Shown here: piece by piece, positions 1 through 50,487 of the stretch
How the letters are laid out: each line of letters begins with the position of its first letter
Position numbering within the stretch: position 1 is the stretch's first letter
DNA from: a virus
DNA: 50,487 bases
IMG/VR virus record: IMGVR_UViG_3300029852_000012
Location: 1 to 50,487 of that record
Direction: 5' to 3' (one strand)
Translations under genes and position numbers: made by a program
The notes under the pieces: model-generated
Database searches by the model: none
The model's input: only the letters and a program-made list of their open reading frames with translations
What the model was told of the DNA's origin: nothing

Positions 1-99
1 GTCCAATGCAGATATTGATGCTCAGAGAAAATCAATGAATCCTACTAAGTACACTGTGGATATGGAATCAAATTCTACCAAGGGTCTTTCCACTGCAGC
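1..99. repeat. Terminal direct repeat (assembly overlap of a circular or terminally redundant genome), identical to 50389..50487
   Basis: The first 99 nt (gtccaatgcagatattgatg...cactgcagc) recur base for base as the last 99 nt of the window. The portal reading frame is preserved across the junction. Confidence 0.95.
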
Positions 100-736
100 T
101 GGTGCTTTCTGGGATTTGGGTTCAGACCAGAACTTGGACAACGCACATCCACAGGTTGGTTTGCTTGAGCCAAGTATGAACTACAGTGCCTCTCTTGACA
201 CTACACTTAAGCGAGTAAAGAAATCAGCTTACAATCAGGTTGACATGCCTGATATTGAAGAGGTGCAAGCTACAATCACAAGTGGCAAAGCACTCAAAGC
301 GATTTACTGGCCGCTGATTGTAAGGTGTAAAGAGAAAATGAAGATGTGGGGACCACAGCTCAGAAATATGGTTGACATCATTCTGCAAGGTGCAATGGTT
401 TATCCAAACTGCATTGAGAAATATATAAATGATGTAATTAGTCCTGTTGCATACGAAATTTCTATTGTTGGGAATCTTCCTATTCCTGAGGATGAAATTG
501 AAGAAAAGAACATGGACTTAGCTGAGGTTGAATCTAAGACTATGAGCCGTAAAGCTTATATGAAGAAGTGGAGAGGTCTTACCGACGATGAGGTTCAGGA
601 GGAACTTGAACAGATTGCACTTGAAAGGCAGATGCTTGAGGAAAGTTCATTTGCAGCTAGCGGCAATACTGAGCCGTATCCTTCTGGTGGCACAGGAAAT
701 CAGGATGAACCAACAGACGATGATGATATGATTTAA
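1..736 (+). CDS. Portal protein, 3' part (continues from 49562..50388 across the circular junction)
   Basis: Frame open from base 2 to TAA 734-736. It is in phase with ATG 49562 once the 99-nt overlap is collapsed (1563 nt, 520 aa). It lies directly upstream of the MuF minor head gene. Confidence 0.85.
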   Translation, partial: SNADIDAQRKSMNPTKYTVDMESNSTKGLSTAAGAFWDLGSDQNLDNAHPQVGLLEPSMNYSASLDTTLKRVKKSAYNQVDMPDIEEVQATITSGKALKAIYWPLIVRCKEKMKMWGPQLRNMVDIILQGAMVYPNCIEKYINDVISPVAYEISIVGNLPIPEDEIEEKNMDLAEVESKTMSRKAYMKKWRGLTDDEVQEELEQIALERQMLEESSFAASGNTEPYPSGGTGNQDEPTDDDDMI

Positions 737-752
737 GAAAGGAGATGCCATA

Positions 753-2357
753 ATGGCTAGCTTGATTTTTAAGGATGCTGAAGCAGCTAAAGCTGCTATT
801 ATGGCATCTCAGCAAAAAGAGATTGCAAAGCTCTATGAAGATTGGGCAGATGAGATTGGTGAGAGAGCTAAATACTACTCTCACAAATCCACTGCGAGCG
901 CTCCAGTGTCTGAGCGATATTACAGAGAATTGCAGAAGCAATTAAGGCAGACAAGTCAGGAAGTTTCCAATGAGGTTTATAAGAAAATAAAGGGAAATAT
1001 TTACCTCATTTCTGATGCCGTCGTTAAAGATAACGTAGACTGGCTCGCATCATTTGGTTTTTCTATGGAAGGATTGAATGCAGCTTTTAGTTATGTGCCA
1101 GATGAAATTGTAAGGAACCTGATTACGGGTCAGATATATGAAAGTGGTTGGAGCTTAAGTCAACGAATTTGGTCAGATAATGAGAAAACATTGAAAGACA
1201 TCTATCGAGTAATGGCTAAAGGTTTGGCTGAGAATAAACCGATATATGAAATTGCTAAAGACCTTGAAGTTTATGTAAGACCGGGTGCAAGATTGCCTTG
1301 GAATTTAACAGCTCCTGATGGTGTGAGAATTTTCAAGAAGCAAGTTGATTATAATGCTCAGCGGTTGGCAAGGACATTAGTTCAGCACGGGTATCAGCAA
1401 AGCTTTGTTGCTGTGACCAAGAATAATCCATTCATTACAGAATATGTATGGAGGAGTAATGGTAGTCGTGTATGTGAACTGTGTAAAGCACGTGATGGTC
1501 AGCATTACAAGAAAGATGAGTTACCTTTGGACCATCCGAATGGAATGTGTACGATGGAGCCTGTAGTTGCAAAGAATATGGTTGACCAGTTGGCAGATTG
1601 GTTTAATAGTCCCGATGGCACCTATCCAGAAATTGATGAATTTGCTGGCAACTTTGGATGGACTAAACAAACTTTGAAAAAAGATGTAGTTTCTACTGCA
1701 AAGAATAAAATTGTAAATGGTACAGATATATCGCAATCTTGGCAAAGAAGAGCAGACAAATTTGATTTTGAAATCGATGATGTTGTTGATGCTCAAGGTT
1801 TTAATGGGCTTCCAAATGTTGTTTCAGCACGCGAATTTGATGCAGCTGTTAAAAAATCTAATTTCATTGCGCAAAGAGTATACTCTGCTCCAAGTCAAGA
1901 TGTGCTTGATGCATATCGAAATCAACTTTATAATGGTAAATGGTATATTGATTGTTCTACCGGAGGTTCTGCATATGGAAAAGGTATGTATGGTACTTAT
2001 AGTCTTGGTACTAAAGTCACAGAAAAAATGAAACAAGACATGATTTCATATGGTTCAAATTTGAAATTTGCAAATGTAGAAACATTCACGTTGTCAGAAG
2101 ATGCAAAAATAATTACTTCATCTGAATTGACTAATCTTCAGATGGAATTTTCATCTAAAATTATGCGCTGGTTCAGAGAGCGTGGTGGTTTTAAAAATGA
2201 GGAAGCCGTTAAGTGGGCTGAAGATCGTTCTTTGCTTGTGAATGATTCTGGAACATTTGCAGCGTCTTTAGGATATGATGCAATAATTGTTGATAATGGA
2301 ATGGATAATTATTGCATTATATTAAACCGTACAAAAGTTATTTTCAAGAGGACATAA
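753..2357 (+). CDS. Minor head / head-morphogenesis protein (Mu F, SPP1 gp7 family) with ~230-aa C-terminal extension
   Basis: 534 aa. The central YVWRSNGSRVCELCKARDGQHYKKDELPLDHPNGMCTMEPV matches the Phage_Mu_F signature. It follows the portal gene. The C-terminal third has no match to the MuF core. Confidence 0.85.
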   Translation: MASLIFKDAEAAKAAIMASQQKEIAKLYEDWADEIGERAKYYSHKSTASAPVSERYYRELQKQLRQTSQEVSNEVYKKIKGNIYLISDAVVKDNVDWLASFGFSMEGLNAAFSYVPDEIVRNLITGQIYESGWSLSQRIWSDNEKTLKDIYRVMAKGLAENKPIYEIAKDLEVYVRPGARLPWNLTAPDGVRIFKKQVDYNAQRLARTLVQHGYQQSFVAVTKNNPFITEYVWRSNGSRVCELCKARDGQHYKKDELPLDHPNGMCTMEPVVAKNMVDQLADWFNSPDGTYPEIDEFAGNFGWTKQTLKKDVVSTAKNKIVNGTDISQSWQRRADKFDFEIDDVVDAQGFNGLPNVVSAREFDAAVKKSNFIAQRVYSAPSQDVLDAYRNQLYNGKWYIDCSTGGSAYGKGMYGTYSLGTKVTEKMKQDMISYGSNLKFANVETFTLSEDAKIITSSELTNLQMEFSSKIMRWFRERGGFKNEEAVKWAEDRSLLVNDSGTFAASLGYDAIIVDNGMDNYCIILNRTKVIFKRT

Positions 2358-2361
2358 TATT

Positions 2362-2472
2362 ATGATTGAATTTGTAAGAAATAAAAAAACGGGTATTCTT
2401 GAGGTTTGGAAAGATGGAATTAAAATTGGTGTTGTTACAACGATGGGTGATAAGATTGCAGAAGCAAAATGA
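2362..2472 (+). CDS. Small ORF (36 aa), hypothetical; possible partner or immunity gene of the MuF C-terminal domain
   Basis: ATG 2362 lies 5 nt after the MuF stop. Translation is MIEFVRNKKTGILEVWKDGIKIGVVTTMGDKIAEAK, ending at TGA 2470-2472. It is below the ORF-track length cutoff. Confidence 0.35.
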   Translation: MIEFVRNKKTGILEVWKDGIKIGVVTTMGDKIAEAK

Positions 2473-2497
2473 ATATGGTAGCACTAACCAACAAGAG

Positions 2498-2605
2498 CCC
2501 CCAGATTAAACAAGATGACTTCTGGTTAACTTTAATGATTTGGATTATAAAATCCTTATTAAAAGATTTTGATTTAACCCGAATGATTCTGGAACCTCTG
2601 GTGGG
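2498..2605. repeat. Palindromic CCAGR/YCTGG intergenic element, copy A
   Basis: Left CCAGA at 2501, internal CTGG at 2522, AT-rich core, right CTGG at 2589 and 2598. Shares an exact 20-mer (2515..2534, atgacttctggttaacttta) with copy D (44706..44725). Confidence 0.7.
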
Positions 2606-2676
2606 TATTATAATTTTGGATATTTTGATAGGCCTAAAAATAATCGAAATAAAGTTCAAAACTTTTAAAAAAAGGG

Positions 2677-2705
2677 TGTACAAAATATCTGATTTGTGGT
2701 ATAAT
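2677..2705 (+). promoter_or_regulatory. Promoter P1: TGTACA-N17-TATAAT with TGn extended -10 and upstream A-tract element
   Basis: TGTACA 2677-2682, 17-nt spacer, tgGTATAAT with TATAAT at 2700-2705. Upstream is gttcaaaacttttaaaaaaa. One of 8 near-identical copies. Confidence 0.7.
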
Positions 2706-2753
2706 AAACTCAAGTGGTAAGGTTGCTAGAAATTAAAAAGGAGAAGGAATCCT

Positions 2754-3164
2754 ATGGATAAAAATGAGTGTAAGCAAATGACGCTTTTGGTCGAGTGTGA
2801 AAACTGCAAACAGAAATTTCAGGTTGGAGAACAGAATGCGGTAACTCACAAGCATAAGTTTGTTGTGGAAGGTGAAGTAATTTACTTGACATATTACGAT
2901 TGTCCAAGTTGTGGCAGACGTCATTTTGTTCAGATTGATAACGATAAAACTTTGCAGCAACTAAATGATGTTACTTCAAGGTTTAAGAGTTTATCGGTCA
3001 AACGAATTAAAGACCAGCAAATTTCAAGAAAACAATCGGCAAGATTTGAGAAGGCACGAAAGCACCTGGCTAATAATAGGATTGAATTGATGAAGAAATA
3101 TACCGGTAAGTTGGTGCACGACAACGAAACGGATTCTGACTTTGAGCTGAGGTTTTCGGTATGA
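2754..3164 (+). CDS. Zn-ribbon protein (CxxC...CPxC) with helical C-terminus, hypothetical
   Basis: 136 aa with AGGAGA RBS. Contains CENCKQKF...CPSCGRRH. Paralogous in architecture to the next gene. Confidence 0.7.
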   Translation: MDKNECKQMTLLVECENCKQKFQVGEQNAVTHKHKFVVEGEVIYLTYYDCPSCGRRHFVQIDNDKTLQQLNDVTSRFKSLSVKRIKDQQISRKQSARFEKARKHLANNRIELMKKYTGKLVHDNETDSDFELRFSV

Positions 3165-3550
3165 GTCAAGAGAAAACAATTACGTGTAATGAATGTGGAT
3201 TTGAGTGGCCTCTCAACGCCGTACAGATACAAGAGGAACAAATTGAAATTGAGAATGAAAAGTTACGTTTAAGTTTCTTTACGTGTCCAAAGTGTAATAA
3301 GATTTACCGGGTAGCTTTAATGGATGCTCGTTATGATGAATTAAAAATGGACCTTGAGAAAGCAAAAAGGAGAATACGAAGAAATAATGGTAGCAATAAC
3401 GAGGAGCTGGCCAGAGTGCTTACTAATGCAGCCAATAAAAAGTTAGAACGATTAAGAAATCATGTAGACAAATTGGCAGCAAAATATTCAGGGACATTTA
3501 CCTATGTGGTGTCCGAAAATAAGCACAAGGAACTTGTATATCTACCATGA
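3161..3550 (+). CDS. Zn-ribbon protein, paralogue of 2754..3164, hypothetical
   Basis: 129 aa. Contains CNECGFEW...CPKCNKIY followed by a basic helical region and K(K)Y(S/T)G. Its start overlaps the upstream stop (ATGA). Confidence 0.7.
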   Translation: MSQEKTITCNECGFEWPLNAVQIQEEQIEIENEKLRLSFFTCPKCNKIYRVALMDARYDELKMDLEKAKRRIRRNNGSNNEELARVLTNAANKKLERLRNHVDKLAAKYSGTFTYVVSENKHKELVYLP

Positions 3551-3581
3551 GTATCATGGAATTTTGAAAGGAGAAAATAAA

Positions 3582-4277
3582 ATGGCTGAAGAAAAGAAAG
3601 ACCTCATTGACGAGGAAGTGGAGAACAACGAGGAAGTTGAGGACCAGAACGAATCTGGAAAAGCTGGTTTTTCTGATAATAAAGGCAGTGAGTCTAAGGG
3701 TAATGAATCGAACAAGCCTGCCGGTAAAACATTTACGCAGGAGCAGGTAAATCGTATGATGACTCGAGAAAAGAATCAAGGTCGTAATGCGGCTTATAAA
3801 GAGCTTGGTATTGACCCGAAAGATACTAAGATGGTGAATATGTTTAAGGCTTTTGTTGAGAGTCAGAAAACAGAAGACCAAAAAGCTGCTGAAAAACAGA
3901 ATGAAGACCAGCGAGCAATTGAAGAGGCGAACAATCGTGCTCTTGTAGCTGAAGCAAAAGCTGAAGCAATGACTATGGGTGTTAAAGCCCAGTATGTTGA
4001 GGACATCGTAACGTTGGCACTTTCTAAGCTGACTGAAGATGGTGACCTCAAAACAATCATTGGTGAGTTTAAGACCAAATATCCTGTTTGGTTTGGTGTT
4101 GAAGAAGAGGATAAGGACGATAAAGGTTCTAAGACTGGTCAGAAAGGTACAGGCTCTTCTGTGAAATCTGCCGATAAGACCAAAAAGGGTGAGGAAAATA
4201 AAGGCCTTGGTCAGAGACTTGCCGCACAGCGTCGTGGTAATGGAAAGAAATCCAGTTACTGGGGCAAGAATAAGTAA
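3582..4277 (+). CDS. Scaffolding protein
   Basis: ATG 3582 follows GGAGAA. 231 aa, highly charged and helical (MAEEKKDLIDEEVENNEE...), with a basic C-terminus. Lies immediately upstream of the decoration-like and capsid genes. Confidence 0.7.
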   Translation: MAEEKKDLIDEEVENNEEVEDQNESGKAGFSDNKGSESKGNESNKPAGKTFTQEQVNRMMTREKNQGRNAAYKELGIDPKDTKMVNMFKAFVESQKTEDQKAAEKQNEDQRAIEEANNRALVAEAKAEAMTMGVKAQYVEDIVTLALSKLTEDGDLKTIIGEFKTKYPVWFGVEEEDKDDKGSKTGQKGTGSSVKSADKTKKGEENKGLGQRLAAQRRGNGKKSSYWGKNK

Positions 4278-4293
4278 TTAGGAGGTAAATGAA

Positions 4294-4680
4294 ATGTTGA
4301 ATCGTAGTGGTATTTCTAAGACTACTCTGACTGCAACTAGGCAGATTCTTGCTAATGTTGAGCTTCAGAGTTCTGTTGGTTGTATCGTGCCTAAAGCTCT
4401 TGGCGTTGCTGTAGGTTCCAAGACAATTGCAAAAGCAGGTACTCCTATCAAGATTGATTTGATGAATCTTCAGACAGCAGCTGTTAAGGCTGATGGTACT
4501 ACAGCTCTCAATGCCGTGTTGCTTCACGACGTTGATGTAACTGACGGCAATGCTAATGGCACTGCCTTGATTTTTGGTTTTGTGAACGTGAATCGTGTGG
4601 ATTCCGACGTTGCTACTGCAATCACTACTGCACTTGGTGCGACCGGTGTCTCTAAACAGATTACGTTCATGAAGGCGTAA
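4294..4680 (+). CDS. Head decoration-like protein (putative)
   Basis: 128 aa, Ala/Gly/Thr/Val-rich. It occupies the lambda gpD position between scaffold and E-like capsid. RBS is AGGAGG. Confidence 0.5.
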   Translation: MLNRSGISKTTLTATRQILANVELQSSVGCIVPKALGVAVGSKTIAKAGTPIKIDLMNLQTAAVKADGTTALNAVLLHDVDVTDGNANGTALIFGFVNVNRVDSDVATAITTALGATGVSKQITFMKA

Positions 4681-4699
4681 GAGAAGGAGGAAATAAGAG

Positions 4700-5734
4700 A
4701 TGACTATTTTCGATTTGATGCAGAGTACTGAACTCGTTGCATATTGGGAAGAGCTCACTCAGGACGAAGCTCCGTATCCTTGCGAAGAGCTGTTCCCTGA
4801 TGACAAGAAGCGTGGCATTTCCCTCAAGTGGATTAAGGGTTCCAAAGGTCTCCCTGTTGTGCTTAAGACTTCTGCTTTTGATGTGCATGCGATTCCTCGT
4901 GCGCGTATCGGCTTTGATAAGCTCACTGCAGAGATGCCTTATTTCAAGGAGTCTACTTATATCGATGAAGAGCTTCGTCAGGAACTCAATCTTGTTCTTG
5001 AGACTGGCAATCAGGCTTACATCGATTCCGTTATGAACAAGATTTTTGACGATGAAACTCGTCTGCTTCGTGGTGCTGCCGCTTCTCGTGAGAGAATGCG
5101 TATGATGGCGCTTACTACCGGTGTTATTTCTATGGCTGCTAATGGCCAGAGTTTCACCTTTGATTATGGTGTAACTCATAAGGGTAATGCTACTGTTGCA
5201 TGGTCTAATCATGCTACTTCTGACCCGATCGAGGACATCAGAGTTGCAAAGGAAACCATTCAGGATGAGACCGGCGCTACTATCACTCGTGCTATGTGTG
5301 ATGGTGCTACTTGGAGAGATATCCGCAACAATGAAAAGATTAAGAAGGCAATTTTTGTTCTTACCAACGGTGCTGGTGCTATCTCTGATAAGCAGCTTCG
5401 TCAGTACATTATGGACGAGCTTGAAATCGAAGTTGTTGTTAACGATAAGCGTTACAAGGATGAGACCGGTGCTACTGCTAAGTTTATGCCTGAGAACACC
5501 TTCGTTATGTTCCCTGATGGTGACCTTGGTAAGACCTGGTTTGGTACTACTCCTGCAGAGTCTGACCTCATGTCTGGTTCTGTTGCGAATGTGTCTATCA
5601 CTGATACCGGTGTTGCCGTTACTACTGTTCAGAAGGCTGACCCTGTTCAGGTTGAGACTATCGTTTCTATGATTTGTCTGCCTTCCTTTGAAGCGGCTGA
5701 CCAGGTTTATATTCTGGACACCACCGCAGAATAA
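4700..5734 (+). CDS. Major capsid protein (lambda gpE-like family)
   Basis: 344 aa. The N-terminus MTIFDLMQSTELVAYWEEL... and overall composition are typical of E-like capsid proteins. Strong RBS and a position after the scaffold gene. Confidence 0.8.
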   Translation: MTIFDLMQSTELVAYWEELTQDEAPYPCEELFPDDKKRGISLKWIKGSKGLPVVLKTSAFDVHAIPRARIGFDKLTAEMPYFKESTYIDEELRQELNLVLETGNQAYIDSVMNKIFDDETRLLRGAAASRERMRMMALTTGVISMAANGQSFTFDYGVTHKGNATVAWSNHATSDPIEDIRVAKETIQDETGATITRAMCDGATWRDIRNNEKIKKAIFVLTNGAGAISDKQLRQYIMDELEIEVVVNDKRYKDETGATAKFMPENTFVMFPDGDLGKTWFGTTPAESDLMSGSVANVSITDTGVAVTTVQKADPVQVETIVSMICLPSFEAADQVYILDTTAE

Positions 5735-5746
5735 GGAGGTACGAGC

Positions 5747-6061
5747 ATGGTTAAGATTACGAATGGTGTAAATGTGTTCGAAGTAACTCGTGGCGCCTTT
5801 GATGGGATTTATTCCCGTCAAGGGTACACGATTATGGACGAGAACAAGAAAGCTGAAGCTCCGGCTGTACCTGTTGCTCCTGAAAAGACCGAGGATGAGA
5901 TTTTTGTGGAAGAGATTCTTGAAAAGCCTATTTCTCAGTGGAATAAGGAAGAGGTAAAGCGTTTCGCAGCTATCAAGGAAATCGACATTTCCGGCACCAA
6001 GAATGCCAATGAAGCTAAGGAGATTATCAAGTCATTCCTTGAAGCTCAGGAACAGGAATAA
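5747..6061 (+). CDS. Hypothetical head-module protein with C-terminal HeH/SAP-like motif
   Basis: 104 aa. WNKEEVKRFAAIKEIDISGTKNANEAKEIIKSFL resembles the Rho-N/SAP helix-extended-helix motif. Confidence 0.6.
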   Translation: MVKITNGVNVFEVTRGAFDGIYSRQGYTIMDENKKAEAPAVPVAPEKTEDEIFVEEILEKPISQWNKEEVKRFAAIKEIDISGTKNANEAKEIIKSFLEAQEQE

Positions 6062-6073
6062 GAGGTGAACTCC

Positions 6074-6328
6074 ATGACGGATATTGAGAGGATTAAAAAG
6101 GAAATACGAGAAGCTCAGTCTCCGTACTTTGATGAAGACGACTTCCAGTACTACCTTGATAAGAATCATGGCAATGTGGATGTTACCATCTATGAGATGC
6201 TTATTATCAAGTCTGAAGATTCTACAATCTCCGTCAGTGGTTTGTCCACTCAGGACACTTCAGCTTATTTTAAGCGATTGGCTTCCCGTTATAAACCGTT
6301 TAATTCCGGTGAATTGATGGGAGGTTGA
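6074..6328 (+). CDS. Head-tail connector (adaptor) protein, putative
   Basis: 84 aa from ATG 6074, which has better SD spacing than GTG 6065. Call rests on synteny after the capsid gene. Confidence 0.5.
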   Translation: MTDIERIKKEIREAQSPYFDEDDFQYYLDKNHGNVDVTIYEMLIIKSEDSTISVSGLSTQDTSAYFKRLASRYKPFNSGELMGG

Positions 6329-6332
6329 TGTC

Positions 6333-6716
6333 ATGATTAACACGAGGTTTGAAGCTTACAAATTAAAAAGAGAGTTAAAAAGAAGTGGTATCGATTACGA
6401 GTTTCAGAGACTTGGGGTAAATGACTTTGGTGAACCTGATGATGAGCCAACTGTGGTAGGCAGTCTTAAAGGATTGTATCATGAGCAGAATAGTAATATT
6501 GAAATTACGACAGGTGACACAACACGAGTTCGCACAAAGAAGATTCCCATGATACTCTGTTTGTTTGATGATGCCACTTCTTTAGCTTTAAAGATTGATG
6601 ACTTTCTGTTTATCAATAAGAAAAAGTTCAAGGTGACCGGAATCGTAAACATTCAAGAATGGAGTATCATTTCAGATATTTCATTGGAGGTGGTTGACGA
6701 TGGCGTTCAGTCTTGA
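6333..6716 (+). CDS. Head closure / head-tail joining protein, putative
   Basis: 127 aa. Call rests on its position in the connector gene string. Confidence 0.45.
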   Translation: MINTRFEAYKLKRELKRSGIDYEFQRLGVNDFGEPDDEPTVVGSLKGLYHEQNSNIEITTGDTTRVRTKKIPMILCLFDDATSLALKIDDFLFINKKKFKVTGIVNIQEWSIISDISLEVVDDGVQS

Positions 6717-7062
6717 TTATAATGGAAGTTCTTTGAAGAAAAATTTGGATAATATGTCCACAAAGCTTGGTGCAGTGATTTTGATGTATTCTGCAACGAA
6801 AGCAGCGGAATTACAATCCAAGATGAAGTTAAACCGACCTTGGACTGATAGAACTGGTATGGCAAAAGCAATGTTGTCTGCCAAAGTTTCTCAGCCCTCT
6901 CAGAATATAGTACGAATTACATTAGCTCATGGTGTATCGTATGGTATTTGGTTGGAACTTGCACATGAAAAGAATTATGCAATCATCGCACCGACTATCA
7001 GAGAGGAAGGTCCAAGAATTGTCGAGGACTTAGGTGACCTGATGTCGAGATTAAAGTTGTGA
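6700..7062 (+). CDS. HK97 gp10-like tail-completion protein, putative
   Basis: ATG 6700 follows GGAGGTGG. Contains ...NRPWTDRTGMAKAML.... Size (~120 aa) and position fit the family. Confidence 0.5.
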   Translation: MAFSLDYNGSSLKKNLDNMSTKLGAVILMYSATKAAELQSKMKLNRPWTDRTGMAKAMLSAKVSQPSQNIVRITLAHGVSYGIWLELAHEKNYAIIAPTIREEGPRIVEDLGDLMSRLKL

Positions 7063-7072
7063 GGTGATTGAT

Positions 7073-7456
7073 ATGATTGACAGTAAGTTTGAGTATGCTG
7101 AAAGCAGGTGGCAAGATATTTATTTGCACTTGAAGAAAGCAGGCTTTAATGTGTATTCACCAGGCATTAAAACAGGTGAATGTACGAAAGAATACTTAGT
7201 GGTAAAAAACGATGGTTCGTCAAAGCATGCGTCGTTTAGTACTGACAATGACTTCTATGCGGTTATGTGTTATGTGCCACGAAATAAGTATAGTACTTTA
7301 GAGCCTTTGGTTCAAAGAGTAAAAGAAGCCATGAAAGATTTGGAGCCAATGATACTTCCGTATGGAACCCAGACATCAAGTTATTATGATGATAGTTTCA
7401 AAGCTCACATGGTTAGCATAGAGTATAAGAACTATAAAAAGATAACGAGGAGGTAA
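7073..7456 (+). CDS. Tail terminator / tail-completion protein, putative
   Basis: 127 aa. It is the last gene before the major tail gene. Confidence 0.45.
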   Translation: MIDSKFEYAESRWQDIYLHLKKAGFNVYSPGIKTGECTKEYLVVKNDGSSKHASFSTDNDFYAVMCYVPRNKYSTLEPLVQRVKEAMKDLEPMILPYGTQTSSYYDDSFKAHMVSIEYKNYKKITRR

Positions 7457-7461
7457 TGATA

Positions 7462-8070
7462 ATGGCTAATACTGTTAAGAAGTCTAAAGCTGAAATCGCA
7501 ACGATTGATGTGTCGTTGGTAACGATTGAAGTTGATGGCACTGAGTTTGGGTTTGATACTGCAAGCTCCATTGAAGTTGAGCCTCAGATTAACGAAGAAG
7601 ATGCAATCACCCTTGTTGTAAAGGGTATTCTTCGAGCTCAGAAGCCTGCTGTATCTACAATCACCGGAAACCAGATTACGTTGACTGACAACGTATTCAA
7701 TCCTGAGCTTGTTCAGGTCCTTCAGGGTGGTAAGATTAAGTATTGGACTAGTGCAGAACATACAACCGAAGGTGATGCCGATGCTGGTTTTGGTATTTCG
7801 TCTTATACTCCGCCTGTCGCCGGTTCCGCAGATAAGGGTAAGGTATTTAAGCTGAATGCTTACTCTGCAAATTATGATGCTTCTGGGCAGATTGTTCAGT
7901 ATGAGAAGATTACGTATCCAAACTGTCAGGGCACGCCAGTTGCGCTTAATTCTGAAGATGGTGCGTTCCGAGCTCCGGAGTATACCATCAACAGTGCTCC
8001 TAAGTCTAATGAAGCACCGTATGTTATTACGTATGTTGATGAGCTTCCTGAACTTCAGGCTTCAGAGTAG
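7462..8070 (+). CDS. Major tail protein
   Basis: ATG 7462 lies 8 nt after GAGGAGG. 202 aa, beta-rich. Followed by the chaperone and tape measure genes. Confidence 0.7.
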   Translation: MANTVKKSKAEIATIDVSLVTIEVDGTEFGFDTASSIEVEPQINEEDAITLVVKGILRAQKPAVSTITGNQITLTDNVFNPELVQVLQGGKIKYWTSAEHTTEGDADAGFGISSYTPPVAGSADKGKVFKLNAYSANYDASGQIVQYEKITYPNCQGTPVALNSEDGAFRAPEYTINSAPKSNEAPYVITYVDELPELQASE

Positions 8071-8124
8071 TTAAGTTAACTTAAATTGAGAATGAATTGA
8101 ATTAAAGAAAGGAAAGTGAGAAAA

Positions 8125-8625
8125 ATGAATGAATATGGAAACAGTGGTCAGTTTACGGGAGGAATGCAGCAGATTCCAGTTGTACCTCAGCAGAGCGTTA
8201 GAGCACAGGTGAAGCCTGTAAATGGTGATGAACCGATGAACATTACATCTCTTGCAGATTTGCAGAGTTATGCAGCTGGTACGGTTGTTCGTTTCCCTGA
8301 CTTTGCGGAAGGTCAGCCTTTTGTAGCTCGCGTTCGTAGGCCGAGTATGCTTGTTCTTGCTAAGCAGGGTAAAATTCCGAATAGTTTGCTTTTTGCAGCA
8401 AGTGAGCTGTTTGCAAAAGGTGGTGGGGGTATGGACCCTGACAATGTAAACATGCTGAGTGACATGTATGGTATCATGGAGGTAATTGCTAAGTCTTGTC
8501 TGATTGAGCCTACTTACGATGAAATCATCGGTTCGGGTATGGAATTGTCTGACGATCAGATTACTGCGATTTTCAATTATACGCAGAGAGGTGTAAAAGC
8601 ACTCGAATCCTTTCGTAAAGAGTAA
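8125..8625 (+). CDS. Tail assembly chaperone (gpG-like)
   Basis: About 166 aa. It sits between the major tail and tape measure genes. GTG 8116 is an alternative start. Confidence 0.6.
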   Translation: MNEYGNSGQFTGGMQQIPVVPQQSVRAQVKPVNGDEPMNITSLADLQSYAAGTVVRFPDFAEGQPFVARVRRPSMLVLAKQGKIPNSLLFAASELFAKGGGGMDPDNVNMLSDMYGIMEVIAKSCLIEPTYDEIIGSGMELSDDQITAIFNYTQRGVKALESFRKE

Positions 8626-8638
8626 GAACATTCTAAAC

Positions 8639-8830
8639 GTGCTGGGGCTAGCTAATGTCTACAAGGTTAGACCCAGCACGTTATTAGATTTAACTGACCC
8701 TTATACTTCGTATTGTTTTGATGAAGCATGTGCATTTATCATTCAGAAAATGGAGAACAAAGAAGAACCTGTCTTTAGACAGAAATTCGGTTCATTTAAA
8801 GAAATGTATAAACATTACACGAATAAGTAA
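8639..8830 (+). CDS. Possible gpT-like frameshift extension of the chaperone, or a separate 63-aa ORF
   Basis: No SD precedes GTG 8639. The frame is open from 8597 and overlaps the last 29 nt of the chaperone gene in the +1 frame. Confidence 0.4.
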   Translation: MLGLANVYKVRPSTLLDLTDPYTSYCFDEACAFIIQKMENKEEPVFRQKFGSFKEMYKHYTNK

Positions 8831-8835
8831 GGGAG

Positions 8836-11800
8836 GTGAGAGATGTGGCCGTGGATGTTGGTTCAGCTACTGGTTACCTGGACCTTGATATTTCAGGATT
8901 TTTAGCCAATCTAAGAACTGCTCAAAGCGAAGCTGACAGAGTAAGCAAGAACATGGCAACTAAGGTTGGCAACAACATTACAGGTATTGGGAAAAGCATG
9001 ACTTCGGTTGGCTCAACTCTCACGAAATCTGTAACAGTTCCTTTGTTAGGTATTGGCACCGCTGGGCTTAAGGTCGCTTCAGACTTTGACTCAGCGATGT
9101 CTGGTGTTAAGGCAATTTCTGGAGCTACAGGTGAGGAGTTTGATGCATTAAGAGCTAAAGCAATTGAGCTTGGTGGTGAAACAGCTTTTAGTGCAAATGA
9201 AGTTGCTGAAGCTATGACAGAGATGGCTAAAGCCGGTTGGGATTCTCAGCAGATTCTTGATGGTATGGGCGGCGTTCTTGATGCCGCAGCTGCTTCAGGT
9301 GAAAATCTTGGAACAGTAAGTACTATTGTTGCTGATGCAATTACTGGTTTTGGTTTGGAAGCGAAAGAATCTACCAGAGTTGCTGACTTACTTACTCAAG
9401 CAGCGAATAGTGGTACGATTGGTATTAACGATCTTGGCGAATCGTTTAAGTATATTGCTCCTGTTGCAGGTTCAATGGGCTTAAGTATTGAAGACGTAAC
9501 GACTGCGTTGTCTGCAATGTCTATGTCTGGTATCAAAGGTTCTCAAGCAGGTACCTCTTTAAGGGGCGTGCTTACGAGAATGGTTAAGCCTACTGACCAA
9601 GTGGCAGCGGCGATGGATGAGCTTGGAATTGTACTCACAAATTCTGATGGTACGTTTAAGAGCTTAGACCAAATTCTTTCAGAAATGAGAGGAAGCTTCA
9701 GCGGTTTAACTGATGAGCAGAAAACATTTTATGCAGCAACGTTAGCGGGTCAGGAAGGTATGTCTGGTCTGCTGTCTCTGTTGAATATGTCTCAAGAAGA
9801 GTATGATGAGATTGCTGCAAGTATGGATAATGCCGGCGGTGTTGCGAAAGAAACTGCTGAAGTAATGAGAGACAATTTGTCGGCTGACGTCGAAGAGCTT
9901 ATGGGTTCTTTGGAAAGTTTAGCGATTACGTTGGCATCATTGATTGTTCCTGCTTTAAGAGACTTTGTTCAGTGGCTTACACAGCTGATTAACAAGTTCA
10001 CAGCTCTTAGTCCAGAGACTCAGAAAACAATTCTTACGATTGCAAGTATTGCAGTGGCTATTGGTCCGGTACTTATGGTGCTTGGTAAGCTGACAACGAG
10101 TGTTGGTAGTATAATTACTACATTCGGTAAAATCCCTGGAGCAATTGCAAAAGCCAAGAGTGCATTCACTGCAGTTAGTGCTGCCATTGGTGGAATCTCT
10201 GCTCCGGTTGTAGCTGTGGTTGCTGTGATTGGTGTTTTAATTGCTGCATTTGCAAACTTGTGGAAAACTAATGAAGAGTTCAGAAACAAGATGACAGCAA
10301 TTTGGGACGGTATAAAATCCAAGTTCGAATCGTTTGCTCAAGGCATAGTCGATAGGTTAAACGCTCTTGGCTTTGATTTTGAGAATTTTGGTGAGGTCGT
10401 AAAAGCAATTTGGGATGGCTTCTGTAGTTTGCTTGCTCCGATTTTTGAAGGAGTATTCAACCAAGTAAGTGTAATTCTTGGTTCAGCGCTTGATGCATTG
10501 ACTGGAATCTTTGATGTGTTTATCGGTATCTTTACCGGCAATTGGGACCAAGCCTGGCAAGGTGTCAAAGAGATATTTGGTGCTGTTTGGGATTTGATTA
10601 AGGGAACTTTTGAATCTTGGGCTATAGCATTCAAAGGAATTGCTGATACTGTGTTAGGTTGGTTTGGAACTACATGGGATGAGACTTGGACAAATATCAA
10701 GCAGTTCTTTGTAGATATTTGGAATGGAATCACTTCGTTCTTCTCGAATGTGATAAATTCCATTAAGATGGCGGTGTCCAATTTTATTACGACTATCATA
10801 AACTTCTTTGCTCAGCTTCCTACAAATATTGCTAACTTTATTACTAATGCTTATAATAGCGTGGTGACATGGGTAAGCAATATGGTCGCTAAGGCAAGGG
10901 AAATGGGACAAAATTTCCTGAATGCAGTCGTAAGTTTCTTCACAAATTTGCCATATAAGGTCGGCTACTTTATTGGTAATACTTTGACTAATATCGTAAT
11001 TTGGGCTGGTAATATGGTAACCAAAGCCAGGGAAATGGGAACGAACTTCCTCAACACTGTGGTATCGTTCTTTATTCAGCTTCCCGGAAAGATACTTCAA
11101 TTTATTACCAGTGCATTTAATAATGTTCAGATTTGGGCTACTAATATGGTAAATAAAGCTCGAGAGATGGGAACAAACTTTATTAACAATGTCGTTAGTT
11201 TCTTCACTCAGCTTCCTGGTAAAGTATTGCAGTTTATTACGAGTGCTCTCAATAATGTGCAAATGTGGGCCACTAATATGGCAAACAAAGCACGTGAAAT
11301 GGGTACTAACTTCATCAACAACGTAGTAAGTTTTATGCAGCAGCTACCAGGTAAAATTAAGCAGTATCTTGATAGTGCAATAAATAACCTCAAGACTTGG
11401 GTTACTCAGATGGGTCAAAAAGGTAAAGAGGCAGTTCAGTCACTTATCAACAATGTCATGTCGGCAGCAAGCGGTATTGCAAGTAAAGTTGCTTCTATTG
11501 GTAGTGACATTGTAAGTGGTGTTTGGAATGGTATAAAAGGTGCAGCAGGTTGGTTTAAGGACCAAGTGACAGGTTTCTTCTCTGGCATTGTTGATGGTGT
11601 GAAGGATGCTCTTGGTATCGGTTCACCGTCTAAGGTATTCAGGGATAAGATTGGTCGCTGGTTGCCACCTGGCATTGTTAAAGGTTTTGAAGCTGCAATG
11701 CCTTCGGCTATGAAAGCAATTCAGAAAGACTTGAATAAGGGAATCGATAATATTGACGCTGATGATATTTCAATTGGTGCCGGTATCACGGTATCTGGAT

Positions 11801-12141
11801 TTGCCGATAAGCTTAAGTCGATTTACAATGACGTTGTATTGTGGTTTGAGTCTGTTGAAGCTCGAATCAATGGTTCAATTCAGAGAATGACAGAATCTCT
11901 TGCAGGTTTAATTAGTCAGGGAAGATTGATTGTAAATTCTGATGGTACGCTTGGTTATATTGGCTACAATGGATTTACAAGAATTCCGACGTCTAATGAC
12001 GATAATCGTTATGGTGGAAATAATAGGGATGATAGAGGTGGCGGTGATACGTTTATCTTTAATAGTCCTAAGGCAATTGATGAAATTGAAGCTGCAAGAC
12101 AGATGAAACAGACTAAACGTGACATTGCAGAAGGATTTTAG
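8836..12141 (+). CDS. Tape measure protein
   Basis: 1101 aa with a central hydrophobic segment and internal 44-aa tandem repeats. Position is canonical. In-frame GTG 8845 has better SD spacing. Confidence 0.9.
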   Translation: MRDVAVDVGSATGYLDLDISGFLANLRTAQSEADRVSKNMATKVGNNITGIGKSMTSVGSTLTKSVTVPLLGIGTAGLKVASDFDSAMSGVKAISGATGEEFDALRAKAIELGGETAFSANEVAEAMTEMAKAGWDSQQILDGMGGVLDAAAASGENLGTVSTIVADAITGFGLEAKESTRVADLLTQAANSGTIGINDLGESFKYIAPVAGSMGLSIEDVTTALSAMSMSGIKGSQAGTSLRGVLTRMVKPTDQVAAAMDELGIVLTNSDGTFKSLDQILSEMRGSFSGLTDEQKTFYAATLAGQEGMSGLLSLLNMSQEEYDEIAASMDNAGGVAKETAEVMRDNLSADVEELMGSLESLAITLASLIVPALRDFVQWLTQLINKFTALSPETQKTILTIASIAVAIGPVLMVLGKLTTSVGSIITTFGKIPGAIAKAKSAFTAVSAAIGGISAPVVAVVAVIGVLIAAFANLWKTNEEFRNKMTAIWDGIKSKFESFAQGIVDRLNALGFDFENFGEVVKAIWDGFCSLLAPIFEGVFNQVSVILGSALDALTGIFDVFIGIFTGNWDQAWQGVKEIFGAVWDLIKGTFESWAIAFKGIADTVLGWFGTTWDETWTNIKQFFVDIWNGITSFFSNVINSIKMAVSNFITTIINFFAQLPTNIANFITNAYNSVVTWVSNMVAKAREMGQNFLNAVVSFFTNLPYKVGYFIGNTLTNIVIWAGNMVTKAREMGTNFLNTVVSFFIQLPGKILQFITSAFNNVQIWATNMVNKAREMGTNFINNVVSFFTQLPGKVLQFITSALNNVQMWATNMANKAREMGTNFINNVVSFMQQLPGKIKQYLDSAINNLKTWVTQMGQKGKEAVQSLINNVMSAASGIASKVASIGSDIVSGVWNGIKGAAGWFKDQVTGFFSGIVDGVKDALGIGSPSKVFRDKIGRWLPPGIVKGFEAAMPSAMKAIQKDLNKGIDNIDADDISIGAGITVSGFADKLKSIYNDVVLWFESVEARINGSIQRMTESLAGLISQGRLIVNSDGTLGYIGYNGFTRIPTSNDDNRYGGNNRDDRGGGDTFIFNSPKAIDEIEAARQMKQTKRDIAEGF
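10800..11430 (+). repeat. Tandem 132-bp (44-aa) repeats inside the tape measure gene, about 4.8 units
   Basis: GA(A/G)ATGGG(A/T) recurs at 10900, 11032, 11164 and 11296, an exact 132-nt period. The protein unit is ...KAREMGTNF(L/I)NxVVSFFxQLPGK(V/I)LQFITSAxNNVQxWATNM.... Confidence 0.9.
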
Positions 12142-12155
12142 AAAGGAGTGGTAAA

Positions 12156-13058
12156 ATGGTCGAAGGAATCAAACTTCAGAATGTTGAGACCAGAGCTGTA
12201 TTAACTCTGGATATGATATCGACTCCTAATTATGTACTAAATTCTGTAGACTGGGGTTCTGTTGAAAGTACTCACCACTCCTACAAGTATGTGAATCAGA
12301 TTGGTGTGTATGTAACAGGCACCAGTTTGGAAACTCGACAGGTTGAAATTATTGGCTGGGTGATTGGAGATAACGAAGCAACGATGACACAAAGGAAATC
12401 AATATTGAATCGTTTCTTCAATCCTCAGCAAGCTGTCGATTTGTTCTATAAGAATTATGTATTAAGGTTTTTGCCGAATACATCAGTTAGGTATTCAACG
12501 GCTATAGCTGAGAACAATGAAGTTGTTTGTAAGTTTAGTGTTATTGGTTACTGCCCCGACCCGTTGTTTGGAGAAGAAACTGAAAATAAGGTTGCAGCAG
12601 CAAGTACGATTCCAAAGTTTCATTTTCCACTGATTATTTCGCAGACACCCAATCCTCCAGGAGGAATCATTTTTGGTTTAAGACAGCCAAGTTTGATTGT
12701 AGCTATTGAGAATAGTGGAGCTGTTGCCATAGGTATGCGTATTGTGTTTAAAGCAATTGGTACCTTGTCTGGGCCAAGTTTAATAAACGTTAATACACAG
12801 AAATATTTTAAAGTAAATAAAGAGATGACTGCCGGTGAGGAAATCGTTATTGATACAATCATTGGCCAGAAGAAAATTGAAGGAACGCTAAATGGTTTGA
12901 CATCGAACTACTTTAAGTATCGAGACCTTGATAGTGAGTGGCTGCAGCTGCAAGTTGGTACGAATCTATTTAGATATGATGCAGACCAAAACATTGAAAA
13001 TCTTGAAGTGTATATCTACTTCAGCAATAAGTATTTGGAGGTGCAAGAATGTTATTAG
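12156..13058 (+). CDS. Distal tail protein (Dit)
   Basis: 300 aa. It lies immediately downstream of the tape measure gene, as is typical for siphovirus tail-tip modules. Confidence 0.65.
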   Translation: MVEGIKLQNVETRAVLTLDMISTPNYVLNSVDWGSVESTHHSYKYVNQIGVYVTGTSLETRQVEIIGWVIGDNEATMTQRKSILNRFFNPQQAVDLFYKNYVLRFLPNTSVRYSTAIAENNEVVCKFSVIGYCPDPLFGEETENKVAAASTIPKFHFPLIISQTPNPPGGIIFGLRQPSLIVAIENSGAVAIGMRIVFKAIGTLSGPSLINVNTQKYFKVNKEMTAGEEIVIDTIIGQKKIEGTLNGLTSNYFKYRDLDSEWLQLQVGTNLFRYDADQNIENLEVYIYFSNKYLEVQECY

Positions 13059-14191
13059 AAAAGCAAATTCAGATATTGGTGTTTGAAGTAAATGATACGA
13101 CATTCGATAGTATTGGTGAAGTTAACCAGTATGAAAGTTTAATTTGGCCTGATAAGTTTAACGGGTTTGGTACTTTTGAATTATGGGCACCAATTACTGA
13201 TGAAAACTCGCAATATTTCAAAAAAGGGAATATACTTTGGTGCGGAGGAGATAATGCAGCGGTTGTTGAGATTGTTAAGTCTGAAATAGATGAGATTGGA
13301 ACGAAGACATATAATGTTAAAGGACGCACTCTTGAAATGTTATTGACGACTCGAATTATTTGGGGAACGTATAATGCAGTAAATAAAGATGTGTCTACTG
13401 CAATGTATGAAATCGTAAATCAGAACTGCGTAAATCCTTTAAATGCTAATCGTAAAATTCCATATTTGAAATTGGCAGAAGATTTGAAGTTTGGTGGCAA
13501 AATTACATACCAGAAAACTGGTGGTGAAGTTTATGATTCGTTAAGTACGATCGCAAGTACATATGACCTTGGATTTAATGTTCTATTTAAGCCAAAAACG
13601 AAAGAATTGATTTTTGAAGTAGTTGAAGGCGTAGACAGGACGGTTGAGCAAAGTACAAATGACCCTGTTGAGTTTAGTACCGAGCTTGAAGATTTGCTTT
13701 CGAGCTCTTATTATACGAATGACCAGGATGTTAAGAATGTTGCCTTTGTTCAAGGGGAAGGGAGCGGAAGCTCAAGAAAATCTGTAATTTCAGGTGAAGC
13801 AGATTCAAAAGGCTTCGGAAGAAGGGAGTTGTATGTTGATGCAAGAGACCTTCAATCGACATCAGTTGATGAGAACGGTGAAGAGCAGAATTTATCTCCA
13901 ACCGAGTATACGCAAGTATTAACTCAAAGAGGAGACGATAAACTATCTGAGTGCAAAACAACGGAAACGTTTGAAGCACAGATTCGAGTATTTGGTGATG
14001 TTCAGTATGAATTTGGAGTTGATTATAAAAAGGGCGATAAGGTTACGGTTCGTGATGAACAGCTTAATGTTGTTGTATCAGCTCGAATTACTGAAGTTCA
14101 AGAAGAATTTGATGATGAATATACTTTGGTATTAACGTTTGGGTATTCGTATCCGACGATAATGCAAAAAGTGAAGCAGCAAATATCTTAG
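13049..14191 (+). CDS. Tail-tip protein (Tal-like / siphovirus Gp37-like)
   Basis: 380 aa. The N-terminus ...FDSIGEVNQYESLIWPDKFNGFGTFELWAPIT... resembles the ReqiPepy6 Gp37-like tail family. It follows Dit. Confidence 0.6.
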   Translation: MLLEKQIQILVFEVNDTTFDSIGEVNQYESLIWPDKFNGFGTFELWAPITDENSQYFKKGNILWCGGDNAAVVEIVKSEIDEIGTKTYNVKGRTLEMLLTTRIIWGTYNAVNKDVSTAMYEIVNQNCVNPLNANRKIPYLKLAEDLKFGGKITYQKTGGEVYDSLSTIASTYDLGFNVLFKPKTKELIFEVVEGVDRTVEQSTNDPVEFSTELEDLLSSSYYTNDQDVKNVAFVQGEGSGSSRKSVISGEADSKGFGRRELYVDARDLQSTSVDENGEEQNLSPTEYTQVLTQRGDDKLSECKTTETFEAQIRVFGDVQYEFGVDYKKGDKVTVRDEQLNVVVSARITEVQEEFDDEYTLVLTFGYSYPTIMQKVKQQIS

Positions 14192-14204
14192 GAGGTGAGG
14201 TAAA

Positions 14205-15152
14205 TTGGAACGCTGTGGATTTTTTGATGCGAATCTTGTAGGTGAAGAATATGATAGAGTCTATTTGGCAGCTCAGTTCGCAGCTTATTTTGCGAGCTTC
14301 ATTGGAAATGGAGTTTATGCAGAACATTCAAATCAGTTGCAGGTTGTAGCAATGCCTACACCTCAAATGCAGGTTGGTGTTGAAAAAGGACAAGGCTGGA
14401 TTAACGGGTATTGGTATGAAAACACAGACACGATGTATTTACCAATTGAAGTTGCTGATGGTGTTCTAAATCGAATTGATTCAATCGTATTACGTCTTGG
14501 TTTTGCTGAACGTAATATGTGGTTGATGGTGAAGAAAGGAACGCCAGCTGTAAATCCAATCGCTCCTGAGGTAACAAGAACCGCAGACTATTATGATTTA
14601 CAGTTGGCTACTGTTAGTATTCCTGCCAGCTCAATCAGGATTACTCAAGCACAGATTCAAGATACGAGAATGAATCAAGATGTTTGTGGTTGGGTAACAG
14701 GCGTGGTTAAGCAGCTTGATACGACAACTTTGTTTAATCAGTTTGAGGCGTATTTTCAAGAGTTCAAAGAGAATAATCAGGCTGATTATGAAGAGTGGAC
14801 TGAAACACAAAAGCAAGCTTGGCTTTCATGGGTTTCTGGGCAAGAAACAGATTTTACTGATTGGACGGATGAGCAGAAAGAAGAATATGAAACTTGGTAC
14901 GCGACGCATATCAATCAGTGGCAGTCTGATTTTGATACCTGGTTTGAAAACATTAAAGACCAGCTTGGAGAAGATGCTGCAGGAAATTTGCAGAATCAAA
15001 TTGATGAGCATGAAGCAAGATTGAATAATCTTGAAATGATGTTACTTGCTACAGGTATGCTTTTTGCAGCTAATGAAATTTCGTCCGGCGAATGTTTAAC
15101 AACGAATGACGATTATGTGTTGTTGTTCCAGTGGCCAATTTGTCAGTGTTAA
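14205..15152 (+). CDS. Tail fibre / receptor-binding complex protein
   Basis: TTG start after AGGAGGTGAGG. The N-terminus GFFDANLVGEEYDRVYLAAQFAAYFASFIGNGVY is typical of Firmicutes phage fibre anchors. The C-terminus is W/E/Q-rich coiled coil. Confidence 0.6.
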   Translation: MERCGFFDANLVGEEYDRVYLAAQFAAYFASFIGNGVYAEHSNQLQVVAMPTPQMQVGVEKGQGWINGYWYENTDTMYLPIEVADGVLNRIDSIVLRLGFAERNMWLMVKKGTPAVNPIAPEVTRTADYYDLQLATVSIPASSIRITQAQIQDTRMNQDVCGWVTGVVKQLDTTTLFNQFEAYFQEFKENNQADYEEWTETQKQAWLSWVSGQETDFTDWTDEQKEEYETWYATHINQWQSDFDTWFENIKDQLGEDAAGNLQNQIDEHEARLNNLEMMLLATGMLFAANEISSGECLTTNDDYVLLFQWPICQC

Positions 15153-15196
15153 GTTTAACAAACTATAAACAATAAATGAACAAGGAGGAAAATATA

Positions 15197-16135
15197 ATGA
15201 GTGTACTTTCTGTACAAACTAAAAAGATTCCTGAGTTACAAGCTACTACAGATATTGTTGAAAACGACATGATTATTGTTGAGCTTGCAGACGGTGGCAC
15301 AAGAAAGATGACGTATAGTGATTTTATCACCGTAATTAAGGCTTCACTGGAATATCCTGATGAAGCAGTACTTAGTATGGCAGATGTTGTTAACGTTCAG
15401 ACGAATGACGAAACAAAGATTCCCACAGCCAAGCTCGTATATGATATGTATCAGGCTGATGCTGTAATGCGCAGGGAAATGGATTGTTTGAACGGTATCA
15501 AAGAAAAAGGTAACCTTATTGACATTGATACGTTGATGGGTTATGTAAAAGCCGGAGAGCATCACAAATATGCTATCGGTGATTATTTCGAAGATAATGG
15601 TATTCAGTGGGCAGTTGCAGCACGTAACTGGTACCCCGCATGGGCATTCGGGGATAGTGTTTCAAGACCTGAGCATATTGTGTGTATGCCTGTTGATTTT
15701 CTTGCAACATCTTATCAGTTCAATACATCAAATACTAATACTGGTGGTTATGCCGGAAGTTTGATGCCTGCAAATATGGAAACCGAGTTTGGTAAGCTTG
15801 GTTCCAAAGTTAAAGCTTATTGTAAGCAAACTCGTATTTATGAGAACAACAAAGGTGCCTGGGCAGCAGCAATGAGAAGCATGAGACTTCCTACTATTGT
15901 TGAGGTGACCGGAAACCAGGGCTGGGCAAATGAAGGATATTCTGGTGGTGTATGCAGCCAGTTGCCTTTGTGTCAGAACTCTCTTTTCAGGATTCGTTCT
16001 ACATGGTATTGGTGTTTAGACCCTTCTTCTGCAAGCACCGCGTACTTTTGCATTGTCAACACCCTCGGCGGCATTAGCGGCCCCAACAACGCCTCCAACT
16101 CTGGGCGGGTTCGCCCGTTAATCGTTCTTGCTTAA
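15197..16135 (+). CDS. DGR target protein: tail-fibre-like protein with C-terminal variable region
   Basis: ATG 15197 after AGGAGG, 312 aa. The C-terminus ...TWYWCLDPSSASTAYFCIVNTLGGISGPNNASNSGRVRPLIVLA looks like a DUF1566/C-type-lectin-fold ending. The last ~90 nt are homologous to TR. Confidence 0.8.
   Translation: MSVLSVQTKKIPELQATTDIVENDMIIVELADGGTRKMTYSDFITVIKASLEYPDEAVLSMADVVNVQTNDETKIPTAKLVYDMYQADAVMRREMDCLNGIKEKGNLIDIDTLMGYVKAGEHHKYAIGDYFEDNGIQWAVAARNWYPAWAFGDSVSRPEHIVCMPVDFLATSYQFNTSNTNTGGYAGSLMPANMETEFGKLGSKVKAYCKQTRIYENNKGAWAAAMRSMRLPTIVEVTGNQGWANEGYSGGVCSQLPLCQNSLFRIRSTWYWCLDPSSASTAYFCIVNTLGGISGPNNASNSGRVRPLIVLA
16037..16125 (+). repeat. DGR variable repeat (VR)
   Basis: Aligns to 16811..16895. 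In the first 60 TR positions there are 11 mismatches at TR adenines, plus 5 non-A mismatches and one 3-nt insertion. Confidence 0.8.
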
Positions 16136-16144
16136 TCATCAATC

Positions 16145-16164
16145 GTGGCGGCGAAAGCCGACAC
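16145..16164 (+). promoter_or_regulatory. Hairpin with GAAA tetraloop 10 nt after the target-gene stop (DGR target-recognition hairpin and/or terminator)
   Basis: GTGGCGGC-GAAA-GCCGACAC: 8-bp stem with one G.A mismatch. No T-run follows. Confidence 0.5.
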
Positions 16165-16189
16165 ATAATGATTCGAAGGAGGAACTAAT

Positions 16190-16750
16190 GTGAGCGTACC
16201 AAAATGGAGAAGGTCTGGTTCTAAATTGGACGCATTTTATGAAGCTGTTAAGTTACGACATATCGTGACACAGATGATAATGCGCTCATACGGAATGAAG
16301 ACAAAGCACAAAAGTTTAATTCCTGATAGACTTAGGGATAAATATTCTGACCTTGCAAAATTGTTTGAGAAAATTGATAAGTATCAAACAAAGGTTGAGG
16401 AAACTAAAGTGCTTAGTAAGTATGATGATTGGATAGTTTCACGAACGAGGAATAATCTTTTTAAGTATACATCAAATTTGGTTGCTCATATCTCTGCAGC
16501 CAATGAGATTAAGTGCACACTTGATTTTGAGTTTAAGAAGAGAATTTCGCTGGAAGATGAAGCTATAAGTGATATCGCCAATATTAGGCAGGAAGTTCAA
16601 TTTGTTGAAGAGTTCTTTGACATTGATTTGAATAAGTATATGGAGTACTCTGAGCAATTGGAGAAAACTAAGAATTATTTGTATCGATGGAAAAAGTCAA
16701 CAGTGAATGAGTATAAGAAGTTCTTAGAAGAGAAAGAAGGAAAGCAATAG
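16190..16750 (+). CDS. avd: Accessory variability determinant (Avd)-like protein, putative
   Basis: GTG start after AGGAGG. 186 aa, helical and basic, in the canonical position between VR and TR. It is longer than the ~130-aa classical Avd. Confidence 0.5.
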   Translation: MSVPKWRRSGSKLDAFYEAVKLRHIVTQMIMRSYGMKTKHKSLIPDRLRDKYSDLAKLFEKIDKYQTKVEETKVLSKYDDWIVSRTRNNLFKYTSNLVAHISAANEIKCTLDFEFKKRISLEDEAISDIANIRQEVQFVEEFFDIDLNKYMEYSEQLEKTKNYLYRWKKSTVNEYKKFLEEKEGKQ

Positions 16751-16810
16751 ATTGATGAACGGAGGGCAGCAGGCCGTAAAACAAAATGCTGCATGGGTTA
16801 CGTGCTAAAA

Positions 16811-16895
16811 ACCGCGAACTTTTGCAATGTCAACAACAATGGCAACTCGAACAACAACAACGCCTCCAATGCCAACGGCTTGGCCCCGATATCGT
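16811..16895 (+). repeat. DGR template repeat (TR), non-coding
   Basis: Adenine-rich. In the VR frame it reads T A N F C N V N N N G N S N N N N A S N A N, i.e. AAC/AAT codons. It lies between the avd-like gene and the RT. Confidence 0.8.
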
Positions 16896-17082
16896 AATGG
16901 TTTACTAAATGTAGGCTCTGACCGATTCAAATCAAAAACGATAGGAGTGCGTGACCCTGGCTAACGCCTAAATTTATGGTGTGAGTTTTCACCATACTCA
17001 TGTAGTATGCGACGTACCTTAGTTTAGGTCATGAAAAGACTAAACGACTAAGTGGTACTATAAGCGGCCATTTAATTTTACT
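16896..17082 (+). ncRNA. Structured TR-RT spacer (probable 3' part of the DGR template RNA)
   Basis: No ORF. Contains hairpins ATGGTG-tgagtttt-CACCAT and the imperfect long hairpin CTTAGTTTAGGTC-atgaaaa-GACTAAAcgACTAAG. Confidence 0.45.
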
Positions 17083-17664
17083 ATGAAACAAGTTCAATAT
17101 ACAGATTATGATAGTGTAGCAAACGCGAACAATCTAATGAAGTCAGGAAAGAAGTGCATAGGTGGTGTTTCTTGGAAATATTCAACTCAAAACTTTTATC
17201 TTGACAGAATTCGTCGAGTTAGGAAGTCAAAAGAGCGGCTTGACAATATGGAAAGAATGTCTGATGGTTTTACGACGTTTAAGATAAATGAACGAGGTAA
17301 AATCAGGAATATACGCTCTGTGCACATAAATGAGAGAATGGTTCAGAAAGCTCATTCGGAATTGACATTAGTTCCAAGGCTTCGACCAAAATTGGTGTAT
17401 GATAATTATGCATCTCTTGAAGGACGAGGAATACAAATGGCCTTTGATAGATTGAAGGTGCATTTGTGGAGATATTACCGAAAGCATGGAAACAATGAAG
17501 GCTATATTTTAGTTGCAGATTTACACGCGTATTTTGATAGCATTGACCATGATTGTGTGTATGAGCAATTGAGTAAAGTTTTCAAAGATGATTTGAAGTC
17601 GTTGTATTTGACGATGGATTTTGTTGATGCATTTGGTGATAAGTCTTTGGGATTAGGAAGTTAA
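17083..17664 (+). CDS. DGR reverse transcriptase, N-terminal fragment (ends at an in-frame TAA)
   Basis: Contains FKINERGKIRNIRSV, NERMVQKA and ADLHAYFDSIDH (RT motifs 1-3). It terminates inside ...SLGLGS* of the LGxxxSQ motif. Confidence 0.85.
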   Translation: MKQVQYTDYDSVANANNLMKSGKKCIGGVSWKYSTQNFYLDRIRRVRKSKERLDNMERMSDGFTTFKINERGKIRNIRSVHINERMVQKAHSELTLVPRLRPKLVYDNYASLEGRGIQMAFDRLKVHLWRYYRKHGNNEGYILVADLHAYFDSIDHDCVYEQLSKVFKDDLKSLYLTMDFVDAFGDKSLGLGS

Positions 17665-17682
17665 GTATCTCAAATTCTTGCA

Positions 17683-18261
17683 ATGTTTTATCCGAATAAG
17701 ATTGACCATTATATAAAAGAAGTTCTCAAGATTGAGGGTTTTGGAAGATACAATGATGACTTTATTCTTATACATGAAGACAAAGCATATTTGCAATATT
17801 GTCTTGATAAGATAATCGAAATGTATGGAGAGTTAGGAATAGAGTTAAATCAAAACAAAACTAAGATTTGTAAGCTTAGTACAGGTTTTAAGTTTCTAAA
17901 AACAAAAGTTCATTTGACCGAAACGGGTCGTGTTGTAATAAGGCCTGATAGAAAGTCAATAGTTCGGGAACGAAGAAAACTGAAAAAGCTTAAGACAAAA
18001 CTTGATGCTGGTGAAATCGAGTTTGAAGAAGTAAGGCAGCAGTATATGTCATGGAGGGGCTATATTGCAAAGTTTGATTCGTATAAAACTCTTAAAGATA
18101 TGGATAAGTTATTTGATGAGTTATTCATATTTAATTGGCATCAAAGCGAACAAGAACAAATTAAGAAGAAAAGGAGGAATTCTTACAATGTTAAATATGG
18201 AGACAAGCAAAGTCCAGCTTGCAGACGGCACGGTCTTGAACTTGAGGCTGAATGGGACTGA
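17683..18261 (+). CDS. DGR reverse transcriptase, C-terminal fragment (same frame as 17083..17664)
   Basis: Same frame as the upstream fragment. The sequence after the stop reads VSQILAMFYPNKIDHYI...GRYNDDFILIH (YxDD box), followed by a thumb-like basic region. Confidence 0.85.
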   Translation: MFYPNKIDHYIKEVLKIEGFGRYNDDFILIHEDKAYLQYCLDKIIEMYGELGIELNQNKTKICKLSTGFKFLKTKVHLTETGRVVIRPDRKSIVRERRKLKKLKTKLDAGEIEFEEVRQQYMSWRGYIAKFDSYKTLKDMDKLFDELFIFNWHQSEQEQIKKKRRNSYNVKYGDKQSPACRRHGLELEAEWD

Positions 18262-18559
18262 GTATGAATCGGATGAAGTGATTGAGGATGAAGTTCTTAG
18301 TGCATCAAATCTTGAGGATGTTACGATCGATGATGTGCATGAGGGCAAGATGGTTCTTAATTCTAAGTATCCGTTTGGTACTGGAACTCGTTTTAGTTTG
18401 AGGCATCAGACTGATGTTGAGAAGCTTATGGATGAGGTGTCCAAGGTTTCCAATGAAGCAAAGACTGCGACTAACACAGCAAACGAAGCAAAAGAAATGG
18501 CACAAACTGGAAGTGAATATGCCAAGGCCGGCAAGATTTTGCTTGGTGAGGAGGTATAA
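18188..18559 (+). CDS. Hypothetical protein (tail-fibre-associated region)
   Basis: ATG 18188 after AGGAGG, 123 aa. Overlaps the RT 3' end in another frame. Confidence 0.65.
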   Translation: MLNMETSKVQLADGTVLNLRLNGTEYESDEVIEDEVLSASNLEDVTIDDVHEGKMVLNSKYPFGTGTRFSLRHQTDVEKLMDEVSKVSNEAKTATNTANEAKEMAQTGSEYAKAGKILLGEEV

Positions 18560-18562
18560 GCT

Positions 18563-18988
18563 ATGAGTGAAATTATTGATAAGGCTTATACATTAAGAGC
18601 CAAGATTGAGCAGATGTCTCAGAATACGATTACGGAAGATGCCGAAGCTCTTGATTATTCGGAGCTCTTTCCTAATTGGGATGGAAATGGAGTAAAATAC
18701 ACTGCAGGATTCAGAGTCCGTTATAATGGTGTATTATATAAAGTTTTGCAGGAGCATGTATCTCAGGAAACTTGGAATCCAGTAGAGGCTCCAAGTTTGT
18801 TTGCAGAGGTTCTTATTCCTGACCCTGGTGTTATTCCTGAATGGAAGCAGCCTGAATCTACTAATGGTTATGCCAAAGGTGATAAGGTTACTCATAATGG
18901 AAAGACTTGGGAGTCTCAGGTTGATAACAACGTTTGGGAGCCTGGTGTTGGAGGAACTGAATCTTTGTGGTTTGAAGTTACCGGTTAA
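18563..18988 (+). CDS. Protein with two CBM5/12-like carbohydrate-binding repeats, putative
   Basis: 141 aa. Two repeats: YTAGFRVRYNGVLYKVLQEHVSQETWNPVEAPSLF and YAKGDKVTHNGKTWESQVDNNVWEPGV...LW. Confidence 0.5.
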   Translation: MSEIIDKAYTLRAKIEQMSQNTITEDAEALDYSELFPNWDGNGVKYTAGFRVRYNGVLYKVLQEHVSQETWNPVEAPSLFAEVLIPDPGVIPEWKQPESTNGYAKGDKVTHNGKTWESQVDNNVWEPGVGGTESLWFEVTG

Positions 18989-19014
18989 AATCAGCTTAGT
19001 AGGAGGATGCAGAT

Positions 19015-19326
19015 ATGTCAGATAGTCCAATTATGAGAGCTGAGCACGAAGAGTTCGTAAGGAGAATGGAGGAAGAACATAAGCACCAAAATAAGCGACT
19101 CGACCTTCTTGAAAAGCAAACTGAACAGATTACCGACATTGCTATGTCTACCAAGGAGCTTGCAATTAGTGTAAAGCAAATGGCAGAGGAGCAAAGAGAG
19201 CAGGGAAACAGACTCGAGAAATTAGAAGGGCGAGATGGTGAAATGTGGCGCAAAGTAGTTGGCTACGTCATAACTGCAGTGATTGGTATTCTGATTGGCT
19301 TCGTGTTTCGGCAAATTGGAATGTGA
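19015..19326 (+). CDS. xhlA: XhlA-like haemolysin / lysis-associated membrane protein
   Basis: 103 aa. N-terminal coiled coil (...RLEKLEGRDGEMWRKV) followed by one C-terminal TM helix (VGYVITAVIGILIGFVF), the XhlA architecture. Confidence 0.6.
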   Translation: MSDSPIMRAEHEEFVRRMEEEHKHQNKRLDLLEKQTEQITDIAMSTKELAISVKQMAEEQREQGNRLEKLEGRDGEMWRKVVGYVITAVIGILIGFVFRQIGM

Positions 19327-19366
19327 GAAGTTGAAAAGACAATTGAATTTTTGATTGATGTGTGTA

Positions 19367-19384
19367 GGGTGGCGAAAGCTGCCC
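19367..19384 (+). terminator. GAAA-tetraloop hairpin after the structural operon
   Basis: GGGTGGC-GAAA-GCTGCCC: 7-bp stem with two G.U pairs. Lies 40 nt after the xhlA-like stop. No strong T-run. Confidence 0.45.
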
Positions 19385-19437
19385 TATGCGCATTTCTACA
19401 CAGCAAAACTTTTTTCAAAAACTTTTCAAAAAAGGTA

Positions 19438-19466
19438 TGTACAAATTCAAAATAACATGGTATAAT
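19438..19466 (+). promoter_or_regulatory. Promoter P2: TGTACA-N17-TATAAT
   Basis: TGTACA 19438-43 and tgGTATAAT with TATAAT at 19461-66. Upstream is ttttcaaaaacttttcaaaaaa. Confidence 0.7.
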
Positions 19467-19522
19467 ATAATCAGGTTAAAGATAAGGCCTACAAAATAAT
19501 GAGTGTTCAGGAGGAACGAAAA

Positions 19523-19903
19523 ATGTACAAATTCTTAAATCTACATCCAAAAGGAAAAATAGTTGGTGATTGTGTAAAACGAGCAATTGCAGGTGCAGAA
19601 AATCGTGATTACATGGAAGTTCAAAGGGAACTTAATCGTTTGAAGAAGGAAACACATTGTGATTGTTTCAATAACAGAAAGAACATTACAGCGTATATGC
19701 AGAAGCATGGTTACATAAAGCTTAGCTTTCCTGCAGTTAAAGGTGAACCTCGAATGAACGGTGAAAGATTCTGCCAAGCATATTCAAAAGGACGATATAT
19801 CTTAAATATGGCCGGGCATCTTACATGTTGTGTTGATGGTGTTATTTATGACACATGGGACTGCTCACAGAAATGTGTGTATAACGCATGGAAAGTTCGA
19901 TAA
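19523..19903 (+). CDS. Hypothetical early protein with a possible Cys/His/Asp papain-like pattern
   Basis: ATG 19523 after AGGAGG, 126 aa. Contains GDCVKRAI...GHLTCCVDGVIYDTWD. Confidence 0.6.
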   Translation: MYKFLNLHPKGKIVGDCVKRAIAGAENRDYMEVQRELNRLKKETHCDCFNNRKNITAYMQKHGYIKLSFPAVKGEPRMNGERFCQAYSKGRYILNMAGHLTCCVDGVIYDTWDCSQKCVYNAWKVR

Positions 19904-19911
19904 ATTAGGGG

Positions 19912-19940
19912 TGTACAAGTTGCACCCTATATGGTATAAT
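19912..19940 (+). promoter_or_regulatory. Promoter P3: TGTACA-N17-TATAAT
   Basis: TGTACA 19912-17 and tgGTATAAT with TATAAT at 19935-40. Starts 9 nt after the upstream stop codon. Confidence 0.65.
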
Positions 19941-19979
19941 AAAATCATAAACAAAACAAATGCTTAGGAGGGCAAAACA

Positions 19980-20264
19980 ATGACAGTTAACTATAATACT
20001 TACAATGAAGAGAAAAAGGCGTTCTTTAAGAAACATAATAATGATTTTAGATGTGATACATCTTCTATGGATGAGTACGGACGCTATTGGAAAACATACA
20101 CTTTTGAAGATGGTGCTCAGTGGTATGAAGCAATGTCACCTGAGTATGTGTCCCAAGAGGTTGAAGTTAAGATGTGTAAGATGAACATCGAAGTTAAGAT
20201 GTTTAGAACAGAGTTTTGGAATACTGATGATGCTTCTTCTAAATATTATTACGAAAAATTTTAA
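19980..20264 (+). CDS. Hypothetical early protein (94 aa)
   Basis: RBS AGGAGG. The ORF ends at TAA 20262-64, directly abutting the hammerhead motif. Confidence 0.7.
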   Translation: MTVNYNTYNEEKKAFFKKHNNDFRCDTSSMDEYGRYWKTYTFEDGAQWYEAMSPEYVSQEVEVKMCKMNIEVKMFRTEFWNTDDASSKYYYEKF

Positions 20265-20321
20265 GTCACCCTGATGAGTCTTTGAAAATTAAGACGAAAC
20301 CGGCATAAGCCGGTCGGTGGC
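20265..20321 (+). ncRNA. Hammerhead self-cleaving ribozyme motif, type I topology
   Basis: GUCACC / CUGAUGA / GUCUU-UGAAAAUU-AAGAC / GAA / A-CCGGC-AUAA-GCCGG-U / C | GGUGGC. All invariant core nucleotides are present and three helices can form. Predicted cleavage is after C20315. Confidence 0.8.
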
Positions 20322-20356
20322 ATGCGGCTACCAAATTATCAAAGGAGGACATAGGT

Positions 20357-20869
20357 ATGTCAAAAGAAAATTTACAGAACAAAACTTGCAAAGAGCTCAG
20401 AGAGCTTGCAAAGGACATGAACATCTCTGGTAGATGGGACATGACCAAGGACCAGTTGATTGATGCAATCTTAGGAGCGGAAGTGTTAGAGAAAAACGAT
20501 GAATCTGAAAGTGCTAAAGACGAATGTAAGATTGACAATCACGATGTCGTAGAGGTGGAAGATAAAGTTGAGAAAGAATCCGCCAACGTCAATGTTGATA
20601 TGGCTCAGAAGATGCCGTATATTGAAAACGTCGAAATCGGTACTTTGGTTGCTTTCCGTCTTTCCAATGGTAAGGTAAAATCTGCTAAGGTCACTCGTAA
20701 GTCTACCAAGAATCGTAAGCTTAAGCTTGAGACTGATTATGGTGCTGAGTACATTATATCTTTTGATGATATTGTATGGGTACGTACAGGTAAGCGTTGG
20801 CCTCGTGGAGTTTATAAGCTTTTGAAAGGATTGGTGGATGAGAATGGCAAAGAGGAACAGAAAAGCTAA
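20357..20869 (+). CDS. HeH/Rho-N-like domain protein, hypothetical
   Basis: 170 aa. The N-terminus KTCKELRELAKDMNISGRWDMTKDQLIDAIL is paralogous to the N-terminus of 44967..45449. Confidence 0.7.
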   Translation: MSKENLQNKTCKELRELAKDMNISGRWDMTKDQLIDAILGAEVLEKNDESESAKDECKIDNHDVVEVEDKVEKESANVNVDMAQKMPYIENVEIGTLVAFRLSNGKVKSAKVTRKSTKNRKLKLETDYGAEYIISFDDIVWVRTGKRWPRGVYKLLKGLVDENGKEEQKS

Positions 20870-21401
20870 ACTTAGTTCGACTGAGTGTAGACAATCTGTT
20901 CGTAAGTTCTTTGAGAGACAATCGAGATTTAAGCAGGTGCAATCACAGTTCAATGAATTGAAAGCACAATTCAGCAGTGATATGGAGGACTATTTTGAGT
21001 GTGAAGGCATCGATAAGTCACTTACGTTTTCGTATGATGATTTAGTCGAAAGCGACTTGGTGGTCAATCGTATTCAAAAGTCAAGTGTTGAGTTCGACCC
21101 TGATAAGCTTGCAAAAGCTTTAGGAAAACAGCTTGCTAAGCAGGTAATAATTAAGAAGTACGAAATCACTGACATGGACGCATTGATTGCTTACCTTAAA
21201 GAATGTGATGTGGACCCTAAAATCTTTAAGTCGTTCTTGAATGTGTCACAAACAGTTGATACTCAGGAGCTTGATAGACTTGAGGAGATTGGGAAGATAA
21301 CCGCAGAACAGGTAAAAGGTTGCTACACTGTAAAACGTCAGAAACCCTATTTCACTGTTGGTGTGAAACGAGGGCATGACGATGGAGAACAAAAGTGGTG
21401 A
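20838..21401 (+). CDS. Hypothetical protein (187 aa)
   Basis: Long ORF with an AAGGA RBS. Overlaps its neighbours by ~30 nt at both ends. Confidence 0.65.
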   Translation: MRMAKRNRKAKLSSTECRQSVRKFFERQSRFKQVQSQFNELKAQFSSDMEDYFECEGIDKSLTFSYDDLVESDLVVNRIQKSSVEFDPDKLAKALGKQLAKQVIIKKYEITDMDALIAYLKECDVDPKIFKSFLNVSQTVDTQELDRLEEIGKITAEQVKGCYTVKRQKPYFTVGVKRGHDDGEQKW

Positions 21402-22356
21402 AGCATTAGCAAAGGTTTTATGGTATTATAATCTGATACCTGATGTTGCATCATTAAGTCAGAAAATCGTTTGTCCTTTTCATGACGATGTAAACCCAAG
21501 CATGATTGTGAATTTTGAAGATGGTTCATGGTTTTGCTTTGGATGTGGATTGACTGGTGATGCAAAGAAGTTTGTAAAGCTTATGGAGTCCAATTACAAT
21601 GGGCTGAATGACTTGCAGGCTTATCAAAAATATCTTCGTATTCTGAAATCCGATAAGTGTAGCGGTATAAAACTGGATAGGTCTCTGATTAAACAGAAGT
21701 CACTCCAGAGGGATTTATATAATGAAGCCTATGATTACTACCACGGATTAAGAAAAGTTAACTGGAGGGATTCTGATGAACCTGAGGTGGTGGCTGCTAG
21801 AGAATACATGACCAAGAGAGGATTCAAGCCAGGTACCCTACATAAATGCAAAGCCAAGGTTACATATAATAAGAGTTATGGAATCATATTCCCAATGCTT
21901 GACAATGGAAAGTTCAAAGGTTGGGTATGTCGTACGATGATTAAGTCGGTTGAAGAACGACGCAAATATCTATACAATGAAGGATTCAGTCGAGCAACAA
22001 CTCTTGTGGGCGATTATGGAACTAAAGACTATGTGTTTGTGGTTGAGGGTTACATGGACCGATTGAAGTTTGTGCAATTTGGTGAAGACAATGTGGTTGC
22101 TATTTTAGGTTGGAAAATGTCACCTCAGCAAATTCAAAAGCTGAAAGACAAAGGAATCACGAAAGTGATAAGTGCATTGGACAATGATGAGTGTGGTCGC
22201 AAAGGTACTAAATTTCTTGAGCAACATTTCGAGGTAACGAGATTCAAATATCTCAAAGGAATAAAGGACCCAGGTGATATGACTCAAGAGTTGTTCGATA
22301 AAATGTTTAAGAAAACTATGGAAATCTATGAATCAAAAACAAGGAGGAAACCATAA
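21376..22356 (+). CDS. dnaG: DNA primase (DnaG-type: CHC2 zinc finger plus TOPRIM)
   Basis: Contains CPFHDDVNPSMIVNFEDGSWFCFGCG, then VVEGYMD and ALDNDECG. In-frame ATG 21382 has better SD spacing. Confidence 0.9.
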   Translation: MTMENKSGEALAKVLWYYNLIPDVASLSQKIVCPFHDDVNPSMIVNFEDGSWFCFGCGLTGDAKKFVKLMESNYNGLNDLQAYQKYLRILKSDKCSGIKLDRSLIKQKSLQRDLYNEAYDYYHGLRKVNWRDSDEPEVVAAREYMTKRGFKPGTLHKCKAKVTYNKSYGIIFPMLDNGKFKGWVCRTMIKSVEERRKYLYNEGFSRATTLVGDYGTKDYVFVVEGYMDRLKFVQFGEDNVVAILGWKMSPQQIQKLKDKGITKVISALDNDECGRKGTKFLEQHFEVTRFKYLKGIKDPGDMTQELFDKMFKKTMEIYESKTRRKP

Positions 22357-23198
22357 TGGGTTTAGTCGATAAAATTAAGCAGGATGTAAAAAGGTCCGGT
22401 CAGAACAAAGGTAAGTTCATCTACTTCAGAGAAGGTCAGAAAATCAGAGTTCGTTTCTTGACTGATATGGACGACGGAATGGAAGTTACATTCCATGATA
22501 GTTTTGAAGCCGGAATCAATGTTCCTTGTCAGGAGCTTTTCGGAAAGGATTGTCCTTATTGTGATGATGACAGTCTTCGTACTCGTTCTCAGTATATCTG
22601 GTCTGTATGGAATTATGAGACCAAGGAAGTTCAGCTGTTCATGTTCCCTGTGAATAACTGCAGCCCGATTCCTGCACTGATGGCAATGTATGAGAACTAT
22701 GGCACAATCACTGACCGTGACTATGTGATTAGTGTTTCCGGCAAGCAGCAGAATAAGACGTTCTCTGTTGTTCCTATGGACAAGGTTAAGTTCAGAAATG
22801 AAAAGGCGAAAGCTTACTCTGAAAAGTCTATCCTTAAGATGCTTGATAAGGCATTCCCTTGTGATGCAACTGAGGATGACGATGAAGAAGAGGATGAGGC
22901 ACCTAAGAAACGTGCTCCGAAGTCTACTGGCAAGAAGAACACTCGTAAGCCTGAGCCGGAAGATGATGACGATGAGGATGATTACGACAACGAGGATTGG
23001 TGCGAAGAGGAGGAAGACGATGTAGTCGATTACTCTGAAATGTCTGCCAAAGAGTTGTACAACCTCTGTAAGGAACGTGACATTAAGGTAGCTCCAAAGA
23101 AACCTGCTAAGTATTACATCAATCAGCTTGAGGAATGGGATGCTGCTCAGGAAGACTGGGGTGAAGAGGAGGAAGACGATGAATGGGAAGACGACTAA
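22356..23198 (+). CDS. Putative ssDNA-binding protein (gp32-like Zn/OB pattern) with HeH motif and acidic tail
   Basis: 280 aa. Contains ...KIRVRFL...H...CQELFGKDCPYCDD..., the C-terminal motif SAKELYNLCKERDIKVAPKKPAKYY, and DDEEEDE / EEEDDEWEDD tails. Confidence 0.5.
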   Translation: MGLVDKIKQDVKRSGQNKGKFIYFREGQKIRVRFLTDMDDGMEVTFHDSFEAGINVPCQELFGKDCPYCDDDSLRTRSQYIWSVWNYETKEVQLFMFPVNNCSPIPALMAMYENYGTITDRDYVISVSGKQQNKTFSVVPMDKVKFRNEKAKAYSEKSILKMLDKAFPCDATEDDDEEEDEAPKKRAPKSTGKKNTRKPEPEDDDDEDDYDNEDWCEEEEDDVVDYSEMSAKELYNLCKERDIKVAPKKPAKYYINQLEEWDAAQEDWGEEEEDDEWEDD

Positions 23199-23562
23199 TG
23201 CAATAACTTTGCAGCAGTTGTTCAACACTCAACTCATAACTCAAGATAAGCTCATTCATAAAGGTGTCTATGATAGATACAAGGATGAGCATACAGTTAC
23301 TGTTCCTGTGGATGATGTTGGTTTAGCATCATATCATGTTCAGCAGCTTATGTCCGAGATTGGTGAGGTGTTGGACGCTGATAAAAGGTGGAAATCACAT
23401 CGCAATGATAAGTATGATAAGAATGCAAAGCTTGAGGAATTGGCCGATTGTTTTGTGGTACTTATGAACATTGCAATGTTTTCCGGATTTGATGGTGACG
23501 ACTTGGCCAATGCAATTCAGCAAAAGCTTGGTGTTGTGTCTGACCGTCTTGAAACTTTATAA
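23179..23562 (+). CDS. MazG-like / all-alpha nucleoside triphosphate pyrophosphohydrolase (dUTPase-like)
   Basis: ATG 23179 after GAGGAGGAAG. Contains LMSEIGEVLDA...KLEELADCFVVLMNIA (an ExxE...EExxD-type motif). Confidence 0.6.
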   Translation: MNGKTTNAITLQQLFNTQLITQDKLIHKGVYDRYKDEHTVTVPVDDVGLASYHVQQLMSEIGEVLDADKRWKSHRNDKYDKNAKLEELADCFVVLMNIAMFSGFDGDDLANAIQQKLGVVSDRLETL

Positions 23563-23581
23563 GGGAAGTATTCACATAGTT

Positions 23582-23612
23582 GGGAGGGGCTAAACTCCCT
23601 CCCTACATTTTT
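23582..23612 (+). terminator. Rho-independent terminator
   Basis: GGGAGGGG-ctaaac-TCCCTCCC stem at 23582-23603, followed by tacaTTTTT. Confidence 0.6.
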
Positions 23613-23630
23613 AGAAAAGGAGAAATCGCC

Positions 23631-24113
23631 ATGAACGATATTAAAAATATGAAGGTGTACTTTGCAAGCCCTTGGTTCAATCCTGACCAGGCAGAACGTG
23701 AGGAGCGTGTAAAGGGACGTTTGAGAGAACTTGGATTCAATGTATGGAGTCCTAAGGAGAACAGTTCGTTGTCACCTATTACTGACCCGGTAATTCGTGA
23801 GAAAATCTTCTCAGCAAATGTTGAGCATATCAAGTCTTGTGACATTATCTTCGCAATCACTGATGGCAAGGACATGGGCACCATTTGGGAAGCTGGTTTT
23901 GCTAACGGCTATAATGCGGGTATGGAGGACCCTGAAACTTTCAAGCCCATCATCATTGTGTATTATTGTGAGACACTTGGTCCGAATGGTCAGTTCAATC
24001 TGATGCTTGCTCAGTCCGGTAACATCACAATCACAAAGTTTGAGGACCTTGATAAGTTGCCTAAGTTGATTGAAAAGAATGAGGGACTTGCTTATGCTGG
24101 AATTGTTGAGTAA
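23631..24113 (+). CDS. Nucleoside 2-deoxyribosyltransferase-family protein
   Basis: ATG 23631 after AAGGAG. Contains VYFASPWFNPDQ...IFAITDGKDMGTIWEAGFA, the family pattern. The TTG 23580 extension overlaps the terminator. Confidence 0.75.
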   Translation: MNDIKNMKVYFASPWFNPDQAEREERVKGRLRELGFNVWSPKENSSLSPITDPVIREKIFSANVEHIKSCDIIFAITDGKDMGTIWEAGFANGYNAGMEDPETFKPIIIVYYCETLGPNGQFNLMLAQSGNITITKFEDLDKLPKLIEKNEGLAYAGIVE

Positions 24114-24621
24114 AGAATCCATAATGAGTGAGTACCCGCTCAAGAAGATTATCAGGTACAATCATCGTAGTAGACTTCAAGATGAGAGTGTTGCAGAGCA
24201 TACTTGCTTCGTTTCCTTGTTCTGTCTTAAGATTATGGCTCAGCTCAATCTTACTCATGAGCAGGAACGACAGGTTCTGATTCTTGCAGCATTGCATGAT
24301 ACATGCGAAAGTCGTACATCTGACATTCCTCATGATGTCAAAGCAAACTATCCTGAGATGCAGCAAATACTCGACAGAATCGAGCAGGACTACTACAAAG
24401 AACATTGGAAAAATTATCTCGGAGAGGTGTACAAACCTGAGTCGATAGTGTATAATATTCTTAAGTTGGCAGATGCCTACAGTGTATATCAGTGGTGTTT
24501 GAATGAAAAGGCTCTTGGTAATTCTTCCGATTGTATTGGAGAGATTTACTTCGAATCTAAAGAACGCCTTGAGAAATACACGAATGAAATCAACAAACTA
24601 ATTGAGAAGGAGGCCAAATAA
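24094..24621 (+). CDS. HD-domain phosphohydrolase (YfbR-like 5'-deoxynucleotidase)
   Basis: Contains SVAEHTCFV...ALHDTCESRTSDIPHDVK (H...HD...D). ATG 24124 is an alternative start. Confidence 0.7.
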   Translation: MLELLSKESIMSEYPLKKIIRYNHRSRLQDESVAEHTCFVSLFCLKIMAQLNLTHEQERQVLILAALHDTCESRTSDIPHDVKANYPEMQQILDRIEQDYYKEHWKNYLGEVYKPESIVYNILKLADAYSVYQWCLNEKALGNSSDCIGEIYFESKERLEKYTNEINKLIEKEAK

Positions 24622-25533
24622 ATGAATGGTGTTCAGAATGGCTACAAAGGAATTGGTGTAGAGATTATCGGCTACACAAAGCATCCTGCAAAAGTAATGT
24701 GGGATATGCTTAAGCAGACTTGGATTCAGCTTCAGGATATTGAGTACAATCCGGAGCTCCCTATTGTAAAGGAGTTCATTACCGGTTCGGTTGATAAGAG
24801 ACTGAATCCCACTCCTCAGGAAACTGTACTTATTCAGTGTGTGTTTAAGAACATATCGAGAGTAAATCTTGCGCAGCTTACTCGTCATCGTGGTTGGTTA
24901 TTCCAGGTTGAATCTCAGATGCCTCAGCATGTTGAGCACAATGTCATTCTTCCTTTGAATATCGTTCAGTCTGAGTTTTATGAAAGAGCTGCTAAGCTCA
25001 TTGAGGAATCTCAGAAGCTGTATGATGATATGACTAAAGGAAACGACAACGGTAAGGACCATACGGTTATCCCTTATCAGGATGCACGTTATCTGCTGAT
25101 GCATGGTCAGACATGTGATGCTTCTTGTTCTTTCACTCTTCCTCAGCTTGTGAATGTGTGTGGTCAGAGGCTGGAAAACAATACAGCTGATGAAATCAAC
25201 TACGCATTCAGACTTCTGCTTAAGGAGCTCAAAAAGGCAATTGCTCTTGATGATGAAATGGACGAGCTTGATAAGTTAGTCTATACCAAGAGTCTTGAGA
25301 GATGTGATTGTTTTGGTGCAGCAGCTAAGAAGTGCTTTACATGTGATGATGTGTTTGGCAACTCTTTCAAGAGATTCTGTGATGGCAATGAGCATGTAAC
25401 TCATGCAACTGAAAACTGTAAGTTTGATTACAGTAAATCTGCTTGGTATGCAGAGCTTAAGCGAATCTACAAAGAGGAACCGGAACTTCTGCTTCCTGGT
25501 GAGGCTGCAATGATTGAGAGCTGGGAGGACTAA
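24622..25533 (+). CDS. ThyX-fold (flavin-dependent thymidylate synthase-like) protein, divergent
   Basis: 303 aa. FKNISRVNLAQLTRHRGWLFQVESQMPQ aligns to the ThyX RHRxxS...SQRY block, but the Ser and RY positions are changed. Confidence 0.65.
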   Translation: MNGVQNGYKGIGVEIIGYTKHPAKVMWDMLKQTWIQLQDIEYNPELPIVKEFITGSVDKRLNPTPQETVLIQCVFKNISRVNLAQLTRHRGWLFQVESQMPQHVEHNVILPLNIVQSEFYERAAKLIEESQKLYDDMTKGNDNGKDHTVIPYQDARYLLMHGQTCDASCSFTLPQLVNVCGQRLENNTADEINYAFRLLLKELKKAIALDDEMDELDKLVYTKSLERCDCFGAAAKKCFTCDDVFGNSFKRFCDGNEHVTHATENCKFDYSKSAWYAELKRIYKEEPELLLPGEAAMIESWED

Positions 25534-25536
25534 TGT

Positions 25537-25974
25537 ATGTGGGTGATTTTCGAAGGGCTTGATAAGGCCGGTAAAACAACTTTGGAATGGGAGTTTCTGA
25601 AAGTAACAAATTTCAAGCATGTTGTGATTGACAGAGGCCCTGTTGGTTACATGACCTTTGATAAGATTCTTGGTCGTGAAACAAAGCTTGGCAATCAGGA
25701 GTTTATCCACCAGGCACGAAAGATTATGAAGTCTGATGACTTTATGGTTGTGTATTGCACAGTGGAAAAAGAAACTGCTGAGGAACGTCTTACACTTCAC
25801 AGTGAGACTTGTCCTTATGATTATGCTAAAGCTCAGAAACTTTATCGCAACAATGTTCGTAGGTACTACAAGCCTGAGAAAACACTTGAGCTTGATACTA
25901 CAAACAAAAGCATTGATGAGTGTGTTGAGCTGATTGTTGAAAAGCTTAAGGAGGTACAGCAAGGTGAATTGTAA
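25537..25974 (+). CDS. dNMP (thymidylate-type) kinase
   Basis: 145 aa. P-loop MWVIFEGLDKAGKTT. Size and placement next to the TS homologue fit the call. Confidence 0.7.
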   Translation: MWVIFEGLDKAGKTTLEWEFLKVTNFKHVVIDRGPVGYMTFDKILGRETKLGNQEFIHQARKIMKSDDFMVVYCTVEKETAEERLTLHSETCPYDYAKAQKLYRNNVRRYYKPEKTLELDTTNKSIDECVELIVEKLKEVQQGEL

Positions 25975-26743
25975 GAATGCAAATAGAGAAATGGGATTCG
26001 ACAAATTCTCTGAATGCAATTACAACTTACACTGGAGCTTCTCAAACTTTAATAGGATTCTTATGGTGGCTGGGCAAATCGCCCAGCTGCCTATAGATTC
26101 TAGGGTATTGGAGCTTGGTGCTGGTTCAAGTGATTTAGAGAATGTGGTCAAGAAAAATTTTAAGCGTGACGATATTAAGTTCACAAGAGTTGATGGTGAT
26201 AAGCGATACGAATCTGATAAGACGATTACCGTTTTCGATATTACATCAAAAGAGTTCAATACGAGAATGCATGCAAAGCTTGCTTATGACTGTGTGGTAT
26301 TCATGGAAGTGATTGAGCACCTTGATAAAGACTTTGCAGCTACTATGTTTGAACGAATTGCAAGTTGGTTGGTGCCAGAAGGAATGTTGTTGTTCACGAC
26401 TCCTACTCCTCCATACGAAGGAATGTATGAAGATAGAGTGTGGCCAACTGACCATAAAGAAGAGTTTACAAATTCTGAGATTTATGGTATAATAAACAAG
26501 GAGTTCAAAATCAATAAAGAGATTGGTTGGAGCCTTGAAGAACGAGAATATAATAAGCTTTTAGAGACTGATGCTAATTTGAGTATGATTGCTTCAAAGC
26601 TCAGAGGTGCATTTCCTGAAAGTTATGTAAGAGCAACAATTGCTTGTTTGTCTCCTGCTCAAGCCAATCGTCAGATATTGATGATATGTAAGAAAAGGAG
26701 AATTGCAAATGGGAAAAGAACGAAAGGGCAGGTGATTAAATAA
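25964..26743 (+). CDS. Class I SAM-dependent methyltransferase
   Basis: GTG 25964 lies 9 nt after AAGGAGG (ATG 25991 is the alternative). Contains VLELGAGSSDL (motif I) and DCVVFMEVIEHL. Confidence 0.7.
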   Translation: MNCKNANREMGFDKFSECNYNLHWSFSNFNRILMVAGQIAQLPIDSRVLELGAGSSDLENVVKKNFKRDDIKFTRVDGDKRYESDKTITVFDITSKEFNTRMHAKLAYDCVVFMEVIEHLDKDFAATMFERIASWLVPEGMLLFTTPTPPYEGMYEDRVWPTDHKEEFTNSEIYGIINKEFKINKEIGWSLEEREYNKLLETDANLSMIASKLRGAFPESYVRATIACLSPAQANRQILMICKKRRIANGKRTKGQVIK

Positions 26744-29442
26744 TGTCATGCGACTTGCACCGCCACGATGAGTGTTCAACATTCGATGGTTTTGGAAAGC
26801 CTGAGGAATTGGCAGCTCTTGCTAAAAAACTTGGTCATACAGCTTTAGGTGTTTCAAATCATGGTAATACAAATAGTTTGGTAAGACATTTCTATGCATG
26901 TAAAGAGGAAGGCATTAAGCCTATCATGGGATGCGAAGGATATTTCTTGCCGAAGTATAAACCTCAGACACGAGGTTACCACTTATGTTTGTTTGCTAAG
27001 ACAAAGCAAGGGTACACAAATCTGAATACACTTCAGTATGAAGGTGAGAAAATCAAGTACTACAATCCTATCTGGACGTTTGAGCTGCTTGAGGAATATC
27101 ATGAAGGATTGATTTGTACGAGCGCTTGTGTTGCAGGCTACTTGGCACAGTGTATTAAGTCAGGTAAGCTTGACCAAGCTGAAAAGTATCTTAGAAAGAT
27201 GGTCGATATTTTTGGTGATGACTTCTATATTGAGATTCAGCCATACTCAATCACTGAACCTGGACTTCAGGAAAAGGTGAATGTTGAGTCAATCAAGCTG
27301 GCAAAGAAGTTAGGTATCAAGCTTATACTTACTTCTGATTCTCATAGAGGTGCCAAAGAGGATTTTGATACATACATGAAAATGCATGAGGTTGCCAAAC
27401 ATAATTTCGAAGACATTGAGGCAACCTATAAAGAACGTTACATGCCAACTGAAAAGGAAATCATGCAGCGATTCTACAAAATGCACAGAGGTGACTTTGG
27501 TGATGCCAAAGCAAAAGCCCTGGCAAAGGAAATGGTTAGGAACCTACAGGAAATCGAGGACAAGGTTGATGGTGATATTCTTGATGAGCTTGAACTTAAG
27601 CTTCCTCAGTTTGACCCCGAAAGAGATTCATTCGATTTGCTGAAAGAAAAGATTAGAGATGGTCTTAAGAAACGAGGCAAATGGAATAAGAAGTATGCAG
27701 CACGAATTAAGGAAGAGCTTGAGGTTATCAAATATCACGGTTTTGAAGATTATTTCCTTATGGTTGCTGAATATACAACATGGGCAAAAGAGCATGGGAT
27801 TCAAGTCGGTCCAGGTCGTGGTTCTGGTTGCAACTGCTTGGTTAACTATGCATTGCACATTACAGATGTTGACCCGATTTTATTTGACCTTGATTTTAGT
27901 CGATTCTTACGAATCGATAAAAAGAAGATGCCCGATATTGACCTTGATTTTGAGACATCACGTCGAGCAGAAGTAATTCAGCATTTGCTTGATAGGTACC
28001 CAAATAATGCAGCTCAGATTTGTTCTTATGGTCTGTATCGCGTTGACAACCTCATAAATGACCTTGCAAAAGTTTGTGGTTTAGAGGGAAACAAAGAAGA
28101 GATTAAGCAAATCAAAACTTTTATCAATGGACATATCACTGAAGGTTTGCTTGACCTTGAAGCTATCGCTAATTCTGCAGAAGCTAAAATGTGGAATGCA
28201 CAATACGATAACATCATCAAGCACTTTTGTAAGTTGTATAATAAGATACGTTTTATTGGTACACATGCAGCTGGTGTTGCTATTACTGGTGGAAACATTC
28301 TGGACTATACAGCTGTTCGTATCGATTCAAAGACTGGTAAGCACTTTACAAACTATGACCTGAACGATATGGAAAAGATTAAGGTTATTAAGTTCGATAT
28401 TCTTGGTCTGACAACCATGTCAAGTATTGGTGAGCTTAGGCAGCTTACAGGTCATGATGAGTTCGATGAAGACTGGGTAAACGATGAGCAAATCATGAAA
28501 GCTTTTGGTGAAGGCAATTGTGATGGTGTATTCCAGTTTGAAAAGAAATCGGTTCAGGAAATGTTGAGAGTAATGCAATGTGATTGTTTCGAAGATGTGA
28601 TTGCAGCATCAGCTATGAACAGACCTGGACCATTAAGCTTAAAGATGCCTGAAGTATATGCAGCCAATAAAGTTGACCAAGCTCATATCGATACGAGTTT
28701 GCCATACTCAAAATATCTCGAGAAAACTTATGGTTGTGTGGTGTATCAAGAACAGGTACAAGCTATTGCAGTTAACATTGGTGGATTGGAGTGGCCTGAA
28801 GCCGATAAGATTTTGAAGATGCAACGTGGTGGTACTGAAAAGGCAATCAGAAATTTTGAAGAGAACTACGACAACTTCGTAAAGAAGTTTGAGGCCGGTG
28901 CAAAGAAACATGGCATGACCAAGGAACAGGCATTCGAAATCTTTGATAAGTTCTTCAACTATGCATTCAACAAAGGACATGCTACGGGATATAGCTTAAT
29001 CTCGGTCGAGGAAATGTACTACAAAATCTATTATCCTACAGAGTTCTGGTATGTGAAGATGAAGTACAGTGGTGATGAGGCTAAGATGGCTAAGTTCAAA
29101 GAGAATGCTGTTCGTGATAATGCGGTGCTGTTCTTGCCACATGTTAACTATTCAGCTGATTATACGCTTCGAAAGGTTGAAGGTGAAGTGATAATTCAGG
29201 AAGGATTAAGCTCAATCAAGGGAATCGGTGAAAAGGCAGCTGCAGCAATTGAAGAGGAGCGGAAGGCTCACGGTGTATTTACAAGCTTTGATGACTTTTA
29301 CGACAGATGTAAGTCAAGGATTATCACATCAAGAGTTATTCAGATTTTGAAAGAGCAAGGCGCTTTGGAGTTCAATAAACGAACTTACATCAATCGTGTG
29401 ACTAAATACAACAGCACGTTGTATGCAAAATCAAATCAATAA
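26743..29442 (+). CDS. dnaE: DNA polymerase III alpha subunit (DnaE-type, PHP domain)
   Basis: 899 aa. Contains CDLHRHDECSTFDG (PHP), GSGCNCLVNYALHITDVDP, PDIDLDF, HAAGVAI and MNRPGP. Confidence 0.9.
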   Translation: MSCDLHRHDECSTFDGFGKPEELAALAKKLGHTALGVSNHGNTNSLVRHFYACKEEGIKPIMGCEGYFLPKYKPQTRGYHLCLFAKTKQGYTNLNTLQYEGEKIKYYNPIWTFELLEEYHEGLICTSACVAGYLAQCIKSGKLDQAEKYLRKMVDIFGDDFYIEIQPYSITEPGLQEKVNVESIKLAKKLGIKLILTSDSHRGAKEDFDTYMKMHEVAKHNFEDIEATYKERYMPTEKEIMQRFYKMHRGDFGDAKAKALAKEMVRNLQEIEDKVDGDILDELELKLPQFDPERDSFDLLKEKIRDGLKKRGKWNKKYAARIKEELEVIKYHGFEDYFLMVAEYTTWAKEHGIQVGPGRGSGCNCLVNYALHITDVDPILFDLDFSRFLRIDKKKMPDIDLDFETSRRAEVIQHLLDRYPNNAAQICSYGLYRVDNLINDLAKVCGLEGNKEEIKQIKTFINGHITEGLLDLEAIANSAEAKMWNAQYDNIIKHFCKLYNKIRFIGTHAAGVAITGGNILDYTAVRIDSKTGKHFTNYDLNDMEKIKVIKFDILGLTTMSSIGELRQLTGHDEFDEDWVNDEQIMKAFGEGNCDGVFQFEKKSVQEMLRVMQCDCFEDVIAASAMNRPGPLSLKMPEVYAANKVDQAHIDTSLPYSKYLEKTYGCVVYQEQVQAIAVNIGGLEWPEADKILKMQRGGTEKAIRNFEENYDNFVKKFEAGAKKHGMTKEQAFEIFDKFFNYAFNKGHATGYSLISVEEMYYKIYYPTEFWYVKMKYSGDEAKMAKFKENAVRDNAVLFLPHVNYSADYTLRKVEGEVIIQEGLSSIKGIGEKAAAAIEEERKAHGVFTSFDDFYDRCKSRIITSRVIQILKEQGALEFNKRTYINRVTKYNSTLYAKSNQ

Positions 29443-29457
29443 AGTTAAAATTGGGGG

Positions 29458-29486
29458 TGTACAACCTTTGGTCAATATGGTATAAT
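29458..29486 (+). promoter_or_regulatory. Promoter P4: TGTACA-N17-TATAAT, bracketed by a 10-bp inverted repeat
   Basis: TGTACA 29458-63 and TATAAT 29481-86. TGTACAACCT (29458-67) is the reverse complement of AGGTTGTACA (29495-504). Confidence 0.7.
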
Positions 29487-29535
29487 ATAATCAGAGGTTG
29501 TACATACCTACTAAATCAAAATGGAGGAAACAAAT

Positions 29536-29799
29536 ATGTTGAACAAATTCAAAGAGAACAAGAAGATTATGGAAATCAAGATGGACCAGGCAAGTAAGAT
29601 GGCAGATGAAGCTGCTCATGAGTTCATCGATTCGATTCACACTCTTGTCAAAGATGCTTCAGAGGAAGACTTTAAGAAATTCTTTCAGGCCGAGGATGAT
29701 ATGATTGAGCCTGAGGATAAGTTGGCAGTGATTGCCGCATTTGCTGATACTCATGACGATATCGGTGGTGTCGCAATCATTGGTTTTGGCAGAAAGTAA
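29536..29799 (+). CDS. Hypothetical acidic protein (87 aa)
   Basis: ATG 29536 after GGAGGAAAC. It is the first gene after P4. Confidence 0.65.
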   Translation: MLNKFKENKKIMEIKMDQASKMADEAAHEFIDSIHTLVKDASEEDFKKFFQAEDDMIEPEDKLAVIAAFADTHDDIGGVAIIGFGRK

Positions 29800-29804
29800 A
29801 TCAG

Positions 29805-29957
29805 ATGGTTGCGCTTATGATTGTCCTTATAATATTCGCTGTGATATTATTCATGGGTATGATTGCCGATAAGGACATTGAAAATAGAAGGAATTTTACG
29901 TACGGATTTTGTACTGTGATTCTGGCTATTGTGGCAATCGTAGTATTCAAGATGTGA
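29805..29957 (+). CDS. Small membrane protein (50 aa, two predicted TM helices)
   Basis: Translation is MVALMIVLIIFAVILFMGMIADKDIENRRNFTYGFCTVILAIVAIVVFKM. It is below the ORF-track length cutoff. Confidence 0.5.
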   Translation: MVALMIVLIIFAVILFMGMIADKDIENRRNFTYGFCTVILAIVAIVVFKM

Positions 29958-30015
29958 TGAAAACGGAGGGCGGTCACAGGTTGGCCGCCTATCCAAGTAA
30001 TTGGAGGTAAATTAA

Positions 30016-30963
30016 GTGTCTAAATGTAATAAGGAAGCTATTATAAAGCTTTGCAACGACATCAACAAAAAGGAAGGCGAAGGTGCTGTATATTCAATCG
30101 GCTCAAAACACGCTAACCTCAAAATCAATCGTTGGTCAACTGGTATTGAGGACCTTGATGCAATCATTGGTGGTGGAATGCCTGAAGGACGAGTGGTTGA
30201 AATCTTTGGTCCTGAAAGCTCAGGCAAAACAACTTTACTGTATCATTTGTGTGGACTTCATCCTATGTGTTTGGATATTCCTATTGAAGGAACATTTGAT
30301 GCAGAACGAGCAAAGGTCTTTGGAAACAGACCAAAGCAAATGCTGATTTATCGTGCTAAGTATGGTGAAGATGCATTCAACAAAACAATTCAGTTTGCAA
30401 AAGCAGGAATCCCTCTTATTGGTATTGATAGTGTGCCAAGTATGGTACCAAAAGAAGATGCTGAAAAGGTTCTTAAGTCTGCTGAAAAGGATTCGATTGA
30501 AGAACAGCGAATTGGTGGTACAGCAAGACTTATGAATAAATACTTACCTACAATTGAGGAAATCATTGAGGTGACAGGAACAACACTAATCTTCATCAAT
30601 CAGGTAAGAGATAAGATGAATGCAATGCTGTTTGGTGAAAAGACAGATACACCTGGAGGACGTAAACTCAAGCATGCATGCTCATTACGTATTCAGGTAG
30701 CAAGAAAAGCCTGGATTGAGATTCCGAATAAGAATCCATGCAATTCAGCTACAACAGAGAAGATTGGCTTGATTATGAAATGCAAAGTAGTTAAGTCAAA
30801 GGTAAGCAATCCAATGGGTGAATGCGAAATACCATTATTCTTCGACAGAGGCTTTGTAAGCTTTGATGATGTTCAGTTAATTAGAAAAGAAATCATGGCA
30901 CAAAGAGCTCAGCAGTTTGGTAAACGCATTCCGAAAGAGTTCTTAGAAGAGGAGGACGACTAA
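30016..30963 (+). CDS. RecA-family recombinase
   Basis: GTG start after GGAGG, 315 aa. Contains GGGMPEGRVVEIFGPESSGKTTL (Walker A) and LIGIDSV (Walker B-like). Confidence 0.85.
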   Translation: MSKCNKEAIIKLCNDINKKEGEGAVYSIGSKHANLKINRWSTGIEDLDAIIGGGMPEGRVVEIFGPESSGKTTLLYHLCGLHPMCLDIPIEGTFDAERAKVFGNRPKQMLIYRAKYGEDAFNKTIQFAKAGIPLIGIDSVPSMVPKEDAEKVLKSAEKDSIEEQRIGGTARLMNKYLPTIEEIIEVTGTTLIFINQVRDKMNAMLFGEKTDTPGGRKLKHACSLRIQVARKAWIEIPNKNPCNSATTEKIGLIMKCKVVKSKVSNPMGECEIPLFFDRGFVSFDDVQLIRKEIMAQRAQQFGKRIPKEFLEEEDD

Positions 30964-30964
30964 T

Positions 30965-31294
30965 ATGATGAATAATGATTTTGATATTAAAAAAGAATAT
31001 TCTGATGAAGTTGACAAAATGCGAAAAAATCGTGTTGAAGTAAGCTTCTATAAATATGGTCCTGCAAAAATCAACTTTGGTGAAGGTCTTGTTAAGGCAA
31101 AGAATTCTGCAGAAATGTGTATTGAGAAGTATGAGAAAACAAAGAACAGAGAATATCTACTTGATGCAATGAATTATTTGATGTTTGAGTTTATGTACCC
31201 GTCAATGGAAGGAACTTATTTTAAGGCGACTGGTAGTTCTGAGTCTGCAGGAAAGGACGGTATTTCATATAATGAACTCAAAGAGAATTGGTAA
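30965..31294 (+). CDS. Hypothetical protein (109 aa), weakly MazG/NTP-PPase-like
   Basis: Contains ...KYGPAKINFGEG...NREYLLDAMNYLMFEF..., a pattern seen in small phage pyrophosphohydrolase-like proteins. This is unverified. Confidence 0.55.
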   Translation: MMNNDFDIKKEYSDEVDKMRKNRVEVSFYKYGPAKINFGEGLVKAKNSAEMCIEKYEKTKNREYLLDAMNYLMFEFMYPSMEGTYFKATGSSESAGKDGISYNELKENW

Positions 31295-31739
31295 AGATGA
31301 ATATTATCTTGGCATAGCCCTTGCAGTTTCCAAACGAAGCACATGCCTCAAACGTCATTATGGTTGTGTTATTGTAAAGGACGACATCATCATTGCTACT
31401 GGTTACAATGGTAGTCCAAGAGGCGAAGAAAATTGTTGTGACAGAGGCACGTGTAAAAGAGCAAATGCTGAGAGATATTCAAACTATGAAAGTTGCGATA
31501 GTGTTCATGCTGAACAAAATGCATTGATTGCTACAAGTCGTGAACGATTGATTGGTGCAACAGTTTATCTGGCTTGTGAAGAGTATGGACTGAACGAAGA
31601 AAAATCTGCAATGTGGGAAGAGGAAATCATTGACTTCCATGAGGATAAGAATCCCATTCCTTGTGGCATCTGCTCACGAATGCTCAAGAATGCAGGCATC
31701 GTACGAGTGGTGAACAGGAGGGGCGATGTATGTTTGTAG
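31272..31739 (+). CDS. dCMP deaminase
   Basis: Contains STCLKRHYGCVIV, VHAEQNAL and PCGICSRML (zinc-binding HAE...PCxxC). Confidence 0.9.
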   Translation: MNSKRIGKDEYYLGIALAVSKRSTCLKRHYGCVIVKDDIIIATGYNGSPRGEENCCDRGTCKRANAERYSNYESCDSVHAEQNALIATSRERLIGATVYLACEEYGLNEEKSAMWEEEIIDFHEDKNPIPCGICSRMLKNAGIVRVVNRRGDVCL

Positions 31740-31752
31740 ATAAAAGAATGGC

Positions 31753-32565
31753 TTGAAAGAGGTGATTAAGATTTTTACAATAGATGTACCATATTTCAAC
31801 CTCGACCAGATTTATGCCAGTGGTCAATGCCCAAGATGGATTAAATTAAAGGAATCTAAGTATGTGATTCCGTTCAGAGATAAGGCGCTCAAGATTGAAC
31901 AGCAACGTGACAAGTACGATTGGACACGATATCGTTTGATTATGAGTTGTACAGAGGACGACTTCTACAATGTATGGTTTAATTATCTGGATTTGAGAAT
32001 GGATTGTCTTGATGAGAACAATAAAATAAAGAGGCTTGGTGGTAAGTTTAAAGTTCCTGCTAACAGAGGCAATGGAATCCACATACTTCATCAGGACTAC
32101 TTTGAAGCATACGTACTTGCTAAGCTCATTACATACGTTGGCTATAAAAATGCAGCAGTTGCTATGAATCACATTGCTGAAGTTTGTGGTGTTAAACATA
32201 ATCAATCAATGAGGGAGGCAGGTCGTATTACTTGGTATGAATGGCCTACACCTGAAATGATTCTTGAGCATCATCATAAGCTTGGCAAAATGGGTAAGAT
32301 AAACTCATGGCTCAAGAGATTATGTGAAGCAATAGTCAATGATTATTACGCTTACACTAAATCTGATGATGAGCTTTTCAGATTATTTGGTATGCATGAT
32401 ACTACAGTATTTCCTTTGGTCGGCATTGAGGAAACTTTGATGAAGAATTTTGGTGAGGAACCTGAAGAATTTGCCGATTGGTATCTTGGCGATATTGAGA
32501 ACAAAGGACTGGTGTATATGTATATTGTACATCATATTCTAAACAGACCAAAAGAGGTGAGATGA
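31753..32565 (+). CDS. OGG/AlkA (HhH-GPD)-like DNA glycosylase homologue, divergent
   Basis: FNLDQIYASGQCPRWIKL and GIHILHQDYFEAYVLAKLI resemble the OGG N-terminal and helix motifs. No clear HhH-GPD catalytic Lys/Asp block is recognisable. The TTG start is uncertain. Confidence 0.45.
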   Translation: MKEVIKIFTIDVPYFNLDQIYASGQCPRWIKLKESKYVIPFRDKALKIEQQRDKYDWTRYRLIMSCTEDDFYNVWFNYLDLRMDCLDENNKIKRLGGKFKVPANRGNGIHILHQDYFEAYVLAKLITYVGYKNAAVAMNHIAEVCGVKHNQSMREAGRITWYEWPTPEMILEHHHKLGKMGKINSWLKRLCEAIVNDYYAYTKSDDELFRLFGMHDTTVFPLVGIEETLMKNFGEEPEEFADWYLGDIENKGLVYMYIVHHILNRPKEVR

Positions 32566-32567
32566 CA

Positions 32568-33440
32568 ATGGGTCTTGTTGATAACATAAAGAGAGAAGCT
32601 CAAGGAAATAAAACAAAGATTCAGAGTACTGATGCTGCTGCGCTTGAGAAAATTTTCAATAATATGTTCTACCTTGATAAGAACATCGAAGAGGAAACCA
32701 AGTTCGTAAAGCAGGTTATGACAAGAGGTCTTGAATCTCAGGAACGTGTTGGTCTTCATGCATCAGCAATGCTGGTTGGTGAAAAGGACTTCTGTTTGAG
32801 AGCTCAAGTTCTTAGTCTGATTTACAAGCAGCTTCAAGGTCAGCAAACTCCTGTTGGTCTTATGCGTATCTTTGAGCAAGGTAATGCAATCCATGAGAAG
32901 TGGCAAAGACTTCTGATTAGAGCTGGTTATGGTAAAGCAAAGGATATGGACTACACAAGATTTTGTGATGACTATATGTTAAGCTACACACCTGATATTG
33001 ACTGTTTGATTCCTGAGTTCTTTGAAGGAAGAATGATTGGTGAGATTAAGTCAGTCAATACATATCAGTTTCAGAAGATGACCAAGCACCCATCGGCTTG
33101 GAAGCAGTGTCAGTGGTATATGCATTTGTGTATCAAAAAGGCAAAGGAATCTGGCGAGTGGAATGGTAAAGACTATACCAAAGGCTTCGTACTTTCTGAG
33201 GATAAAAACACTCAGGACTTCAAGCTTGAGGTATACGACTACGACCCAACCAAGATTGAGCCTTTTGCCGGCAGGGCAGAATCTATCATGTTCAATTATG
33301 ACCGTGTGTTTGAAGAGCATAAGATGGTTGGTAGGCCAAAGGATGCAAATAGTCCTACATGCAAACGTTGTAAAGAATGCTTTATGCGTGAAGCTTGTTG
33401 GAATATAGGAAAAGGAAAGGTTCGTATCGATAATGAGTAA
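32568..33440 (+). CDS. PD-(D/E)xK exonuclease, Cas4/RecB-like with Cys cluster
   Basis: Contains YTPDIDCLI...IGEIKSV (D...ExK). One N-terminal Cys plus C-terminal CKRCKECFMREAC give a four-Cys pattern. Confidence 0.7.
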   Translation: MGLVDNIKREAQGNKTKIQSTDAAALEKIFNNMFYLDKNIEEETKFVKQVMTRGLESQERVGLHASAMLVGEKDFCLRAQVLSLIYKQLQGQQTPVGLMRIFEQGNAIHEKWQRLLIRAGYGKAKDMDYTRFCDDYMLSYTPDIDCLIPEFFEGRMIGEIKSVNTYQFQKMTKHPSAWKQCQWYMHLCIKKAKESGEWNGKDYTKGFVLSEDKNTQDFKLEVYDYDPTKIEPFAGRAESIMFNYDRVFEEHKMVGRPKDANSPTCKRCKECFMREACWNIGKGKVRIDNE

Positions 33441-33657
33441 CGACAAAGAACTTACTTATGGTGATATTTACAGAGACTTCTGCAGTTGGAGTCCTGAACA
33501 CGCAGCTATGGTAGTTGACTACAGACCTTGGGGTCGCACTTCTATTTTGGTATGGCTCAATAATGGTCAGGCATATAAGTGTAAACGTCATGCTGCTGAT
33601 AGATTCACCATGCAGCTGGTGTCTGAAGAGGACATTAAGAAGAAATACGGCATATAA
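33433..33657 (+). CDS. Hypothetical protein (74 aa)
   Basis: ORF overlapping the upstream stop (ATGAGTAA). The call rests mainly on translational coupling. Confidence 0.55.
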   Translation: MSNDKELTYGDIYRDFCSWSPEHAAMVVDYRPWGRTSILVWLNNGQAYKCKRHAADRFTMQLVSEEDIKKKYGI

Positions 33658-33676
33658 CCGGTTTATAATTAAGGTA

Positions 33677-33787
33677 TTCCCAGAAGGTCCCAGGATTATC
33701 CAGATTGATTCAAATAAATAAAGGTATATAATAAATCCATACCTTATAAATAAAGTTCATTCTGGATGATTCTGGAATCCCTGGAAT
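33677..33787. repeat. Palindromic CCAGR/YCTGG intergenic element, copy B
   Basis: CCAGR at 33680, 33690 and 33700 (exact 10-bp phasing). AT-rich core with inner AAGGTAT/ATACCTT. CTGG at 33762, 33772 and 33781. Shares a 16-mer with copy C. Confidence 0.75.
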
Positions 33788-33814
33788 AATATCAAAATAA
33801 AAGGAGGAATTGAT

Positions 33815-34498
33815 ATGGGTAGACCTTGCCCTTTACTGGGTACAGCTGTCTATCTGGATTGTTTAGATTGTGAGGATAAGCAATGTAAGCAGCATTATAA
33901 ATATCAGAAGGTTATCATAGGCATAGACCAGAGTTACTCGAATACTGGTATTAGTATTGCAGCAGATAGAAAGCTTGTAAAAGTACGAAGTCTTCAGCTA
34001 GATAGCTACAAAACGAATAGTGATAAGAGGAGGGCATTAGCAAATACGCTTGATGGTCTCCTTAAGGCAGTTTGTCCAAAAGCCAGAGAAGTCGTTTGTA
34101 TTATTGAAAGAATCAGGCTTCGTTCTCAAGGTTTTCTCAATATCGATTACATAAAGTCCATTGGTGCCCTAAACAGCATCATGGTAGACAAATGTCATGA
34201 GTATTGTGTCCCAGTCTATAGTGTAGATACAAGGTGCTGGAAAGCTCAAGTAATAGGGACCAGCAAGTCAATGCCAAATAATTTTGGAGTTCCAGAAGAG
34301 AAATGGCCTACAGTTAGATGGCTACTAAAGCAGGGATGGGAGGATAGCATTCTCATACCAATAGAGGGTAGGAAGACCAAAGGCACATTCATACGCCAGG
34401 GAAAGAAATATATGTACAACAATGATGCTGCAGATAGTGCAGGGATAGCTATGTTTGGGTTTATAGGTGACCAAGACAAGCTTCAGGAGGAAAAATAG
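33815..34498 (+). CDS. RuvC-like Holliday junction resolvase with N-terminal Cys cluster
   Basis: Contains VIIGIDQSYSNTGISIA (first catalytic Asp motif) and NNDAADSAGIAMFG (terminal Asp). The N-terminus has CPLL...CLDCEDKQC. Confidence 0.65.
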   Translation: MGRPCPLLGTAVYLDCLDCEDKQCKQHYKYQKVIIGIDQSYSNTGISIAADRKLVKVRSLQLDSYKTNSDKRRALANTLDGLLKAVCPKAREVVCIIERIRLRSQGFLNIDYIKSIGALNSIMVDKCHEYCVPVYSVDTRCWKAQVIGTSKSMPNNFGVPEEKWPTVRWLLKQGWEDSILIPIEGRKTKGTFIRQGKKYMYNNDAADSAGIAMFGFIGDQDKLQEEK

Positions 34499-34499
34499 T

Positions 34500-34706
34500 A
34501 TGGCAATCAAATGCTGTAAAGATTGTGTGCCTCCAACAAGGTACCCAGGATGTCATGCTAAGTGTGGGCAGTACAAAGCAGAGAAAGCTAAATGGGAAGA
34601 GGAAAAAGCCAAAGCTCGTAAAGACCAGGCCTACATAATCTACCCAAGCGACTTTGAGATGCTAGCATGTATGCATAGACCTCGTAAAGACAAACGTCGT
34701 AGGTAG
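34500..34706 (+). CDS. Cys-rich small protein (68 aa), hypothetical
   Basis: ATG 34500 after AGGAGG. Contains CCKDCVPPTRYPGCHAKCGQY and a basic C-terminus. Confidence 0.6.
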   Translation: MAIKCCKDCVPPTRYPGCHAKCGQYKAEKAKWEEEKAKARKDQAYIIYPSDFEMLACMHRPRKDKRRR

Positions 34707-34737
34707 CTATTCCCTTGCATGCATGTGCATGCATGAT

Positions 34738-34753
34738 AGAGTCTATAGACTCT
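34738..34753 (+). terminator. Perfect 16-bp palindrome hairpin followed by a T-rich tract
   Basis: AGAGTC-TATA-GACTCT followed by tatttctatatttctttcttt. Confidence 0.5.
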
Positions 34754-34806
34754 TATTTCTATATTTCTTTCTTTATAAACTAACTAAAATATTTTTACAC
34801 AGGGTA

Positions 34807-34835
34807 TGTACAAATCAAAATCATTGTGGTATAAT
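34807..34835 (+). promoter_or_regulatory. Promoter P5: TGTACA-N17-TATAAT
   Basis: TGTACA 34807-12 and tgGTATAAT with TATAAT at 34830-35. Confidence 0.7.
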
Positions 34836-34886
34836 AATTACAGTGGTTAAGGTATAATACACAAATCCTTAGAGGAGGAAACGAAT

Positions 34887-35699
34887 ATGAAAGCAAATCA
34901 AATCACAGACAAAACTGAAGTTGTTGAGTATGACAGCTTACATGAATTTTACGAGTATCTGATTCACACACCGTTCAACGATGCATTCTGTTGGGCTAAG
35001 CATTCCAGTGTTGATGGTGACTACTACTTCACAAAAACAAGAGATTTTAGTGAGGCAGTTGAGTTGTTTAAGAATGGCTGGTCAGATATGGCAACCAAGT
35101 TAGTTCAGAAGCTTAAAGTAATTGAGAGCAAAACAGAGCCGACAATGAAGCCTAAAAACGTTCTTGGTGTTGCAGGTTATCAAGCAATCGTTCCACTGTA
35201 TCTGCAAGGTGTTCCAAACAACATGGTCACAAAGAAAATGACACCTGTAAAACAGAAAGTCATTACCCTAAACAAATCAATCGATTACAATGGTGGTGTT
35301 AAAGCCGACCAGATAATCGAAGAGAGCATCAAGGCAATGCAGATTGTCAAGAAGCTTGAAGCCCAGGGTTACAGATGCAATCTGAACATTGTGCTTGGTA
35401 CAACTGCTGGTTATCCTTCAAAGCAATTCGTTGTGAAGGTGAGAATCAAATCGGCAAACGAAAAGCTGAATGTTTCAAAGCTGGCATTCCCACTGGTTCA
35501 TCCGTCAATGCTTCGTCGTTTGTTCTTCAGATTCATTGAGGTTTATCCACATGTAACGAAGAGCTTTGTGAATGGTTATGGTAGCCCAGCAACATCCAAT
35601 GAGATGCGTAACATTTTCAAATGTGAGTATCTGCTGCCTAACTTCATTAAGAAGGACGTAAACACAATCAAAACAATCGACGACCTTGAGAATATCTAA
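34887..35699 (+). CDS. Hypothetical protein (270 aa), possible partner of the downstream AAA+ ATPase
   Basis: RBS GAGGAGG. No motif recognised. Confidence 0.7.
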   Translation: MKANQITDKTEVVEYDSLHEFYEYLIHTPFNDAFCWAKHSSVDGDYYFTKTRDFSEAVELFKNGWSDMATKLVQKLKVIESKTEPTMKPKNVLGVAGYQAIVPLYLQGVPNNMVTKKMTPVKQKVITLNKSIDYNGGVKADQIIEESIKAMQIVKKLEAQGYRCNLNIVLGTTAGYPSKQFVVKVRIKSANEKLNVSKLAFPLVHPSMLRRLFFRFIEVYPHVTKSFVNGYGSPATSNEMRNIFKCEYLLPNFIKKDVNTIKTIDDLENI

Positions 35700-35706
35700 A
35701 CTGATT

Positions 35707-35724
35707 GGGAGGGCAAAACCTCCC
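35707..35724 (+). terminator. Rho-independent terminator
   Basis: GGGAGG-gcaaaa-CCTCCC followed by ttgaagTTTTT. Confidence 0.6.
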
Positions 35725-35756
35725 TTGAAGTTTTTGAAATATTTTTGAAAAAAGGG

Positions 35757-35785
35757 TGTACAAGCTCCTATTTATGTGGTATTAT
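35757..35785 (+). promoter_or_regulatory. Promoter P6: TGTACA-N17-TATTAT
   Basis: TGTACA 35757-62 and tgGTATTAT at the 17-nt spacing. Upstream is tttttgaaatatttttgaaaaaa. Confidence 0.65.
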
Positions 35786-35853
35786 AATATCGTAAGGTAC
35801 ATAAAGCCTACGAACAAATCACAAAGTTTTCAGTTGAAAAGGAGAAAAACATT

Positions 35854-36942
35854 ATGACAATTATGACAAACGTAAATTTCGAAGTTATCAAGATTGAAAA
35901 GGCAATGAAACATGGTTGTGTAGTTGTTACACTTAAGTTTGAAGGTTCAAGCAAAGAGTTCACTTATGTGCGTAAAGCATACAACAACACGACAGTAATT
36001 GATGGTTGCAGAATTTACTTCGATGCAAACTATCAGGTAGAAAAGATTGAGCGTGAATACGAAACCAAGGGCGTTAAGAAAATGTCCACTGCTAAGCAGG
36101 TAGGTACCACATCAACTAAGATTAAGAACGAAATCGAGAACAAAGGCATTGAGATTCCTAAGGTTCAGATTCCTGAAGTCAAAGGTGAAGTTCACCATGA
36201 CAGATACGATGAAATCAAGTGCTGTTTGGAATGCAACATTCCAGTTTACCTTGCAGGTCCTGCTGGTTCTGGTAAGAATCACACAGTTGAACAGATTGCA
36301 AAGGAACTTGGTTGGAACTTCTACTTCAGCAATTCAGTTCAGCAGGAATACAAACTTACAGGATTCATCGATGCAGGTGGTGACTTCCACGAAACAGAGT
36401 TCTACAAAGCTTGCACAGATGAAAATGAATGCATCTTCTTCCTGGATGAAATGGATGCTTCAATCCCTGAAGTTCTGGTTCTTCTTAATGCAGCAATTGC
36501 TAATGGTTACTTTGAGTTCCCTAACGGTCGAGTTGATTTTGACAATGTGCACTTCGTAGCCGCTGGTAATACCGTAGGAAATGGTGCAGATGACATGTAC
36601 ACAGGCCGTATGGTTCTGGACCAGGCAACACTTGATAGATTCGCAATCATTGAGTTTGATTACTGTTTGAAGATTGAAATGGCAATCACTCACAATAATG
36701 CAGAGCTGGTTGAGTTCATCCACCAGATGCGTAAGGAAGCTGAGAGCAAAGGAATCAGAGCTACATTCTCTTACAGATGTATGACAATGATTACCAAGCT
36801 TGAAGCTAAGGGCATGAACTTAGAGATGGCAATGAAGATTAGCATTGTTAAGGGATTGGACAAGGACACAATCAATACCTTCAATCCTTCCGGCAATACC
36901 AAGTATCACAATGCACTGAGAAAAATCCAGCTGGCCGCTTAA
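35854..36942 (+). CDS. AAA+ ATPase (MoxR/CbbQ, AAA_5-like) with ~110-aa N-terminal extension
   Basis: Contains VYLAGPAGSGKNH (Walker A) and IFFLDEMDAS (Walker B), then ...LDRFAIIEFDY. Confidence 0.8.
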   Translation: MTIMTNVNFEVIKIEKAMKHGCVVVTLKFEGSSKEFTYVRKAYNNTTVIDGCRIYFDANYQVEKIEREYETKGVKKMSTAKQVGTTSTKIKNEIENKGIEIPKVQIPEVKGEVHHDRYDEIKCCLECNIPVYLAGPAGSGKNHTVEQIAKELGWNFYFSNSVQQEYKLTGFIDAGGDFHETEFYKACTDENECIFFLDEMDASIPEVLVLLNAAIANGYFEFPNGRVDFDNVHFVAAGNTVGNGADDMYTGRMVLDQATLDRFAIIEFDYCLKIEMAITHNNAELVEFIHQMRKEAESKGIRATFSYRCMTMITKLEAKGMNLEMAMKISIVKGLDKDTINTFNPSGNTKYHNALRKIQLAA

Positions 36943-36954
36943 TGCGGCCTCTGG
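36927..36954 (+). terminator. Hairpin spanning the ATPase stop codon
   Basis: CCAGCTGGCCGC-ttaat-GCGGCCTCTGG followed by cTTTTa. Confidence 0.45.
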
Positions 36955-36978
36955 CTTTTAAGAAAAGGAGGAAGCAAC

Positions 36979-37319
36979 ATGGCAAAGGGTGTTTATAAAA
37001 GAACTCCTGAGATTATAGCAAAGCAAAATAAGAAAAGCACACTTCAATTCCTACTAAAGCGAACACATCAGGTATTAAGTTCTTTGTATGTCGTCCTGAT
37101 AAAGTAAAAGTAAAAACAAATGGACGCGTTTATGTTTATGATTCAATATTTTGTGAAGCTAAAATTATGCACGAAAATAAAGTTTATTACGTTTATAGAG
37201 GTCGTAACAGAGCCAAAGCCGAAGAGTTTGCAAATAAAATTAGTGAACTAATTGATGCAGGAGGAATTGATTTGTTTCTAAAGTGGTATAAAGAATTGAA
37301 AGGAGAACAAAATGGCTAA
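36979..37319 (+). pseudogene. Frameshifted ORF (AP2-like DNA-binding pattern): 42-aa ORF plus a -1 frame continuation
   Basis: ATG 36979 has a strong AAAGGAGGAAG RBS but stops at 37105-07. The -1 frame is open from just after the run AAATAAGAAAAGC to TAA 37317-19. It encodes ...NTSGIKFFVCRPDKVKVKTNGRVYVYDS...YYVYRGRNRAKAEEFANKI. Confidence 0.4.
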
Positions 37320-37551
37320 AAGAGGAAAAGTGCTGATAAATGTCAATGACATCATCGGCAAGCGCTTAGGTAAGCTTGAAGTCATAAGTTATGCAGGACA
37401 TCATTACGATGCAACTCTTGGTGGTGACAGAATGCGTCACTACTACAGAGTACATTGTGAATGTGGAACAATTAAGATAGTGCAGAGAGGACAGCTTACA
37501 AGTGAGATTGTTCATAGCTGCGGTTGTGGAAGGAGAAAAAACATTGATTAA
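37312..37551 (+). CDS. Small Cys-rich protein (79 aa), hypothetical
   Basis: Contains GKLEVISYAG...YYRVHCECGTIKIVQRGQLTSEIVHSCGCG. Confidence 0.6.
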   Translation: MAKRGKVLINVNDIIGKRLGKLEVISYAGHHYDATLGGDRMRHYYRVHCECGTIKIVQRGQLTSEIVHSCGCGRRKNID

Positions 37552-37552
37552 G

Positions 37553-37807
37553 ATGAGAAACAACACCAAGCCTGATGCAATCTGCTGTGAATGTGGTGAA
37601 AGCCAAAAAGAAGTTCTGAATATGTTTGACTTATGCATTGGTGGTAACATCTTCACAATTTGTGATGTGTGTAACGAGAAGATATTCAGTAAGTGCTTGA
37701 GTGCAGAGGTCATGAAGAATGGCCGAGTAAAATCACAGCGTGATATGGCAATCATTCGTAAGCGTAAAAGTAGAATAGGCCTCAAATCTGGAGGTGAATA
37801 TAAATGA
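37553..37807 (+). CDS. Zn-ribbon small protein (84 aa), hypothetical
   Basis: Contains CCECG...CDVC and a basic C-terminus. The start is uncertain. Confidence 0.55.
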   Translation: MRNNTKPDAICCECGESQKEVLNMFDLCIGGNIFTICDVCNEKIFSKCLSAEVMKNGRVKSQRDMAIIRKRKSRIGLKSGGEYK

Positions 37808-38190
37808 TAGACTTCAGTAAGATGCCTTGCATCTACTGGTCTGATTCAACTAAGATTAGTTATTTGCAAAGGCGCATAATTGTATACAGCATTATGTATT
37901 ACGAACAAAATGAGAGTTGTGTGTCTGACCAATACTACGACAGTATATCCCATCAATTGGTTGAGTTGCAAAGAACATGTGACCCTGCAGAGTTCAGGCG
38001 TTCAACATACTACTATGCAATGTATGATTTTGATGGTAGTACAGGCTTTGATATTCCATCAAGGCTGACTAAATACGACCGTGAGTATCTGACAAACATC
38101 GCATCTCATGTGTACAAGCAATGGAAGGATTCGACCACAATGGAACAAAGAAGGAGGGCACTAAATGCTAACACTAAAGGACTTAGATAA
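37804..38190 (+). CDS. Hypothetical protein (128 aa)
   Basis: ATGA start/stop overlap with the upstream gene. Contains YYEQNESCVSDQYYDSISHQLVELQ. Confidence 0.6.
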   Translation: MIDFSKMPCIYWSDSTKISYLQRRIIVYSIMYYEQNESCVSDQYYDSISHQLVELQRTCDPAEFRRSTYYYAMYDFDGSTGFDIPSRLTKYDREYLTNIASHVYKQWKDSTTMEQRRRALNANTKGLR

Positions 38191-38503
38191 TCGAGTTTAC
38201 AGTGGTAAGATTTGCTCAGAGTTTAGCTACAGTCTGAAAGACGATAAAGGGAAACCAAAGTTCAGAGCAAACTTCGCAAGAGGTCAGGAAGAGAATGAAT
38301 GGCAAATGCGTATTGTGTTAGATAGAACACGAGATGCTGATAGTCAGGTATACACATTCGGATATATCATGCCTAAGTCAAACCTGCCGCTTGCGCTGAT
38401 TGCAGCAACTGGTCTCAAATACTTTCAGCTATATCTTAAGGAAGAGATACAAACCAAGTCTGAATATGACTTTATGCTTGGTGATGTATTAAAAGGTATG
38501 TAG
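38165..38503 (+). CDS. Hypothetical protein (112 aa)
   Basis: RBS AAGGAGGG lies 6 nt upstream of the ATG. Confidence 0.65.
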   Translation: MLTLKDLDNRVYSGKICSEFSYSLKDDKGKPKFRANFARGQEENEWQMRIVLDRTRDADSQVYTFGYIMPKSNLPLALIAATGLKYFQLYLKEEIQTKSEYDFMLGDVLKGM

Positions 38504-38505
38504 TT

Positions 38506-38991
38506 ATGGCAATGAAACGCAGCGGTAAGTTCTATCGCAAAAATGAAGCAGATGTAATGCGTTCACTTGGCTTGGAACCCACGCCAAACTCTGGTTCTGG
38601 ACCAATTTGGAAAGAAGATGGTCAGTCAGATGAAGTTATATGTCAGTTAAAATCAACTGATGCAGAGAGTATTAGAATACATAAAAAGGACTTAGATACA
38701 TTGAGCTACAATGCAGCTGTTGCTCACAAACTACCTGTGTTTGCGATTCAATTTCTGCAATCCAATGAGGTTTACCTGCTGGTTAAGCCAGACATGCTTT
38801 GTGAAGCAGCTCAATATATCGAGACAGGAGAATACACCAGTGCAAATGCATTTATAGGTGTTGATTTAAGCGAGCATGAAGATACGACTACTGTTGGTGG
38901 TAGAACAATCAAATCAAGCTCAAGAGCACGTAAGCAATTCAACGAAGAAAATGAGAAACGATTCAAAAAAGAAAAGAGGTCAGCGACATGA
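38506..38991 (+). CDS. PD-(D/E)xK nuclease-like (resolvase-like) protein, putative
   Basis: NSGSGPIWKEDGQSDEVICQLKST resembles the SG...D...(E/Q)xK core, here with Q in the usual E position. Confidence 0.35.
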   Translation: MAMKRSGKFYRKNEADVMRSLGLEPTPNSGSGPIWKEDGQSDEVICQLKSTDAESIRIHKKDLDTLSYNAAVAHKLPVFAIQFLQSNEVYLLVKPDMLCEAAQYIETGEYTSANAFIGVDLSEHEDTTTVGGRTIKSSSRARKQFNEENEKRFKKEKRSAT

Positions 38992-39371
38992 AAGTAAAGG
39001 TCAAAGAGGTAGTGAAATACGGTGGCCATAGCTTATCAGCTAATGGTTCAGTTAACTTCACACTTAAGGCTCAGTATTCTGAGCTTCCTAATACAATTCA
39101 GCTTATGCAGATGCTCAACAATGATGTGAGTATCAAAGCTAAAATCCCTGGTGGTAGTCCTATGAAGCTTGGATTCTTCAGGGTAAAGCAGATTGTCATC
39201 GATGGTGATGGTGAATCCACAATCAAGTTCAATGGTCTTAATGACTACATCGAAATGGACAATCTGAATTTGCTTCCTTTGAACTCTGACGAAAACAAAG
39301 AGTTTGTTGTTCTTATGGAGGCTGAAATCGAAACAGACGAAATGGAGGACATTGAAGATGGCGAAGAGTAA
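38988..39371 (+). CDS. Hypothetical protein with acidic C-terminus (127 aa)
   Basis: ATGA overlap with the upstream gene. The C-terminus is EAEIETDEMEDIEDGEE. Confidence 0.6.
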   Translation: MKVKVKEVVKYGGHSLSANGSVNFTLKAQYSELPNTIQLMQMLNNDVSIKAKIPGGSPMKLGFFRVKQIVIDGDGESTIKFNGLNDYIEMDNLNLLPLNSDENKEFVVLMEAEIETDEMEDIEDGEE

Positions 39372-39627
39372 GATTGAATACCATGAGCTCTCAAGAGCTA
39401 AGGTAACTGATTCGAGGAACATTGTTATCTCTAACTGTTCAAAAGGTGGCTTTACAATTGCTCAGCAGCTTGAAGCTAAGGAAAACGACAAAACCACCTC
39501 GGTATTTATGAAAGGTGCATTCCATGTTGAAGATATTCATGGTTTGTATAACCTTAGAGATGCAGTAAATCTTGCAATCAAAATTTCTGAGGAAAATTCC
39601 GAAGATTCAGATGCATGGGACGAGTAA
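39358..39627 (+). CDS. Hypothetical protein (89 aa), possibly PC4-like ssDNA-binding
   Basis: ATG 39358 lies 8 nt after GGAGGA. The PC4-like call is a weak pattern only. Confidence 0.5.
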   Translation: MAKSKIEYHELSRAKVTDSRNIVISNCSKGGFTIAQQLEAKENDKTTSVFMKGAFHVEDIHGLYNLRDAVNLAIKISEENSEDSDAWDE

Positions 39628-39665
39628 AAAGTTCAAAATATTTTCAAAAACTTTCAAAAAGCCTA

Positions 39666-39694
39666 TGTACAAATGGTAAGTAACCTGGTATAAT
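39666..39694 (+). promoter_or_regulatory. Promoter P7: TGTACA-N17-TATAAT
   Basis: TGTACA 39666-71 and tgGTATAAT with TATAAT at 39689-94. Upstream is gttcaaaatattttcaaaaactttcaaaaa. Confidence 0.7.
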
Positions 39695-39810
39695 ATATTC
39701 AAGAGGTGGAGGTTAGGAAACCTCAATCCTACTTCCACAACTTGAAAGTAAGTCCTGAGTTTAGGAGAAAACATCAATCAAAAATCAAAACATGTAAAGG
39801 AGAAATCAAA

Positions 39811-40581
39811 ATGGCAAAGAATTACACTTTCAATGAAGCGGTTAAGATTATCGCAAAAGGAACTGACCTGGAGGCAATTACCGACATCGGTAGGCGTTAT
39901 CCGGTTCTGGCACACAAGATTGCAGTTGTTACTGCCAAGGCTGGTGAGGAGTTTGTTGACCTTATGGGTTACATGCCTGATTACCTCACTGCAAACAAGG
40001 TGAATACCGCTATCAAGGCTGGTATCACTGAATCCGGTTCCAACGAGGACGATACTGAAGACGATGCTACTGAGGCTACTGAAGCTGCAACTGAGGATGC
40101 AACTGATGGTGGTGCTGAGTGGAATGAGAATATGAGTGCTAAGCAGCTCTGGGACATCCTTGGTAAGGCTGGTAAGCGTAAGCTCGCTAAGTCTACTAAG
40201 AAGGCTGACCTGGTTGAAGCTTGCAAGCAGGCTTTTGGTGCAGCTACTGAGGCAGAGGTTGAAGCCGAGGCTACCGAGGCTAATCCTTATGAAGGCAAGT
40301 CTGCTATGGAGCTCTTTAAGGAATGCAAGGCCCGTAAGATTAAGGCTGCTCCTAAGAAGCCTGCTAAGTTTTATGCTGACCTTCTCATCAAGGATGACGC
40401 TGCAAAGGCTGAGGCTACTGAAGCTGAATCTGAGGAAGATGATGACTGGGGCGACGAAGAGGCTGAGGCTCCTAAGAAGGAAGATAAGAAGGCTGCATCT
40501 AAGGCTTCTGCTAAGGGTGGTAAAGCTAAGGCTGCTAAGACCGAAGCTAAGGCCGAGGATGAAGAAGACTGGGACATTTAA
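39811..40581 (+). CDS. Ala/Glu/Lys-rich protein with two HeH/SAP-like motifs
   Basis: ATG 39811 after AAAGGAGAA, 256 aa. Contains MSAKQLWDILGKAGKRKLAKSTKKADLVEACKQAF and KSAMELFKECKARKIKAAPKKPAKFYADLL. The ~110-nt leader is structured. Confidence 0.7.
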   Translation: MAKNYTFNEAVKIIAKGTDLEAITDIGRRYPVLAHKIAVVTAKAGEEFVDLMGYMPDYLTANKVNTAIKAGITESGSNEDDTEDDATEATEAATEDATDGGAEWNENMSAKQLWDILGKAGKRKLAKSTKKADLVEACKQAFGAATEAEVEAEATEANPYEGKSAMELFKECKARKIKAAPKKPAKFYADLLIKDDAAKAEATEAESEEDDDWGDEEAEAPKKEDKKAASKASAKGGKAKAAKTEAKAEDEEDWDI

Positions 40582-40620
40582 TGTTCAGTCGGTATATGAA
40601 TCCGCCTCAATAGATAGCCG

Positions 40621-40657
40621 TAAGCTGGGTATGTGTGAGAGGCATGTACCCAGCTTA
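40621..40657 (+). terminator. Rho-independent terminator (11-bp stem)
   Basis: TAAGCTGGGTA-15 nt-TACCCAGCTTA followed by tacttgTTTT. Confidence 0.6.
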
Positions 40658-40686
40658 TACTTGTTTTAAGGAGGTACAAGCTGTAC

Positions 40687-41136
40687 ATGAAAACAGAACA
40701 AATTCTAAACCTTGACTACAGAAAAGAAGAAAGTCAAGAGATAATTCAGAAGGTGTTGAGGAAAATCAAACCACTTTCTAAATACTCAGATGAGAGCAAC
40801 GTTCCTATTGAAGCAATTGAAAAGCTCATTCGTGTGTTGGTTCAAAAATATGAAATCACACCACAATGGATGACGATGTCGTATTTCGAACCGATTCTTG
40901 GTATTTACTCAATCGGTGTAAAAACAACAACCGAGCATGAGTGGTTAGGAACAGTTTATGGTATGTGTCTGTATGAGGTATTTGCTAAGCTGGCAATTAA
41001 GATGTATTCTGAAGTAAAGTCTGGCAAAATACCGGTAAGGACTGCTACCAAGGAAGAAAAGGAAAGAGAACGACTTGCAAAGAAAGCTGATGCTAAGATG
41101 GCCGAAGCTGATGATGATGACGAAGATTGGAGTTAA
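40687..41136 (+). CDS. Hypothetical protein (149 aa)
   Basis: ORF with an upstream AAGGAGG. The C-terminus is acidic. Confidence 0.65.
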   Translation: MKTEQILNLDYRKEESQEIIQKVLRKIKPLSKYSDESNVPIEAIEKLIRVLVQKYEITPQWMTMSYFEPILGIYSIGVKTTTEHEWLGTVYGMCLYEVFAKLAIKMYSEVKSGKIPVRTATKEEKERERLAKKADAKMAEADDDDEDWS

Positions 41137-41149
41137 GGAGGAAGAACCA

Positions 41150-41629
41150 TTGAGAGTAAGAATCTTTACAGATGGTGCTTGCTCAGAAAATCCTGGCCCA
41201 GGTGGATGGGCTGCAGTCTTCAATACAGCAAACAAGTGTTCAATGATTAGTGGTAATGAAAAGACTACTACAAATAATCGTATGGAGCTTAAAGCTGTTA
41301 TTGAAGCATATAAGAAGGTACTGAGCAAGAATCTAAGTGATGCCGAATATGAGTTGTATTCTGACAGCGCTTATGTTGTTAACTCAATCAATAATGGCTG
41401 GATTGATAAGTGGCAGCAAAATAATTGGAAGACAACTAAAAATGATGATGTAAAGAACAGAGATTTGTGGGAGGAACTTGCATTCCTAAGAAACAGAACA
41501 AGGTCTCTTGGTATTTACATAAAAATCATAAAGATTAAAGGTCATGCCGGCAACACCTTCAATGAGCTGGTTGATAAGCTGGCTAAAGAGGAATCACTCA
41601 AAGCAAAGGAAGGTGTTGACTATGATTAA
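41150..41629 (+). CDS. rnhA: Ribonuclease HI
   Basis: TTG 41150 after AAGGAGGAAG. Contains IFTDGACSENPGPGGWAAVF, NNRMELKAV and IKGHAGNTFNELVDKLA. Confidence 0.9.
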   Translation: MRVRIFTDGACSENPGPGGWAAVFNTANKCSMISGNEKTTTNNRMELKAVIEAYKKVLSKNLSDAEYELYSDSAYVVNSINNGWIDKWQQNNWKTTKNDDVKNRDLWEELAFLRNRTRSLGIYIKIIKIKGHAGNTFNELVDKLAKEESLKAKEGVDYD

Positions 41630-42005
41630 GTACTCAAGAGAGTTTTACAAGAAATCATTCACAGCCGATACAATGAAATCGGCATACATGTCGGCTGTGA
41701 AATGGTATTCAACAAATGTATTAAGTAAAGCTGAATTTGTAAATGTTCAGGTGCAATTCATCAAAGAGGACAAAGACGAATATCCAACTATTACGATACA
41801 TTTGTTTGCAGTTCAGGACGGAGAAAACGATGTAATGTCTCAGCATTGTCAGTGCTGTAAAGAGATGCATCATAGCTTCTTCATAAACGAGGACACACAT
41901 TGCGATAGATGCAGTGCTGCTGGTTTTCAAAGACGTCTTGAAGAAAAGATAAATATAAAAATGAACTACTACAAAGAAATGCTTAGAAAGCGATTGGAGG
42001 AATAA
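41622..42005 (+). CDS. Hypothetical Cys/His-rich protein (127 aa)
   Basis: ATG 41622 after AAGGAAGG. Contains HCQCCKEMHH...HCDRC. Confidence 0.6.
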   Translation: MIKYSREFYKKSFTADTMKSAYMSAVKWYSTNVLSKAEFVNVQVQFIKEDKDEYPTITIHLFAVQDGENDVMSQHCQCCKEMHHSFFINEDTHCDRCSAAGFQRRLEEKINIKMNYYKEMLRKRLEE

Positions 42006-42007
42006 AC

Positions 42008-42403
42008 ATGAAGAGATTCTTTAGTATTATGGGTGCAATCATCGTTGATGTTGTACGAGCTGTTGATTATTTCATTACAAGCAACCTTAGGAATTTTGCT
42101 TGGATTTTGAATTTCATTCTTCCGTATCTGATGTATATCGTAGGTCAGAATGTATGTGCAACAAGAGGTTATCTTGGTGTAGGTGGTGAGCTGTTCATAC
42201 CGATTGTATTTTGTGTGATTACATACGTACTTCGTTCTTACGCAAATAAGATTGGTAAAGGTACAACTATTCCGGTACCTGATAAGAGATTCACTGAAGT
42301 TGATGACTATGGTGAAGTATCTATCCCGAACAATCGTATTCAGGAATTGATTTTGTACTTGGCTGACCTTGAGGACTGGCTTGAACGTAAAGGCCTGTTA
42401 TAA
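42008..42403 (+). CDS. Membrane protein (131 aa, 2-3 TM helices), hypothetical
   Basis: Hydrophobic N-terminal two thirds. The stop codon lies inside the left arm of palindromic element C. Confidence 0.65.
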   Translation: MKRFFSIMGAIIVDVVRAVDYFITSNLRNFAWILNFILPYLMYIVGQNVCATRGYLGVGGELFIPIVFCVITYVLRSYANKIGKGTTIPVPDKRFTEVDDYGEVSIPNNRIQELILYLADLEDWLERKGLL

Positions 42404-42510
42404 TCCAGAAGTTATCCAGATTGTCCCAGATTTAATTTTAATTATTAAGGTAAGGAAATATATATCTTATAAATTAAAATCAATCTGGGGTCATTCTGGA
42501 ATCCCTGGTG
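42400..42510. repeat. Palindromic CCAGR/YCTGG intergenic element, copy C
   Basis: CCAGA at 42405, 42416 and 42426; CTGG at 42485, 42496 and 42505. The arms plus AT-rich core form a near-perfect ~110-bp palindrome. Confidence 0.75.
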
Positions 42511-42539
42511 ATATACTAAAAAGTAAAGGAGGAAATCAA

Positions 42540-43067
42540 ATGGCAGCATGGGAATATTTTACCAGTCAAAAACAATGGGAAGCCTATCTTAAGGACTTGT
42601 TAAAGACTAACGACAAAGCATTACTCAGAGCTATTGTGTTGGTATACGACAATCAAACACCTGAAGAGAAAGACAAAGGTGAAAGTATTGAGGACAATTG
42701 CATTGGATTCAGTAAAATCGATGCCAAAGAGATGGGAGACGTTGCAAGAAAGATAAAAGCCAATAAGGCACTAACAAAAGGGGAACTTGCTAAATCACGT
42801 AACAAAATGCAGAAATACTGGAAGCAATTGATGATTATCAGCAAGAAGCAGGTAGAAGCCAAGAAATTGCAGGAGCAAAGAGAATTAGAAGCCAAGTTGA
42901 CAGAAGAGGAATTGGCAGCTCAGAAAGAAGATGAAGAAAAGCTTGAGAGATTCAGACAGGACATTGAAACATTACGTAAGTGTTCAGAGGAAGGAATCTC
43001 ATGTGAGTATGGCATCTGTGATGAGTGCCCTATCACAACAGGTTTTCAGCTAAGGTTTAAGTGTTAA
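42540..43067 (+). CDS. Hypothetical protein (175 aa)
   Basis: ATG 42540 after AAAGGAGGAAA. Contains ...LLRAIVLVYDNQTPEEKD...GFSKIDAKEMGDVA... and a C-terminal Cys pair. Confidence 0.7.
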   Translation: MAAWEYFTSQKQWEAYLKDLLKTNDKALLRAIVLVYDNQTPEEKDKGESIEDNCIGFSKIDAKEMGDVARKIKANKALTKGELAKSRNKMQKYWKQLMIISKKQVEAKKLQEQRELEAKLTEEELAAQKEDEEKLERFRQDIETLRKCSEEGISCEYGICDECPITTGFQLRFKC

Positions 43068-43085
43068 GAGGAACGGAGGAACAAC

Positions 43086-43748
43086 ATGAAAAAGTCACAA
43101 TATATCAAGCAAAGACGCATTCAGCAAAGAAATCTTAAGAGGGTAATGTGCAAGAACATGATATGGCATATAATTATTATTGCTATTATAATGATTATAG
43201 CATTATGTAACATGCCAAAAGTAATTGCTGAAAAGGAAGACACATTAGAGAGAGTAAGTGAATCTTATGTCAATAAGACCACAACGCCTTATGTGTCTAA
43301 TCTGGTTACATTTGAGCCTCAAGCAGAAGAGGAATCAAGTGAGGTTGATGTTGATTACTATCCTGAGTTTACATACAGCAAAGACTGGTCAGCACAAGAA
43401 AGCTATTTGCTGGCAAGAATTGCAATGGCAGAAGCTGAAGGATGTAACACTCAAACCAAAACACTAATCATTATGTGTGTACTAAATCGTGTATGGTCTG
43501 ATGAGTTTCCTGACACAATAGAGGAAGTAATATTCCAGGAAAATCAGTTTAGTCCTATTGACAATGGACGTTGGGATAGAGTTGAGCCAAACGAAGATTG
43601 CTATGAAGCTGTAAAGGTAGTTATGGAAGCCAAGTATGACTACAGTGGTGGCGCAACATACTTTGAAAGCTGTGATGACGAAGATAACTGGCATAGCAGA
43701 AATCTTGAGTTTCTATACGAATCAGAAGGAATCAGATTTTATAAGTAA
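43086..43748 (+). CDS. SleB/CwlJ-type cell-wall hydrolase with N-terminal membrane anchor
   Basis: TM segment IWHIIIIAIIMIIALC, then LLARIAMAEAEGCNTQTKTLIIMCVLNRVWSDEFPDTIEEVIFQENQFSP. Confidence 0.75.
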   Translation: MKKSQYIKQRRIQQRNLKRVMCKNMIWHIIIIAIIMIIALCNMPKVIAEKEDTLERVSESYVNKTTTPYVSNLVTFEPQAEEESSEVDVDYYPEFTYSKDWSAQESYLLARIAMAEAEGCNTQTKTLIIMCVLNRVWSDEFPDTIEEVIFQENQFSPIDNGRWDRVEPNEDCYEAVKVVMEAKYDYSGGATYFESCDDEDNWHSRNLEFLYESEGIRFYK

Positions 43749-43760
43749 GGAGTGATTTAA

Positions 43761-44306
43761 GTGGCAAACGAAAATATTCAGGTTGAAATTCTTAGGAATC
43801 CAACCAAAGCAGACTGGGCAAGGTGTAAAGAACTGGCATTAAATACCATTGGTAAGAAGTATGCTGGTAAAGAAGTGACCGATGAGTGGAAGAGGCAAAT
43901 TCTCAAAGCTCAGCATTCACCTATCAGAACATTGATGTTCACAATCAGGTTGACTATTCCGTATTTTGCATCAGTGCATCTGGTACGTCATAAGATTGGT
44001 ATTGAACATTACGTTCAGTCTCAAAGAAATGACAGGCAAACTATGTACGATAGAGAGTTGGCACCACAGAATGCAATGGTAAGTCACATCATTGATGTAA
44101 ATGTAGAGCAGCTCATGTTCATGTCACATCGTAGACTATGTGGTATGGCTGATGCAACTACAAGATACATCATGACGCAAATCTGTAAGGAGGTTGAAAA
44201 GGTCAATCCTGAATTTAAGGGCTTCCTTATTCCTATGTGTGAATATCGTCATGAATGTCCAGAGTTTAAGAGCTGTGGTTACTATAAGGAGCACAACAAT
44301 GAGTAA
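43761..44306 (+). CDS. Second ThyX-fold protein, short and divergent
   Basis: GTG start after AAGGAG, 181 aa. HSPIRTLMFTIRLTIPYFASVHLVRHKIGIEHYVQSQRND aligns to the ThyX core with RHK in place of RHR. Confidence 0.6.
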   Translation: MANENIQVEILRNPTKADWARCKELALNTIGKKYAGKEVTDEWKRQILKAQHSPIRTLMFTIRLTIPYFASVHLVRHKIGIEHYVQSQRNDRQTMYDRELAPQNAMVSHIIDVNVEQLMFMSHRRLCGMADATTRYIMTQICKEVEKVNPEFKGFLIPMCEYRHECPEFKSCGYYKEHNNE

Positions 44307-44685
44307 CAGAGCAGCAAGAAGAGCTGCAGCAAAACAAGGTAAGGTTGTACCAAAAGAGAAAGTATACACATTGACTGAATCACAAATAGCCGATATGCTT
44401 GCAAAGGAAAGGCGTAAAGCTTATGAAGAGGCCAGTAAGATAGCAGGTCAGAAATCTGTTGATATTGCCTGGCAGCTTATGTTAGCCATTCCTTGTGAGG
44501 TGTTACTTGGTGATGGCTACTGGCCTAAGACAGCAAAGAAGAGATTGCCTAAGTTTGTTGATGATTGCTTAAGTTTATATGATTCTTATAATGCTGGTGT
44601 ATTGACATTGGCTGAATTAAGAGAGGACCTCTGGAAATGGGGAGGCGTTAAGCTTGAGGTGGATGAATCAGTAAAGGATGCATGA
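44299..44685 (+). CDS. Hypothetical protein (128 aa)
   Basis: ATG 44299 overlaps the upstream 3' end by 8 nt. The N-terminus MSNRAARRAAAKQGK is basic. Confidence 0.6.
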   Translation: MSNRAARRAAAKQGKVVPKEKVYTLTESQIADMLAKERRKAYEEASKIAGQKSVDIAWQLMLAIPCEVLLGDGYWPKTAKKRLPKFVDDCLSLYDSYNAGVLTLAELREDLWKWGGVKLEVDESVKDA

Positions 44686-44687
44686 TA

Positions 44688-44800
44688 ATCCCAGGATAAT
44701 CCAGAATGACTTCTGGTTAACTTTATTGGATATTTAATATAAATCCATATAAAACAAATTGGATTCATTCTGGATTATCTGGTGACCTTCTGGAATGGCC
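44688..44800. repeat. Palindromic CCAGR/YCTGG intergenic element, copy D
   Basis: CCAGR at 44691 and 44701; CTGG at 44713, 44770, 44779 and 44790. AATCCAGAATGA(C) on the left matches (T)TCATTCTGGATT on the right as an inverted repeat. Confidence 0.75.
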
Positions 44801-44868
44801 TTAAAATAAATCAGCCTGATACTGATAAAATAAAATTGAAAAATCTTCAAAAACTTTTAAGAAAAGTA

Positions 44869-44897
44869 TGTACAAACCTATTTGATTGTGGTATAAT
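44869..44897 (+). promoter_or_regulatory. Promoter P8: TGTACA-N17-TATAAT
   Basis: TGTACA 44869-74 and tgGTATAAT with TATAAT at 44892-97. Upstream is ttgaaaaatcttcaaaaacttttaagaaaa. Confidence 0.7.
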
Positions 44898-44966
44898 TTA
44901 ATCAAGGTTAAGGAATGAACCTAACCGAAACCAAAAATCAAATTAAGAGTTCAGGAGGACAAAGTG

Positions 44967-45449
44967 ATGAAGAAAATCAATGAAATGAGTGTTAAGGAAT
45001 TACGTGATGTTGCTAAGGAGTTAAACATTGCATGTCGTTGGGATATGACTAAGGCACAGCTGGTTGAGGCAATCGAGAAAATTGAGAATGAGAAAAAGGC
45101 TGCAAAGCAAGTTAAGAAGGAATCCAACAAGGAAAAAGCAATGCGTATTCAAAGAGCATTCGTTGAGGTTGGTGATACTCGTAAGGAAGTTTACAGATAC
45201 ATCACAATCACAGTTAAGAATGCAGAGGAATCCAAAGCTGCAGATTATATCGATGCTGTATGTGCAAAGATGCAGGAAATGGATGAAGAATTTGAAGCTG
45301 AATACACAGCATTGAGATGTCCTGATTATGATGAGGCTACAAAGTCTTACACAGATATGATTAGCTTCACAAAAGCTGCAGGTAAGATTGCAGTTCAGAG
45401 ACAGTATGTTGGTAAGCTGATGACTAAAGCTATGGCGGCATTAAAATAA
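44967..45449 (+). CDS. HeH/Rho-N-like domain protein, N-terminal paralogue of 20357..20869
   Basis: MSVKELRDVAKELNIACRWDMTKAQLVEAIEKI. ATG 44967 lies 9 nt after AGGAGG. Confidence 0.7.
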   Translation: MKKINEMSVKELRDVAKELNIACRWDMTKAQLVEAIEKIENEKKAAKQVKKESNKEKAMRIQRAFVEVGDTRKEVYRYITITVKNAEESKAADYIDAVCAKMQEMDEEFEAEYTALRCPDYDEATKSYTDMISFTKAAGKIAVQRQYVGKLMTKAMAALK

Positions 45450-45546
45450 GGTAAAGCGTAAGCAAACCAAATTGTTAAAGAGGAACGAGCTTGGATGAAA
45501 TATTCCAGGCTTTGTTCTATTTTGGAGGAAAGGAGAACGCAACACA

Positions 45547-46272
45547 ATGGCGTCAGAAAAGAAAACTAAAAATGAATGCATTGCCACAGAGTGGTTGGAA
45601 GAAGACAATCTGATGCTGTTGGAATGCTGGGCAAGAGACGGTTACACATTTCAAGATATTGCTAATCGTATTGGTATTTCAATAAGTACTCTTCGTGCTT
45701 GGAGAGTTCAATATCCTGAAATTGATAGTGCCCTTAAGAAAGGCCGAGAAATCATTGACTACAAAGTAGAAAACGCTCTTCTCAAATCAGCCTTAGGGTA
45801 TCATACAAAAGAAGTAAAGGTGACCACAACCATTCGATTTGGTAAGACAGTAGAGACAATCAAAGAGGTGACGGATAAAGAACAAGCACCAAACGTTTCT
45901 GCTATTCAGTGTTGGTTGTATAACAGACTTCCTAATAAATGGAAAAAGAATAGAGACCAGCTTATTGAGCTTGATGAAGAAGACACAAAGATTCAAGTAA
46001 CAGTAACAAGGGCAAGTGCAAGTCAGTCGACTACAGCTCAGCAAGATGAAACAGCAGAGGATAAAGAGTGGCAAGATGCAGTGAATCAGTCGATTGAAAT
46101 TCGCAGTGCTACAGAAGAAGAGAGGGCAGAGGCTGCCAAGAAGAAGGCTCAGACTAATGAGCAGAGCACTTCAAATGTGGCAACTAAAGTGGAGAATGAG
46201 GCATCTGATGAGGATTTAGACTATTGGCCTGATGATTGGGAAGATGATGAAGATGAAGAATGGGAGGACTAA
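45547..46272 (+). CDS. terS: Terminase small subunit
   Basis: 241 aa. N-terminal HTH (YTFQDIANRIGISISTLRAWRVQYPE) and an acidic C-terminus. Lies immediately upstream of terL. Confidence 0.7.
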   Translation: MASEKKTKNECIATEWLEEDNLMLLECWARDGYTFQDIANRIGISISTLRAWRVQYPEIDSALKKGREIIDYKVENALLKSALGYHTKEVKVTTTIRFGKTVETIKEVTDKEQAPNVSAIQCWLYNRLPNKWKKNRDQLIELDEEDTKIQVTVTRASASQSTTAQQDETAEDKEWQDAVNQSIEIRSATEEERAEAAKKKAQTNEQSTSNVATKVENEASDEDLDYWPDDWEDDEDEEWED

Positions 46273-46275
46273 ACT

Positions 46276-47643
46276 ATGAAGGTGACAAAAGCTGTTAGTC
46301 CGGCATTCGAGGACTTCTTATTCGATTGGGACTATGAACGATATTTGCTTATTGGTGGTTATGGTTCAGGTAAGTCATATCATATTGCATTCAAGATAAT
46401 CTTAAAGCTGCTTGAGGAAAAGCGTAAGGCACTGGTTATCAGAGAGGTGTATGATACTATTCAGGAATCTTGCTATGATTTGATTTGTGAGATACTCGAT
46501 GACATGGGACTATTGACTACTGACCCAAGGGAATTTAAGCGAAGACAAAACAGAGTCCTGGCATTGAAAAGCCCACTAAGGTTCAAGTTCAAGAATGGTA
46601 GTCAGATAATCTTCAAAGGAATGGACAAGCCTGAAAAGGTAAAGTCTATCAATGGTGTATCTATTGTCTGGTTGGAGGAGTGTTCTGAGATTAAGTATGA
46701 AGGTTACAAGGAATTGCTTGGTCGTATTCGTACACCAAACGTAAGCATGCACTTCATCTTAAGCTGTAACCCTATCGGCAGAGACAATTGGGTGTATAGA
46801 CACTTCTTTGTAAGACTGGATGATGAAGGTCAAGAAGATGTCATGGTGGATGAAGATAAGTTCTATGAAAAGCGATGCATCATTCACAATGGTACATACT
46901 ACCACCACAGTACACCAGATGATAATCCTTGGTTGCCTTGGCAGTACATGAAACGACTGGATGACCTTAAGAACTATGACTATCCATTATATGTGGTAGC
47001 TCGTTGGGGAAGATTCGGTGCAACTGGTACGAGAGTATTGCCTCAGTTTCTTATTGCAAAAGACCCAGTAACATTTAAAAGAGCAATTGAGAGACTTGGT
47101 CTTGAGAATCAGTACTTTGGCTTTGACTTTGGTTTTGAAGAATCATTCAATGCTGTTATCAGTATGAGTGTGGATTTGAAGAACAGTATCTTGTATATAT
47201 GGGATGAAATCTATATGAACCATGTGACAGATGATGTGTTTGCAAATCAGCCAGAGATGCAGAGCTTAAGGCGAAGAATAAACGACCTGAACAATGCAGG
47301 TCATAACAAAATGATTGTGGCTGATAATGAGGACCCTAAAGCAATCACTTACTACAGGCAAAACGGATTCAGAATTCGAGCTTGTAGAAATAAGTTTGCA
47401 GGTTCAAGGTTATCTAATACAAGAAAGGTAAAACGATTTAGAAAAATCGTAGTAAGTCCTAAGTGCAAGAATGTCATAAGGGAGTTAAAGGACTTGACTT
47501 ATAAGAAGGATGCAAAAGGTAACGTTATTTATGACCAGTTCAATATTGACCCTCACAGCTTCTCAGCTATCTGGTATGCACTTGATACAGTAACAGTTGC
47601 CGATGTTAAAGAGAAGGTATTTAATAGCCGTCAAAGAGACTAA
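46276..47643 (+). CDS. terL: Terminase large subunit
   Basis: 455 aa. Contains LLIGGYGSGKSY (Walker A) and IVWLEEC (Walker B). The C-terminal nuclease half is present. Confidence 0.9.
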   Translation: MKVTKAVSPAFEDFLFDWDYERYLLIGGYGSGKSYHIAFKIILKLLEEKRKALVIREVYDTIQESCYDLICEILDDMGLLTTDPREFKRRQNRVLALKSPLRFKFKNGSQIIFKGMDKPEKVKSINGVSIVWLEECSEIKYEGYKELLGRIRTPNVSMHFILSCNPIGRDNWVYRHFFVRLDDEGQEDVMVDEDKFYEKRCIIHNGTYYHHSTPDDNPWLPWQYMKRLDDLKNYDYPLYVVARWGRFGATGTRVLPQFLIAKDPVTFKRAIERLGLENQYFGFDFGFEESFNAVISMSVDLKNSILYIWDEIYMNHVTDDVFANQPEMQSLRRRINDLNNAGHNKMIVADNEDPKAITYYRQNGFRIRACRNKFAGSRLSNTRKVKRFRKIVVSPKCKNVIRELKDLTYKKDAKGNVIYDQFNIDPHSFSAIWYALDTVTVADVKEKVFNSRQRD

Positions 47644-47688
47644 GCTATTAAATATATGTTTAAGAAGATAAGAAAGGAGATAGGAACA

Positions 47689-47949
47689 ATGAACATTAAT
47701 TGGATTGTACGAATCAAGAATAAGGCGTTTTGGCTGGCTCTTATTCCGGCAGTGCTCCTGCTTATTCAGGTGATTGCAGCTCCATTTGGTTATGAATGGG
47801 ACTTCGTAGTTCTGAATGAGCAGCTGACTGCAATTATCAACGCAGTCTTTGGTGTTCTTGCAATTCTTGGTGTTGTTACTGACCCTACTACTGCCGGTGT
47901 AACTGACAGTAAGCAGGCGTTGACGTATACAACCCCGAAGGAGGACTAA
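47689..47949 (+). CDS. Holin
   Basis: ATG 47689 lies 8 nt after AAAGGAGA. 86 aa with two TM helices (AFWLALIPAVLLLIQVIAA and AIINAVFGVLAILGVV). Directly precedes the endolysin. An in-frame upstream ATG lies at 47656. Confidence 0.8.
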   Translation: MNINWIVRIKNKAFWLALIPAVLLLIQVIAAPFGYEWDFVVLNEQLTAIINAVFGVLAILGVVTDPTTAGVTDSKQALTYTTPKED

Positions 47950-47996
47950 AGAATGTCAATGAAAGGCGGTAAGAAAGGTAAAGGAGGCCGAAAGTA

Positions 47997-49547
47997 ATGG
48001 GAGCCTCTAATATCTATCAAAAGCTTAAAGCTGCAATTGGCAATGACTATGGTGTGTTTGGTCTTATGGGAAACCTTATGGCTGAATCTGGTCTAAAGGC
48101 AAACAATCTGCAGAACAGCTACAATAAGAAGCTGAATATCTCAGACGAGGACTATACCTTGGTCGTTGATGAAGGCGCTTATCCTGACTTTGTTACGGAC
48201 AAAGCAGGTTATGGATTGGCACAGTGGACATACTGGTCACGTAAGCAGAAGCTACTTCAGTATGCACAAGCTTATGGGTGTTCAATCGGTGATGAGAATA
48301 TGCAGGTTGACTTTATGATTGGCGAGCTTATGGCAAGCTACCCGTCAGTGCTGAATGTTCTTAAAAATGCGACATCTATTAGAGAGGCATCTGATTGTGT
48401 GCTTACTCAGTATGAAAGACCTGCTGACCAGTCCGAATCCGTTAAAGTAAAGCGAGCTGCTTATGGTGAAGACCTGATGAAGCAGTTGCTTGGTGGTAAC
48501 ACAATTACCGAAGGAAAGGAGGAAGCTATAGTGGGATATACAAATAGTCCTTTGGTAAGTTACACAAAACTCAGTCCTAATCATTCAGGACAGAGAACGC
48601 ATGCAATTGATCGTATTACTCCGCATTGTGTAGTTGGTCAGTGCAGTGTAGAGACACTTGGCAATATCTTTGCTCCAACAAGCAGGCAGGCATCATGCAA
48701 TTACGGCATTGGTGCTGATGGACGAGTTGGAATGTATTGCGAAGAGAAGAATCGTTCTTGGTGTAGTTCGTCTAATGCGAATGACCAAAGAGCAATCACA
48801 ATCGAGTGTGCATCTGACACTATAGCTCCATATGCATTTAAAGATGTCGTATACAACAAGCTTATTGAGCTGTGTGTAGATATTTGTAAGCGTAATGGAA
48901 AGACTAAGCTGCTTTGGCTTGGCGATAAAGACAAGACATTGGCTTACAATCCGGCTGCGAATGAGATGGTGCTTACAGTTCATCGTTGGTTTGCAAATAA
49001 GAGCTGCCCTGGCGATTGGATGTATCAGAGAATGGGTGACCTTGCTGCTAAGGTTACTGCTAAGCTTGGTGGTGCAACTACTACTGAGCCTGAGAAAACA
49101 CCTGACACTACTACGAATAACTTCCCTGCAGTTCCATTCACAGTCAATGTAAAGATTGATGATTTGAACTACAGAAGTCAGCCAAGTATGGAAGGTGCAG
49201 TCAAAGGTCAGACTGGCAAGGGTGTGTTCACAATCATTGAGGTCAATAATGGTTGGGGCAAGCTTAAGTCAGGTGTTGGTTGGATTTGGCTTGGCAACCC
49301 TCAGTATTGCACTATCAATGATACGGTAAAAGAAAGTACACCAACATTCAGTCCTTATAAAGTCAGGGTATCAATCAAAGACTTGAATATCAGAAAGGGA
49401 CCAGGTACCAACTATGCATCTAATGGATTCTGTCCTGTTGGTGTTTACACTATCATTGAGGAATCAAATGGTGCAGGCGCTACCAAGTGGGGTAAACTTA
49501 AGAGTGGAGCGGGTTGGATAAGTCTGGATTACGCAAAACGAGTTTAA
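47997..49547 (+). CDS. Endolysin: N-terminal lysozyme-like domain, N-acetylmuramoyl-L-alanine amidase, two SH3b domains
   Basis: 516 aa. Contains GLMGNLMAESG...GYGLAQWTYWSRK, then ITIECAS...HRWFANKSCPG, then two GWGKLKSG.GWI(W/S)L repeats. Confidence 0.9.
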   Translation: MGASNIYQKLKAAIGNDYGVFGLMGNLMAESGLKANNLQNSYNKKLNISDEDYTLVVDEGAYPDFVTDKAGYGLAQWTYWSRKQKLLQYAQAYGCSIGDENMQVDFMIGELMASYPSVLNVLKNATSIREASDCVLTQYERPADQSESVKVKRAAYGEDLMKQLLGGNTITEGKEEAIVGYTNSPLVSYTKLSPNHSGQRTHAIDRITPHCVVGQCSVETLGNIFAPTSRQASCNYGIGADGRVGMYCEEKNRSWCSSSNANDQRAITIECASDTIAPYAFKDVVYNKLIELCVDICKRNGKTKLLWLGDKDKTLAYNPAANEMVLTVHRWFANKSCPGDWMYQRMGDLAAKVTAKLGGATTTEPEKTPDTTTNNFPAVPFTVNVKIDDLNYRSQPSMEGAVKGQTGKGVFTIIEVNNGWGKLKSGVGWIWLGNPQYCTINDTVKESTPTFSPYKVRVSIKDLNIRKGPGTNYASNGFCPVGVYTIIEESNGAGATKWGKLKSGAGWISLDYAKRV

Positions 49548-49561
49548 GGAGGTAATGGAAG

Positions 49562-50487
49562 ATGGCTAGTGAAGAGGCTAAGGTCATTGAGGCCGAGAAT
49601 AGTACTGAAGTCTTGACAGCTTTCAACCGTATTCCTTATGCATTGATAAACGCAGAAGTTTCAGGTGCAGCAAAGGACACATTGGACGAGCTGACACAAA
49701 TCTGCAAATACTATAAAGTGTATAAGAAAGGTGCAAGTTTTACTGTTGAGGGTACGAACGGCGATTATGTGCCTGCCAAGCTTAATTATAAGATGGCCGC
49801 ATCCCTTATCAATAAGGAAGCGAGATTCCTCTTTGCTGAGCCACCTGACATTACGGTTGAGCCGAAAGGCGATGTTGGTAAGATTACCGAAGGCGCAAAG
49901 AATGCATTGACAGTTATGAACGACTTGGTTAAGACAATTCTTGATAAGAATAACTTCGAGGAAGCTCTTATCAAGGCAGCTAAAGATTGTTTCATTGGCA
50001 AGAGAGTTGCCGGCTTGGTAAACTTCAACGAGGAGGACGGAGTGACAATCACGTTTCTTCCATCTACGCAGTTTATCTATGACACAAAGGTTGGCAATCC
50101 GAATATAATAACCAAGTTTGTGTGTTTCATCATTGTAAAGGACAGCATTACATTAAGTGAGAAACGAATCTTCAAAAAGAAGTTCGAGCTTATCGATGAT
50201 GTGGTGTATCTGGAAGAAGTTCTTTATGATGGAGCCGGCAAGGAATTGGAGGTTGTGACTGAATATCAGGAAACTCTGATGCCTATGATTCCGGTAAGTA
50301 TCTTCATCAATGATGGTCTGTCTGGTGAGGATAAAGGTGAATCTGAGATTGAGATTCTGCAGGACGATGAATCTTGGTATAGCAAGCTGTCCAATGCAGA
50401 TATTGATGCTCAGAGAAAATCAATGAATCCTACTAAGTACACTGTGGATATGGAATCAAATTCTACCAAGGGTCTTTCCACTGCAGC
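49562..50487 (+). CDS. Portal protein, 5' part (runs off the window end and continues at 1..736)
   Basis: ATG 49562 follows AAGGAGG. The frame is open to the window end and in phase with 1..736. Begins MASEEAKVIEAENSTEVLTAFNRIPYAL...CKYYKVYKKG...LINKEARFLFAEPPD. Confidence 0.85.
   Translation, partial: MASEEAKVIEAENSTEVLTAFNRIPYALINAEVSGAAKDTLDELTQICKYYKVYKKGASFTVEGTNGDYVPAKLNYKMAASLINKEARFLFAEPPDITVEPKGDVGKITEGAKNALTVMNDLVKTILDKNNFEEALIKAAKDCFIGKRVAGLVNFNEEDGVTITFLPSTQFIYDTKVGNPNIITKFVCFIIVKDSITLSEKRIFKKKFELIDDVVYLEEVLYDGAGKELEVVTEYQETLMPMIPVSIFINDGLSGEDKGESEIEILQDDESWYSKLSNADIDAQRKSMNPTKYTVDMESNSTKGLSTA
50389..50487. repeat. Terminal direct repeat, identical to 1..99
   Basis: Exact 99-nt identity with the window start. 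Confidence 0.95.

Follow-up and report, generated by a model that had tools for sequence, protein, structure and literature searches.

Hammerhead ribozymes of all three topologies occur in bacteria and phages, where they are clustered around small genes; in phages they flank genes, and their cleavage was observed in vivo as well as in vitro (Perreault et al., 2011, PMC3088659). Their purpose is another matter, as a review of 2019 still listed the function of phage and prophage hammerheads as unresolved (PMC6765202). The locus presented here raises this question in a concrete form. Within a 50,487-nt stretch of DNA from a gut phage (IMG/VR record IMGVR_UViG_3300029852_000012, positions 1 to 50,487), hereafter the window, a preliminary description made from the letters alone had read a complete type I hammerhead motif between a small gene and a replication module, rightly adding that the class as such is not new in bacteria and phages (PMC3088659). 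Is this element a genuine ribozyme and, if so, which part of the transcript would its cut serve?

Anatomy and conservation of the element

Re-reading of the + strand bore out the letters and positions of the preliminary description to the base: a type I hammerhead that lacks none of its parts or invariant core nucleotides can be read directly at window positions 20265-20321 (+). Its parts, together with the adjoining stop codon and an overlapping alternative structure, are as follows.

20262-20264 (+): stop codon TAA of the 94-aa ORF, adjoining helix I (direct read)
20265-20270 (+): 5' strand of helix I, GUCACC, positions 2.6-2.1; all six pairs covary in relatives
20271-20277 (+): catalytic core CUGAUGA, i.e. 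C3 U4 G5 A6 U7 G8 A9 (direct read)
20278-20295 (+): helix II, GUCUU/AAGAC, with loop UGAAAAUU; highly conserved module
20296-20298 (+): core GAA, i.e. G12 A13 A14 (direct read)
20299-20314 (+): helix III, consisting of the A15.1-U16.1 pair and CCGGC/GCCGG with an AUAA cap; covariation at 5 of 6 pairs
20315-20316 (+): predicted cleavage site, C17 (20315) / G1.1 (20316), from hammerhead numbering
20316-20321 (+): 3' strand of helix I, GGUGGC (read, fold and covariation)
20316-20332 (+): alternative hairpin GGUGGC-AUGCG-GCUACC, mutually exclusive with helix I

Helix I pairs 20265-70 with 20316-21 and includes a single U.G pair (U20266.G20320), while the pairs flanking the core are all present, namely G20278-C20295 (10.1-11.1), A20299-U20314 (15.1-16.1) and G20316-C20270 (1.1-2.1). 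The nucleotide at H17, C20315, is one of those allowed at a cleavage site (not G), and the cut predicted after it agrees with hammerhead numbering on the re-read sequence. Helices II and III are capped, by UGAAAAUU and AUAA, respectively, and helix I is open, i.e. the type I topology. The MFE fold of the 57-nt stretch is exactly this three-way junction (-21.2 kcal/mol, z = -3.66), and no shuffled 57-mer had as good an MFE (0/200). Reading, fold and family-wide covariation (see below) thus all uphold the initial assignment as a type I hammerhead with full invariant core and C at H17.

Regarding existing models, Rfam release 15 gave no match at gathering score anywhere in the window. Below threshold, in E-value mode, the site aligned end to end with RAGATH-1-hammerhead (RF03152; 22.5 bits vs. 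a gathering score of 56.3) and partially with Hammerhead_3 (RF00008; 21.7 bits vs. 48.5); these two, along with RF00163 (Hammerhead_1), are the Rfam hammerhead models named as closest. The end-to-end alignment with RF03152 covers the core, but the upstream hairpin of RAGATH-1 is missing here, in a region that aligns poorly; as for RF00008, the helix II and loop of the element resemble its consensus GuCccUGAaAuAgGaC, but it describes a type III ribozyme with open helix III. More than 25 clear type I relatives in 16 loci were likewise missed, none of them reaching any Rfam hammerhead gathering score, so the failed Rfam test reflects a limit of model coverage and not a refutation; in other words, an abundant gut-phage type I subfamily escapes the current Rfam models at their thresholds. 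Of note, the contigs of the same 16 loci yielded Rfam matches to Hatchet (3), Pistol (3), RAGATH-1-hammerhead and RAGATH-6/7/9/14, that is to say a known ribozyme-rich phage neighbourhood.

A covariance model (R2) was built from 17 relatives, the window and its close kin being left out, and scored the window site at 76.9 bits (E 3.7e-23). The significant covariance-model match put forward in the preliminary description as a check was therefore obtained with this purpose-built model and not at Rfam gathering level. A loose core pattern without helices matches the window three times against 0.45 expected, and that pattern alone is weak evidence; a second of these matches, at 25733, was ruled out as a hammerhead as it has no helices. 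The covariance-model scan found no further hammerhead in the 50-kb window, the next best site scoring 11 bits at most.

The strongest evidence comes from the relatives. A 30-nt string (CUGAUGA, helix II with its loop, and CGAAAC) is identical in at least 120 IMG/VR contigs as well as in 32 species-representative genomes of bacteria, most of them Clostridia and Bacillota MAGs, the remainder including Bacteroides, Elusimicrobia and Melainabacteria. The sequences flanking this string are unrelated between loci, yet always complementary (e.g. AUCCU/AGGAU, GCCCC/GGGGC or ACUGC/GCAGU). In a gap-free alignment of 19 sequences, 96.3% of cells pair compared with 71.4% after shuffling, for a covariation score of 0.593 vs. 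0.116. Among 97 distinct model-aligned sequences, double changes are found at 15 of 17 pairs, and 95.4% of cells pair vs. 69.3% when shuffled and 33-48% with slid partners; this second alignment was fitted to the model, which favours structure somewhat, and the gap-free one agrees with it. Helices I and III covary strongly across relatives, the G.U pairs in the helices fit pairing in RNA of the + strand, and rare compensatory variants of helix II occur as well (GUAUC/GAUAC, GUAUU/AAUAC and GUCGU/ACGAC). The core itself varies only at N7 (U, C or A), plus one copy in which U4 is replaced by C, and H17 is C in 101 relatives, U in 21, A in 10 and G in none. Taken together, the score of the independent model and the covariation of the relatives establish a conserved RNA structure and a single hammerhead in the window. 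The element is a genuine type I hammerhead, for which self-cleavage is predicted.

The anatomy of the subfamily and its context were tallied on 88 non-redundant representatives. Helix I is 5-6 bp long; helix III ranges from 3 to 11 bp and its loops vary, whereas helix II and its loop are nearly constant, partly since the search required them; co-resident copies found by the model confirm the loop as UGARAAUU, and the Agathobaculum phage AB434P2 has GGAAGAUU. Position 2.7 (A20264 in the window) is A in 86 of the 88 representatives, with or without an ORF ending there, and position 2.6 is A in 67. These conserved unpaired bases, i.e. the near-invariant loop II and A2.7, suggest a tertiary contact between loop II and the end of helix I. 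In the window, loop II (AAAAUU, 20285-90) happens to be perfectly complementary to the upstream AAUUUU (20257-62). A pseudoknot between the two was considered and discarded as coincidence, since it is not enriched across the family: complementary 4-, 5- and 6-mers are no commoner in the 88 representatives than upstream of ordinary TAA stops (45% vs. a background of 40%, a reversed control string behaving alike). With a helix I of only 6 bp and no demonstrable tertiary contact, activity at physiological Mg2+ is not assured.

Genomic context and the upstream slot

The placement of the ribozyme between the TAA of the 94-aa gene (20262-64) and the ATG at 20357 was likewise borne out, and the features on either side are the following.

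19912-19940 (+): promoter-like site TGTACA-17 nt-TATAAT with TG extended -10 (TGgTATAAT); 10 of 12 matches
19980-20264 (+): 94-aa orphan ORF in the variable slot, without Pfam or PHROG match
20341-20348 (+): Shine-Dalgarno (SD) sequence AAAGGAGG, with GGAGG at 20344-48, followed by ATG at 20357-59 (direct read)
20357-20869 (+): 170-aa protein with N-terminal Rho_N (HeH/SAP-like) domain, first gene of the conserved module
21376-22356: DnaG-type primase, after the Rho_N gene and one ORF of no known function
22356-23198: SSB-like gene, after the primase

The promoter-like site, which is overlapped by an inverted repeat (GGGTG...CACCC), probably drives the ribozyme-containing transcript; its 31-nt motif is found once in the window and is kept in six relatives (L040, L065, L018, L038, L113 and L069). 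The gene order upstream comprises two ORFs that together make up a reverse transcriptase, then genes for a CBM5/12 protein and a holin-like product, and an ORF without known function; no TR/VR repeats of at least 40 nt were found near the reverse transcriptase (13000-19500). No intrinsic terminator was predicted between 18500 and 21500. Outside the motif, megablast found no close deposited phage relatives; the nearest kin of the primase, 43-48% identical, belong to cultured Clostridium_AP and Agathobaculum phages, and in one of the latter, Agathobaculum phage AB434P2, a homologous ribozyme lies about 1 kb upstream of the primase.

Comparison of the slot was based on eight closer metagenomic relatives. 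Homology with L009, L018, L038, L081 and L113 (92-98% identity) sets in at 20256-20267, i.e. at the start of the ribozyme, and extends across the replication genes; the promoter block (19902-19979) has been kept in L018, L038, L113 and L069. Between these two, the slot holds a 94-99-aa protein in the window, L040, L065 and L030, and unrelated ORFs of 54-222 aa in L038, L113, L081, L009, L089, L084 and L043, for at least eight unrelated orphan ORFs overall; no usable Pfam or PHROG function was obtained for eight different slot ORFs. In L018 and L069 the slot is without any ORF, and the promoter is followed by the ribozyme within about 25-60 nt. As homology starts at the element, the ribozyme is passed on together with the module downstream of it, and it is kept even without an upstream cistron. 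In the preliminary description, the ribozyme was thought to part the transcript of the 19980 gene from the replication-module mRNA. The promoter-like site, the replication genes and the recurring hairpin described below speak for such a division; the two relatives devoid of a slot gene make the conserved role look more like the setting of a 5' end than the parting of two cistrons.

Across the family, the element is co-oriented with the flanking ORFs. An upstream ORF is present in 52 of the 88 representatives, in most of which its stop codon, mostly TAA, stands 0-1 nt from helix I, and the median spacing between cut and following start codon is 40 nt. Downstream genes are diverse and mostly orphans (Rho_N in 5 of 49, with single YqaJ, RecE-like and primase matches), and no single partner gene emerged among the 49 examined. 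Such diverse neighbours match the earlier survey, in which the identities of genes beside phage hammerheads were not constant (PMC3088659).

The refolding hairpin and a proposed role for the cut

The alternative hairpin at 20316-32 was found just as the preliminary description gave it. In the predicted fold of the isolated 3' product, it forms from nucleotide 1 (-9.4 kcal/mol) and leaves SD and ATG free. To what extent is this a property of the family? The 3' strand of helix I matches the bases downstream of it better than those downstream in other family members. The 5' end of the product has a mean MFE of -3.45 in the 88 representatives against -1.72 +/- 0.15 in controls, and the fraction with at least four paired bases is 0.43 vs. 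0.28 (the highest of 200 controls reaching 0.39-0.42). When a single representative was kept per unique helix I strand (n=46), the mean MFE was -2.88 vs. -1.44 +/- 0.19, with 0/1000 permutations as low, and the enrichment was marginal by the count criterion (p about 0.07). About 20 different sequence versions of the hairpin occur across the family, including GGUGAU..AUCAC, GGC..GCC, GGUU..AACC, GGGUU..GCCC, GGGGCC..GGCU, GCGGU..ACCG and GGUC..GACC, and phage AB434P2 has its own (GGGA-UUAU-UCCC). The hairpin is found in roughly 45% of the family and is missing from the AGGAUU group of very large contigs. An association with SD-type (Firmicute-like) leaders was borderline (Fisher p = 0.053) and is not claimed. 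On these predicted folds, the refolding hairpin is a real but not universal feature of the family.

The reading which we favour, and hold to be probable, is that the ribozyme processes the transcript constitutively and gives the replication mRNA a fixed, protected 5' end, as a natural counterpart of ribozyme insulators; cleavage, protection and insulation would here all be deduced from sequence and predicted folds. An mRNA starting near 19912-19940 would include the ribozyme, helices I-III would form and the RNA would cut itself between C20315 and G20316. The 5' fragment would consist of leader, 94-aa cassette gene and complete ribozyme body, its 3' end being a 2',3'-cyclic phosphate preceded by two stable hairpins, and the 3' fragment would be the replication-module mRNA with a 5'-OH at G20316. 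After the cut, helix I would be intermolecular and only 6 bp long, so that it would dissociate and free its 3' strand, which could then refold with 20327-32 into a 5'-terminal hairpin. By preventing religation, this hairpin would make cleavage effectively irreversible, SD and ATG remaining accessible. Besides, a ribozyme-made 5'-OH end is a substrate of RNase J1 in B. subtilis (PMC3328962) and, in a Firmicute host, the hairpin would thus also hide the 5' end; shielding from 5' exonuclease is in this case conceived on the assumption that the host contains RNase J and that the hairpin protects against it. The net outcome would be that the replication genes have a fixed 5' end independent of context, no matter which gene fills the upstream slot.

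In the chief rival to this constitutive processing, the hairpin would act as a gate to cleavage instead of forming after it. The hairpin at 20316-32, possibly with pairing between the core and the SD region, would compete with helix I and make cleavage conditional on cues such as transcription speed, translation of the upstream ORF, temperature or a factor, thereby adjusting how much of the mRNA is cut and how much stays uncut in the course of infection. The folds of the uncleaved RNA lend themselves to this idea: the alternative fold (-24.3 kcal/mol) is predicted to be 1.6 kcal/mol stabler than the hammerhead fold (-22.7 kcal/mol), helix I makes up about 5% of the ensemble, and in the MFE structure of 20240-20360 the hairpin forms and CCUGAUGA pairs with UUAUC..AGG next to the SD. 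As the hairpin fold is slightly favoured over helix I, it could slow cleavage and not merely follow it. These are nearest-neighbour energies that ignore tertiary contacts, though, and the gap lies within model error; moreover, the ribozyme is fully transcribed ahead of the competing 3' arm. A terminating ribosome would cover helix I wherever the stop codon adjoins it, at 0-1 nt in most representatives with an upstream ORF, but L018 and L069 are without such an ORF. Regulated phage hammerheads have been proposed earlier (PMC3088659), but no ligand-binding or sensor domain is evident here and about half of the family is without the hairpin. On balance, gating seems rather unlikely, while being the most serious competitor of a constitutive cut.

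A lesser rival, which we deem improbable, holds that the cut chiefly serves the upstream fragment, as a 3'-end stabiliser that dispenses with a terminator, or that the 5'-OH destabilises the downstream mRNA, as with glmS, resulting in differential expression. The type I topology indeed keeps helices II and III on the 5' product, no intrinsic terminator was found in 18500-21500, it has been suggested that transcripts differ in stability once a ribozyme has processed them (PMC6765202), and in B. subtilis a 5'-OH end exposes RNA to decay by RNase J1 (PMC3328962). Against this, inheritance of the ribozyme follows the downstream module instead of the upstream gene, L018 and L069 keep it in the absence of any gene upstream, and the enrichment of a 5' hairpin speaks for protecting the downstream RNA and not for sacrificing it.

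It is very improbable that the 30-nt block acts mainly as a DNA-level boundary for recombination and module swapping, RNA cleavage being secondary or lost. The identity of the 30-mer in phages of several bacterial phyla, the homology breakpoints located exactly at the element and the presence of 2-3 copies in some genomes would be in keeping with it, but it leaves unexplained why helices I and III contain G.U pairs and change in a compensatory manner, why the core is strict, why G is lacking at position 17 and why the orientation to the genes is constant; at best, a boundary role would be an added consequence of the conservation. Finally, a chance or decayed and inactive hammerhead-like motif, which the short helix I and the missing Rfam gathering-level match might bring to mind, is hardly credible in view of the independent-model E-value, the perfect core, the strong covariation and an element position kept in related phages, one of them cultured.

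Coming back to the fixed and protected 5' end, it can be extended, as a tentative and bolder proposal, to gut phages at large, where the subfamily may act as a plug-and-play insulator whose hairpin would lock the reaction and block RNase J-type decay, so that the slot could be swapped freely. If so, essential replication genes would keep a constant 5' end and a constant output while the slot exchanges accessory genes, possibly, and speculatively, anti-defence genes, and the hammerhead motif would have a conserved extension not described before, in the form of a refolding hairpin covarying with helix I. Should the model combining insulator and hairpin be true, it would also provide a biological rationale for a widespread ribozyme family and a compact natural part for synthetic biology in Firmicutes.

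Relation to known self-cleaving RNAs

To a specialist, the ribozyme itself belongs to a known class and is no surprise; it is the layout that makes the old question of function directly testable. The locus offers a concrete arrangement of promoter, swappable orphan gene or none, ribozyme, refolding hairpin, SD and replication genes, and a phage in culture with its host, Agathobaculum phage AB434P2 on A. butyriciproducens DA434, provides a homologous copy. The features that deserve attention are the predicted post-cleavage hairpin and its covariation, the location bordering a slot of exchangeable cassettes and the near-invariant A2.7 and loop II.

With the hammerheads of the earlier survey (PMC3088659), the element shares its core, its three-helix junction and an intergenic position in operons of phages or prophages, where more than one copy sometimes flanks small and varied genes, and for which processing of polycistronic RNA was proposed. 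The subfamily described here differs by an almost invariant helix II and loop (GUCUU-UGAAAAUU-AAGAC), an open helix I of 5-6 bp, a near-invariant A2.7, the absence of a detectable pseudoknot and a predicted 5' hairpin that often forms after cleavage from the 3' strand of helix I. The exact helix II sequence appeared in no paper of the literature searched, the supplementary datasets of earlier surveys lying outside that scope.

The closest functional parallel is an engineered one. RiboJ, which combines the sTRSV hammerhead with a 23-nt hairpin, raises the expression of the gene it insulates, and its terminal hairpin was proposed to increase mRNA stability (PMC6206723). In both cases, a hammerhead between promoter or leader and RBS would cut off variable upstream RNA and leave a hairpin at the new 5' end, and the layout found in our analysis is RiboJ-like, with the ribozyme between variable upstream RNA and the RBS, a predicted 5' hairpin and an SD predicted to be free. 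RiboJ derives from a type III ribozyme, so that much of it remains attached to the downstream RNA, and its hairpin was added as a part of its own; in contrast, the element in the window is natural and of type I, and its hairpin would arise by refolding of the 3' strand of helix I.

The glmS ribozyme, together with RNase J1, is comparable as a self-cleaving RNA of a Firmicute-type mRNA 5' leader that gives a downstream fragment with 5'-OH (Collins et al., 2007, as reported in PMC3328962). However, glmS is metabolite-dependent and structurally unrelated, and its exposed 5'-OH leads to destruction of the mRNA, whereas the element described here is devoid of a ligand domain and its 5' end is predicted to be base-paired. 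The helix II module is not confined to type I ribozymes, as it is also found in circularly permuted type III hammerheads on other contigs, e.g. L014, L044 and L118.

Homologous hammerheads in related viruses

A homologue of the type I hammerhead predicted in the window occurs in Agathobaculum phage AB434P2, a cultured phage, a segment of which is locus L121 among the related viral contigs compared:

L121 2224-2280 (OP172633.1 ~42214-42270): type I hammerhead homologue, scored at 67 bits by the purpose-built covariance model R1

It is unannotated and lies between two hypothetical genes with a primase about 1 kb downstream, and the same match is obtained in phage AB434P3. In many contigs, 2-3 type I copies flank individual small ORFs, each roughly 60-100 aa long, namely three copies some 400 nt apart in L006, L013, L017, L027, L045, L068, L090 and L096, three copies in L110, and two or three in L016, L033, L035, L053, L075, L092 and L111. 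Within a contig, helices I and III vary from copy to copy, as helix II does in some cases, and the arrangement resembles the hammerhead clusters reported from prophages in 2011.

Besides type I copies, an identical CUGAUGA + GUCUU-UGAAAAUU-AAGAC + GAAAC module is found in type III topology in L014, L046, L060, L066, L086, L095 and L102, and likewise in L044 and L118:

L014 8818-8847, - strand: type III hammerhead core (example)

In these copies, helix I is closed by an upstream hairpin, e.g. GUAUC-UGUA-GAUAC, and helix III is open (GCUGUC.../...GAAACAGC). Regarding L014, the neighbours of the type III hammerhead are three Hatchet ribozymes, RAGATH-6, -7, -9 and -14 RNAs, a tRNA and a permuted tmRNA.

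Borders of the ribozyme and pairing of its core

Immediately 5' of helix I, A occupies position 2.7 (window 20264, 7 nt 5' of C3) in 86 of the 88 non-redundant subfamily representatives, and A is also the base at position 2.6 in 67 of them; since this preference holds with or without a stop codon there, the TAA that frequently adjoins helix I may at the same time belong to the ribozyme. On the 3' side, the minimum free energy fold of window 20240-20360 contains the alternative hairpin and pairs the core bases CCUGAUGA (20270-20277) with UUAUC..AGG (20336-20345), just 5' of and inside the SD of the downstream gene, so that core and RBS could possibly mask each other in the uncut RNA.

Upstream region and slot

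About 2 kb 5' of the ribozyme, the window encodes a split reverse transcriptase; a search of 13000-19500 for direct repeats of at least 40 nt, which could represent the TR/VR pair of a diversity-generating retroelement, found none. Closer to the slot, the variable segment 5' of the ribozyme, two promoter-like sites share a common design:

17083-17664 and 17683-18261, + strand: reverse transcriptase in two adjacent ORFs (phrog_1423, Pfam RVT_1)
19366-19386, + strand: GC-rich stem-loop AGGGUGGC-GAAA-GCUGCCCU, 3' of the holin-like gene
19438-19466 and 19912-19940, + strand: promoter-like sites, TGTACA-17 nt-TATAAT, TG extended -10

The stem-loop lacks a U-tract and was not called by the terminator scan. 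The 19438-19466 type of site also precedes slot ORFs in L009 and L081. The 19912-19940 site is kept in relatives and is overlapped by an inverted repeat, GGGTG-N9-CACCC, a possible operator. In two relatives, the ribozyme directly follows this conserved promoter:

L018 ~1328-1482 and L069 ~1648-1770: promoter then ribozyme, no ORF between

The SD-containing leader of the orphan gene is still present in L018, which suggests a cassette deletion there.

Follow-up and report, generated by a model that had tools for sequence, protein, structure and literature searches.

A remodelled ThyX-fold protein in a swappable phage cassette with a possible role in making a non-canonical pyrimidine nucleotide

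In flavin-dependent thymidylate synthases (ThyX), Tyr91 and Ser88 are reported to be strictly conserved and critical, the tyrosine being described as a lid that keeps solvent out (PMC11940539, PMC6514825). For the hypermodified phage SP-15, Kropinski et al. 2018 (PMC5977210) put forward the hypothesis that a Thy1-family protein acts as the hydroxymethyluridylate synthase. Here we analyse a window of 50,487 nucleotides, comprising virus record IMGVR_UViG_3300029852_000012, in which a 303-residue ThyX-like protein is encoded among other genes of nucleotide metabolism. The SP-15 protein falls outside the subfamily to which this protein belongs. The initial annotation of this DNA had considered a ThyX-based route to modified bases to be undescribed, but the SP-15 hypothesis means that the idea is not wholly new.

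Seven predicted open reading frames, all on the + strand, occupy positions 23179-29442 almost without gaps, so that the tightly coupled run reported in the initial annotation is present in full. The families that it assigned to these genes are also recovered by profile matches, with a weak call for MazG. The run opens with a MazG-like all-alpha NTP pyrophosphohydrolase (23179-23562) and continues, after a gap of 68 nucleotides, with a nucleoside 2-deoxyribosyltransferase-family (NDT) gene (23631-24113). The latter overlaps by 20 nucleotides a gene for an HD-domain phosphohydrolase of the YfbR/DatZ type (24094-24621), which the ThyX-like gene (24622-25533) abuts directly. Three nucleotides separate the ThyX-like gene from that of a small dTMP-kinase-like P-loop kinase of 145 residues (25537-25974). 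The kinase gene overlaps that of a class I SAM methyltransferase (25964-26743) by 11 nucleotides if the methyltransferase starts at the GTG at 25964 (an ATG lies at 25991), and a single nucleotide is shared between the methyltransferase and DnaE-type polymerase (26743-29442) genes.

The ThyX-like protein matches the Pfam family Thy1 (6.8e-17; 62 bits, cut-off 24.8), and scores only 35 bits against the NCBIfam thyX equivalog, whose cut-off is 88. An AF2 model with a pLDDT of 91.4 retrieves PolB and ThyX in Foldseek (E ~1e-9 to 1e-8), bearing out the fold that had been proposed from sequence. A C-terminal extension of approximately 90 residues is specific to the family, conserved and predicted with confidence to be folded. 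The subfamily is small and found only in phages: a search of 1.8 billion proteins yielded just 70 representatives at E<=1e-3.

Residues were counted in 44 dereplicated subfamily members, with positions mapped by profile alignment to the ThyX of T. maritima (Tm). Four arginines are invariant (44/44): R80 (Hp R66 / Mtb R87), R88 (Tm R78; at 24883 in the window), R156 (Tm R147) and R183 (Tm R174). The signature block is altered to RHRGWLFQVESQMP, and the initial annotation had concluded that the substrate contacts of the canonical RHRxxS...SQRY were lost. Indeed, Ser83, Arg90 and Tyr91 are replaced, but the second serine (Tm Ser88) is kept as S98 and is Ser in 41 of the 44 members. No member carries the canonical residue at the sites of Tm H53, R90, Y91, R165 or H178, several FAD contacts are absent throughout, and His occupies the H79 site in 4/44; the copy in the window still reads RHR. 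Without the RHR His/Arg and the counterparts of R165 and H178, it is doubtful that FAD is bound, so that the known ThyX mechanism of one-carbon transfer may be out of reach. At the same time, new polar residues (Y157, D190, N193, R197 and E294) are invariant in the subfamily, which argues for an active enzyme. On comparative evidence, of which this residue pattern is one part, it is very unlikely that the 303-residue protein works as a standard flavin-dependent thymidylate synthase.

The same gene neighbourhood recurs in other phages. Among the ThyX-like loci, 44 after dereplication, 38 carry an NDT-like gene and approximately 35 an HD gene, while in 37 a gene for a small TMPK-like kinase comes immediately after that for the ThyX-like or HD protein. 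This linkage spans 25-45% identity and differing replication backbones. Because a search with this type of NDT gave only 9 matches among 50,697 phage records, a linkage seen in 35-38 of the 44 loci is more than chance would give. The NDT-like, HD and kinase genes are the core partners of the ThyX-like gene. In one clade the HD domain is fused to a dUTPase, and dUTPase is fused or adjacent to HD in relatives. Several loci add further genes: a canonical ThyX (RHR...SQRY) coexists with the ThyX-like protein in L010, and flavin reductase genes occur close by, namely an FMN_red gene in L001 and a nitroreductase gene that adjoins the ThyX-like gene in the cultured Geobacillus phage GR1.

Each core partner has recognisable relatives. 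The NDT-like protein, the most constant of them, matches PF05014 (Nuc_deoxyrib_tr; 3.9e-17) and the NDT structure 6evs (3.3e-11), and conservation of its blocks D.GT..E.G and N.LM reaches 95% or more across 38 orthologues. The HD protein, possibly a dNMP 5'-nucleotidase or a dNTP triphosphohydrolase, matches Pfam YfbR-like (1.3e-14), PHROG 7076 (6.7e-18) and, in the PDB, YfbR (2.6e-5) and DatZ (2.3e-3). The kinase is a weak match to Pfam Thymidylate_kin (2e-4) and a better one to PHROG 761 (6e-9); its P-loop, FEGLDKAGKTT, is of the dTMP-kinase type, and its match to TIGR00041 (3e-6) is confined to this P-loop region, residues 1-30.

The genes at the two ends of the run have a different status. 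The MazG-like protein matches Pfam dUTPase_2 (3.5e-4) and MazG (9.2e-4, to 1e-3), both below the Pfam cut-offs, and PHROG 173 (5.6e-7); a sequence search of the PDB gave no match. A homologue 46% identical to it lies at the same position in the Agathobaculum phage AB434P2, the closest cultured relative (DnaE 58% and RecA 62% identical). Between the MazG-like and NDT genes stands a hairpin (23582-23603, + strand) that resembles a terminator and has a T-rich tail. This hairpin, of eight pairs of which six are G-C, is the best of only three such sites in 13.5 kb. The MazG-like gene, which had been counted as a cassette member, thus belongs to the backbone and is a candidate for a dNTP-to-dNMP step, with the hairpin as the left boundary of the cassette. 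DnaE, with domain matches down to 4.6e-65, is also part of the backbone and bounds the cassette on the right.

Between MazG-like and DnaE genes, AB434P2 carries a ThyA-family gene annotated by pipeline as "dUMP hydroxymethyltransferase", together with cytidylyltransferase and kinase-like genes. The slot is thus occupied there by a cassette of the ThyA-family hydroxymethylase type, whereas in the window it holds the ThyX-like cassette. A further connection is seen in L033, where a 335-residue protein encoded beside the ThyX-like gene is homologous to a 361-residue protein encoded beside the ThyA-like gene of AB434P2. No such cassette is present in CS266P3 (DnaE 52% identical) or Dulem virus 36, in which the primase-DnaE interval holds one or two unannotated ORFs. 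Swapped in AB434P2 and absent from other relatives, the cassette proper (23631-26743) is accessory and horizontally swappable.

The initial annotation had proposed the methyltransferase and the NDT-like protein as tailoring or salvage candidates. The latter indeed proves to be a core partner, but the methyltransferase (Methyltransf_23, 1.7e-8) is an add-on confined to this phage lineage, where its gene always lies directly 3' of that of the kinase. Its similarity to bacterial Hen1 (NCBIfam, 1.5e-6, far below the cut-off) and to HENMT1 in the PDB (3.9e-4, with the EVIEHL and DHKEEFT blocks aligned) marks it as probably Hen1-like, and a role in methylating RNA 3' ends is equally possible. In relatives, other genes occur near the module that could decorate a hydroxyl group. 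The glycosyltransferase beside the ThyX-like gene of GR1 matches the PHROG 'alpha-glucosyltransferase' (6e-53) and, distantly, the T-even a-GT; L009 has a TET-associated glycosyltransferase (1.4e-5, full model covered); and six loci carry a choline kinase, NTP-transferase, BCCT transporter and LicD (the LicA/LicC/LicD set). These Lic and glycosyltransferase genes could instead act on cell-surface polymers.

Three + strand genes outside the cassette also bear on its function. The dCMP deaminase (31272-31739; PF00383, 6.2e-16; PHROG 174, 1.9e-39) has counterparts near the module in L001, L002, L009 and others, and was not found in the RecA-downstream interval of AB434P2. It is followed by a gene for an OGG/AlkA-N-terminal-like protein (31753-32565; OGG_N, 9.2e-13; PDB 4ejy, 7e-10, residues 6-172 only), possibly a DNA glycosylase-like factor, in which a catalytic HhH-GPD half is not detectable. 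It has an uncertain connection with the cassette, and its identity falls to 43% in phages in which the ThyX-like protein remains 98% identical. The third is a second ThyX-fold gene (43761-44306), whose product of 181 residues, here called mini-ThyX, matches Thy1 (3.8e-9) and yields an AF2 model (pLDDT 71.6) with the ThyX fold (TM ~0.55), in agreement with its earlier assignment. Its motif, RHK...SQRN, is closer to the canonical one, and approximately 50 residues of helical insert are missing. In cultured phages, its homologues bear the annotation of FAD-dependent thymidylate synthase. Mini-ThyX may be the real thymidylate synthase of the phage.

From the predicted fold, the residue pattern, the gene linkage, the cassette swap and the gene associations we infer a pre-replicative pathway, including its substrate, product, cofactor use and each enzymatic step, that leads to 5-hydroxymethyl-dUMP or a similar non-canonical pyrimidine nucleotide, a reading to which we assign a probability of about 50%. 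The phage deaminase would supply dUMP, to which the MazG-like pyrophosphatase may add and, in relatives, dUTPase. The ThyX-fold enzyme, as the proposed C5-transferase, would bind dUMP through the arginines that hold phosphate and uracil. Canonical ThyX completes reductive methylation with a tyrosine lid, Arg90 and His53, none of which this enzyme has. With these missing, the one-carbon unit at C5 would not be reduced to methyl and would most likely be captured by water, with 5-hydroxymethyl-dUMP or a similar 5-substituted dUMP as the product. The dTMP-kinase-like enzyme would phosphorylate this nucleotide, host enzymes would complete the triphosphate, and the phage DnaE would incorporate it. 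Meanwhile, the HD protein and the deoxyribosyltransferase would degrade the canonical nucleotide that competes with it, as far as nucleoside and base, with recycling of deoxyribose. Lineage-specific genes 3' of the kinase may then decorate the new hydroxyl, by a Hen1-like O-methyltransferase here and by glycosyltransferases or the phosphocholine set in relatives. Counting against this pathway, every enzyme class of the cassette is also found in ordinary thymidylate metabolism, the window has no glycosyltransferase gene, and its methyltransferase resembles an RNA 2'-O-methyltransferase.

In an alternative reading, the 303-residue protein would be a flavin-dependent thymidylate synthase that is very divergent yet functional, and the role of the deaminase, kinase, NDT and HD proteins would be to boost and balance dTTP for a genome of ~60% A+T. 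All of the families are classical dTMP-pathway enzymes, databases name this one 'thymidylate synthase complementing protein', and the four dUMP-binding arginines, the Ser88 equivalent and the RHR of the window copy are retained. We nevertheless consider such ordinary supply or salvage rather unlikely, since the equivalents of Tyr91, Arg90 and His53, called conserved and critical (PMC11940539), are absent from all 44 members and the equivalog score is so low. Moreover, a canonical ThyX coexists in L010 and mini-ThyX in the window, a nucleotidase would be counter-productive inside a purely biosynthetic operon, and close relatives dispense with the cassette or, in AB434P2, have a ThyA-type replacement. 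Loss of the Tyr, Arg, His and several FAD contacts with retention of the nucleotide-binding arginines would also fit a non-catalytic protein, serving as a nucleotide-binding or regulatory subunit or as a dominant-negative that poisons the host ThyX tetramer and stops host dTMP synthesis. This is highly improbable, as the new invariant residues and the folded, conserved extension suggest a remodelled active site and not decay, and a new nucleotide product is implied by the dedicated kinase gene so closely linked to it.

Other alternatives keep the enzyme active on a different substrate or route. In a scheme like that of T4, it would turn dCMP into 5-hydroxymethyl- or 5-methyl-dCMP, with the MazG-like protein clearing dCTP, the kinase corresponding to T4 gp1, and the deaminase and mini-ThyX sustaining dTMP synthesis as T4 cd and td do. 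The genes map one to one (pyrophosphatase, C5-transferase, dNMP kinase, dCMP deaminase and separate thymidylate synthase), the cytosine amino group could donate hydrogen bonds to the acidic pair D190/E191, which is invariant, and glycosyltransferases of the T4 a-GT-like and TET-associated kinds are known in hydroxymethyl-cytosine systems. The scheme is decidedly unlikely given that invariant Arg183 corresponds to the ThyX arginine contacting the uracil ring (PMC6514825), that the dUTPases fused or adjacent to HD in relatives and the deaminase indicate that a dUMP pool is being fed, and that the AB434P2 counterpart is annotated, by pipeline only, as a dUMP enzyme. Least probable is a free-base route like MilA/MilB of nucleoside-antibiotic pathways, in which the ThyX-like protein would modify a pyrimidine nucleotide and the NDT-family protein would release or exchange the base, which would then be joined to deoxyribose or else inserted into DNA by an enzyme resembling a glycosylase (OGG-like or an MBD4-like fusion). 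The constancy of NDT and its active-site blocks, which are as in true transferases, the OGG-N-like gene after the deaminase, and the C-terminal domain of the family member P0137, which in a provisional comparison is 34% identical to the human MBD4 glycosylase domain, speak for it. The conserved dNMP-type kinase and HD protein are a better fit to a nucleotide-pool route, no DNA transglycosylase homologue was found, and the OGG-like protein appears to lack its catalytic half.

The phage itself is an abundant, uncultured inhabitant of the gut that is routinely assembled from shotgun metagenomes; one 90% cluster counts 1,703 sequences. Such routine assembly speaks against modifications bulky enough to block the preparation of libraries. 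Retention of the second, more canonical mini-ThyX suggests that thymidylate is still made, so complete thymine exclusion is not implied by the proposed route to 5-hydroxymethyl-dUMP or a similar nucleotide. The neofunctionalisation suggested in the initial annotation is favoured by residue losses and cassette context, both comparative, with Ser88 no longer among the losses and the MazG-like and methyltransferase genes no longer part of the core. Within these bounds, the ThyX-like protein looks neofunctionalised within a pyrimidine-nucleotide module.

The window is a nearly complete tailed-phage genome of ~50 kb that encodes a terminase, lysins, a primase, DnaE and RecA, and all of its long open reading frames (ORFs) lie on the + strand. 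The initial annotation had described a run of seven genes built around a divergent ThyX-fold protein, and all seven were found where it had placed them, with spacings of -20 to +68 nt. Searches of Pfam, PHROGs and NCBIfam bear out the family names it gave to the nucleoside 2-deoxyribosyltransferase (NDT)-family protein (Pfam PF05014, 3.9e-17; 62.9 bits against a cut-off of 28.8), the YfbR-like HD phosphohydrolase (1.3e-14), the Thy1/ThyX protein (hereafter ThyX-like; 24622-25533, + strand; Pfam PF02511, 6.8e-17; 62.3 bits against a gathering score of 24.8), the class I methyltransferase (1.7e-8) and DnaE, and also to a dCMP deaminase and a second Thy1 gene. Its MazG call stands on a PHROG match (5.6e-7), the Pfam score being sub-threshold, and the kinase is recognized mainly through a dTMP-kinase-type P-loop. 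All four accessory classes of the SPO1/T4 toolkit (dNTP pyrophosphatase, dCMP deaminase, nucleotidase and dedicated dNMP kinase) are present in the window, with weak calls for the pyrophosphatase and the kinase.

The NDT-family protein carries the catalytic Glu in a D.GT..E.G block, plus an N.LM block; both align to PDB 6evs and show at least 95% conservation among 38 orthologues, and the protein is predicted to be a deoxyribosyltransferase by family assignment. The HD protein is closest to YfbR, shows a weaker likeness to the dATP triphosphohydrolase DatZ (2.3e-3) and also matches the PHROG family 'dATP triphosphohydrolase'. A promoter-like repeat, TGTACA-N17-TATAAT, often with an extended -10 element, occurs in the window at 19428-19473, 19902-19947, 24428-24456 and 29458-29486, with one copy inside the HD gene ~170 nt upstream of the ThyX-like start.

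Several other features of the genome were recorded. Two adjacent ORFs (17083-17664 and 17683-18261) give weak, complementary RVT_1 matches (1.6e-3 and 6e-6) and look like a split or frameshifted reverse transcriptase; no template/variable repeat pair of a diversity-generating retroelement was found in 12-20 kb. N-terminal Rho_N domains are present in two proteins (20357-20869, 2.3e-9; 44964-45449, 1.1e-6). Directly after the dCMP deaminase gene lies a gene for an OGG/AlkA-N-terminal-like protein (31753-32565), in which the glycosylase match is limited to residues 6-172 and the catalytic HhH-GPD half is not recognizable. Between phages that share 98% identity in the ThyX-like protein, the OGG/AlkA-like protein retains only 43%, suggesting that it is evolving fast or being exchanged. 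PADLOC models of defense systems returned nothing informative.

No match to the ThyX-like protein was obtained among 50,697 phage records by megablast with 7 kb of the window or by tblastn, so it has no close cultured-phage relative and its relatives were reached through DnaE and the NDT protein. Metagenomes yielded 687 matches, the best 120 of which are more than 82% identical and lie on ~50-kb contigs. At 90% identity, a single cluster of the window protein comprises 1,703 sequences, and an exhaustive search of 1.8 billion representatives returned 70 at E<=1e-3. These proteins are a small, distinct subfamily of ~300 aa. They carry a C-terminal extension of ~90 aa that canonical ThyX lacks and that contains invariant residues. 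A metal or Fe-S site in this Cys-rich extension was considered and rejected because family members do not conserve the cysteines.

Single-sequence PDB searches with both ThyX-like proteins of the window gave no match; the family profile matches ThyX from Helicobacter pylori, Mycobacterium tuberculosis, PBCV-1 and Thermotoga maritima (1.3e-7 to 1.7e-3). The fold assignment made from the sequence agrees with an AF2 model (pLDDT 91.4), for which the best Foldseek matches are the UMP/dUMP methylase PolB and ThyX (E ~1e-9, target TM ~0.7). In a viral structure library, the only full-length matches are two uncultured-phage proteins.

Active-site residues were counted in 44 family members, dereplicated at 80% identity, after alignment of the family profile to a T. 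maritima (Tm) ThyX reference identical to PDB 1kq4. In the window protein, the stretch that replaces RHRxxSxxxxSxRY reads RHRGWLFQVESQMP, with R88 at 24883. Canonical ThyX (EC 2.1.1.148; TM0449, Rv2754c) and PolB share with the family a common fold, four nucleotide-binding arginines and Ser88 at the same positions. R80, R88 (Tm R78), R156 (Tm R147), R183 (Tm R174) and E191 (Tm E182) are present in 44/44 members, and S98 (Tm S88) is Ser in 41/44. In the enzymes of H. pylori and M. tuberculosis, the counterpart of R80 is the 'SR' arginine, a ligand of the dUMP phosphate (PMC6514825). The initial annotation, which held that both the Ser and the Arg-Tyr substrate contacts were lost, was half right: the Ser88 counterpart is kept and the Arg-Tyr sites are gone.

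Unlike ThyX and PolB, no family member has the canonical residue at the sites of His53 (L, F, N or S instead), Arg90 (M, G, D or A), the Tyr91 lid (P, V, T, L or G), Arg165 or His178. The His79 site is His in 4/44 and the Arg80 site is Arg in 26/44; RHR is not conserved across the family. The NCBIfam thyX equivalog model gives the window protein 35.2 bits against a cut-off of 87.9. In ThyX, Tyr91 and Ser88 are strictly conserved and critical, Arg90 is conserved, RHR and the Arg165 equivalent are assigned to FAD binding, and the tyrosine serves as a lid, keeping solvent away from uracil C5 and flavin N5 (PMC11940539, PMC6514825). Taken with these roles, the census indicates that the family keeps the nucleotide pocket without the machinery that completes reductive methylation. 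Residues peculiar to the family have become invariant as well (P111, Y157, D190, N193, R197 and E294, each in 44/44).

Loci of distant family members were collected from assemblies and IMG/VR, and all neighboring ORFs within 9 kb were clustered; pattern scans used subgroup alignments, as the full 28-sequence alignment has too few conserved stretches. Among 44 dereplicated loci, an NDT-like gene is found in 38, a small dTMP-kinase-like gene in 37 and an HD gene in ~35, in the order NDT-HD-ThyXlike-kinase or NDT-ThyXlike-HD-kinase. Frequent neighbors are dUTPase and dCMP deaminase genes. In one module clade (L077, 8971-9906, and about nine related loci), the YfbR-like HD protein and dUTPase are fused into one polypeptide of ~311 aa. 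The hosts of the module are several unrelated phages, from gut and environmental metagenomes, with DnaE-type, PolA-type or other replication backbones, which implies that the module moves as a unit.

Additional genes differ among lineages. One locus (L009) has a match to TET-associated glycosyltransferase over the full model length and just below the cut-off (1.4e-5), L002 and L010 carry NAD-dependent sugar epimerases, and L001 carries an FMN reductase. In six dereplicated loci (L034, 9424-13573; L086, L035, L037, L043 and L068), the module kinase is followed directly by genes for a LicA-like choline kinase, a LicC-like nucleotidyltransferase, a BCCT choline transporter and LicD. As judged from these families, LicA/LicC/LicD and the transporter are a complete phosphocholine-transfer set in a phage replication region, with DNA or the cell surface as its candidate target. 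One family protein (P0137) has a C-terminal domain, residues ~290-423, that is 34% identical (pairwise E 8e-19) to what we take to be the sequence of the human MBD4 glycosylase domain; Pfam did not pick this domain up. MBD4 glycosylase acts on T/U/hmU mismatches.

All four core genes have orthologues in a cultured virus, Geobacillus phage GR1 (OK896991, 23909-29720), whose host is G. stearothermophilus ATCC 10149. Its NDT and HD proteins are 38% and 32% identical to those of the window, and the ThyX-like proteins match by hhalign with E 3e-17. The 145-aa GR1 kinase has matches among the module kinases of 29 loci (best 33%), but not the window's own kinase. GR1 also differs from the window in lacking the Hen1-like methyltransferase and in having its core genes interleaved with genes for a thioredoxin, an alpha-glucosyltransferase-like protein, RNase H and a nitroreductase-type flavin reductase, the last adjoining the ThyX-like gene. 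The glycosyltransferase matches the PHROG 'alpha-glucosyltransferase' (6e-53) and gp313 of Bacillus phage G, and a weak tblastn match links it to T-even alpha-glucosyltransferase; in PDB searches it did not match a solved T4 glucosyltransferase.

The closest cultured relative of the window is Agathobaculum phage AB434P2 (DnaE 58%, RecA 62% and MazG-like protein 46% identical). As to the host of the window phage, the matches in genome collections are all ~50-kb contigs binned into Oscillospiraceae or Clostridia MAGs, which fits a relative from Agathobaculum. Between its MazG-like gene and DnaE, AB434P2 carries a cassette (1314-5582) of dTMP-kinase-like, kinase-like (weak choline-kinase match) and cytidylyltransferase genes, two unknown genes and a ThyA-family gene annotated 'deoxyuridylate hydroxymethyltransferase'. 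From its gene content, this cassette looks like an uncharacterized thymidine-hypermodification cluster in a cultured gut phage. The same slot in the window holds NDT-HD-ThyXlike-kinase-methyltransferase, with a terminator-like hairpin (23582-23603) at the left junction. No such cassette occupies the slot in Clostridium phage CS266P3 or Dulem virus 36, where one or two unannotated ORFs lie between primase and DnaE. The cassette is thus an accessory, swappable element. AB434P2 encodes a 361-aa unknown protein after its ThyA-like gene, and a homologue of this protein is encoded after the ThyX-like gene at another locus (L033). This common accessory gene, together with the common position, is the best single argument that the two cassettes do analogous jobs. 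The window also encodes a 280-aa protein (22356-23198) that matches no family and whose C-terminal half is very acidic and repetitive (D/E runs). The AB434P2 record begins with a homologue of its N-terminal part; an SSB-like or DNA-mimic role is possible.

The methyltransferase is confined to the phage lineage of the window, always encoded directly 3′ of the kinase. It scores 27 bits with NCBIfam Hen1 (cut-off 340) and matches HENMT1 in the PDB (3.9e-4), with alignment of its EVIEHL and DHKEEFT blocks. We take the corresponding Hen1 motifs, E..EH / DH.FE, to be the Mg-binding metal ligands of Hen1 structures. The substrate of the enzyme may be a new hydroxyl, which it would O-methylate; alternatively, it may methylate RNA ends and be unrelated to the pathway.

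The pre-replicative hydroxymethyl-pyrimidine pathways of SPO1/SP8 (hmU) and T4 (hmC) and the thymidine-hypermodification pathways of ViI, M6 and PhiW-14 resemble the window module in their logic and in their accessory classes, including optional decorators of the hydroxymethyl group (PMC8989533, PMC5889632). In SPO1/T4-type pathways the C5-transferase has the ThyA fold, whereas in the phage of the window, known from its genes alone, the proposed C5-transferase has the ThyX fold. No ThyA (Thymidylat_synt) match was found in Pfam scans of 30 window ORFs. From 20357 onward, this set takes in the + strand ORFs of at least 90 aa apart from several of the short ones; of the many ORFs before 20357 it includes two. 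A constant deoxyribosyltransferase partner also sets the window-type module apart from SPO1/T4-type pathways, and neither 5-hmdU DNA kinase nor aGPT-Pplase was detected in the window-type system. What is new is not the logic of pyrimidine replacement but the different, remodeled enzyme fold and its constant partner.

A closer precedent is Bacillus phage SP-15, in whose DNA 5-(4′,5′-dihydroxypentyl)uracil replaces thymine, and whose Thy1-family protein gp130 was hypothesized in 2018 to be a hydroxymethyluridylate synthase (PMC5977210). SP-15 resembles the module in that an NDT (gp127) is encoded two genes from gp130, itself a divergent, over-long Thy1 protein, with a YfbR-type HD 5′-nucleotidase (gp90) elsewhere. 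Membership of gp130 in the subfamily was rejected (hhalign probability 0.5%, Foldseek rank 15); no relation beyond the fold is detectable. Apart from this earlier hypothesis, the literature searched in full text does not describe DNA modification by a ThyX-based route, as the initial annotation had supposed.

Two other genome types were considered and set aside. A Z-genome (PurZ/DatZ/MazZ) finds no adenylosuccinate-synthetase match among the 30 scanned ORFs, a set that excludes several ORFs of 300-380 aa upstream of 17 kb. Phages with dU-DNA (PBS1, PhiR1-37, DSS3_VP1) lack thymidylate synthase and dUTPase and have dCTP deaminase and dTMP/dTTP removal (PMC12697855); the window has two Thy1 genes, and dUTPase is adjacent or fused in the modules of its relatives.

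We favor a pre-replicative pathway that yields 5-hydroxymethyl-dUMP, and assign this reading a probability of about 0.5; we infer every enzymatic step. The dCMP deaminase, possibly with a pyrophosphatase, would supply dUMP, and the ThyX-like enzyme would place a one-carbon unit on C5 without being able to reduce it. Because the tyrosine lid is gone, water could then add to give 5-hydroxymethyl-dUMP, which the dedicated kinase would take forward. The HD and NDT proteins would take apart the competing canonical nucleotide, with recycling of its deoxyribose, and lineage-specific enzymes would decorate the hydroxyl. The neighboring glycosyltransferase, Lic, epimerase and flavin-reductase genes, so far as their families predict, suggest that the product is hydroxylated. 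The reading is weakest with regard to the cofactor, since loss of the FAD contacts makes the known ThyX chemistry uncertain.

A protein with this fold and nucleotide pocket might instead serve ordinary dTMP supply, which we consider unlikely. The phage of locus L010 also encodes a canonical ThyX (RHR...SQRY), so its ThyX-like protein is not the thymidylate synthase there. 

The second Thy1 protein of the window, mini-ThyX (43761-44306, + strand; 181 aa), retains the His, RH(K) and S.R along with the two downstream arginines, but Tyr91 is replaced by Asn and ~50 residues are missing. It is modeled with a ThyX fold at moderate confidence, and cultured phages have homologues that carry the annotation thymidylate synthase. 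It is thus probable that the phage still makes thymine, and that replacement, if any, may be partial. The gene for mini-ThyX maps to the late region beside a SleB-like cell-wall hydrolase gene (43086-43748), far from the nucleotide genes, and the same type is found in a crAss-like phage as well as in phages of Clostridium and Thomasclavelia.

The accessory classes are common to SPO1 and T4, and a cytosine-directed, T4-like scheme would draw on the same set; we give it a small chance, the favored pathway using the dCMP deaminase to feed dUMP. A non-catalytic binder could retain the pocket and dispense with the rest of the active site, yet the new invariant polar residues argue for a remodeled enzyme, not a decayed one, and a binder seems to us very improbable. 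Slighter still is the chance of a free-base route, which might enlist the NDT-family protein.

To our knowledge, the characterized phage pathways that add a one-carbon unit to a DNA pyrimidine before replication are all ThyA-fold so far. If the 5-hydroxymethyl-dUMP pathway is correct, the same strategy would have been invented independently with a ThyX-fold enzyme, and flavin- and folate-dependent ThyX chemistry would gain a new reaction outcome. More tentatively, we can picture a ThyX reductive methylase turned into a hydroxymethylase or other C5-transferase, with reduced flavin only as the one-carbon carrier, that seeds undescribed hypermodifications in Bacillota phages: O-methylated hydroxymethyl-uracil in the window (Hen1-like enzyme), a phosphocholine-decorated base (LicA/LicC/LicD and choline transporter) and a glucosylated one in GR1. 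The module is common in gut and environmental metagenomes, and because cultured GR1 carries all of it, the question is directly approachable. If these phages do carry modified DNA, gut virome sequencing, host prediction and escape from restriction and CRISPR would all be affected, and the phages may provide new nucleotide-modifying enzymes for biotechnology.
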